This document shows positions 1 through 32,169 of a stretch of DNA of 32,169 nt, piece by piece. The position numbers and the translations under genes were made by a program. Numbering within the stretch: position 1 is the stretch's first letter; every line of letters begins with the position of its first letter. The stretch comes from a virus. The stretch lies in the IMG/VR virus record IMGVR_UViG_3300045988_177309, positions 1 to 32,169 of that record; one strand, written 5' to 3'. A model generated the notes under the pieces. It did not search any database and was not told the DNA's origin. It was given only the letters and a program-made list of their open reading frames with translations.

Positions 1-266
1 ATGTAAACTATCCAATTAAACAGAAGCCAACCATAAAATAAGCTGGGTTCAGTAAGATAATAACTCATTTGCGGCATTTGTTCTGTTTTGCTAGCACAAA
101 GTTTGCACAGATCTTCATAATACATATCCTCAGCACTACCATAAATTGCGATACAGCAAGCTGTAAGCATAGGAAGCGTTATATTCCAAGAGCAAGAAAA
201 GCCTTGAATGTGCCGTGCAATACAGAACACAAGAATTATTGAATAAAGGATTATTACTATTGTCAT
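1..266 (-). CDS. hypothetical small membrane protein (C-terminal part runs off window start)
   Basis: ATG at 266-264 overlaps the TGA of the 263..997 gene (ATGA). Hydrophobic N-terminus MTIVIILYSIILVFCIA. Open to window edge. Confidence 0.4.
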   Translation of the reverse strand, partial: MTIVIILYSIILVFCIARHIQGFSCSWNITLPMLTACCIAIYGSAEDMYYEDLCKLCASKTEQMPQMSYYLTEPSLFYGWLLFNWIVY

Positions 267-997
267 GCGGGAACCTCCGTTACATAGCATCGAGTAAGGT
301 AGTTTTGTCGCGTATTTTGGTAGACCTTATGCGCTTTAATAGTGCCGCGCACATTATATATCATGCCCTGTTCCAGGGTTCGCGCGCTTGTAACCCAGAC
401 AAACTCATTGCCTTCCTCATCAACCATAATGTGCATAGTACTGGGCGAATAATCACCCTCAAGAGGTATTGTGCGCTTTACGGCGAGAGTGCGCTCAATG
501 CGATCACCTTCTTTACCAACAAACTGCGAGGTGGAGGGAGGGTAGATTAATTCATTAACTGCCGCAAGCACTGCTGAATCCGGTAAAAGTGTATTATCAT
601 CTTTAGCCACTTTTGCCCAGAGGAGTTGTTTAGGTTCAACGCAAGTAGGAATGTCTTGCGGCAATTCATCAGTTGATACGATATACCAACCAAAAAGTTT
701 ATGGAATCGCGCAATGCTCATGCGGAACCATTCAAGCGCCGCATAGGTATCTCCTGAAAAGATAGTGATATAACCTTTGGTAAAACCAAGCACTTCTTTA
801 AGAGATTTCGTTGAAGAGCTCTGTGTTTGTGGGGCTGCATCGCCCCACAAACGCATAAACTCCTTTTCAGAATAAGCCCGCACTTGTTTTTCTATTCCAC
901 TCTTGGTACGAACCTTTACATACATGCGGCCATTAATTGTATAGGGTTCACCTATTTGCTCTAAATTTTGGTAGGATTTTGCAACTAGCGCACTCAT
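263..997 (-). CDS. hypothetical protein (244 aa)
   Basis: Uninterrupted ORF in track. TGA stop. 8-nt gap to the next minus gene. No in-frame TAG. Confidence 0.6.
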   Translation of the reverse strand: MSALVAKSYQNLEQIGEPYTINGRMYVKVRTKSGIEKQVRAYSEKEFMRLWGDAAPQTQSSSTKSLKEVLGFTKGYITIFSGDTYAALEWFRMSIARFHKLFGWYIVSTDELPQDIPTCVEPKQLLWAKVAKDDNTLLPDSAVLAAVNELIYPPSTSQFVGKEGDRIERTLAVKRTIPLEGDYSPSTMHIMVDEEGNEFVWVTSARTLEQGMIYNVRGTIKAHKVYQNTRQNYLTRCYVTEVPA

Positions 998-1004
998 AAT
1001 TTTA

Positions 1005-1304
1005 TCAACTCCTTACTCTTTCATAGCTGGCGCAAGACAAATCTATCAGAACGTTAGTATAAGTCTTAGGTACATTAAAGTATTCATATATTACTATGCT
1101 GGCTTTTTCTACGGTCGGAGTTACCCAAGGCTTATCACGATTGGTGTCAAGGAACAAGCGGTGAGCTCCAAAAGCATCAAGGGGTTCGCCATTCAAGTCA
1201 ACAAAGAGATCCTCAACGCGGAGCTCTTCGTCAAATTCTTCCTGATAAGCGCAAGCGAGGTCAAGGAAGTCTATAACAGGGGTGTTCATAGTCTTGTAAA
1301 TCAT
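1005..1304 (-). CDS. hypothetical acidic protein (99 aa)
   Basis: ORF track. SD AAGGAGAAAAGATGCAATG on minus strand upstream of 1304. TAA stop. Confidence 0.55.
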   Translation of the reverse strand: MIYKTMNTPVIDFLDLACAYQEEFDEELRVEDLFVDLNGEPLDAFGAHRLFLDTNRDKPWVTPTVEKASIVIYEYFNVPKTYTNVLIDLSCASYERVRS

Positions 1305-1364
1305 TGCATCTTTTCTCCTTTTTTCTTTATGTATATATAATACTATATTTTTTATAAAAAATAA

Positions 1365-1400
1365 AAGAAGAATTACTTGCGGGAGCTTATCGCCGCAAGT
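1365..1400 (-). terminator. putative intrinsic terminator (hairpin acttgcgg/ccgcaagt then T-rich)
   Basis: Minus-strand transcript forms an 8-bp stem followed by aattcttctttt. Confidence 0.35.
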
Positions 1401-1625
1401 AATTCAAATTAAATTCTACTTCTTTAAGTTCTTCTACTACATGGTTTTCACGCAAACAATAGAAACTTATTGCAATAATTGCACAAAGTGGTATAATATG
1501 CGGCCGCAATGTTAAAAATTACGGCAATAGTGGGGATGCGGCGGACATACCGACCGTGCACCCCCAAAACGCCATTTTCAAGAATATCCATTTTTGATAG
1601 AGTTTTTTTCGTTTATTATTCATAT

Positions 1626-1904
1626 TTACCAACTTACTGTTACAAAATAGAGACATTCATTAGAATCTGGATAAGTGAGTTCTTTGCGAATTTTTTGAGT
1701 TTTATATCCAAATTCTTTAAGTATATTAGTTATATTATTACAATCTTCATCAGTCCAGTATGCAACTCTTAATTTATCATGAAGAAAATTAAGACATATT
1801 TCTGTTCTATCTTGACCTTTAGCAGCGGCACTATCTATCTCTTTTAGAACTATATTAAAATAATTTTTATTAGCTTTTTCCATCATTTCATGAGCGTAAT
1901 GCAT
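1626..1904 (-). CDS. hypothetical protein (92 aa)
   Basis: ORF track. TAA stop. Confidence 0.5.
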   Translation of the reverse strand: MHYAHEMMEKANKNYFNIVLKEIDSAAAKGQDRTEICLNFLHDKLRVAYWTDEDCNNITNILKEFGYKTQKIRKELTYPDSNECLYFVTVSW

Positions 1905-1953
1905 AATATTTTAATCTCCTTTTTTATTATATATATTATATATAATTTTTTTA

Positions 1954-2475
1954 TTATTGTCTAATATTATATATTATTCTAATCTCATTTGCAAACGGTG
2001 AGAAGAATTCCTCGCGTCGATAAGTATAGCCATTGCGACGCAACCATAGCAGTAATTGCGTGAGAGCATCTGACCCTTCGGCAAATTGAGGGTCAAGCGC
2101 CATTGGCATTAAAGGGTATTCTACTTGACCCATCTCACGAGCGCAGATTAAAGCGTTTTCGATGGTTTTTATTGCGTCTTTTTTTGTTTGATTAAATTTC
2201 TTATTGCGCTTGCGCAAGGTGAGCTCTGCACTCCTTTCTCTTTCTTGACGGAAACAAAATTTTTTGTTATAATAAATATATAAAATCTTGCCGTGGGGGG
2301 TAAAAGTAATTAATGTATTTGCTTGAAATTTTAGCTGGCGTAGTAATAGCCTTGGGGTGCGTATGTTCGGATTGCGCCTAGCGTGCGCAAGTTGATTCAT
2401 TATTAAGTGTATTTGTGCGCAGTATGTTAGTCTATACGGGTACCGCGCTTGAAACAATAATGTATGTTTTTGCAT
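1954..2475 (-). CDS. hypothetical protein; true start probably internal (about 2130-2165), 5' part may be noncoding
   Basis: ORF track. The N-terminal half translates to an implausible Arg/Leu-rich sequence over a palindrome-rich DNA stretch. Confidence 0.3.
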   Translation of the reverse strand: MQKHTLLFQARYPYRLTYCAQIHLIMNQLAHARRNPNIRTPRLLLRQLKFQANTLITFTPHGKILYIYYNKKFCFRQERERSAELTLRKRNKKFNQTKKDAIKTIENALICAREMGQVEYPLMPMALDPQFAEGSDALTQLLLWLRRNGYTYRREEFFSPFANEIRIIYNIRQ

Positions 2476-2579
2476 TTTTAGTTTGCGGGTTCACGCACTC
2501 TTTTTACTTTTGGATTAGCGTGCTGCTGTTTGCGCTATTAATTGCCGCAGTTGGCAATACCCGCAACCTTAAATTCTTT

Positions 2580-2828
2580 TCAGCTGTTTTCCTCAATTAT
2601 CATATCTTCAAGATTTACATTGGGGAGTTCTGGAAGAAAAACTATGCCACCATCTCGGAGAGACGATAATTTAAGTTCATAAAGATCTTCTGGGTCATAA
2701 AATTTTTCGAGTTGAGACATTGCTTCAGCATAGCTATCATCTGCAACTATACCATGGTCAGTGTATTCTTTATATTCATCCTCCATGTTTTTGAGAATGT
2801 ATTTAGCAGTATAGAAAAAAGTTTTCAT
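2580..2828 (-). CDS. hypothetical acidic protein (about 82 aa)
   Basis: Track ORF 2580..2930, which overlaps the upstream gene. Internal ATG at 2828 (MKTFFYTAKY...) avoids the overlap. TGA stop. Confidence 0.45.
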   Translation of the reverse strand: MKTFFYTAKYILKNMEDEYKEYTDHGIVADDSYAEAMSQLEKFYDPEDLYELKLSSLRDGGIVFLPELPNVNLEDMIIEENS

Positions 2829-2898
2829 AGTGTATTCCTTTCTTATATTGTAAGTGTGAGGTTTGCGAGTTTTAAGATTTATGGTATACGTTCGTAGA

Positions 2899-3381
2899 TC
2901 AAAGAAATCGGTTATTTTTGTAAATTCCATTTTTTCTTATATTGTGAGCATAGCTCAACGAGACTTCGTAAAAGATTGCCGCAATTTGAATAGGTTGGCA
3001 AGAGTCAAAGAAACACAATTTACCATTGATAAGATTGACAGTGTTATAATTTGGTATGTTTGTGTTAATCTTCATATAATAGCTTTGAAAAGCCATATTG
3101 TCAATAGCAAAAGTTTCTCCATAGCCTATGTCAGAAAAACGAGTGCGGTCAGCAGTGTTATTAACAAAGATGTCTGAAGGACAATCTACATCTACTGGAA
3201 TTACAAGATCATCGGGATTCCAAGAGCCATAATAGCCGTTTGAAAGATTGACGAAAGTGTTTTCTGACAATTTCATAAAATAGAAGTTTTTTGTGGAATT
3301 AGGCTCTATGAAAATTGCAGTGGGATCAAGTTCTGAGAATTCAACTTGCAATGGAGTGCTTTTTGAAACAAAGTTAATCAT
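2899..3381 (-). CDS. hypothetical protein (160 aa)
   Basis: ORF track. Strong RBS GGAGGAACCTAAATG on the minus strand. TGA stop. Confidence 0.6.
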   Translation of the reverse strand: MINFVSKSTPLQVEFSELDPTAIFIEPNSTKNFYFMKLSENTFVNLSNGYYGSWNPDDLVIPVDVDCPSDIFVNNTADRTRFSDIGYGETFAIDNMAFQSYYMKINTNIPNYNTVNLINGKLCFFDSCQPIQIAAIFYEVSLSYAHNIRKNGIYKNNRFL

Positions 3382-3526
3382 TTAGGTTCCTCCAAGAGAT
3401 GGCGTAGATTGCGGTAGTAGCGCAAGGTGAGAATTGGATTGTTTTTCATGGGCTTCGCCCCTTTCTTTTTTTGTGAAATTCTTTTCTTTTTCTTTATATA
3501 TATATTATAATATAAAATTTAATAAA

Positions 3527-3562
3527 AATAAAAGGGAAACTATATGTTTCCCTTTTATTTTA
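3527..3562. terminator. bidirectional intrinsic terminator
   Basis: aaaagggaaac-tatat-gtttccctttt hairpin flanked by an A-run and a T-run. Lies just 3' of the 3560..3868 minus gene. Confidence 0.6.
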
Positions 3563-3868
3563 TTTATTGTTGTTGTCAACTTCGTTGTCAACGGGTTTTT
3601 CTTCTGCGGAGTTAGCTTCTGCGGAACAAGGTTTCGCAGTAATCGGTTTCGGGTTGCCAATTAAAACGGCCGAGGAACCCACTTCTTCCACAAGAAGCTT
3701 AGAGATTTTATTTTTATCGGAGCGGAACGTTCCAACAATGTTAGCTACTGCGTCCGCATAATCGGCTCCCGCAACAATGCCATTGCAGAGGAGAGGAGTA
3801 TTTTCTTTTATGGAGCTTTCTGCGCCTGTGGCGCAGAATTCAAAGCTAAAATTATAAAGTTCAGTCAT
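3560..3868 (-). CDS. hypothetical protein (about 102 aa)
   Basis: Track ORF 3560..3946. Likely start is ATG at 3868 (MTELYNF...) preceded by GGAAATAA. TAA stop. Confidence 0.45.
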   Translation of the reverse strand: MTELYNFSFEFCATGAESSIKENTPLLCNGIVAGADYADAVANIVGTFRSDKNKISKLLVEEVGSSAVLIGNPKPITAKPCSAEANSAEEKPVDNEVDNNNK

Positions 3869-4092
3869 TGTACAATTATTTCCTTTATTATTTATTATGT
3901 ATATATTATAAGATATTTTTTGGAGAAAGTCAAGAATAAAATGCAAAGCTTGAATCCAGTAGACAAAAGAAAAAGGTTTGCGGAAATTGCGGCTTTATAT
4001 AATCACAAAAAGAGATTGGCGTCAAGCAGTTTCGTATAGATTGCGTACAGTTTGCGGAATTGTTAGAGGAGAAGAATTGTCGCCGTGAGTTT

Positions 4093-4161
4093 TAATTAAT
4101 TGTTCAAACTGCGTTTGAACAATTATAAAACATCACAGCGCTTTTGGGGCTATCGCCCCAA
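4093..4161. repeat. 12-bp perfect inverted repeat (aattgttcaaac-tgc-gtttgaacaatt) plus adjacent 10-bp stem-loop (cttttggggc-tatc-gccccaaaag)
   Basis: Read directly from the sequence. No adjacent T-run, so not a simple terminator. Confidence 0.7.
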
Positions 4162-4196
4162 AAGATAAATATATTATAGTATATTTTTTTAGAAAA

Positions 4197-4265
4197 GTAA
4201 AATTGTGCGAGCGGTAGCTCGCAAAGTAAAATTGTGCGAGCGGTAGCTCGCAAAGTAAAATTGTG
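4197..4265. repeat. iteron-like tandem direct repeats, about 2.5 copies of a 29-31 nt unit aaagtaaaattgtgcgagcggtagctcgc
   Basis: Direct repetition read from the sequence. Each unit contains an internal palindrome gcgagc-ggta-gctcgc. Confidence 0.8.
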
Positions 4266-4332
4266 CGGCTTTTTGGACAGAAGTTATTTATACATTAAAA
4301 AGATTCTTGTAGTCTAATAGAGGCCTCTTGAT

Positions 4333-4393
4333 TGTAACTATGTTTGTCATACCCATATATTATAATAGACCTGACAAACATAGTTACAATGAG
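4333..4393. repeat. 18-bp perfect inverted repeat ttgtaactatgtttgtca / tgacaaacatagttacaa around a 25-nt AT-rich spacer
   Basis: Read from the sequence. Lies 40 bp upstream of the first plus-strand gene. Confidence 0.8.
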
Positions 4394-4435
4394 CCCGTTG
4401 AGGTTGGTACATTATAATAAAGGAGTATAAAATTT

Positions 4436-5113
4436 ATGGTTATTGAAACAAGTCATTTTTATGTGTTTAAAAAAGAGTTTTGTAAAATGTTAAGAATACC
4501 GGATAATCAAGCAGACAGACGATTGAATGAATTATTAGATTGGTTAACTAATTTTTTTGATTTTGATTTTTATAAAGGTCATCCTAATCGAATTTTTATT
4601 AAAGAAGTATATGGGGATTATTAGCCTTTACCAAAAAGACCTCCAAGGCAAGATGCTTTAAATTAGTTAAAAAAAGAACGATATGATGAATATACTAAAA
4701 ATCAGTTTAATAAAAATATTTATGAACCTAATAGTATAATGAGAGTTGCTCGAAATGCTAGAGATGAGTTTGGCGAGGAAGAGTTTGGCCACACTAATGT
4801 TGAGGCTGTAGCACGCAGGTATGTAAAAGAATCTTTTTATAAGTATGGTGAAAATAATAATCATTTTATTTGGGTTGATTATTATGATTATTAGCCTTTA
4901 TCTGATGAATTATTGCTTGCTTGGAAGGAAATTAGAAGACAAGAGAATATCGATGAAGAAGAAGCTGCAAATGCTTTTTATGCTCAAGAGAATGGTGAAG
5001 ATATTTCTAAGTAGAAGAATGCTTATAAAGTAGCTTTAAGAAAGTTTAAAGAGCGATATGGTATTATTCCGGTTTGTGTTAAAGAATGGCGATTAAAGAG
5101 AACAGATAATTAA
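4436..5113 (+). CDS. hypothetical HTH-like protein; CDS contains about 4 in-frame TAG codons (read as sense)
   Basis: Track ORF 4436..4624 continues in the same frame through TAGs at about 4621, 4663, 4892 and 5012 to a TAA at 5111-5113. No TAA or TGA lies in the frame. RBS AAAGGAG upstream. Confidence 0.6.
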
Positions 5114-5446
5114 AAAATTCAATTAGGTATCAGCGTGGAGTGAAATAAAAAAAAATAGAAAATTGGGGAGGTGTAGTGACAGATCCCTTACTCCAACACC
5201 ACATTTATTTTATCGAACCCGTTATCATATTATCTTCCTCCTGGGCTTGTGCGCCAAGTTTACAATTTGATAAAAATATGTTATTATATATATAATGAAA
5301 AAAAAAATCAAATTTTGATTTCAAAACTGAAAATTCAATTCAAAAAACGAAATGAAAACTCCATTCTAAAATTCTCATTTTGAAACAAATTAAAACAGTT
5401 GTGTTAGTTGTTCTATTTTTTTACACCGGAAGAAAAGGAACACATT

Positions 5447-5473
5447 TCTGTGGGCTTGGCCCACATTTTTTTA
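5447..5473 (+). terminator. intrinsic terminator (tgtgggc-ttg-gcccaca + T7)
   Basis: Hairpin and T-run read from the sequence. Confidence 0.5.
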
Positions 5474-5646
5474 TACTCCTTTGGGCACGGATTAAATATT
5501 TTTTTATATAAAGTAGAAAAATATGACAAGTTTAATTATCTTGTCAGAGTTGTAATGAAAAATGGCCTCTCTATAAGACATATAGAGGTGCCAAAAAATA
5601 TTACAACTTTTTCTTGACTATTAGAGGAAAGGAGGATATTTATACT

Positions 5647-6396
5647 ATGAAATTATAGTTAGGAAAAATGAAAACTCAAGAATTGGCTGCTTGGTTTGGT
5701 GTATCGTTCGGTCATTTTAGAAATTCATCAGTGAAATTCTATGAAAAGCTTTCTCATTTTTGCGAATATGAAAAAGTTTATGGTGGTGTTATTATAAATG
5801 AAATATACCAAGATACTTATGAAAGAAACTTTGATGCAAGAACTGAATTATTAATTATTGATGAAGTATTGCGTTGTGCCAAAGAGAATGATAGTCTTGG
5901 AACTATAAGTGGTATGGCACGTTTATTTATGCTTTAGAATTACTTTACTAGTGAAAGGACTGCTAAAAGAATAATATCAAAAATTTTAGTTAAATTATTT
6001 GGTATAACTAAAGATGATGATAGTTATGGTGAAATAGGTAGTCGTGATTATATTTGGGGCATTAAACTTGATGATTATGATCATTATCGTCTTATGACTG
6101 GAGATGAAGTAATTTTATTTGATCAAATTATTACAGATTTCTATTCGCGCAGTCCTGATATAATTAAAAAAGCCGCATTATTAGCTGATGCAGTATATCA
6201 AGGCGAAATGAGCCCAGAAGAATTTTTTGGATTAATGCAAGCTGATGAACATGATTATTTGTCTTTTAGAAGCTGTATTAGACGTTTCCTTGAAAAAACT
6301 GGCTGTATTGTTGCACGCACAACTCGATTCCAAATATTTATAACATACTTAGAATCATATCGTGAAAAGCTTAAAGCTATTTTAAAAGAAAATTAA
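5647..6396 (+). CDS. hypothetical protein with N-terminal HTH-like segment; in-frame TAG at codon 4 and at about 5935
   Basis: Track ORFs 5668..5937 and 6094..6396 share a frame with no TAA or TGA between them. ATG 5647 has a strong RBS (GAAAGGAGG, 9 nt) and is in frame through TAG 5656-58. Confidence 0.6.
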
Positions 6397-6412
6397 TAGC
6401 ATTGTGTTAAAA

Positions 6413-6452
6413 AGGTTGCGGAAGGCAATAAAGCCTTCCACTTCCTTTTTAA
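6413..6452 (+). terminator. intrinsic terminator after the 5647..6396 gene
   Basis: ggaaggc-aataaa-gccttcc hairpin flanked by an A-run and ttccttttt. Confidence 0.55.
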
Positions 6453-7052
6453 CGAAGTTAATAAAAACCAAGCATTTTCATTAGGCGGCAAATTATATCT
6501 GGGCATTAAAAAATTTTTGGGCGTAAGGCAAAAATTGGATAATGCCTTGCCGCATTTTCCTTTTCCCTTTTGATTATAATATTATTATACAATATATTTT
6601 TATAAAAATAAACTGAAGCCGCGGCGGATTTAATTTGAAAGCGCGCAATTTGACAAGAAAATTTTTTTTCTTTCCTTTTGGAATTTTTGCTTTTTTTTAA
6701 TATTATAACATATTTTTTATAAAAAATCAAAAAATATAAAATGATTGGGTGGTGCCGGGGCGGAATAAAGATAAAATAAAAAAGCTGAGGATGCGTGAGC
6801 ACAACTCAACTTTTATGGGAAAATAGATGCATATGAGGCGAGCCGCTGGATTGAGCAAAAAATCGCCATATGAGGTTTGCGGGGGAAATACCGGAGCCTA
6901 ACAACCGGCTCCGGGACGCTGAAACTTAATTACAGGATTTTTTAGTTGGGGCACTTGAACCGCACTTGCGCAGAAAAAAATTTACAAGTCCTAATTAAAC
7001 TGAAATTCTGGTCGCCATGGCCAAGGGCGACCAGCTGAAAAAAAATAGGGGG

Positions 7053-7217
7053 TTATTCCCCTATGAGCCATTTTTTCAACAGTTCTGCGCATTCATAACA
7101 GTCAATCCCTTCATTGTCTCTTTCGCAATCAAAAGTTAAAGGGCAACAAGCGCAATCATTGAATGATTCTACAAAACTTTGCAAAATAGTATCAAGTCTG
7201 TTTTCATTTACCTGCAT
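7053..7217 (-). CDS. small Cys-rich (CxxC...CxxC) protein, about 54 aa
   Basis: Minus-strand ORF MQVNENRLDTILQSFVESFNDCACCPLTFDCERDNEGIDCYECAELLKKWLIGE with RBS GGAGGTTTGATAATATG. Too short for the track. Confidence 0.4.
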   Translation of the reverse strand: MQVNENRLDTILQSFVESFNDCACCPLTFDCERDNEGIDCYECAELLKKWLIGE

Positions 7218-7506
7218 ATTATCAAACCTCCTTTTGATGATATTATTATAGCACCAATAAATTTATTTGTCAAGCCCCCGCACGCAAAAATATAAAAAAA
7301 GAAGGGATTTTTTTCCCTCCCTTTTGGCTTTACAAAGCTGAATATAACGCGATATATAAGGCAATCTACTATTATCATCTTCCAGATTGAAAAGAGCTTC
7401 TGTTAAAATCTTAACGCCTTTCTTATCCAACTTAAAATTATTCTTATATAATCCTCCATAATATTCACCTTACGCGCGGGGGATTTTACCCCCGCGTTTT
7501 CCTTTC

Positions 7507-7860
7507 TTAAAATTCCGGTATTTTAATCGTGTAAGTTTTTCTAATTGTAACTTCTACACGTTCGGGAACCTGTTTACAGACAAATCTGTCATTTCGCACA
7601 TATTCCCCGATTTCTTCATCTTGCCAACGCTGGCGCGTTTTATCCTCAAAGCGCAATGTGTTATATTTGCTTAACGGCAAATGCCACAAATAAACAAATT
7701 CGCGCTTGCCTATTAGCTTATGTTTATCGGCTTTGCGATAGTTGCGAGTGTGTTCAACTCTGCGCCGCTCAAGATTGTTAGTCGTGCCGACTTTAAGAAT
7801 AAAGTCATCATTTTCATCAAGGTAACAGCCCACATAGAGAAATTCTTTTTCATTATTCAT
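7507..7860 (-). CDS. GIY-YIG-like nuclease domain protein (117 aa)
   Basis: FLYVGCY...ILKVGTTNNLERRRVEH matches the GIY / YIG / R..E(H) spacing of GIY-YIG/T5orf172-type domains. Start overlaps the upstream gene by 8 nt. Confidence 0.5.
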   Translation of the reverse strand: MNNEKEFLYVGCYLDENDDFILKVGTTNNLERRRVEHTRNYRKADKHKLIGKREFVYLWHLPLSKYNTLRFEDKTRQRWQDEEIGEYVRNDRFVCKQVPERVEVTIRKTYTIKIPEF

Positions 7861-8245
7861 CTTTTTTCTTCCTCTTTTGGATTAGATTTATTTCATAAGA
7901 ATTTCCCTCATAGTCAAAGATGACTTGGCGTTCTTCGTTCGTGACTTGGAGACTTTCGACCTTTGCGTTCAGCATTTCCGCAATTAGCGCAATTAATTCA
8001 GCCTTTGCGCCGTTTTTCTTTCTTTCGCGCTTCTGGAATTTGTAATTTGTTCCGGTTTGCTTTTTGTGGTCGCAATTAGTCATTTTTTTAGCAACCTTCT
8101 TTTGATCCGGTGTTAAGTCGTACTCCGTAGGCTTGCCATGTTCGACCGCTTCATCATAGGCCATAACTTCGCGGGCTTCGGCTTCGCTTATGTCCAGCGT
8201 TTTCATTAGATTTTCAAGTTTCGCTTTTTCTTGTTCTTTGGTCAA
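7853..8245 (-). CDS. hypothetical basic protein (130 aa); paralog of 10390..10773
   Basis: Shares ...KTLDISEAEAREV...YD... and ...YKFQKRER... with the 10390..10773 product. Confidence 0.6.
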   Translation of the reverse strand: MTKEQEKAKLENLMKTLDISEAEAREVMAYDEAVEHGKPTEYDLTPDQKKVAKKMTNCDHKKQTGTNYKFQKRERKKNGAKAELIALIAEMLNAKVESLQVTNEERQVIFDYEGNSYEINLIQKRKKKDE

Positions 8246-8287
8246 TGGCTCTCAAACCTCCTTTTGGAGGAAAAGGGGCAAAACCCC

Positions 8288-8662
8288 TTAACCTTCCAAA
8301 CCTTCCTTGGCTTCATCGCTCAGCGTAAAATGCGCCTTACGCTTAACCTCAGTGCGAATGACGATGCCCTCATCCTTCAACTTTTTTACAAGCTGGTTTA
8401 TACGGGAATGGGTTATGCTATCATCATCAAGAGCCTTGACTACTTCGGTAATAGTCATACCATCCTTGGGAGCGTGAAACAGAATAGCCTTGATGCGCTC
8501 GGTAAGGATTTCGTTTTCTTCCTGATGGGCAGTAGGCTTGCGAGTGCTTGAGCTCTTGCGGCTTAGCAGTTCAATTTCATGTTCAATGCCTGCAACAAGG
8601 TCAGGACGAGAAACAACTTCGCTCAGGGTCAGCAGTTCGGTAAACATTTCTTTCTTAGTCAT
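8288..8662 (-). CDS. winged-helix-like DNA-binding protein (124 aa); paralog of 10776..11141
   Basis: MTKKEMFTELL..RPDLVAG.EHE..LL.RK...RKPTA.QEE...ITEV.K.LD....SR.NQL.KK.KD.G....EVKRKA.F is conserved with the 10776..11141 product. Confidence 0.6.
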   Translation of the reverse strand: MTKKEMFTELLTLSEVVSRPDLVAGIEHEIELLSRKSSSTRKPTAHQEENEILTERIKAILFHAPKDGMTITEVVKALDDDSITHSRINQLVKKLKDEGIVIRTEVKRKAHFTLSDEAKEGLEG

Positions 8663-8752
8663 AGTATCAACTCACTTTCTGGTTTTTAAGTGTGTCCTTC
8701 ACTTAATAGTGATGCCCTTGGGAGTAGAACCCTGCTCCCTTGGAACGATTAT

Positions 8753-8781
8753 AGTATACACCATAATGCCGTTGGTGTCAA
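8753..8781 (-). promoter_or_regulatory. consensus sigma70-type promoter TTGACA-17-TATACT (minus strand) with conserved leader ATAATCGTTCCAAGGG
   Basis: Plus-strand agtata 8753-58 and tgtcaa 8776-81 with a 17-bp spacer. Leader motif is shared with 13001 and 13936. Confidence 0.65.
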
Positions 8782-8857
8782 CAGTTTTTTGGAAAAAATG
8801 AAAAAGTCAAGGGAAAGTTTTTTACAAACTTTCCCTTGAAAATTATGTTAATTATTT

Positions 8858-9301
8858 TCAATAGCTCACCGGATATTCATTACCCCTATATTCACCATAA
8901 ATATATTCATTGTTATAACAATCATAAGCGCAAATATAATTGTTACTTTTCCAATCATCATCATAATAATCTCCAAGGGTTTGCAAATACGTTTTCACTT
9001 CTGCGGGAATCCCATCGGCGGGTTTACGATTAACGAATTTTTTTTCGATAATAAATTCTCCGGTATTTTCTGACCAATAACCAAGCACCATTCCCCTTTC
9101 CATGTTGTCGGGATTATCCCATTCCCTTATACACTTGCCGATGTTGCCATTTTTTTCAATTTCATAAACTTCCATTGGGAACATACCATTGAATGCCTTC
9201 CAATTCTCAGTTATGCAAATAGGTGTGCGGTCTACATCACACTCGTATTGATCATTCAGCTCCCTACACTTTACAACAAGATACTTTTTCATTTTCATCA
9301 A
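8858..9301 (-). CDS. hypothetical protein (147 aa)
   Basis: ORF track. TAA stop. Confidence 0.5.
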   Translation of the reverse strand: MMKMKKYLVVKCRELNDQYECDVDRTPICITENWKAFNGMFPMEVYEIEKNGNIGKCIREWDNPDNMERGMVLGYWSENTGEFIIEKKFVNRKPADGIPAEVKTYLQTLGDYYDDDWKSNNYICAYDCYNNEYIYGEYRGNEYPVSY

Positions 9302-9307
9302 TTCCTT

Positions 9308-9649
9308 TCATTTTTTAGTATACCTTATTTTATCATAAGGGGCTGAGCTTGTCAACCCCTTTATTACAAAATGGTTAATCCACTTTTTCCCATTTATTTT
9401 TCTTATCGTTCCATTTGTATAAGGTATAGCCATAATCTTCATCGTTTTCATAGGCCGGATTAGATACAGTTTACATCCATCATTATTACTTATTGTAAAA
9501 CTTGGCGTATAATAATCATCTGGATCTAATGTCCCTTGTAATATCAAGCCTGAATCTATTGCTTTTTGAATGGTATTGGCAAAATCGCGCGCGATCTCAT
9601 AAGCTTTAGTATTGCGCCGCAGTTTCAGTTCATCTTGAACAAGGTTCAA
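9308..9649 (-). CDS. hypothetical protein (113 aa; TTG start as given by track, first internal ATG far downstream)
   Basis: ORF track. TGA stop. A 32-aa ORF (9651..9749) lies immediately upstream in another frame. Confidence 0.45.
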   Translation of the reverse strand: MNLVQDELKLRRNTKAYEIARDFANTIQKAIDSGLILQGTLDPDDYYTPSFTISNNDGCKLYLIRPMKTMKIMAIPYTNGTIRKINGKKWINHFVIKGLTSSAPYDKIRYTKK

Positions 9650-9747
9650 ATATTTATGGAGATCATGGGCGCGCCCGCTTCAACGTTTATTCGTTCTCGT
9701 ATTTCTACGCGCCCCAGCTCATCAATTCGCCTTACTTCAAACATTTT

Positions 9748-10008
9748 TTAACCCTCCAACATTGTTATGGTTTCATCGCCGCTGGTAATTTCTGCGCATT
9801 GATAATTACCATTATCTATATCACAGCTAAGAACGTAGCCATAATTTTTTCTAATGTAATCCTTGACGCGCTCATAATCTTCTTCGGTTGCAATTCCGCT
9901 CTTATCCCAATTTTCTTTACAGTTGTCCAGCATCAGCGGCGCAATAACTGCATAAGGAACTTCAACATCCACATTCTCAATCTTACAAATCTGCAAAGTA
10001 ACTTTCAT
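9748..10008 (-). CDS. hypothetical acidic protein (86 aa)
   Basis: ORF track. RBS AAAGGAGATTAAAAAAATG. TAA stop. Confidence 0.55.
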   Translation of the reverse strand: MKVTLQICKIENVDVEVPYAVIAPLMLDNCKENWDKSGIATEEDYERVKDYIRKNYGYVLSCDIDNGNYQCAEITSGDETITMLEG

Positions 10009-10069
10009 TTTTTTAATCTCCTTTTTCTCTTATCTTTTGGAGAACCCCCTTGTCCTCCTGACATTATGT

Positions 10070-10098
10070 AGTATACACCATTTCGTTTATAAAGTCAA
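10070..10098 (-). promoter_or_regulatory. sigma70-type promoter TTGACT-17-TATACT (minus strand)
   Basis: Plus-strand agtata 10070-75 and agtcaa 10093-98 with a 17-bp spacer. Drives the 9748..10008 operon. Confidence 0.55.
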
Positions 10099-10214
10099 TA
10101 CTTTTAGGAAAAAAATGTTTGTCTAAATTTTCACAATTTTTCGTTAAAAAATTACCAGAGATTCTATATTGACAAAATTCTCGCCGGTCTCATCTGAGAG
10201 CGGCGAGTTGAATG

Positions 10215-10310
10215 TCAAGAGGTAATTTTTGTAACAATTTTGTAACAATTATAAAACTTTGCGATAAATTCTCATGATTTTTTTAATAAAATAAGAATTA
10301 TTATCAAGGT
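10215..10310. promoter_or_regulatory. operator-like direct repeats of TTGTAACAATT (tandem pair at 10222-10250, third copy at 10293-10305)
   Basis: Read from the sequence. Lies between the 10070 promoter and the terminator at 10363. Confidence 0.45.
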
Positions 10311-10362
10311 TTTCAACTCAAATTATTACAAATTCGTAACAATTTATGTAATAAATTAAAAA

Positions 10363-10395
10363 ATAAAAGCCCCTTGCGGGCTTTTGTTTTTATTT
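10363..10395. terminator. bidirectional intrinsic terminator (aaaagcccc-ttgc-ggggctttt)
   Basis: Hairpin with an A-run 5' and a T-run 3'. Lies directly after the minus gene ending at 10390. Confidence 0.65.
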
Positions 10396-10773
10396 TCGCG
10401 GACAACTCAAAGTTATTTTATATTTTACATTATCCAACAGGAAAGAAAATTCTCTTTCCACGTTTGTAATTTCCAGCTTTTCCGCGCCTTTATTCTCAAG
10501 CATTTGCGCCAATGCCGCAATTATTTCTTGCTTTGCCGCATTAGCTCTTCTTTCTCTCTGTTGGAATTTATAGCTTGTTTTTGTGCGCGTAATTGTCATT
10601 TCCTTGGCAATTTTTTTTTGTTCTGCGCTCAATTCGCCCAGCTTTTCCCCTGCGTCTATACGCCTATCATAGTCTAACACCTCTTTTGCCTCTGCCTCTG
10701 AAATTTGCAACGTTTTCATTATCTGCTGGATTTGTGGGGAGCTTGCGTTCCCCACGTTTTTGCGTTGATTCAT
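10390..10773 (-). CDS. hypothetical basic protein (127 aa); paralog of 7853..8245
   Basis: ORF track. Conserved motifs as listed for 7853..8245. Confidence 0.6.
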   Translation of the reverse strand: MNQRKNVGNASSPQIQQIMKTLQISEAEAKEVLDYDRRIDAGEKLGELSAEQKKIAKEMTITRTKTSYKFQQRERRANAAKQEIIAALAQMLENKGAEKLEITNVEREFSFLLDNVKYKITLSCPRK

Positions 10774-10775
10774 GC

Positions 10776-11141
10776 TTACTGCTCAATCGGCTTGTGCTCA
10801 ACTCCTGCGGCGAAAAAGTACGCCTTGCGCTTGACTTCTTCGCGCTCAATCGTTCCGGCGTCCTTGGCCTTCTTGATAAGCTGATTCAATCGGGAATGGC
10901 TCAAATCTGCTATGTCCAGCATCTTGAGAATTTCTGTTACTGTGCGGCCTTCGCCATCACTCAAAATCTCAATGACACGGGCGATTATTTTGTCACCTTC
11001 TTCCTGCTTTGCCGTGGGCTTGCGCGTTGCGTTCTTGCGGTTCAGCAGGTCAAGCTCATGTTCCAGCCCGGCTACAAAGTCGGGGCGCGCCTGAATGGTA
11101 GGCAGATTCAGCAGAGCGGTGAACAGTTCCTTTTTGGTCAT
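10776..11141 (-). CDS. winged-helix-like DNA-binding protein (121 aa); paralog of 8288..8662
   Basis: ORF track. The 29 nt spanning its start/5'UTR (11137-11167) are identical to 8659-8687. Confidence 0.6.
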   Translation of the reverse strand: MTKKELFTALLNLPTIQARPDFVAGLEHELDLLNRKNATRKPTAKQEEGDKIIARVIEILSDGEGRTVTEILKMLDIADLSHSRLNQLIKKAKDAGTIEREEVKRKAYFFAAGVEHKPIEQ

Positions 11142-11264
11142 AGTATCAACTCACTTTCTGGTTTTTTTGACTGTCCTTGTCATTTTTTATCTGAAGGGCA
11201 TTTCCTGCCCTTCAGCTTACGACTTATTATAACATGGGGGGCGTGGTTTTGTCAATAGGTTTTT

Positions 11265-11966
11265 TTAACTATTGAACAACTTTTTTTGCATTTTTTTGTG
11301 CTGACGCATACAATGAACAAAAATGCGCGTTTCTATCTCGACATCTTCAAGCCCTGTATGACTTTCAACAAAGTCATTATTGCCGCTAATATATTTGTAC
11401 AGCACTTCTGCCGAACATTGCGGCTGATTGTTTTTAGTCAAGTAGCCATTTTCTTGACAAAAACGCTTATAAGTTTTTTGCTTTGCAATGGTACTGCGTG
11501 CCATGCGAACGGTATCATGCCATTCTATACCCTTGGGCAGAAAATAGCGGTATTTGCTTTTTGTTATATATCTTTGCGTAGCATTAAGCGCGTCATAATC
11601 AAATTTTGCATTGTGCGCCATTACTACGGTTATACCATACTCTGCAATAACATCGACAATAGCCTTGCGAATTTCGTAAAGGCTTGCGATCATGCGTTTA
11701 CCTTCAAGAATTTGCGCATCATACATGCCCATTTTATCGGCGTAATAGGCACTCTGCATAAGATTGCGCTCCGCGTAGTAAATGTCGCGGTTGATAAAGC
11801 TAAAACGTTCATACACGTTGCCGGATTTGTCTACAACTTGCGCGCCCAAGTCATAAAAAAGCGCGTTTTTGCTTACCAGTTTATTATTCTCATCTCGATA
11901 GGTGTTAGCCGTTTCAGTATCTAATACAAGATAATAGCGGCGGCGTTGGTCGATTTTCTTTTCCAT
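11265..11966 (-). CDS. DEDDh-family 3'-5' exonuclease (DnaQ/epsilon-like)
   Basis: Exo I YLVLDTETAN, Exo II VVMAHNAKFDYDALN, Exo III ESHTGLEDVEIETRIF. Probable start is ATG 11966 (MEKKIDQ...) with GGAAGGA RBS. Track ORF extends to 12005. Confidence 0.8.
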   Translation of the reverse strand: MEKKIDQRRRYYLVLDTETANTYRDENNKLVSKNALFYDLGAQVVDKSGNVYERFSFINRDIYYAERNLMQSAYYADKMGMYDAQILEGKRMIASLYEIRKAIVDVIAEYGITVVMAHNAKFDYDALNATQRYITKSKYRYFLPKGIEWHDTVRMARSTIAKQKTYKRFCQENGYLTKNNQPQCSAEVLYKYISGNNDFVESHTGLEDVEIETRIFVHCMRQHKKMQKKLFNS

Positions 11967-12074
11967 CTCTTTTTTCCTTCCTGCGGGAACATTGCGCCCC
12001 CGCAAGTATTATGTTATCACAAGTTGCTTTATTTGTCAACAACTTTTTGCAAAATGGGAAAGAATTTCCATTAT

Positions 12075-12398
12075 GCGGGATTCATCAAATGCCATGCATC
12101 GCGGTTGCGTTTTTCATCATCAAAAAGTATAGCATACTTGTCATTGGCATGATTGTGCTTTGGTGTACCATAGGGAATAATTGTCATTTCATCCCATTTC
12201 ACGGAGGGTAAATGCTTTTTTTATGGCGGTATAGCCATTTGTTCCGCTTTTGGATAACCAGCTAATTATTCCAACTTTATATCCCTTGCGTTGCAGTTGG
12301 TGAATGCGCCGCGCCAATAGAGAAAAGTTTATAAGCGGTTTGGCTATGCGGTATGGTGTAGTATCAGAATTTTCGAGGTATTCAAGCCAATTTTGCAC
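12075..12398 (-). pseudogene. possible frameshifted HAD/NT5C-like remnant (69-aa ORF 12189..12398 plus 38-aa ORF 12075..12186 in another frame)
   Basis: ...GYKVGIISW... then, in a shifted frame, ...YGTPK...DKYAILFDDEKRN.D.WH. These resemble C-terminal HAD motifs. No N-terminal DxD motif is present. Confidence 0.25.
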
Positions 12399-12414
12399 AC
12401 CATAAAAATTTGTC

Positions 12415-12450
12415 AGTGTTCACAATTTTGTCACAATTCAAAAAATGTAT
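12415..12450. promoter_or_regulatory. operator-like repeats GTTCACAATTTTGTCACAATT immediately upstream of minus gene start 12398
   Basis: Variant of the GTNACAATT repeat seen at 10222-10305. Confidence 0.4.
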
Positions 12451-12593
12451 TATTTGTGACGCGATAATACACTATGTATAATTATACAATTGTTAAAAAT
12501 ACTACGATAATTTTTTAACAATAGGGGGTTTCGGGATTGATAATTTTTTATTACAAATGATAAAAAATTATCAGAAATTCCGCCAAAAAATGC

Positions 12594-12634
12594 TTGACAC
12601 AAAGCTCGGCCTGTGCCAACCGCGCACAGGCCGC
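12594..12634 (+). repeat. copy 1 of repeated element: TTGACA-CAAAGCTC-[hairpin ggcctgtgc-caaccgc-gcacaggcc]-GCC
   Basis: Paralogous to 14399-14438. Same flank and loop, different stem with compensatory changes. Preceded by the shared block ggattgataat. Confidence 0.6.
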
Positions 12635-12722
12635 CAACAAAGTCAAGGCCATATATAAAAAATAATAGGCTGTAAATTACTTACAGCTTTTTAATTCAAT
12701 TTTTGTTTTTATTTTTCAAGCT

Positions 12723-12865
12723 TTAGTTTTCTTCATCATTTTTTTTATGTTTCTTTTTTCTGCGATACTTTTTTTTATCCAATTCAATTCTTGTATAAGG
12801 TTTAACGTCTCCCCAATTTTTTCTTATTTTTCGCAGGGTTTCAAGTTGCTGTTCTTTTGATGCCA
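12723..12865 (-). CDS. small highly basic protein (47 aa, K/R-rich C-terminus)
   Basis: Internal ATG 12865 with RBS AAAGTGAGGTG (MASKEQQLETLRK...KKYRRKKKHKKNDEEN). Track ORF 12723..12941 includes the 5'UTR. Confidence 0.4.
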
Positions 12866-13000
12866 TATAGTAACACCTCACTTTTAACTGAAAAGGCGGG
12901 GGGATGTTCCCCCGCTTGTTATGTCTTAGCCCTAACCTCATACCTGTTTTTCATTTTCTTCAATCTCCTTTGATTTTTTGTTCCTCTCTTGGAACAATTA

Positions 13001-13029
13001 TAGTATACTATACTTAGGCTAAAATGTCA
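13001..13029 (-). promoter_or_regulatory. consensus promoter TTGACA-17-TATACT (minus strand) with leader ATAATTGTTCCAAGAG
   Basis: Plus-strand agtata 13001-06 and tgtcaa 13024-29. Confidence 0.65.
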
Positions 13030-13038
13030 ATACCTTTT

Positions 13039-13509
13039 TCAAAGGTTTTTTGTTTCTGAAACAAAATACTTTGCGCCAACTGCATCAAGTATTGTTTTGG
13101 CTTTCGCGCTCTGCTCTTGAGTTGCGCAAAAACAATTGATAATAAAATATTTATTTATGTCTATCCAATTAAAAGGGATATCTGCCAATTCCAATTGATC
13201 GCGCAAAGCATATAATATTTTTTCATCATGTTTTATGGTGCTTTCAATCTTCCAGAGCATTTCTTTGCGCGCTTTTTCTTCCAATAGCTTAACAAGATAA
13301 ACCCCTATAAAATTTGCCGCCGCGGTGACAGCCATTTTTCCCTCAATGCTAAGCGCGGCATCGCTTGTTAAAAGAATAACATAAGTATAAAAGCCATATG
13401 TTAAAGCATTTATTAAGGCCGCCGCAAGCTTAGAACCTTTAATTGTAATAAGGCTTTTTACTGTTGAAAGAATTACATTGATTATTGTACAAATAGAAAA
13501 CAATATCAT
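13039..13509 (-). CDS. membrane protein (156 aa, 3-4 predicted TM helices in N-terminal half)
   Basis: ORF track. Hydrophobic segments. TGA stop. Confidence 0.55.
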   Translation of the reverse strand: MILFSICTIINVILSTVKSLITIKGSKLAAALINALTYGFYTYVILLTSDAALSIEGKMAVTAAANFIGVYLVKLLEEKARKEMLWKIESTIKHDEKILYALRDQLELADIPFNWIDINKYFIINCFCATQEQSAKAKTILDAVGAKYFVSETKNL

Positions 13510-13599
13510 TAAAAATCACCTACTTTTTTAAGTATTCCTCCAAAAAAGAGAGGGTTAAGAGATTGTCTTTGTTATTCGCCTAGAGTCTCAGCGGTTTTT

Positions 13600-13749
13600 T
13601 TATCCCCCACAAACTGCCGCCAGTAGAATATATAAGAGGTATAAACAACTTGCGCCGCATATGGCTTGTGTTGCGCGTATTGCGAACCATGCGACTGAAC
13701 GCGGGCGAACCTTGAATTTTTTGGTTACAATGTAATCATCATCAAACAT
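13600..13749 (-). CDS. small hydrophobic protein (49 aa)
   Basis: RBS AAGGGAGGAAGAAACAATG. ORF MFDDDYIVTKKFKVRPRSVAWFAIRATQAICGASCLYLLYILLAAVCGG. Confidence 0.4.
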   Translation of the reverse strand: MFDDDYIVTKKFKVRPRSVAWFAIRATQAICGASCLYLLYILLAAVCGG

Positions 13750-13935
13750 TGTTTCTTCCTCCCTTTTGTTTATACCTTATTATACTATTTATTTTATTAT
13801 TTGTCAATAGATATTTTTACAAAAAGATTGTCGAGTTTTTAACAAAGTTTGTCGCTTTAACACGTTAAAGCATTATCACTTTAATGCGCTAAAGTGACGC
13901 TCTAAAAAATAAAAAAAACTTTTTCAAAAAAAGTG

Positions 13936-13964
13936 TTGACAGATTTTAAGTGTTGTGCTATACT
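13936..13964 (+). promoter_or_regulatory. perfect consensus promoter TTGACA-17-TATACT
   Basis: TTGACA 13936-41, TATACT 13959-64. Confidence 0.75.
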
Positions 13965-13970
13965 ATAATT

Positions 13971-14123
13971 GTTCCAAGGGGAGCGCGGTTAGCAGACACC
14001 GTGCAGGGGTTCAGGTAGTAAGTCCCCAAAAGGGCAGTAAAGCCAAGCGAATCGCGTCACAAGGAATCAGTAAGTCGCTCCCAAAGAACAAAAAAGTTGC
14101 TAAATTTTAGCAACTTTTTTTTT
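13971..14123 (+). ncRNA. short structured RNA (about 120-150 nt) between a consensus promoter and an intrinsic terminator; weak resemblance to the domain IV / helix 8 region of small SRP (4.5S) RNA
   Basis: No ORF. Terminal helix GGGAGCG...CGCUCCC. Internal CAGGGGUUCAGGUAGUAAGUCC...GGGCAGUAAAGCCAAG. Terminator gttgctaa-atttt-agcaac + T9 at 14096-14123. Confidence 0.55.
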
Positions 14124-14134
14124 ACACAAAGGTA

Positions 14135-14163
14135 TTGACAAGCTTGCGCAAGTGTGGTATACT
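14135..14163 (+). promoter_or_regulatory. perfect consensus promoter TTGACA-17-TATACT
   Basis: TTGACA 14135-40, TATACT 14158-63. Confidence 0.75.
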
Positions 14164-14272
14164 TGAATGGGATGCTGCTGTCAACAAGACTGACTATTTA
14201 TTAACAATCTCAGTTTCCGCGGCGGAAACCTGTTTCCCAACAGGAAATAGAAAAGATAAGTTAATTTTTTAA
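14164..14272 (+). ncRNA. second short structured RNA (about 105 nt)
   Basis: Two hairpins (gtttccgc-g-gcggaaac; cctgtt-tccca-acagg) followed by a T6 run at 14265-70. No ORF longer than 8 codons. Confidence 0.45.
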
Positions 14273-14398
14273 CAAAGTAAAACTTTTTCGTAACATTTTG
14301 GACTTGTTAAAAAATTAACAATATTTGCCCAATTTTAGGATTGATAATATTTTAACAAAGTTGTCCAAAGTTTGTTAAAAATTTACCACAATAAACTC

Positions 14399-14438
14399 TT
14401 GACATAAGCTCGGTGCGTGTCAACCGCACACGCACCGC
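14399..14438 (+). repeat. copy 2 of repeated element: TTGACA-TAAGCTC-[hairpin ggtgcgtgt-caaccgc-acacgcacc]-GC
   Basis: See 12594-12634. Preceded by the shared block taggattgataat. Confidence 0.6.
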
Positions 14439-15039
14439 TGAATAATATAACTGTATCAACCTCTTTATATAATAATAGCACAGCTTAATAAGTCTCTAAG
14501 CTGTGCTACAGTAACAGTGCAGTATCTACCAAGGAGAGTGTTGCCGTGGCGGCATTGAGCATGTACACAACGTTATATTATTAATGCTCAGTATGTCGAG
14601 CTAAAAGGCTGTTCGCGCAACCTTATTCGCTTGAAGAAAGGAAGTGGAAAATGAATAATCATTAAAAAAATAATTTTCATTTTTTATTTTGTCTGTTGGA
14701 GTAAAACCAAGAGAGAAAGATATTGGAAGAAAAAGCTCTCTTAATTTATATTAGACAGAGCAGACTATATTAAGCAGTATGTTGCTGCATTACTTAATGT
14801 TAGAACCGCAGAAGAGAGAGTAGCTTTGTTATTGCGGCAAGCACAATACTTATAATACGCTCTACTTGTTTTAACAAAAGTCTTCCCCTTATGCTCCTTC
14901 TACATCAACGTTTATATTAGTTATTATGATTGAATGTTAATTAAATAAAGTTAAGTTATTTAATTGTATGCAAGTCTATAGACAAGCTTTGTATGTATTG
15001 TGACACTTGCTACGTCGTGTCACACCAGAAAGGAGGTTA

Positions 15040-15340
15040 AGAAAAAAAAACAAAATAATTTTTCTTTTTACATTATAACGAAGCAATAAAAAACGTTATA
15101 AAATTAATATTAATATTTAATTTATATTTATTATATTTAATTTAATACATTAAAAAGAAATAAATTACTAAAAGAAAATCAAATATTAATTTAAGAAAAG
15201 AATTTAGTTTATACAAAAAAAGAATACATTAAATAATATTTCCTTAATAGATTAATTATATTATACAGTATTTTTTTAATTTTGTCAAATTTTTTATATT
15301 TCTTTTATTCTTATTTGCTGTTGGTGAGTTTGCTGGCAAG
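15040..15340. other. roughly 300-bp extremely AT-rich tract (candidate DNA-unwinding/origin or packaging element)
   Basis: More than 85% A+T by eye, no ORF, sits between structured GC-richer segments. Confidence 0.4.
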
Positions 15341-15651
15341 TGCCGCAAGCACAAGAGTTTCAGGATGTGATTTGAGTTAAATAAGCCGCGGCGGAAGAAA
15401 AGATTTTTCTCTGTTGGCCTATTTTGATTGAAATCAAGGCCGTTAACGATGACTAGGATTATTCTAAGTGGGGGCTGGGGTTGGAGGGTCGCGCGTTCCT
15501 CAGATAAAAAGTCCGTAAGGTTCATGAATGTTTATCTGGTAAAAACTAAAAGAACAAAAGGGGGGTAGTATTTCGGGAAAAAATTTTTTTTGATTTAATA
15601 AAAACGTTTTGCCTGGACAATCTTCTGTCCCCAAGTATTTTTATTTTCAAA

Positions 15652-15798
15652 TTACGATGATTCTTTTTTCTTCTTGGGTCGACCTCTCTTTGGTTTTTCT
15701 CCCCACATAAATTCATATACTCCACTGGTTGCCGCCATAGTGGCCTTTCTCTTCATGTTTGCAGCATAGCTGCCCAAAATTCCACGAGGTTTTCTCAT
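15652..15798 (-). CDS. small basic protein with AT-hook-like motif (KRGRPKKKK), 48 aa
   Basis: ORF MRKPRGILGSYAANMKRKATMAATSGVYEFMWGEKPKRGRPKKKKESS. Upstream hairpin ttgttgaaaag-taaaa-cttttcaacaa. No obvious SD. Confidence 0.3.
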   Translation of the reverse strand: MRKPRGILGSYAANMKRKATMAATSGVYEFMWGEKPKRGRPKKKKESS

Positions 15799-15905
15799 AA
15801 AAAATATTGTTGAAAAGTTTTACTTTTCAACAAATCTCCTTTCTTATTTTTTATATATAAATTATATACTATTTTTAAAATTTTATCAATTTTTACAATT
15901 TTTAC

Positions 15906-15934
15906 TTGACATTGCGCTTTTTTCATGCTATAAT
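15906..15934 (+). promoter_or_regulatory. perfect consensus promoter TTGACA-17-TATAAT heading the recoded structural operon
   Basis: TTGACA 15906-11, TATAAT 15929-34. Leader has two hairpins, then RBS AAAGGAGG. Confidence 0.75.
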
Positions 15935-16000
15935 AAAGTAAGACTTAGAGTAAAGTCTAAAATTTCGGAGCGAGGCTCCGAAAGGAGGTTCTAAAAAACT

Positions 16001-17075
16001 TTTGATAAAATTAGATTATTCTTTAGAAACTCCAGAAGAAAGAGTACAATTAGTAGAGCAAATTTTGGCTGAATAGCCTAATCCTCCTCAAAAATACATA
16101 GAAATTTTAACTGATTATCTAGTTATGTGCATGGAGCGTCAAGAACGCCGTGAGCGCAAAATATTAACTGAGAATCGTTTGGCGACAGTTAATAAACGTG
16201 AAACCTCTTTTGAAGGTCTTGTATCACAACTAGAAAGTGGCGAAGATGGAATCTATAATCTCATTCATGAAAATAAGAACCAAATATTTAAACCAAAAGT
16301 AAGAATAACAAAAAAAGACATTGAAGAAATACCCGAACTCCAACAAATAAGAGATTCCATTGAATTTTGGGAAAAAAAGGCAAAAACCGCACAAGGTCGC
16401 GAAGCATTTATTATACGAAAAACAATTATTGAATTGCGCAAAGATCAATACCTTGTGAAAGACTCTTTCCGATAGCCCATTCAAGCAAGTTCAACCGCGC
16501 ATTCACGTGGTATCTATAAACTTACTTATGATGATAAAACTTGCAATTTTGATGAAGAAGGATATCCAATTCCTTCTGGTCTCTCTCTTTTGGATCCAAA
16601 CATTTGTTCGACAATCTTATGTTTATATTCTAAATTAAAACAAGATGGTTATAGTGAATTCATTGGTGATTTATACTATCTTATGGAAGATTTTGATAAA
16701 ATTTCTATTATTGCGCTTGCGCCTTATCCTATTTATCAAAAATTAGTATTATATAAAATAGATGGCCGACAAAACGCTGAAATACAAAATTTATTACAAA
16801 CAGAATTTGGTATTACTCATAGTCTTGAATACCTTTCGAGTCTTTGGCGTAATAAAATTCCTAAATTAATAGCCAGTGCCGCAGAAGATCAATATCTTGA
16901 ATGGTATTACCTTAATGCTGAAAAAGGCAAATATAAAAGATGTAGCTGCTGTGGACAAATTAAATTAGCTCATAATAAATATTTTTCTAAAAATAAAACT
17001 AGCAAAGATGGTTATTACAGCATTTGTAAAAAATGTCGCAATGCTAAAAGTAAAAAAAGAAAAAGGAAGAAATAA
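16001..17075 (+). CDS. hypothetical protein with C-terminal Zn-ribbon (CSCCGQ...CKKC) and basic tail; 1 in-frame TAG
   Basis: Track ORFs 16125..16475 and 16590..17075 share a frame through the TAG at 16473. The frame stays open upstream to a TTG at about 16001, 11 nt after AAAGGAGG. The start is uncertain and may be 16125. Confidence 0.5.
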
Positions 17076-17078
17076 TTT

Positions 17079-18266
17079 ATGAGCGAGTTACATTATTGTA
17101 AAAAATGTAATCGAACCATGAATGGGGAACAATTTTATTCTTCTAACAATTTAGAAAAATACCCTGATAATGGTAAATTTGATATTTGCAAGAAATGTAT
17201 GACTATGCATGTAGATAATTGGGATCCAAACACTTACCTTTGGATCCTAGAAGAAGCTGACGTGCCTTATGTTCCCGATGAATGGAATAAATTGATGGCA
17301 AAGTATGCCAATAATCCAGAAAAATTAACTGGTATGACTATTCTAGGGCGTTATCTCTCTAAAATGAAACTTAAACAATTTAGAGATTATCGATGGAAAG
17401 ATACCGCTTTCTTGCAAGAATTGACACAAAGTAAAATTGAGCAAACAATGAAACGCTCCGGTTATGATGCTTAGCAAATTGCCGAAGCTATTAATAAGGT
17501 TACTTTTACTTTTGATGAACATTATGAATAGCCTCCAATTCCTGCTTCGAATGAATGTAGTGAATCTGAAGATTATTTTGACCAATAGAATGATATTTCT
17601 ATTCCAGAAGAAACGTTTGATTTAACCGACGAAGAAAAATTAATGTTGCGTCTTAAATGGGGAAAAACTTATAAACCAGAAGAATGGATTAAACTTGAAC
17701 AATTATATAATGAATTTCTTTAGTCTTATGATATTCAAAGCGCAGGACATATTGATACTCTTAAATTGATATGCAAAACCTCTCTTAAAGCCAATTAGTT
17801 AATCGATATTGGAGATGTAGAAGGTTTTCAAAAAATGAGCCGGGTGTATGATAATTTAATGAAGAGCGGTAAGTTTACTGCTGCTCAAAACAAAGCCGAA
17901 TCTGGGGAATATGTAAATTCAATTTCTGAACTTGTTACTTTATGTGAATAGCAAGGTTTTATTCCTCGTTATTATGTATCTACACCGCAAGATAAAGTTG
18001 ATGAAACTTTATAGGATACTAAAAATTATGTGCGGACTTTAGTTACCGAAGAAATGAACTTAGGTAATTTAATTGAATCTTCAATACGCACAATGAATTA
18101 TGAAGAAAATAAAGAAGAAGATGAAGATATCGAAGATGAAATAATGGAAGATGTAGTTCCTGAAATTACTGATGAAGACTTCATGGAGCAAGAGGAATTT
18201 CTTGAGTCTGAACAAGAGAAAGATGCGCGATTGACTGAAGAATTGGCCTTGGGCAAAAATAATTAA
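17079..18266 (+). CDS. hypothetical protein (N-terminal CxxC...CxxC, acidic C-terminus); 7 in-frame TAGs
   Basis: Track ORFs 17079..17474 and 18030..18266 share a frame. The frame stays open through TAGs at about 17473, 17528, 17585, 17720, 17798, 17949 and 18010, with no TAA or TGA. TAA at 18264-66. Confidence 0.6.
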
Positions 18267-18937
18267 TGGCATTACAAGAACTTTTAAATTTATAGTCTCG
18301 ATACAATAAATTAGGGCTTTCTGAAGAGCGCGTAACTGCAATTCTTCCAGTAGTGCGTGAATATGTAGCATTCTGGCGTGAATACCCAGATATGTTTATT
18401 GATTTCCTTTTGGAAGCGGGGAACCCTTAGAATTTTCATCTTTATTTTTATCAACGAGTATTTTTACGTGCGGCAATGCGGCATAAATATGTGTATGCAG
18501 TTTACCCGCGCGCCTATTCAAAATCGTTTCTTGCAATTATGATTTTAATGATACGTTGCATTCTCTATCCCAAGTGTAAACTTTTCGTTACTTCGGGTGG
18601 TAAAGAATAGGCGGCTGGTATCATAAAGGAAAAAGTACAAGAAATATGTAATCTTATTCCAGCAATGGATAAAGAAATAGATTATCGACCTGGTCAAACT
18701 AGATTTATTAAAGACCAAACTACAATAGTATTTAAAAATGGCTCTTATTTTGATAATATTGCAGCGCGTGAAACCTCTCGTGGTAAACGTCGTCATGGTG
18801 GAGTCATAGAAGAATGTGTTGGAGTCGATGGCGATATACTGTCCCAAGTTATTATTCCCACAATGAACATTTCACGTATGTGTATGGATGGAACAACATA
18901 GCCTGAAGAAACGCTCAATAAGTCCCAAATTTATGTT
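18266..18937 (+). CDS. terL: terminase large subunit, exon 1 (ATPase domain)
   Basis: ATG overlaps the upstream TAA (TAATG). ...AVYPRAYSKSFLAIM... (deviant Walker A) ...ETLNKSQIYV coupling motif. In-frame TAGs. The frame then degenerates and hits TAA at 19007, so the exon must end near 18937. Confidence 0.65.
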
Positions 18938-19530
18938 AATTTTTTGGTCATTTTACGTTACTTAAATGTATTAATTTTAAAGAGAAAAAAGCCCATTCTA
19001 CCATTATAAAATCTAAAAGAAAGCTTACGCAAGAACAAGTTTTTATGATTTATGTAAATAATGAATAGAATATTATTCCAAAAACATATCTTTGTAATAT
19101 GTTTAATATCACTAGTAATACAATTTATACTATTTTAAATCAAAAATCTTATCAAGATTATTGGCAAGATTATCAAAAATTAACGAATGATCAAAAAGAA
19201 CAATTAGCATCATTGTTGCGAAAGCAACAACAGCAAACCCCTTGAATTGCTGGGAAGCCCTAAAAAATAGGGTAATCAGCAGCCAAGCCTTGAATAAAGG
19301 AAGGTTCAACGACTATCTCAATATGAGAGTAGAGGCAAGCGTCTCGAAGTGGGGGGCCCTTAGCAGGTAAAGCTGAAGGTGAAGATATAGTCTTTTCTAT
19401 ATAGTAATATATAGCAGTTCATAAGAGAACGTATTTAATTTAGCGAATTAAATAGAAAAATAAAGAACAACTGCGGGATACAAAAACACATATGCTTATG
19501 ATAAACTTATTTAGTTGTTAGTTTGGTAGA
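18938..19530 (+). mobile_element. group I (IA-like) self-splicing intron interrupting terL; boundaries approximate
   Basis: P GAATTGCTGGGAAGC 19245-59. P5 hairpin ccct-aaaaaat-aggg. Q AATCAGCAGCC 19274-84. P6 ccttgaataaaagg. R GTTCAACGACTA 19304-15. P8 tctca-ata-tgaga. S AAGATATAGTC 19382-92 (GACUA:UAGUC P7). P9 ctatata-gtaa-tatatag. All in canonical order. Confidence 0.7.
19045..19245 (+). CDS. intron-internal ORF, HTH-like (possible degenerate homing-endonuclease DNA-binding module); contains 1 in-frame TAG
   Basis: Frame differs from both exons. MIYVNNE(Q)NIIPKTYLCNMFNITSNTIYTILNQKSY... resembles a NUMOD/HTH motif. TGA stop at 19243-45. Confidence 0.25.
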
Positions 19531-20525
19531 TCGTAAGACCAGAACGTTCAATTATTCTCGGAGGTACTTACCGCATCCCAGTTCTTATGAAGCTTCTGGA
19601 TAAAAGCTTTGTTCAAGACTTGCGTATGGATGGTACCTTTAATGAAAGTGCATTTTAGCGAGAATATGAGTCGAAATGGTCTGGCACAGTAGAGGATGCA
19701 TTCTTTAATCCAGAAGTTTTTGAACGTAATCGCATTCTTAATCAGCCAGAATATGAACTTTCTGGACGTGCATCAAAACAATCTTATTATGTGCTTTCTG
19801 TGGATGTTGGTCGCAAACAATGCGACACTGTTGTTTGCGTTTTTAATGTCATTCCATAGTAGCAAGGTACATCAATAAAAAAATTGGTTAACATATTTGT
19901 ATTAACTGATGAACATTTTGAAGATCAAGCAATAAGATTAAAGCAATTATATTATAAATTTAAAGCACGTCGTATTGTAATTGATGCGAATGGATTAGGT
20001 ATTGGACTTGTAGATTATATGATAAAAACTCAAGTTAACCCTGAAACAAATGAAACTTATTATGATTTTGGTGTTTATAATGATGAAGATAATTATTACA
20101 AAAAATATAGAACCATTTTCACAGAACAAGATGCAATGTATTTAATTAAAGCTAATGCGCCATTAAATACTGATGCTCATGCGAATGCACAATCTTAGCT
20201 ATCTTCTGGAAAAGTAAAATTTTTAATTGATGTTCAAACAGCCAAAGCGAAATTGCTTAATACAAAAGTTGGCCAAAATATGAGTCCTGAACAAAGGACA
20301 GATTATTTAAAACCATTTAATTACACTTCCATATTAAAAGAAGAAATGTTGAATCTTCGTGAAGAAAATGAAGGTATTAATATTAATTTAAAACAAATAA
20401 ATCGCGGAATACGAAAAGACAAATTTTCTGCGTTTGAATATGGGTTATATTATATTAAACATGAAGAAGATGACAAGAAAAAACGTAAAAGATTTAATGC
20501 AAAAGATTGGGCTTTTTTTAATTAA
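19530..20525 (+). CDS. terL: terminase large subunit, exon 2 (linker + RNaseH-like nuclease domain)
   Basis: ...FQREYESKWSGTVEDAFFNP... then ...YYVLSVDVGRKQCDTVVCVFN... and IVIDANGLGIGLVDYM. In-frame TAGs at about 19656, 19857-62 (double) and 20196. Track ORFs 19884.. and 20253..20525 share the frame. TAA at 20523-25. Confidence 0.7.
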
Positions 20526-20634
20526 AGGAGAAATAAAATATGAAAAGTTTTGCAGTAATAGCCAATAAAGCTATTAGAAGTTTTGATACGACTATATTAA
20601 ATTATACTGATATTGCTATGAGGTATTATCAACA

Positions 20635-20994
20635 GTGCGAGCTTCACGAGCGGAAATTAAAATTGAAGAAATCCTGCGTGACGCAGGTTTAAATTTTAAA
20701 ATGGAGTATATTTTTCCTGATTTAAAAAGTCCCAATGGACGTCCTTTGCGTTTTGATTTTGTTGTTTTTGATGATGATGGACGTATTGATTTTATTATTG
20801 AATATTAGGGTAAACAACATTACCAACCAAGTAGTAAATTTGGTGGTAAACGAGGTTTTTATCAACAACAATATAATGATAATCAAAAGCGTCGATTTTG
20901 CGCTTTGCATGATTTTAATTTAATAGAGATTCCGTATAATGAAGAAAATCTCATTTCTTATGATTATATTATGAATAAGGCCTACGGCTGGTGA
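20635..20994 (+). CDS. small endonuclease-like protein (restriction-endonuclease-fold/Vsr-like motif ...RFDFVVFDDDGRIDFIIEY-Q-GKQHY...LIEIPY); 1 in-frame TAG
   Basis: Frame opens after the TGA at 20608-10. Candidate starts are GTG 20635 or ATG 20701. TAG sits inside the conserved E-Y-x-G-x-Q-H block. TGA stop overlaps the portal RBS GAAGGAGGTG. Confidence 0.5.
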
Positions 20995-21008
20995 AGGAGG
21001 TGCGTAAT

Positions 21009-22616
21009 TTGGATAAATCCCGAACCTAGCAAATTCATGATAAAGGTTTTGCAATGGTTGATGGATACGCCTATTATCGCACAGACGCACCTAATGAATA
21101 TAAGAAAATTCGTATTGGAGTAAAATCTGTTGAAGACGCTGTGCTTCAACTAGGTTCTTATTGCCCTAATCCAAAAGATAAAGGTAATCATGGTCCTGCC
21201 ATTAATAAAGGCATGATTATTAAAGCTTTAATGGAACATGATGTTAAAGAATAGCGGAGAATTTCTAATCTTTTTTATGAAATAAATGGTATTTATCAAA
21301 AAGTATGTAATTATTTTGCTTATCTTTATCGTTATGATTGGTATGTAGATCCAAAAGTTTATGAAGATGCCAATGTTGAGAAAGTCTTAAAAAACTTTGC
21401 TAGTGTATTAGATTTTCTTGATAAATCTTATATTAAAAAAGTGTGTGGCGATATAGCTTTAGAAGTAGTTAAAAGTGGCGCCTATTATGGATATATTGTT
21501 AATATAAACAAAAGCTTAGTATTACAATAGCTGCCGACTGATTACTGCCGCTCCCGTTATAATGTTGGTTCAACTCCTGCAATAGAATTTGATATGAGAT
21601 ATTTTGATACGTTTAGAGATACTAATTATCGTATGCGTATCTTAAAGTTATTTCCTGATGAATTCTCAAAAGGATATTTACTTTATAAATAGGGTAAATT
21701 ACAACCTGACTTTGCTGGAGATAATTAGGGAAGTTGGTATTTACTTGAACCAGAAAATACTATAAAATTTAATTTATTGCATCATGATTTACCAATGTTT
21801 GTGAATGCAATTCCTGCGATTCTTGATTTGGATGCCGCCCAAGACTTAGACCGCAAGAAACAAATGCAGCAATTATTAAAAATTGTTGTACAAAAATTGC
21901 CACGAGACAAAAATGGTGATTTAATATTTGATGTTGAAGAAGCTAGAGATATACACAACAATGCAGTAGAAATGTTGCGTCGTGCTGTTGGAGTTGATGT
22001 TTTAACAACATTTACAGATGTTGATTCTATTGATATGTCTGATAAAAATACTTCAACCACTAAAGATGATTTAGAAAAAGTTGAACGCACTGTTTATAAT
22101 GCATTAGGTATTTCGCGCAATTTGTTTAATACGGATGGCAATTTATCTTTGGAAAAATCAATTCTTAATGATGAATCTTCTATGCGTAAATTATTGCTTC
22201 AATTTGAACAATTCTTTGATCGTATTATAAGTCAAAAATATAAAAATAGTAAATGTATTTTTAATTTTTGTATGTTAGAAACGACTCAATATAATTATAA
22301 AGAATTAGCAAAATTATATAAAGAACAATCTTAGATTGGTTTCTCAAAGATGTTACCTTAGATTGCTCTTGGACATTCTTAGAGTTTCATTTTGAATTCT
22401 GCCCACTTTGAGAATGATATATTAAAGTTATATGAAATTATGATTCCTCCGCTTATGAGTTCTACTATGAGTAGTGATTTAATTTTGGGTAACAAAGAGC
22501 AAAGTAATTAGACAAAAAATCAAACAAATTAGGATAGTAAAGAAATTGGTCGTCCAGAAAAATCTGATGACCAAAAGAGCGAAAAAACTATCTAGAATAA
22601 AGAATCTATGAGTTAA
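21009..22616 (+). CDS. portal protein (putative, about 535 aa); at least 10 in-frame TAGs
   Basis: Track ORFs 21054..21254 and 21777..22334 share a frame that stays open from TTG 21009 (5 nt after GGAGGTG) to TAA 22614-16. Synteny: terL, nuclease, this gene, scaffold. Size is typical of portals. Confidence 0.55.
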
Positions 22617-22628
22617 GGAGGAATATTA

Positions 22629-24167
22629 ATGCATAAGAGTATAGGCATTGAACAGTCCATCGAATTCATTAACGTGACTCCGCTCAATCCTTTAATTTCT
22701 AAATGTCAAATAAAAGTTTGTTATGTTCAAGATGAACCTAACCGCAATAAGAGTATAATTACTAAAGATGTTGCGCGAAAGCTCGCTAATTCATTGCCGG
22801 GTAGTCCCATTGTTGGTTATTATAATGAGGCCAGTGGTGATTTTGAAGAACATAATAAAATTATAGAAATTTCTAATGGTCAATTAACTTTTAAAGAAAA
22901 TACAAGGCCTTATGGCTTTGTTGATTTAGGTGCTAAAGTTTGGTTTTAGAAATTCCTTGATGATGATGTAATAGAACGTGAATATTTAGTAACAGAAGGA
23001 TATTTATGGACTGGCCAGTATCCTGAATGTCAACGTATTATTGATATCGGCAATAACCATTCAATGGAACTTGACAATACAATTTTAAAAGGACACTGGA
23101 CAAAAGATGATAAAGGAAAACCACAGTTTTTTATTATCAATGAAGCAATAATTTAGAATCTTTGTATTTTAGGCGAAGATGTAGAACCTTGCTTTGAAGG
23201 GGCTAGTATTACAGCTCCTATTCAATTCTCATTCGAGGATGGGTTTAAAGAGTAGCTCTTCTCAATGATGAATGAGTTAAAGAATATTTTGAATGAAGGA
23301 GGAGCGAAAGTATTGAATACTTATGCCGTTGATATTGGCGATAGTCTTTGGTCAGCCGTATGGGATTATGTTCATAAGACTTATAAAGATCCTGCTGATG
23401 AATGGTCTGCTTTGTATAACATCGATAGCATTTGCGAAGAAAATGGCCAAAAATTTGCAGTTCTGAGAAGTGCTGATGCCAAATACTATCGTTTAAATTT
23501 CTCTCTTTCTGAAACAGAGGGCTTCCAAGCTTCTGGCGCTTTAATTGAAGTAACTAAAAATTATACTCCTATTAATCAGTTTGCAGAAGCCGATGTTGCA
23601 GCTTATATGGAAGAATATAAGAAAAAGAATACTAAAGAGCCTTCTGAGGATGAAGAGAAGCCCATTGAGGATGAGAAAAAGTCAGAAGAAGAAGATAATT
23701 CTGATAATGAATCTCAATCTGATGATGAGGAAGATAAGAAGAAGAAGAAAACTTCTTATTCTATAGAAGAGTATAATACTGTTGTTGAACAGTTAAATAC
23801 TTTACAAGCTCAGTATAATGCCTTGCAGGAAACTAATAATGAGTTAACTGCGCAAGTTGAGTCTTTGACTCAGTTTAAGGTTGCGGCCGAGCGCAAGGAT
23901 AAACAGGCTATGATAAATAGCTTTTATATGCTGTCCGATGATGATAAGAAAGATGTTGTTGATCATATTGATTCTTATTCTTTGGATGATATTGAAGCAA
24001 AACTTTCTATAATATGTTTCCGTAATAAGGTAAGTTTTGACCTTGATGAGGAAAAGAAAACAGATGAGAATGGGCCTATTACTTATAATTTAGACCATGA
24101 TGAAGTTGATAATACTCCTGCTTGGTTAAAGGCTGCATTTGCTGTTGCAAAATCTAGAGAAGAATAA
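22629..24167 (+). CDS. scaffolding-like protein (globular N-domain, acidic E/D/K low-complexity linker, coiled-coil C-terminus); 3 in-frame TAGs
   Basis: Track ORFs 22629..22949 and 23265..24167 share a frame through TAGs at about 22947, 23154 and 23253. RBS GGAGGAATATTAATG. Confidence 0.5.
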
Positions 24168-24188
24168 TAGTTTTAAGGAGGATAAACA

Positions 24189-24953
24189 ATGCTGGGTGAG
24201 TTTTTAAAGAAACACATTACTAGCCAGGCAGATTCCGCCAAGGGCGGCTATGTCGATTATGGTTATGGCCAAGTAGAACCTAACCATCTTTCAGCTTAGA
24301 GGACTGGACAGATGTATGGTCAGCTGCCTGCTAATAAAGATATTAAGATTTTAGAAAATGGTCAGTTTGTAAAATATGATTATGCTGCCGCCAATGGCGG
24401 TGAGGTAAATTTCGTTGGTAAGGGCGAATGGATGCTTGTTTATAATGAGATTAAGCTTTATCGTGAACATCAGGTTGACGCTGAGTTCGCTATGCTGAAA
24501 GATAATTATGAAGCTCGTGTTTATAGTCCTTATGATTGGGAAAAGCCTGAAGAGGATAAGCAGACTCGTTACTATAATGGTGTAGATAATAACGGCGATT
24601 CTAGCATCGAGCTTGGTGGTAAGACTTATAATTATGATGATGTAACTGCTGGCCCTGATTATTATGAAATTCATTATAATGAAGATCCCTTCCACATTCT
24701 TGGTAAGCATTATGAGCGCAAGATGCCCGAAGGTACTAAGATGGTTCCTCGCGTATTTAAGACTAATGTGGGTGATATCTTTACCACTAACATGATTGCC
24801 GAAACTACTCTTGCTCTTGGCGATGAGCTTTCTCCTCGTGCAACTGATGGTATTCTCAGCAAGTCTGGCGATGGCTCTATGAAATGGCAAGTAGTGCGTC
24901 TGTATACTATGCCCGATGGCCAAAAGGGCGTTAAATTAATGCGCATAGCGTAA
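24189..24953 (+). CDS. hypothetical head-associated protein (254 aa); 1 in-frame TAG
   Basis: ATG 24189 after AGGAGGATAAACA. Same frame as track ORF 24312..24953 through the TAG at about 24297. Confidence 0.5.
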
Positions 24954-24970
24954 GAAAGGAGAAAAATATA

Positions 24971-26080
24971 ATGGCTTTAGATCGTAATAATCTTGTTGCA
25001 TTAATGAAGACTGTAGCTAAGGCTAAGCCTGCTTCTCCTATTGCTTATAGCTGGGATGGCAAGAATTTAGACTATGATACACTTAATGAAACACTCCGTA
25101 TGGAGATGAATGAACTTGCAGGTTCTTATTCTCTCTATCGTGAAAATAAAAATCTGATTTTCTCCATTATTGAAGAGACTCTTGATGATGTTCTCCCCAA
25201 GAAGGTTGAAGAGCAGTATAATCAGTTCGCTGAAGTTAAGACTTTTAAGCAGGGTGATAAGCCCATTTTCCGCAGGAAGCTCAATACTCGTCAGCGTGCT
25301 AAGCAGTTTGTAACTCGTGTTGGCCATGCTAGCATGTATGAAGTTTTTAAACTTGGTGCGGCTGAAGAGGCTTTTGAAGTGCGTACTAGCGCGATTGGCG
25401 GCGCTGCTCAGATTGGTTTTGAAGAGTTCCTTGATGGTCGTGTTGATTTCGCTGAAGTTACTGCTATCATTATGGAAGGTATGGATGAACTCATTTATAA
25501 GGAGATTGGTGCTGCTCTGAAGGCTTCTATCAATCAGCTTCCTCCTGCAAACCGTGTTGCGGCCGCTGGTTTTGATGAAGCTTCTTTTGATCGCCTTCTG
25601 ACTGTTGCTTCTGCTTATGGCGAACCTACTATCTATTGTACTTATGAATTTGCTGTCAATATGATTCCTCAGGAGGCTTGGCGTTATACTGAGTCTATGA
25701 AGGATGAACTTTGGCGCACCGGTCGTCTGGCTAGCTATAAGGGCAAGAAGGTCATTATTCTTGAACAGGGTTTTGAGGATGGTACCAATGAAAAGAAGGT
25801 TATTGATCCTGGTTATGCTTGGATTATTCCTACTGGTGCTGATGGTAAACCTGTGAAGGTTGCTTTTGAAGGCAATACTATTGTTGATGAGTATAATAAC
25901 TATGACCGCTCTCGTGAAATTCAGGTTTATAAGAAGGTTGGCGTAGTATGCATGATGGCCAATAATATTTGCGCTTATGTTGATACTGCCCTTCTGGGTC
26001 AAATGGATACATGGCATCTTGATGGTGCTTCCAATGTTGCTTGGCAGTCTAATGTTGTTATTGGTAACGACAATCCGTAA
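24971..26080 (+). CDS. major capsid protein (putative; 369 aa), no in-frame TAG
   Basis: Intact track ORF with RBS AAAGGAGAAAAATATAATG. Position after the scaffold-like gene. GC3-rich, highly biased codon usage. Confidence 0.5.
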   Translation: MALDRNNLVALMKTVAKAKPASPIAYSWDGKNLDYDTLNETLRMEMNELAGSYSLYRENKNLIFSIIEETLDDVLPKKVEEQYNQFAEVKTFKQGDKPIFRRKLNTRQRAKQFVTRVGHASMYEVFKLGAAEEAFEVRTSAIGGAAQIGFEEFLDGRVDFAEVTAIIMEGMDELIYKEIGAALKASINQLPPANRVAAAGFDEASFDRLLTVASAYGEPTIYCTYEFAVNMIPQEAWRYTESMKDELWRTGRLASYKGKKVIILEQGFEDGTNEKKVIDPGYAWIIPTGADGKPVKVAFEGNTIVDEYNNYDRSREIQVYKKVGVVCMMANNICAYVDTALLGQMDTWHLDGASNVAWQSNVVIGNDNP

Positions 26081-26162
26081 TTTTTAATATAAGGGGAGAA
26101 AAAAGGATACTTTCGTATCCCTTTTCTCCCATTTTTTGCTATGAGAAAAAGGAGATAATAAA

Positions 26163-26759
26163 ATGGTTGGTAATAAAAATTTTAATGTAAAAAATCGTAG
26201 TGCTAGTGTAGTAGTTTATAAAATTCCAGAAGAAAATATTCGTAGAGAATTTGCGCCCGGTGAAAGTAAGAAGATTTCTTATGCAGAATTAGAAAAGCTT
26301 ACTTATCAGCCTGGCGGTCGTGAATTAATGGCAAATTTTTTGCAAATTGATAGTGATGAAGCAATCAATAGCTTAAATATTTATGCGACTCCTGAATATT
26401 GGATGTCAGAAAAGAATATTATAGATTTGATTAAAACTGGCCCTCTTGATCAGTGGCTCGATGCCCTCGATTATGCTCCTGTTGGCGCAATGGATTTAAT
26501 TAAGAAATATTCTGTGTCTTTGCCTTTGACTGATACTCGTAAGATAGAGGCTTTGCAGAAAAAGACTGGCTTTAATGTTACTGCTGCTATTCAACATGAT
26601 AAAGAATCTAAGGAACCTGACGAAGTATTTACAAAGACTGAAAAGAAGGAAAATACTGAAACCGCTCATACAGCACCTACTGGACGTCGTACTACTGTTG
26701 ATTATAAGAAGAGCAACGAAGAAGCTCCTACTACTCCAGTTTATAAAGTAGTAAAGTAA
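26163..26759 (+). CDS. hypothetical structural protein (198 aa), no in-frame TAG
   Basis: Intact track ORF. RBS AAAAGGAGATAATAAAATG. Confidence 0.5.
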   Translation: MVGNKNFNVKNRSASVVVYKIPEENIRREFAPGESKKISYAELEKLTYQPGGRELMANFLQIDSDEAINSLNIYATPEYWMSEKNIIDLIKTGPLDQWLDALDYAPVGAMDLIKKYSVSLPLTDTRKIEALQKKTGFNVTAAIQHDKESKEPDEVFTKTEKKENTETAHTAPTGRRTTVDYKKSNEEAPTTPVYKVVK

Positions 26760-26786
26760 TAAATAAATAGGAGGCGAGTTTACACT

Positions 26787-27374
26787 GTGGATGGAATAAC
26801 TGAATTTTCCAAAGTATATAATCGCTTTCTTGGTAAAATTACTGATGATATGTATATTGAATTGACTCCAGAAGATACATTAAAAGATTTGCAGAATCTT
26901 TTAATTGAATCATTGCCAGGGTTTGAGTTTCCTAGGCATGATATTTCTTCCTATGTCATAAAGACTGAAACAATTCCAGAAGATATGATAACTTCTGATG
27001 ATTTTGTTGTAGGTATTTTATGGGGTAAGATACCTTCTGGGCCAAATGATGTTCCTGATGTAATTATTGATAAATCTTATTTTTTAGAATCTTTAACAGA
27101 AGAAGAAATTAATATTATAGCCATTTTAATGATGTGCGCTTGGGTAAATAGATAGGTAGCATCTATTGAAAATACTAGAATGAAATATTCAGGTACGGAT
27201 TTTAAATTTACTTCCCAAGCTAATCATTTATCAAAGATGTTAGCGCTGTTATCAGAAACATAGCGCCAATCAATTCATATGCAAAGACTTTATGGTCGTC
27301 GCAAAAAAAATGCGCGAGGTGCTTATGAATCTAATTGGTCTATATTACGAGAAAAGAGCGCATTAGATAGATAA
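26787..27374 (+). CDS. head-tail adaptor/connector-like protein; 2 in-frame TAGs
   Basis: Track ORF 26787..27155 (GTG start after TAGGAGG) continues in frame through TAGs at about 27153 and 27261 to TAA 27372-74. Confidence 0.4.
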
Positions 27375-27676
27375 TGATGACTAAATATGGTTTTACTGTT
27401 GTCGAAGATGTTATTAATAAAGATTTATTACGTTTAACTAATTAGATTTGGAAATTAATTCCTATGCGCGAACATGAGGAAGATTGGTTAAAACAATTAA
27501 ATACGATAATTGTAGAAATCTCTGGCTTAAATGAAATATTTGCGCCAGAGCTTTCTTTTACTATCTTATTAAGTAAATTAGAAGGTTTAAAAATTGAAGA
27601 ACATTTAGATTTTTATACTTATCGAAAAACTGTTTTTGAAGCTATAAATTTATTATAGGAGTTAAAACATGCATAA
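27374..27676 (+). CDS. hypothetical small structural protein; 2 in-frame TAGs
   Basis: ATG overlaps the upstream TAA (TAATG). Same frame as track ORF 27464..27658. Confidence 0.45.
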
Positions 27677-28697
27677 TGCACAAGTAAATTCATTGATGCG
27701 CGGCCGCCTTGGCTTATATTCTCAATAGCCTGGACAAGATGCCGGTGTTGAAACTCGTGACCAATAGTTTATATAGCGCGGAGGATATCATCAGCAAGAA
27801 AGAATGATTAAAGACAAGCGCCGCAGTTTGGATAAAGCCACTCTTTATTCTTACTAGGCTGCTGATGTGCGGGATATTAACGCAAAAATATTAAATACAT
27901 ATCGTGCGTTAATTAATCCTAATAAATTAAAACAAGATTATGATGATAAGATTGTTTCTGTTGGATTTGAAGCCAGGTTTTAGCCAGGTACTGTTTTTGA
28001 ATGGGTTGGCACTCATACTTATTGGTTAATTTATTTACAAGATTTAACTGAGCTGGCGTATTTTCGTGGTGATATTCGTAAGTGTTCTTATGAAATTGCT
28101 TGGAAAGATGATGATGGTGAACATAAAACTCATGCGGCAATTCGTGGCCCAGTAGAGACAAAAATTAATTTTATTCAAAAGCATGGAATTAGTGTCGATG
28201 AGCCTAATTATTCTTTGAATATATTAATGCCTAAAAATGAAGAAACTTTGAAATATTTTACCAGATATTCTAAATTTTATTTGCATAATGATCCGGTGCA
28301 AGAAAATAAAATTTGTTGGCGAGTTGAAGCTGTAGATTGGATTAGTATGCCGGGCGTTTTAGAAATAAATGCAGTAGAATATTATAGTAACAAAGTTGAA
28401 GATGATATAGAAAATGGTATTGTGGGTGGGCTAGTAGTTGAAGAAAAAAATCCCAATACTGAAGAAGTAGAGGATGCTATTACTGGTGAAACATTTATTA
28501 AGCCTAAGAAGAGATATAGATATCAATTTACTGGTTCTATGATTTCTGATTGGAAAATAAAAACTGATTTGCCATTACAATGCTGGGAAATTGATGAGCA
28601 TTGTATTGAATTAATGTGGCTAAAACCTGTTAGTGGATAGTTTACATTAAGTTATGGTGATTTTGAGAAAGTAATAGTGGTTGAGTCCCTATTTTAA
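27669..28697 (+). CDS. hypothetical structural protein (about 342 aa); 6 in-frame TAGs
   Basis: ATG 27669. Frame shared with track ORF 28215..28640. Open to TAA 28695-97. Confidence 0.5.
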
Positions 28698-28721
28698 TGA
28701 GATAAAGGAGAAAAAAGTGTT

Positions 28722-29330
28722 ATGAAAGTTGTAAGCTATATTGAGCCAAAGTCTTCTTTTTTATCATTAGAGAAAGATTTGGCTATTATTGTAGATAAAA
28801 TTTTGGCTGATACTCGATTAAAAAAATTGTTATATTATCCCTCAAAAGATGCTTTGACTAAGCCGGCTTTAACTGAGGATTAGAGTATTGCATTATTTGG
28901 TAAGCAAATAAAAATAGTGCCAAAGCTTTATATTGATTCTGAGGTTTTTGCTTATTTAATTATTTCTTTTGATAACTTTTTAACAAATATGACAAATCCG
29001 CAATTTAGAGATAATGTATTAGAGGTAGATGTTATTTGTCATTTTGATCAATGGCAATTAACAGATTTTAAATTGCGGCCCTATAAAATTGCAGCGGAAA
29101 TTGATTCTATGTTAAATAATCAAAGATTGACTGGAATTGGATTAACTGAATTTTTGGGTTGCAATCAAATAGTACTTAATGATGAATATGCAGGATTATG
29201 TTTAATGTATCGTGTTGTACATGGTGAAGAAGATAAAAAGAATATGTTAACGCCGCAAGATGAGAAAGTATTCTTAAACGATTATTTTAGTATGGATACT
29301 GTTGGATCTGATGATGAAGATGGAGATTAA
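28722..29330 (+). CDS. hypothetical protein (about 202 aa); 1 in-frame TAG
   Basis: RBS AAAGGAGAAAAAAGTGTTATG. Frame shared with track ORF 28917..29330. Confidence 0.5.
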
Positions 29331-29332
29331 TT

Positions 29333-30058
29333 ATGGATTTACGGCTAGCCTTAATGTCTGGTATAGATATTGCGGTGCCTGAATGCCCTTTAATTATTCA
29401 CTAGCCGAAAATTAGGGAGATAGCTTATTTAGGTGAAACGCCTTTTTTTACTGGTGTTCAAACTCTTTGTTTAGATAAGCGCATGTTTGCTGAAAATCAA
29501 GAAGAATTAGCTATGGTTAATAATTTTTAGATTGTCATGACACTTTTAAATAGTCCGGAAGGACAAGATAAAAAAATACATGTGAAACAATTATTAAATA
29601 TGATATGTCCGAGTTATAAAATTAGCTTTACTCCTCGGTCAATTTTTTTTAATAAAGAAGATACAAATATCATATTAGATGAGGGTAATTTTGATTCCTT
29701 TCAAGAAATTTTACGTCAAATTTTTTGTGTTAATTCCGGGGCGATGGGTGAAACTGCTTTCAATCCCGCAGATGCTAAAGCAAGAGAAATTGCAGAAAAG
29801 CTCATGCGAGGGCGGCAACGAGTTGCAGCGGAGAAGGGAGAGGGTGCGGGCAGCATCTTTGCCCAATACGCATCCATCCTAACAGTAGGGCTTAACTCAA
29901 TGTCTTTACATGATGTTTTAGATTTAACTATGTTTTAGATGTATGATTTAATTGAAAGACTCTCTCTGTATACTAATTGGGACCTTGACGTTCGAACTAG
30001 ATTAGCGGGAGGTAAGCCGGATCAACAACCCGATAATTGGATGAAAAATATTCATTAA
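29333..30058 (+). CDS. hypothetical protein (about 241 aa); 3 in-frame TAGs
   Basis: ATG 29333. Frame shared with track ORF 29537..29938. TAA at 30056-58. Its 3' end contains the RBS of the next gene. Confidence 0.5.
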
Positions 30059-30081
30059 ATATTAAGGAGGAACAAAACACT

Positions 30082-31080
30082 ATGAAGTTTGGTGTCCGCG
30101 AGATTTGTGACGTCGTGTTAAAGGCGAAAGCACCTCAAAAAGTGGGTAATAAAATATTCTATAAAAATGAACCTGTTATTTATTTTGATACATTAAAGAC
30201 TTCTAGTATGGAAGGCGCTGCAACCACAGTTTACGCGCAAGGTGGACGAGGCAATACTCGTCTCGTAGCGTGGGAAGGCGAACGCACTGTAACCTTCACC
30301 ATGGAGGATGCTCTGATTTCCCCTGCGGGATTCATGATTCTTTCTGGTGCCGGTCTTATTGAAGCTGGTAAGGGCGCTCCTATTTATGTTCATACAACTG
30401 AGCAAACTGACCAGGTTATAGTAGGTGCCGATAATGTTACTATTTACTTGAAAGAAAAGCCCTATTTTGCTGATAATAATGAGGATATGGTTTATGTTAT
30501 GCTTATGGATGGCGATGAAGTTGCCACTGAGCCTTATATTCCTGCTAAGCCCGAAGGTTACAGCAATAAGGAAGCTGATAATACTTATGTGAAAGTTACT
30601 GAAGAAGTTGAAGGTATAACCTATGCTGGTTATAAGATTACTCTGCCCATTACTCGTACTGCTGAGGGTGCTGAGCGTGATGATCTCACTCCTTTCAAGG
30701 CTGGTTGCGTTGTATTAGTAGACTATTACGTAGCTAAGGAAAGTGGCGCGCAGCAGATTGAAATTACTGCCGATAAATTTGGCGGTAACTACTACCTTGA
30801 AGCTTCTACTCTGTTCCGTGATCGCAATGGTGTAGATATGCCTGCGGAATTTATTATTCCTAACTGCAAGATTCAGTCTAATTTTACTTTCACAATGGCG
30901 TCTTCTGGCGATCCTTCTACTTTCACCTTTACCATGGATGCATTCCCTGATTATACTCGTTTCGACAAGACTAAGAAAGTCCTCGCCGCAATTCAGATTA
31001 TTGAAACTGCGGGTGCTTCTGATATCGAACGTCTTAAGACTGATCATATCAAGGCTCATGAGGAGTATTTCATAGATTAA
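30082..31080 (+). CDS. major tail (tube/sheath-like) protein, putative (332 aa), no in-frame TAG
   Basis: ATG 30082 preceded by TAAGGAGG. The track's extension to 30037 has no RBS. Followed by a small ORF and a strong terminator. Confidence 0.45.
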   Translation: MKFGVREICDVVLKAKAPQKVGNKIFYKNEPVIYFDTLKTSSMEGAATTVYAQGGRGNTRLVAWEGERTVTFTMEDALISPAGFMILSGAGLIEAGKGAPIYVHTTEQTDQVIVGADNVTIYLKEKPYFADNNEDMVYVMLMDGDEVATEPYIPAKPEGYSNKEADNTYVKVTEEVEGITYAGYKITLPITRTAEGAERDDLTPFKAGCVVLVDYYVAKESGAQQIEITADKFGGNYYLEASTLFRDRNGVDMPAEFIIPNCKIQSNFTFTMASSGDPSTFTFTMDAFPDYTRFDKTKKVLAAIQIIETAGASDIERLKTDHIKAHEEYFID

Positions 31081-31248
31081 TGATTATACACTCTCGCAAA
31101 AAAGCAAGTGTGGGAAATGCTACTAAGGTGGTAGAACCAAAAGTAGAAAAGATTGATATTGAGGAAGAAAAGCCTATTAAGATAACAAAGAAAAAACCTA
31201 AGAAGGTTTTTGAAGAATTAGATTTTGAGCTTGATTCTCAAGAGTAAA
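31081..31248 (+). CDS. small lysine-rich protein (55 aa)
   Basis: ATG overlaps the upstream TAA. ORF MIIHSRKKASVGNATKVVEPKVEKIDIEEEKPIKITKKKPKKVFEELDFELDSQE. Confidence 0.35.
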
Positions 31249-31249
31249 A

Positions 31250-31286
31250 ATGGGGGAAGAGAAATCTTCCCCCATTATTTTTTTAT
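31250..31286 (+). terminator. strong intrinsic terminator (ggggaaga-gaaat-cttcccc + T10)
   Basis: Read from the sequence. Confidence 0.75.
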
Positions 31287-31297
31287 AAGAAAGGAAG

Positions 31298-32169
31298 ATG
31301 GACGTGGGAATAGGTTCAACATTTGCGAGAAATATAACTACCTTAAAAGGGTGGCCTTAGCCTTTTTGGGGTAGATATGAAGAATTAAATAATGTAGTGA
31401 CTCCTAGTATTTCAGCCATTTAGGCTTATCAATTACAAAAAATTAAATAGTTTGAAGAGATTTCGGCCTCAAGAATGGAGAAATATGCTAGAATAAATAA
31501 ATTATTTTCTTCTGGAAATGTTAATAAATTATAGTCTGAACATGCTGAAAATGAAAATAATACTATAGATTAGGCTATAACAAATATAATAAAAGCAATA
31601 AATGGAACTTATCAAGCTAGGGAAAGAATAGACAAAAACCAATATGAATATAATTATTAGAAGTTGTAGAATAAGCTCGAAAATTTAAAAGATGCTATTA
31701 ACTCAGTGAAAGAAATATTAGAATCTGGAAAATAGTCATAGACAATAAATGAATATTTTTTAGACCAAGTGAATAAGGCTATTAAGAACTGTGGAGTGGA
31801 AGGCTCAAATCCATCGCAATGGTTTGCACAGATAAATCAATTTAAAGGTGATATTGTGGAAGAAATAGGTTTAAAATGGTTAAATAGTTTTGGGGTTTCA
31901 AATATAAAAACTTTAAATGTTGGCTCATTAAGCTATCAAGGCTCTTCCAATAAAGGACGTCATAAAGGTTAGTTAATATAGGATTTAATGATTTTATAGG
32001 TAGATGATTTTGATTTAGACACGATACCAATTGAATATAAATTTAACAAAGAGAAAAAAATAGTCACTTTAAGAGAATTTATTGAAAAAATTGAGACAAT
32101 GACAGGTAAATCTGAAGAGATTTCCATTACAGATGAAACATATGATATTTTAGAAAGTTTATCTATTAT
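31298..32169 (+). CDS. large structural protein, tape-measure-like (helical, Q/K/N-rich); about 14 in-frame TAGs; continues beyond window end
   Basis: ATG 31298 after AAAGGAAG. 290 codons open to the window end with no TAA or TGA, but TAG about every 20 codons. Confidence 0.4.

What the first reader, a model, noticed from the sequence alone, without database searches (positions are those of the whole stretch)
20539..20994. Endonuclease-like gene wedged between terL and portal, with TAG inside its most conserved motif and an overlapping upstream mini-ORF
The 20635-20994 frame encodes ...RPLRFDFVVFDDDGRIDFIIEY(Q)GKQHYQPSSKFGG...RFCALHDFNLIEIPY. This resembles restriction-endonuclease-fold/Vsr-like small nucleases often found as free-standing homing-type endonucleases in phages. 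It has no ATG with a good RBS. A 50-codon ORF (ATG 20540, SD-preceded) overlaps its 5' end in another frame, so expression might need a frameshift or a GTG start. Its TGA stop overlaps the portal RBS.
Basis: partly seen in the sequence, partly recalled or inferred. Interest (0 to 1): 0.55.

Follow-up and report, generated by a model that had tools for sequence, protein, structure and literature searches.

The report
Conserved Vsr-like nuclease beside terminase
The gene is a real, intact small DNA-cutting enzyme whose in-frame TAG simply encodes glutamine in this recoded phage. It is a stably inherited neighbour of the DNA-packaging genes in a large phage clade, not a hopping selfish gene or a frameshifted one.

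Summary
Window 20635-20994 (+) encodes a 119-aa protein with one in-frame TAG (20806-20808) inside IEYQGKQH, a 50-codon ORF (20540-20692) overlaps its 5' end, and its TGA abuts the portal Shine-Dalgarno.

- **TAG:** it is ordinary, because the phage reads TAG as Gln. At that column 44 orthologues have CAA, 1 CAG and 19 TAG.
- **Start:** no frameshift is needed. Orthologues start M(R/N)ASR at the window's GTG, and the closest relative has ATG there.
- **Mini-ORF:** it occurs only in that relative, with a frame-changing indel.
- **Distribution:** the "mobile insertion" reading holds only at depth. Distant relatives (Lactococcus 949, Tsamsa, SPbeta-like, phiCD211) join terL directly to portal. 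Inside the clade, about 173 loci carry an open reading frame in this slot, almost all 117-131 aa.
- **Evolution:** synonymous divergence is saturated as in the flanks (pS 0.68 vs 0.64-0.65). Protein constraint is stronger than in terL or portal. No DNA-binding domain is present.

Best reading: a captured homing-endonuclease catalytic domain, now a fixed late nuclease. A packaging-linked role is inferred, not shown.

The parts
20635..20994 (+). Coding sequence of the 119-aa stand-alone Vsr-like (DUF2726 / EDxHD-type PD-(D/E)XK) nuclease. It has a GTG start and a TGA stop.
20620..20623 (+). GAGG Shine-Dalgarno, 11 nt upstream of the GTG start.
   Evidence: Read from the sequence. The same GAGG and spacing occur in L014.
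20806..20808 (+). In-frame TAG, codon 58, read as glutamine. It lies in the IEYQGKQH active-site strand.
   Evidence: In the codon alignment of 64 orthologues, this column holds 44 CAA, 1 CAG and 19 TAG. Of 101 TAGs in the gene, 88 sit at five columns that are otherwise Q.
20540..20692 (+). 50-codon upstream ORF with a strong SD (AAAGGAG 20527-20533) that overlaps the nuclease start. It is probably not a conserved protein gene. It may be the relic of the ancestral SD+ATG of the nuclease gene, and may act as a translational attenuator.
   Evidence: No family hits. It is shared only with L014, where a 10-nt indel changes its frame relative to the nuclease gene. The first 20 codons differ by 5 non-synonymous and 1 synonymous changes. 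Most relatives have TAA-SD-ATG of the nuclease gene directly after terL.
20526..20634 (+). 109-nt terL-nuclease spacer specific to the window/L014 lineage.
   Evidence: blastn of the spacer finds only L014. The spacer varies from 11 nt to more than 1.5 kb among relatives.
19466..20525 (+). terL exon 2 (C-terminal nuclease domain of the large terminase). Its TAA stop is at 20523-20525.
   Evidence: Translation with TAG=Q. PHROG terminase hits. Collinear with the intact 580-aa terL of L001/L014.
20994..21002 (+). AAGGAGGTG Shine-Dalgarno of the portal gene. Its first base is the last base of the nuclease TGA.
   Evidence: Sequence. The same arrangement occurs in L001.
21009..22616 (+). Portal gene (TTG start, 11 in-frame TAG = Gln).
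   Evidence: PHROG 2739 portal 1.5e-84. TAG count. The N-terminal peptide is conserved upstream of the first ATG in L001.

Best explanation
Window 20635-20994 is an intact, functional late gene for a stand-alone Vsr-type PD-(D/E)XK endonuclease. It belongs to the DUF2726 / EDxHD branch that also supplies the catalytic domain of I-Bth0305I-type homing endonucleases.

**Shown**
- It is translated from GTG 20635 behind a GAGG ribosome-binding site, and TAG-58 is read as Gln like every other TAG in this recoded phage.
- It lies on the same strand as terL and portal and is tightly packed between them, with its stop inside the portal SD.
- The fold is alpha-beta-beta-beta-alpha-beta, and the candidate active-site residues E7, D41, E56, Q/N58, H62, D82 and K85 are invariant or nearly so.
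- It consists of the catalytic domain only.
- It entered the terL-portal junction once, near the base of a large clade of SPbeta-related (Yon-type) Firmicute phages.
- Since then it has been inherited vertically, with stronger protein-level constraint than terL or portal.

**Inferred**
- It descends from a homing-endonuclease gene that lost its DNA-binding module and was domesticated.
- It acts, probably as a dimer, as a Mg2+-dependent nicking or cutting enzyme on phage DNA late in infection.
- The likeliest role is alongside the packaging motor, for example clearing branches or nicks from concatemers, or assisting terminase cuts.

I hold the identity and evolutionary status with about 0.85 confidence. 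I hold the packaging-linked role with only about 0.35.
For: **Start and decoding**
- Searches support the start and the TAG reading.
- At the aligned first codon, 143 of 173 slot loci have ATG, 14 GTG and 9 TTG.

**Fold**
- The AF2 model has pLDDT 95 and pTM 0.86.
- These are the same three structures the PD-(D/E)XK survey groups as 'VSR, DUF559, DUF2726' (PMC3424549).

**Active site**
- D41, E56, G59, H62, D82 and K85 are invariant in 108 distinct slot proteins. E7 is kept in 106 of 108. Q58 is Q in 98 and N in 10.

**Distribution**
- The gene is present in 80 of 80 close IMG/VR loci and 76 of 78 evaluable divergent loci.
- It is present in the standard-code relative L009 and in Enterococcus phages H1, EF1, EF5 and VRE9.
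- Homologues down to 36% identity are still between terL and portal.
- It is absent where terL abuts portal in Lactococcus 949, Tsamsa, Staphylococcus SPbeta-like and phiCD211.
- On a portal NJ tree the nuclease-less lineages are the outgroup and L152 is basal.

**Selection**
- Median pS is 0.677 for the nuclease versus 0.635 for terL-C and 0.651 for portal. Median pN is 0.132 versus 0.190 and 0.248.
- Nuclease pN is below portal pN in 99% of 2,016 pairs. The Spearman correlation of nuclease and portal pN is 0.70.
- No pair has a 'close' nuclease and 'far' flanks.
- All 173 slot copies read through to a stop with TAG=Gln, and 161 are 117-131 aa.

**Architecture**
- Relatives with real homing architecture carry extra Zn-finger (DUF4379), CapR or HTH modules. 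This protein has none.
Against: - No experiment bears on activity or role.
- The wider family is known mainly from homing endonucleases, and PHROGs labels it as one.
- Nuclease-less relatives package DNA with the same type of TerL, and the TerL nuclease motifs look intact in both groups (read). The enzyme is therefore not an obligatory part of this packaging machine.
- Gene position alone is weak evidence for function.
- A few slot copies have odd lengths: two of 101 aa, four of 254 aa, and one 296-aa fusion. I did not examine these.
- Residue-level superposition on the Vsr or I-Bth0305I active sites was not done.
Confidence: 0.6

Rival explanations
1. It is an active, selfish, free-standing homing endonuclease gene (intron-less homing, like T4 seg/mob genes). 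It would cut the terL-portal junction of genomes that lack it and copy itself in. It would merely have reached fixation in the sampled clade.
For: - The family link to I-Bth0305I and to intron-associated 'VSR homing endonucleases' in Staphylococcus and Enterococcus phages is clear.
- It lies between two conserved essential genes that are directly adjacent in outgroup phages.
- The terL region of this clade is a hot-spot for mobile elements.
- I-Bth0305I draws most of its specificity from around the cleavage site (PMC3239194). A domain-only enzyme could therefore keep some specificity.
- The nuclease-terL divergence correlation (0.44) is weaker than nuclease-portal (0.70). This fits a recombination boundary at its 5' side.
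Against: - There is no presence/absence polymorphism in about 160 related loci.
- Synonymous sites are as saturated as in the flanks, and there is no recent-transfer signature.
- All 173 slot copies keep an open frame and the catalytic residues are invariant, despite fixation. The homing cycle predicts decay once empty sites are exhausted.
- It has no DNA-binding module, unlike the sporadic multi-domain relatives.
Confidence: 0.22
2. It is a fixed late nuclease whose job is unrelated to packaging. Candidate roles are degrading host or competitor-phage DNA, excluding co-infecting relatives, or countering a host defence.
For: - The conservation and selection evidence is the same as for the best explanation.
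- Nuclease-less relatives package DNA without it.
- Its TAG codons place it in the late, recoded gene set.
Against: - The slot between terL and portal is strictly kept down to 36% identity, whereas accessory or anti-defence genes usually move.
- There is no PADLOC or NCBIfam match.
- Late expression is a poor fit for host-DNA degradation.
Confidence: 0.15
3. The protein is made by a programmed -1 frameshift from the SD-preceded mini-ORF (ATG 20540) into the nuclease frame. This would give a product about 30 aa longer.
For: - The strong SD plus ATG at 20540 contrasts with a GTG start for the nuclease frame.
- The two frames overlap between 20611 and 20692.
Against: - Orthologues start at the codon aligned with the GTG, 143 of 173 with ATG.
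- L001-type relatives have only 12 nt between the terL stop and the start.
- The mini-ORF is shared only with L014, and there it is in the other frame relative to the nuclease gene.
- There is no X XXY YYZ heptamer in the overlap (read).
- N-terminal extensions in a few database entries are unrelated to each other.
Confidence: 0.02
4. The TAG is a genuine stop. On this reading the locus is a decaying pseudogene, or encodes only a 57-aa fragment.
For: Under table 11 the ORF ends at 20808.
Against: - The region downstream of the TAG is as conserved as the upstream region and carries invariant H62, D82 and K85.
- TAG alternates with CAA/CAG at five conserved Gln columns.
- TAG recoding more than doubles the long plus-strand ORF content, and terL and portal need it.
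Confidence: 0.01

Closest known systems
I-Bth0305I and the 'EDxHD' / Vsr-like homing endonuclease family (PDB 3R3P; PMC3239194)
   Same: - The pattern of conserved acidic and His residues matches: E...D...(N/Q)...H...D.
- It is phage-encoded, and many sequence relatives are intron-borne or free-standing endonucleases with DNA-binding modules.
   Different: - I-Bth0305I is 266 aa, with an N-terminal NUMOD/HTH DNA-binding region. It sits in a group I intron and is sporadic.
- This protein is the catalytic domain alone (119 aa) and is not in an intron.
- It is fixed in one genomic slot across a large clade and is under strong purifying selection.
- There is no detectable sequence match to 3R3P.
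- The Q/N-to-His spacing is 4 residues rather than 5.
E. coli Vsr very-short-patch repair endonuclease (PDB 1CW0)
   Different: - Vsr is a cellular mismatch-nicking repair enzyme with a zinc site and an intercalating N-terminal segment.
- Sequence identity is 15%.
- Nothing suggests a T:G mismatch function here.
Pfam DUF2726 (PF10881) / DUF559, PD-(D/E)XK clan; PHROG 9084 'homing endonuclease'
   Same: It is the sequence-level home of the family. 22 of 34 diverse homologues match DUF2726, and PHROG 9084 scores 1.2e-27. The Enterococcus phage orthologue is annotated from that PHROG.
   Different: - The window protein itself scores 20.8 bits, below the Pfam gathering cut-off of 24.7.
- DUF2726 has no assigned function, and the PHROG label is an annotation, not a test.
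HNH endonucleases next to terminase genes in HK97-like cos phages (packaging accessory nucleases; PMC3592412 abstract, plus own knowledge of HK97 gp74)
   Same: It is a small stand-alone nuclease of a family otherwise known from homing endonucleases. It is conserved next to the terminase and portal genes and co-expressed with them.
   Different: - The fold is different (beta-beta-alpha-metal HNH versus PD-(D/E)XK).
- The slot is different (upstream of terS versus between terL and portal).
- Stimulation of terminase has been shown for HNH proteins, but nothing has been shown here.
Free-standing phage homing endonucleases at gene boundaries (T4 Seg/Mob; ICP1 nucleases, PMC10448857)
   Same: It is inserted between two conserved genes. 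The terL side is a variable boundary with other insertions.
   Different: Those genes are sporadic among close relatives and carry DNA-binding domains. This one is universal in its clade and has only the catalytic domain.

Membership tests
Vsr-like / EDxHD branch of PD-(D/E)XK nucleases | Restriction-endonuclease-like alpha-beta-beta-beta-alpha-beta core, superimposable on Vsr and I-Bth0305I | tested here: met
   [not shown]
Vsr-like / EDxHD branch of PD-(D/E)XK nucleases | Conserved catalytic constellation E ... D ... x ... H ... D (Vsr E25, D51, H64, H69, D97; I-Bth0305I E170, D196, N208, H213, D222) | tested here: inconclusive
   Residues in the right order are conserved: E7 in 106 of 108, D41 in 108 of 108, Q/N58, H62 in 108 of 108, D82 in 108 of 108. 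The reference residues come from PMC3239194. Residue-by-residue superposition on the solved active sites was not done, and the Q58-H62 spacing is 4, not 5.
Pfam DUF2726 (PF10881) | Score at or above the curated gathering threshold (24.7 bits) | tested here: not met
   The window protein scores 20.8 bits, E 3.3e-4. 22 of 34 diverse homologues match at E<=0.01, with a best of 8.6e-8, and P0163 scores 25.8 bits. The family sits at the edge of this Pfam model.
Homing endonuclease (functional class) | Sporadic presence/absence among closely related genomes | tested here: not met
   Present in 80 of 80 close loci and 76 of 78 evaluable divergent loci. Absent only in outgroups with about 25% portal identity and in the basal L152/L156 lineage.
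Homing endonuclease (functional class) | A DNA-binding / target-recognition module besides the nuclease domain | tested here: not met
   The 119 aa are fully taken up by the catalytic fold. Longer relatives carry DUF4379 zinc fingers, CapR or HTH modules.
Homing endonuclease (functional class) | Located in an intron or intein, or inserted between conserved genes that are adjacent in genomes lacking it | tested here: met
   terL and portal are 14-24 nt apart or overlapping in Lactococcus 949, Tsamsa, SPbeta-like, phiCD211 and L152. The gene occupies exactly that junction.
Homing endonuclease (functional class) | Evidence of recent horizontal spread (the element is younger than its flanks) | tested here: not met
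   pS is 0.677 versus 0.635 and 0.651 in the flanks. None of 2,016 pairs has a close nuclease and far flanks. Co-divergence rho is 0.70.
Homing endonuclease (functional class) | Site-specific cleavage of the empty allele and gene conversion | not testable with these tools
   This needs a biochemical assay and mixed-infection crosses.
TAG-to-Gln recoded phage gene | In-frame TAG at positions where relatives have Gln codons | tested here: met
   Column 58 holds 44 CAA, 1 CAG and 19 TAG. Of 101 TAGs, 88 fall at five otherwise-Q columns. Q is also the commonest partner residue in portal and terL.
Programmed -1 ribosomal frameshift gene | A slippery heptamer in the overlap and a conserved upstream reading frame | tested here: not met
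   No X XXY YYZ motif occurs in 20611-20692 (sequence). The upstream ORF is absent from all relatives except L014, where it is in a different frame relative to the nuclease gene.
Terminase-associated accessory nuclease (HK97 gp74-like role) | Conserved adjacency and co-orientation with terminase and portal genes | tested here: met
   Same slot and strand in about 173 loci. The median terL-stop-to-start spacer is 77 nt with a lower quartile of 14 nt. The stop abuts or overlaps the portal SD or start.
Terminase-associated accessory nuclease (HK97 gp74-like role) | Required for, or stimulates, terminase cleavage and packaging | not testable with these tools
Nuclease-less relatives with the same TerL type exist, so it is not universally required.

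The most novel reading that the evidence does not exclude
A homing-endonuclease catalytic domain of the Vsr/EDxHD type was captured once at the terL-portal junction and lost its targeting module. It became a fixed working part of the DNA-packaging module of a very large clade of SPbeta-related Firmicute phages, including the TAG-recoded gut phages and Enterococcus phages H1 and EF1. This would be a PD-(D/E)XK counterpart of the HNH proteins that assist terminase in HK97-like phages, or of endonuclease VII-type debranching at the portal.
Probability: 0.3. Interest if true: 0.6.

Novelty: new member of a known kind. Interest (0 to 1): 0.3.

Why it matters
Taken as flagged, the finding is ordinary. 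A TAG in a conserved motif and a non-ATG start are both explained by known biology, namely TAG-to-Gln recoding and a GTG start. The gene does give an unusually clean gene-level proof of the recoding, because TAG alternates with CAA at five invariant Gln columns.

What is worth keeping is the evolutionary pattern. A nuclease domain normally seen in selfish, sporadic homing endonucleases is here stripped to its catalytic core. It is locked between the large terminase and the portal in about 173 loci, and it is more constrained than either neighbour. That marks it as a candidate domesticated nuclease with a phage-level function.

The role is directly testable, because culturable Enterococcus phages (H1, EF1, EF5, VRE9) carry the orthologue in the same slot with the standard genetic code. 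It also warns annotators that the 'homing endonuclease' label (PHROG 9084) for this gene is probably misleading.

Tried and rejected
- **PDB sequence searches.** Searches with the protein and with a 34-sequence profile gave only chance hits: cartilage acidic protein and circovirus Rep, E 0.04-1.5. The fold link therefore rests on structure prediction.
- **NCBIfam and PADLOC.** Neither gave a hit.
- **Frameshift idea.** Rejected.
- **Pseudogene / true-stop idea.** Rejected.
- **Nuclease replacing a degenerate TerL nuclease domain.** Rejected by inspection. The VDVG/A, IDxNGxGxGLxD and DKxSAxxYG motifs are present in both carriers and non-carriers.
- **Recent horizontal spread or a co-conversion signature.** Not found. 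Among close pairs, the nuclease pS is about 0.7 times that of the flanks. The pairs are non-independent and the gene has only about 80 synonymous sites, so I treat this as noise.
- **Promoter and terminator scan.** Nothing convincing turned up in the spacer. A 6-bp GC hairpin at 20673-20687 lies inside the coding region.
- **Submitting the window protein.** The 91%-identical P0001 was used instead.
- **Literature.** Searches found no description of a Vsr-like gene conserved between terL and portal.

Full report
**1. Observation**

- A frame open from 20611 carries GTG at 20635, TAG at 20806-20808 and TGA at 20992-20994.
- With TAG read as Q it encodes 119 aa: MRASRAEIKIEEILRDAGLNFKMEYIFPDLKSPNGRPLRFDFVVFDDDGRIDFIIEYQGKQHYQPSSKFGGKRGFYQQQYNDNQKRRFCALHDFNLIEIPYNEENLISYDYIMNKAYGW.
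- ATG 20540, behind AAAGGAG, opens a 50-codon ORF ending at 20692 in another frame.
- The A of the TGA is the first base of AAGGAGGTG, which serves the portal's TTG start at 21009.

**2. The TAG**

The window (35% GC) is a TAG-recoded phage.
- Freeing TAG raises the plus-strand content of long ORFs from 4,616 to 8,208 codons. The portal frame alone has 11 in-frame TAGs.
- For this gene the decoding can be read directly. In DNA of orthologues, codon 58 is CAA or CAG, while TAG sits at other conserved Gln positions.
- In a codon alignment of 64 non-identical orthologues, 88 of 101 TAGs fall at five columns (58, 61, 77, 78, 79) where the other sequences have Gln, all or nearly all. Column 58 holds 44 CAA, 1 CAG and 19 TAG.
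- A TAG inside the motif is therefore ordinary here. It suggests the gene belongs to the late, recoded gene set.

**3. Start codon and mini-ORF**

- More than 2,200 homologues were found. The top 120 are 83-91% identical and 118-119 aa long, and every one whose sequence I retrieved begins M(R/N)ASR at the codon aligned with the window's GTG.
- The closest relative is L014 (IMG/VR, 98% protein identity). It has ATG where the window has GTG, with the same GAGG upstream.
- Over 173 loci, the aligned first codon is ATG in 143, GTG in 14 and TTG in 9.
- In L001-type relatives the gene starts 12 nt after the terL stop, so there is no room for an upstream ORF.
- The mini-ORF and its 109-nt spacer occur only in L014. 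There a 10-nt indel puts the mini-ORF in a different frame relative to the nuclease gene. The first 20 codons differ by five non-synonymous and one synonymous change.
- The mini-ORF has no family match, and I see no slippery heptamer in the overlap.
- The 'TAA-AAGGAG-N8-ATG' at 20523-20542 looks like the arrangement that precedes the nuclease gene in most relatives. The mini-ORF start may therefore be the stranded ancestral start. That is inference.
- A frameshift is not needed and is not supported.

**4. What the protein is**

- *Sequence families:* PHROG 9084 'homing endonuclease' scores 1.2e-27. PHROGs 559 and 7140 (HNH / intron-encoded nucleases) match as an internal domain. Pfam DUF2726 scores 3e-4, below threshold. 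22 of 34 diverse homologues hit DUF2726.
- *Structure:* a diverse alignment gave an AlphaFold model with pLDDT 95 and pTM 0.86, with the alpha-beta-beta-beta-alpha-beta core.
- *Active site:* the family's catalytic pattern is E..D..x..H..D (PMC3239194). It has counterparts here. In 108 distinct proteins from this genomic slot, E7 is kept in 106, D41, H62 and D82 in all, and position 58 is Q in 98 and N in 10. E56, G59 and K85 are also invariant.
- Residue-level superposition was not done. No PDB chain is detectable by sequence.

**5. Mobile or fixed?**

- *Genome type:* the neighbours carry SPbeta-type Pfam families (YonG_N, YonD_N, YonB, YomW, YomV, YomU). This is an SPbeta-related large siphovirus module.
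- *Outgroups:* in distant relatives terL and portal are adjacent with no gene between them. These are Lactococcus 949, Bacillus Tsamsa, Staphylococcus SPbeta-like and C. difficile phiCD211, at about 25% portal identity. The gene is therefore an insertion at depth.
- *Inside the clade the gene is universal:*
  - 80 of 80 IMG/VR loci closest to the window's portal;
  - the standard-code gut contig MT836163 (68% identity);
  - cultured Enterococcus phages H1, EF1, EF5 and VRE9_1-4 (51%);
  - stand-alone homologues at 51, 47, 45 and 36% identity, all in YonG-terL-[gene]-portal-YonD order. One at 34% lies elsewhere;
  - 76 of 78 evaluable loci in a second, much more divergent IMG/VR sample.
- *Exceptions:* in L152 and L156 the terL stop overlaps the portal start. 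There a 323-aa zinc-finger + Vsr-like endonuclease sits inside terL instead.
- *Tree:* on a portal NJ tree the nuclease-less phages form the outgroup and L152 is basal. This fits a single ancient gain.

**6. Selection**

- Nei-Gojobori estimates over 2,016 pairs give median pS 0.677 for the nuclease, 0.635 for terL-C and 0.651 for portal. All are saturated and equal.
- Median pN is 0.132 for the nuclease versus 0.190 and 0.248.
- Nuclease pN is lower than portal pN in 99% of pairs. Nuclease and portal divergences correlate at rho 0.70, compared with 0.60 for terL-portal.
- No pair combines a recently shared nuclease with old flanks.
- All 173 slot copies read through to a stop with TAG = Gln, and 161 are 117-131 aa.
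- A selfish endonuclease that has run out of empty sites is expected to decay. This one has not. That argues for organism-level function.

**7. Architecture contrast**

- The 50%-cluster library holds 11,653 representatives at E<=1e-3. Many are 230-440 aa with this domain at the C-terminus, behind DUF4379 zinc fingers, CapR or HTH modules.
- Those, and the intron-borne 'VSR homing endonucleases' of Staphylococcus and Enterococcus phages, have the classical homing architecture.
- The window protein is the catalytic domain only.
- Real mobile elements in the same clade behave differently. The window's terL is split by a group I intron (Rfam 92.7 bits) that the near-identical L014 lacks. Other relatives carry HNH/NUMOD, DUF723, LAGLIDADG or Zn-finger-Vsr genes in terL.

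**8. Mechanism, and what is inferred**

*Shown*
- The gene is an intact late gene with a GTG start and TAG = Gln.
- It has a Vsr-type nuclease fold with conserved catalytic-type residues.
- It is a fixed, vertically inherited and strongly constrained occupant of the terL-portal junction.

*Inferred*
- It descends from a homing-endonuclease gene and is domesticated.
- It is active as a Mg2+-dependent nicking or cutting enzyme, probably a dimer by analogy with the I-Bth0305I catalytic domain.
- It works with the packaging proteins it is co-expressed with.

The packaging role rests only on position and co-expression. It is weakened by the fact that nuclease-less relatives package DNA with the same TerL type, whose own nuclease motifs are intact in both groups. 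I put it at about 0.35. I put an active selfish endonuclease at about 0.2, and another late function such as exclusion or anti-defence at about 0.15.

**9. Novelty and verdict**

- The protein family, the fold and TAG recoding are all known. The Enterococcus orthologue is already annotated 'homing endonuclease' from PHROGs. The item is a new member of a known kind, and the specific oddities flagged (TAG in the motif, missing ATG, overlapping ORF) are explained.
- The conserved-slot, domain-only, strongly constrained pattern is not described in the papers I could search. It is a reasonable lead for a domesticated packaging-associated nuclease, testable in culturable Enterococcus phages.
- Interest is 0.3.

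Noticed in passing
window 18937-19465 (Rfam core 19192-19414): The large-terminase gene is split by a group I intron (RF00028, 92.7 bits, E 8e-23). The exons are about 18266-18936 and 19466-20525, with boundaries inferred from alignment to intact terL plus the U/omega-G rule. The 95-98%-identical relative L014 and L001 have an uninterrupted 580-aa terL, so the intron is polymorphic.
   Followed up: partly
window 18940-19245: A 101-codon ORF in the 5' part of the intron has only weak helix-turn-helix-like hits (CENP-B_N 0.016; PHROG 125 DNA invertase 1e-3) and no nuclease domain. It may be a degraded homing-endonuclease remnant.
   Followed up: partly
L004 7350-8195; L095 2225-3301; L152 1774-2745; L070 about 4300-5260: Relatives carry different mobile endonuclease genes inside or at the end of terL. 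L004 has HNH_3/NUMOD, L095 has DUF723, L152 has a 323-aa zinc-finger + Vsr-like protein, and L070 has a LAGLIDADG protein. terL of this clade is a hot-spot for homing elements.
   Followed up: partly
L022 4100-5640 (also L023, L024): A 1.5-kb cargo insertion lies between terL and the nuclease gene. It holds a 359-aa protein and a 162-aa protein that looks like a cytidylyltransferase, judged by eye from a GxxxGxFxxxHxGH-like motif. I did not scan either against families.
   Followed up: no
L181 5001-5891 (protein P0131): In one contig the nuclease reading frame departs from the family at about residue 100 and continues into a 296-aa protein with HTH_7/HTH_38 hits. A mobile element may have inserted into, or fused with, the nuclease gene's 3' end.
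   Followed up: partly
window 20523-20542 vs relatives: The 'TAA AAGGAG N8 ATG' that starts the mini-ORF resembles the terL-stop/SD/ATG context that directly precedes the nuclease gene in most relatives. This suggests that a roughly 95-nt insertion displaced the original start in the window/L014 lineage.
   Followed up: partly
window 20673-20687: A perfect 6-bp GC-rich hairpin (CCTGCG TGA CGCAGG) followed by TTTAAATTTT lies inside the nuclease coding region, just before the mini-ORF stop. L014 keeps a 5-bp version. Its significance is unknown.
   Followed up: no
nuclease gene across close relatives: Among 40 closely related pairs, the nuclease's synonymous divergence is about 0.7 times that of terL and portal, and lower in 75% of pairs. 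The pairs are non-independent and the gene is small. This could be noise or a mild nucleotide-level constraint.
   Followed up: partly
window 1-32169: ARAGORN finds no tRNA gene in the window, so no suppressor tRNA for TAG is encoded here, although the late genes use TAG heavily. It must lie elsewhere in the genome. Related contigs are 160-197 kb.
   Followed up: no
window 15954-17075 and 17076-18266: Two large ORFs lie upstream of terL. The first ends in CxxC...CxxC plus a basic tail. The second begins with CxxC...CxxC, and its counterpart in relatives matches Pfam YonG_N. They are possibly the small-terminase or DNA-recognition components of this packaging module.
   Followed up: no
window 21009: The portal gene starts at TTG, not at the first ATG (21054). 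The peptide between them is conserved in L001, whose database gene call starts at the later ATG and is therefore probably too short.
   Followed up: partly

What the first reader, a model, noticed from the sequence alone, without database searches (positions are those of the whole stretch)
24971..31080. The three most highly expressed-looking structural genes completely avoid TAG although their neighbours are full of it
The capsid-like gene (24971-26080, 369 codons), the 26163-26759 gene (198 codons) and the major tail-like gene (30082-31080, 332 codons) have zero in-frame TAGs. They also use visibly GC3-richer, more biased codons. Neighbouring genes of similar size carry 2-10 TAGs each, and the tape-measure-like gene has about 1 per 20 codons. 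This suggests selection to keep the most abundant virion proteins independent of suppressor-tRNA supply. It could also reflect recent acquisition from a standard-code source.
Basis: seen in the sequence. Interest (0 to 1): 0.5.

Follow-up and report, generated by a model that had tools for sequence, protein, structure and literature searches.

The report
Abundant virion genes avoid recoded TAG
In this phage, which reads the stop codon TAG as glutamine, the capsid gene, the tail-tube gene and two neighbouring head genes almost never use TAG; the pattern is real and conserved, and ordinary selection for efficient translation of heavily made proteins explains it best.

Summary
The window is part of a 162.5-kb SPbeta-like gut phage that reads TAG as Gln. 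Genes 24971-26080 (YonB-family capsid), 26163-26759 (unknown head-module protein) and 30082-31080 (YomU tail tube) have 0 TAG among 25 Gln codons. Other late genes have 61 TAG among 210 (29%).

In the window alone this is modest evidence: P=0.017 after correcting for post hoc choice. It replicates strongly. In 15 of 15 recoded lineages more than 15% apart, and in published Phass-1, the same genes hold 2-11% TAG per Gln against 21-56% elsewhere. A fourth gene, 24189-24953, behaves the same way, and 22629-24167 is intermediate.

Standard-code relatives show the same optimal-codon bias in these genes (AAG and CAG preferred; ATA, CGA and GGG avoided). That bias predicts TAG use gene by gene (rho 0.81-0.87). 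So TAG behaves like a rare, poorly decoded codon that selection removes from the most translated genes. In the other late genes it sits near what mutation alone predicts.

Recent acquisition from a standard-code source is refuted. The mechanism (limited suppressor tRNA or competition with release factor RF1) is inferred, not shown. The "tape-measure-like" gene is not the tape measure. Conventional explanation, moderate interest.

The parts
24971..26080 (+). Major capsid protein gene (YonB family), 369 codons. 0 TAG among 12 Gln codons (11 CAG, 1 CAA).
   Evidence: counts. (PF27364 YonB on the identical protein). (25% identity to annotated major capsid proteins of Bacillus phages; 42-50% to EF1 and Phass-1). 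(pooled relatives: 11 TAG among 458 Gln codons).
26163..26759 (+). Conserved head-module protein of unknown function, 198 codons. 0 TAG among 5 Gln codons.
   Evidence: (homologues only in this phage group; no match to a solved fold). (pooled 17 TAG among 198, 9%). Alone it is not significant in the window (P=0.18).
30082..31080 (+). Tail tube protein gene (YomU_Tube family), 332 codons. 0 TAG among 8 Gln codons.
   Evidence: (PF27173 YomU_Tube). (about 30% identity to 'tail tube' or 'major tail' proteins of Bacillus phages and structural proteins of Lactococcus 949-group phages). (pooled 14 TAG among 287).
24189..24953 (+). Fourth member of the TAG-poor class, not in the finding. Unknown protein just upstream of the capsid gene. 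1 TAG among 10 Gln codons; strongest codon bias.
   Evidence: (pooled 12 TAG among 430, 3%). (ATA/Ile 0.01 in standard-code relatives). (AAGGAGG ribosome-binding site).
22629..24167 (+). YonD_N-family protein with an acidic, coiled-coil C-terminal half. Intermediate class: 3 TAG among 22 Gln codons, 9 CAG.
   Evidence: 0 TAG among 28 Gln codons in Phass-1.
26787..30058 (+). TAG-rich neighbours between the capsid and tube genes: five genes, including YomW-like 28722-29330 and YomV-like 29333-30058. 15 TAG among 49 Gln codons.
   Evidence: Pooled TAG per Gln 0.33-0.55.
16002..22616 (+). TAG-containing upstream late genes, including the split gene 18266-19009 / 19515-20525 and the 541-aa gene 20991-22616 (11 TAG), which is a portal candidate by position only.
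31298..32169 (+). 5' part of a 432-aa TAG-rich gene (12 TAG in 290 codons).
   Evidence: (432-aa gene; the PF10145 tape measure starts about 2 kb further on).
26105..26120 (+). Weak hairpin plus T-rich tail, starting 25 nt after the capsid gene's stop codon.
   Evidence: Consensus scan only; weak evidence.
31249..31276 (+). 12-bp G+C-rich hairpin followed by a T run, downstream of the tube gene and a 55-codon ORF. Terminator-like.
263..13509 (-). Minus-strand gene block with no in-frame TAG (0 among 85 Gln codons) and no TAG stops, but weak codon bias. This is a second, different class of TAG-free genes.

Best explanation
TAG behaves as a poorly decoded, rare-tRNA-type codon, and translational selection removes it from the most heavily translated virion genes.

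The phage reads TAG as Gln in its late genes (shown). In most late genes TAG has drifted to roughly the level that AT-biased mutation predicts (shown by the counts; the neutral reading is inferred). TAG cannot mutate to TAA without killing the gene, so its only exit is back to CAG.

Four genes were already under strong selection for optimal codons before recoding: the capsid gene, the tube gene and the two genes flanking the capsid gene. Standard-code relatives show this. In these genes new TAG codons are removed.

The inferred reason is that decoding TAG needs a suppressor tRNA that competes with host release factor RF1. Each TAG would then cost time and truncated product. The cost would scale with the number of ribosomes crossing the codon and with the drain that abundant mRNAs put on the suppressor pool.
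For: 1. The depletion is conserved. The three genes have a lower TAG fraction than other late genes in 15 of 15 recoded lineages more than 15% apart (0-19% against 25-50%), and in Phass-1. Pooled TAG per Gln is 0.02, 0.03, 0.05 and 0.09 in the four genes, against 0.23-0.55 in 12 others.

2. The bias came before recoding. In standard-code relatives the same four genes have CAG/(CAA+CAG) of 0.66-0.74, against 0.14-0.54 elsewhere (0.14-0.40 without the intermediate gene 22629-24167). ATA/Ile is 0.00-0.03 against 0.09-0.34.

3. The bias is of the optimal-codon type, not a GC shift. AAG, CAG, TTC, CTT, GCT, GGT and CGT go up. ATA, CGA, CGG, AGG, GGG and NCG go down. TAG falls about 9-fold (0.04 against 0.36), much like ATA (0.02 against 0.24), CGA (0.01 against 0.12) and GGG (0.01 against 0.09).

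4. There is a dose-response across independent genomes. Per-gene rare-codon use in standard-code relatives predicts per-gene TAG per Gln in 14 recoded lineages that exclude the window's own. Spearman rho is 0.87 for ATA (P=1e-5) and 0.81 for a rare-codon set. 22629-24167 is intermediate on both measures.

5. A neutral benchmark separates the two gene classes. In other late genes TAG/CAG is 3.3. That is close to TTG/CTG (5.3) and to T/C at fourfold sites (4.3). In the four genes TAG/CAG is 0.07, against TTG/CTG 0.77 and T/C 4.4. So there is TAG-specific depletion of about 10-fold beyond the general preference for CTG and CAG.

6. TAG is avoided even where CAG is not preferred. L010 has 3 TAG, 17 CAA and 2 CAG in the three genes; L022 has 1, 25 and 5.

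7. The four genes and 22629-24167 have AAGGAGG- or AAGGAGA-type ribosome-binding sites (duplex energy -9.3 to -13.4 kcal/mol). Most neighbours are weaker.

8. Protein conservation does not explain the pattern (rho -0.12, P=0.67).
Against: - There are no expression or virion-abundance data. High expression is inferred from family identity for two genes and from codon bias and ribosome-binding sites for the others. Codon bias is thus partly both proxy and outcome, although it was measured in different genomes.
- No suppressor tRNA was seen in the roughly 52 kb of the 162.5-kb genome that I could read. The decoding agent in this lineage is unverified.
- The neutral benchmark assumes near-equilibrium and comparable C->T rates at first and third codon positions.
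- Rare TAGs in the four genes show no clear bias towards either end. A pure cost-of-truncation model might predict one.
- In crAss-like phages a tail-tube family is reported as TAG-enriched, so the rule is not universal.
Confidence: 0.72

Rival explanations
1. Chance. Three genes with few Gln codons simply happen to lack TAG.
For: The Gln counts are small (12, 5 and 8). 26163-26759 alone gives P=0.18 and the tube gene P=0.064. After correcting for post hoc choice, the window-only P is only 0.017.
Against: The pattern replicates in 14 of 14 other diverged recoded lineages and in Phass-1. Pooled, the three genes have 42 TAG among 943 Gln codons, against thousands at 23-55% elsewhere.
Confidence: 0.01
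2. Recent acquisition of these genes from a standard-code phage, leaving no time to gain TAG.
For: GC and GC3 are higher in the capsid and tube genes. Standard-code and recoded lineages are interleaved in the family, so donors exist.
Against: The same genes are depleted in every recoded lineage, down to 50-60% capsid identity, with conserved gene order. The bias is in specific optimal codons (GCT up and GCG down; ATA nearly absent), not a general GC shift. Standard-code relatives show the same contrast between these genes and their own neighbours. Synonymous sites are saturated between lineages (27% overall nucleotide distance), yet TAG stays low.
Confidence: 0.02
3. Timing. These proteins must start accumulating before the code switch, or independently of it, so they are kept readable in the standard code. 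This is the explanation usually given for early genes and integrases.
For: The minus-strand block is TAG-free (0 among 85 Gln codons, P=2e-13) with weak codon bias. That fits the temporal model and shows that timing-type avoidance exists in this genome. The Borges et al. preprint reports integrase depletion of this kind.
Against: The genes sit inside one tightly packed late operon. Their assembly partners there (the 541-aa portal candidate with 11 TAG, the split gene around the intron) need suppression. Relatives tolerate 1-4 TAG in these genes, which would block translation before the switch. The graded link with codon bias is expected from expression level, not from an on/off timing rule.
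Confidence: 0.13
4. Adaptive rheostat. TAG is positively selected in low-copy virion genes to hold down their output and set virion stoichiometry. The abundant genes are simply left unthrottled.
For: TAG per Gln varies gradually between genes and runs opposite to the proxies for expression. TAG exceeds CAA in 29333-30058 and 27335-27676 orthologues (238 against 164; 84 against 61). The Borges et al. preprint proposes that selection enriches or depletes recoded stops for regulation.
Against: In the TAG-rich genes TAG/CAG (3.3) is no higher than the analogous TTG/CTG (5.3) or fourfold T/C (4.3). Mutation bias alone is therefore enough. The + strand has a positive GC skew, so I would expect extra C->T pressure to explain the few genes where TAG exceeds CAA (my inference).
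Confidence: 0.1
5. Slow protein evolution. Conserved proteins offer fewer tolerated routes to TAG (from GAG, AAG, TAT and others).
For: The capsid protein is among the most conserved (79% mean identity).
Against: There is no correlation between protein identity and TAG fraction (rho -0.12). 26163-26759 is the least conserved (54%) yet TAG-poor. 20635-20994 is the most conserved (80%) yet has 38% TAG. CAG->TAG is synonymous after recoding, and the four genes are rich in CAG.
Confidence: 0.02

Closest known systems
TAG->Gln (code 15) recoded gut phages with a code-neutral early module and a recoded late module (Borges et al. preprint 10.1101/2021.08.26.457843; Yutin et al. PMC7886860; Peters et al. 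PMC9523058)
   Same: TAG is read as Gln. There is a TAG-free early block on the opposite strand and a TAG-containing structural block. Close standard-code relatives exist.
   Different: Those papers stress TAG enrichment in lysis genes and depletion in integrases as regulation. In the text I searched, the Borges preprint never uses the word 'capsid' and reports a crAss-like tail-tube family as TAG-enriched. Here the tail tube and capsid are the depleted genes, and the depletion follows codon-bias strength.
Phassvirus / SPbeta-like group of large siphophages (Babkin et al. 2023, PMC10607447; Enterococcus phage EF1; Bacillus SPbeta gene families YonB, YomU, YonD, YomW, YomV)
   Same: Same gene families and order. 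Capsid protein 50% identical to Phass-1 and 42% to EF1. Phass-1 is TAG-recoded with three tRNA-Sup(CTA) genes and shows the same TAG-free genes.
   Different: This is a different lineage (162.5 kb, 50% capsid identity). The paper lists TerL and the tape measure as recoded but does not discuss why the capsid gene is not.
Translational selection on codon usage in highly expressed genes (classical optimal-codon bias)
   Same: A specific set of preferred codons, rare-codon avoidance, strong ribosome-binding sites, and the same genes biased in relatives whatever their code.
   Different: The avoided codon here is a reassigned stop. Its decoding presumably depends on a phage-supplied suppressor and competes with a release factor. 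It is depleted about 10-fold more than the analogous TTG/CTG pair.
Single-genome remark that a TAG-recoded crAss-like phage has a capsid gene without TAG (bioRxiv 10.64898/2026.08.21.746148)
   Same: The capsid gene is free of recoded TAG, and the authors mention pressure for efficient translation.
   Different: That is one genome in an unrelated order, with no statistics, no relatives and no other genes. Here the pattern is quantified across 15 lineages plus Phass-1 and extended to the tube and head-module genes.
Under-use of reassigned stop codons in highly expressed genes of eukaryotes with variant nuclear codes (ciliates, Blastocrithidia)
   Same: Conceptually the same: reassigned stops are tolerated but disfavoured where translation load is highest.
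   Different: This rests on my own recollection. My literature search did not retrieve the primary statement, so treat it as a lead and not a test. Those organisms changed their own translation system permanently, whereas this phage works in a standard-code host.

Membership tests
Code 15 (TAG->Gln) recoded phage | Reading TAG as sense restores long, tightly packed ORFs in conserved phage genes | tested here: met
   ORF coverage rises from 48% to 74% and a contiguous + strand operon appears at 16002-32169. The gene lengths match gene calls in public assemblies that evidently read through TAG.
Code 15 (TAG->Gln) recoded phage | In-frame TAG aligns with Gln in standard-code homologues | tested here: met
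   Gln 32%, Glu 13% and Lys 11% at TAG columns in 17 standard-code relatives.
Code 15 (TAG->Gln) recoded phage | The phage encodes a suppressor tRNA with anticodon CUA | tested here: inconclusive
   None in the window, in 52 structural-module loci or in the two flanks. Only tRNA-Lys(TTT) and tRNA-Met were found. About 110 kb of the genome could not be read. Relative Phass-1 has three. Two attempts to reach this lineage's tRNA region failed.
Code 15 (TAG->Gln) recoded phage | An early or lysogeny module compatible with both codes | tested here: met
   The minus-strand block 263-13509 has 0 TAG among 85 Gln codons, and its stops are only TAA or TGA.
SPbeta-like / Phassvirus-related siphophages | YonB capsid, YomU tube, YonD, YomW and YomV families in conserved order, with a giant PF10145 tape measure | tested here: met
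   Precomputed Pfam hits on proteins identical to the window's. tblastn hits to Phass-1, EF1, Sundance and Bacillus phages.
Translationally selected (highly expressed) gene class | Codon bias towards a defined optimal set, shared by orthologues in relatives whatever their code | tested here: met
Translationally selected (highly expressed) gene class | Strong translation-initiation signals | tested here: met
   AAGGAGG- or AAGGAGA-type sites 7-10 nt upstream of 22629, 24189, 24971, 26163 and 30082 (duplex energy -9.3 to -13.4 kcal/mol). Most neighbours are -2.8 to -8.1. Window only.
Translationally selected (highly expressed) gene class | Direct evidence of high mRNA, ribosome or protein abundance | not testable with these tools
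   No transcriptome or proteome for this uncultured phage. Abundance is inferred from capsid and tube identity.
Horizontally acquired standard-code gene cassette | Patchy distribution or atypical composition relative to relatives' orthologues | tested here: not met
   Orthologues are present, in the same order and equally biased in all lineages, recoded or standard.

The most novel reading that the evidence does not exclude
TAG density may be an evolved dial for virion stoichiometry. Each late gene's share of TAG among its Gln codons would be tuned to how little of the protein is needed, using leaky suppression as a translational attenuator. The abundant capsid, tube and head proteins would be kept TAG-free. 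That would make stop-codon recoding a quantitative dosage mechanism as well as a timing switch. My data show the graded inverse relation. They do not need positive selection for TAG, because the TAG-rich genes sit at about the mutational expectation.
Probability: 0.1. Interest if true: 0.7.

Novelty: new member of a known kind. Interest (0 to 1): 0.4.

Why it matters
The prevailing view treats recoded stop codons in phages as a regulatory device: a timing switch for late and lysis genes. This family offers a clean natural comparison, because recoded and standard-code lineages with the same gene order are interleaved.

The comparison suggests a simpler baseline. Once TAG can be read, it spreads in late genes about as far as mutation bias predicts. 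Selection removes it where translation load is highest, just as it removes ATA, CGA or GGG.

This gives a null model against which claims of regulatory TAG enrichment can be tested. It also implies that TAG decoding stays measurably costly in infected cells.

There are practical consequences:
- Capsid and tail-tube genes of such phages look intact under the standard code, so using them as markers can hide recoding.
- Gene callers that assign codes by block may mislabel these genes.

Tried and rejected
- **Pfam-A local copy.** No family for any of 20 window proteins beyond two sub-threshold coiled-coil matches (ATPTG10, DivIC) on 22629-24167. Family names came only from precomputed hits to newer families.
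- **PDB sequence searches.** Nothing for the capsid, tube and 26163 proteins, or for a tube profile.
- **AlphaFold model of the tube protein.** Poor (mean pLDDT 53). The conserved N- and C-terminal parts were unmodelled because the alignment was shallow, so I did not use it for fold search.
- **Model of the 26163 protein.** Acceptable (mean pLDDT 77), but it has no significant PDB match and matches only uncharacterised phage proteins in BFVD. Its function stays unknown.
- **Suppressor tRNA.** Not found in the window, in 52 related structural loci or in the 10-kb flanks. A pattern built from the Phass-1 suppressor anticodon and T arms hit 118 viral contigs; none of the 80 listed came from this family. 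A scan for neighbours of the Phass-1 NrdD gene returned only Phassvirus contigs.
- **Position of rare TAGs.** No clear bias towards either end within the four genes.
- **Base after TAG.** It is A more often (0.36) and T less often (0.20) than after CAA or CAG (chi2 P=8e-11). From my own knowledge of E. coli suppression, that is the direction expected for contexts favouring readthrough. But CAG shares the excess of C, so part of the effect is general to NAG codons. I treat it as suggestive only.
- **Rejected ideas.** Chance, recent horizontal transfer, and protein conservation (see the rival explanations).

Full report
**What the window is.** Under the standard code the window breaks into short ORFs. 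Reading TAG as sense raises coverage by ORFs of at least 100 aa from 48% to 74%. It also gives a contiguous + strand operon from 16002 to the end of the window. At alignment columns where recoded relatives have TAG, 17 standard-code relatives have Gln in 32% of cells, then Glu (13%) and Lys (11%). So TAG = Gln.

The capsid gene is 100% identical to part of a 162.5-kb ENA contig. Precomputed Pfam hits on the identical proteins name SPbeta families:
- YonD_N: 22629-24167
- YonB: 24971-26080
- YomW: 28722-29330
- YomV: 29333-30058
- YomU_Tube: 30082-31080
- a roughly 3100-aa PF10145 tape measure beyond the window

tblastn links the capsid and tube proteins to Phass-1, to Enterococcus EF1-like phages, and to Bacillus phages where they are annotated as major capsid protein and as tail tube or major tail protein. 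Phass-1 belongs to a published TAG-recoded group (PMC10607447).

**Checking the observation.** The three genes have 369, 198 and 332 codons and no in-frame TAG. Together they hold 25 Gln codons (19 CAG, 6 CAA). The other late genes hold 61 TAG among 210 Gln codons. The naive probability of zero is 1.9e-4. The genes were chosen after the fact, and a permutation that allows for this gives P=0.017. Heterogeneity among genes gives P=0.0036. The window alone is suggestive.

Three details need correcting:
- GC3 is clearly higher only in the capsid and tube genes.
- 24189-24953 belongs to the same class.
- The 'tape-measure-like' gene at 31298 is a 432-aa protein, not the tape measure.

**Replication.** A scan of IMG/VR with the capsid protein returned 52 loci at 60-98% identity, each with up to 10 kb of flank. 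Orthologues of 16 late genes were identified and aligned. Thirty-five loci are recoded and 17 use the standard code, and the two kinds are interleaved in a distance tree.

Pooled over the recoded loci, TAG per Gln is:
- 0.02 in the capsid gene
- 0.03 in 24189-24953
- 0.05 in the tube gene
- 0.09 in 26163-26759
- 0.23-0.55 in the 12 other genes

I took one representative for each of 15 recoded lineages more than 15% apart in nucleotide sequence. The three genes of the finding have the lower TAG fraction in all 15, and 13 of these comparisons are individually significant at P<0.05. Fourteen of the lineages are independent of the window that generated the hypothesis. Phass-1, at 50% capsid identity, has 0 TAG among 67 Gln codons across the five corresponding genes. 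Its neighbours have 7/22, 6/13 and 25/73. The avoidance is not absolute: several relatives carry 1-4 TAG in these genes.

**What kind of bias it is.** The four genes differ from their neighbours in a specific way. AAG, CAG, TTC, CTT, GCT, GGT and CGT are preferred. ATA, CGA, CGG, AGG, GGG and NCG are nearly absent. The same holds in standard-code relatives. This is optimal-codon bias, not foreign composition.

TAG falls about 9-fold, much like ATA, CGA and GGG. Per-gene rare-codon use measured only in standard-code relatives predicts per-gene TAG per Gln in 14 recoded lineages that exclude the window's own (Spearman 0.87 for ATA, 0.81 for a rare-codon set). 22629-24167 is intermediate on both measures. 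Protein conservation predicts nothing (rho -0.12). The four genes and 22629-24167 also carry AAGGAGG- or AAGGAGA-type ribosome-binding sites. Terminator-like hairpins follow the capsid and tube genes (weak evidence).

**Neutral benchmark.** After recoding, CAG<->TAG is a synonymous first-position C<->T change, and TAG->TAA is lethal.
- In the ordinary late genes TAG/CAG is 3.3. That is close to the analogous Leu pair TTG/CTG (5.3) and to T/C at fourfold sites (4.3). TAG there is about where mutation bias alone would put it.
- In the four genes TAG/CAG is 0.07, while TTG/CTG is 0.77 and fourfold T/C is 4.4.

So roughly 7-fold of the drop is shared with a general preference for CTG and CAG. A further 10-fold or so is specific to TAG. 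Lineages whose versions of these genes prefer CAA over CAG still avoid TAG (L010, L022). The avoidance is therefore not just a by-product of CAG preference. The equilibrium assumption and the rate equivalence behind this benchmark are inferences.

**Two classes of TAG-free genes.** The minus-strand block 263-13509 has 0 TAG among 85 Gln codons (P=2e-13). Its codon bias is weak (ATA/Ile 0.38, AAG/Lys 0.32). That fits the published timing model, in which genes are read before the code switch. The virion genes of the finding are a different class, marked by strong bias.

**Mechanism.** Shown: TAG = Gln, the conserved gene-specific depletion, its link with a codon bias that pre-dates recoding, and the departure from mutational expectation. 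Inferred: these are the most translated late genes, and TAG is costly because it depends on a suppressor tRNA that competes with RF1.

I could not find the suppressor in the roughly 52 kb of this genome that I could read. Phass-1 encodes three tRNA-Sup(CTA) genes. It also encodes tRNA-Gln(CTG), tRNA-Lys(CTT) and tRNA-Glu(CTC), which read the G-ending codons favoured in these genes.

**Rivals.** Chance and recent transfer from a standard-code source are refuted by the replication and by the same contrast in standard-code relatives. A pure timing explanation fits poorly. The genes lie in one late operon with TAG-rich assembly partners, a few TAGs are tolerated in relatives, and the relation to codon bias is graded. 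A rheostat model, with positive selection for TAG in low-copy genes, is not excluded. It is also not needed.

**Literature.** The Borges et al. preprint tested for TAG enrichment (lysis genes, and a crAss-like tail-tube family) and for integrase depletion. It frames these as regulation and never mentions capsids. Peters et al. and Yutin et al. do not address the pattern. The Phass-1 paper lists TerL and the tape measure as recoded, without comment on the capsid gene. A 2026 preprint notes, for one crAss-like genome, a capsid gene without TAG and mentions translational efficiency.

The phenomenon is therefore a well-supported new instance of a known kind, with a conventional explanation. Its main value is as a null model for claims of regulatory recoding.

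Noticed in passing
window 19192-19414 (+): Group I intron (Rfam RF00028, 92.7 bits, E=8e-23). It lies in the 500-bp gap between ORFs 18266-19009 and 19515-20525. These look like two exons of one gene, terminase-large-like by position only, with no family hit.
   Followed up: partly
window 13510-16000: About 2.5 kb with no long ORF under any stop-codon reading. It is flanked by perfect or near-perfect sigma-70-type promoter matches on both strands (15906-15934 +, 13936 +, 14135 +, 15288 -, 13807 -) and several long hairpins. It is probably the divergent control region between the minus-strand block and the late operon.
   Followed up: no
window 4436-5113 and 5614-6396 (+): Two + strand ORFs with in-frame TAG (4 and 2), embedded in the otherwise TAG-free minus-strand region. 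Recoded genes are therefore not confined to the structural operon.
   Followed up: no
window 25067-26017 (-), 24351-24923 (-), 30715-31059 (-): Long antisense ORFs (316, 190 and 114 aa) inside the capsid gene, 24189-24953 and the tube gene. They are most likely shadow ORFs. Codon bias in these genes avoids TTA, CTA and TCA, whose reverse complements are stop codons.
   Followed up: partly
window 31249-31276 (+) and 26105-26120 (+): Terminator-like hairpins just downstream of the tube gene (after a 55-codon ORF) and of the capsid gene. They could lower read-through into less abundant downstream genes.
   Followed up: no
L001-L052 (IMG/VR relatives): Recoded (35) and standard-code (17) members are interleaved in a distance tree at about 25-30% nucleotide divergence. 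That implies repeated gain or loss of TAG recoding within one gene-order-conserved family.
   Followed up: partly
L046 (IMGVR_UViG_3300013426_000018), capsid orthologue: An outlier with 4 TAG among 14 Gln codons in its capsid gene (the three genes of the finding together: 5 of 26). Avoidance seems relaxed in this lineage.
   Followed up: no
L060 (Phass-1 60001-110000): Besides three tRNA-Sup(CTA) genes, Phass-1 encodes tRNA-Gln(CTG), tRNA-Lys(CTT), tRNA-Glu(CTC) and tRNA-Leu(CAG). These read the G-ending codons enriched in the abundant virion genes.
   Followed up: partly
L054 17152-17619 / L055 8058-8525 (flank beyond the window's left end): tRNA-Lys(TTT) and tRNA-Met(CAT) genes. Nearby lie genes whose products hit the radical-SAM, peptidase M28 and (weakly) YunG-like families, on the same 162.5-kb genome.
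   Followed up: no
L059 12580-13113 (about 1.5 kb beyond the window's right end): A 177-aa YomO-like gene with 0 TAG among 9 Gln codons but no optimal-codon bias (ATA/Ile 0.41). The count is too small to interpret.
   Followed up: no
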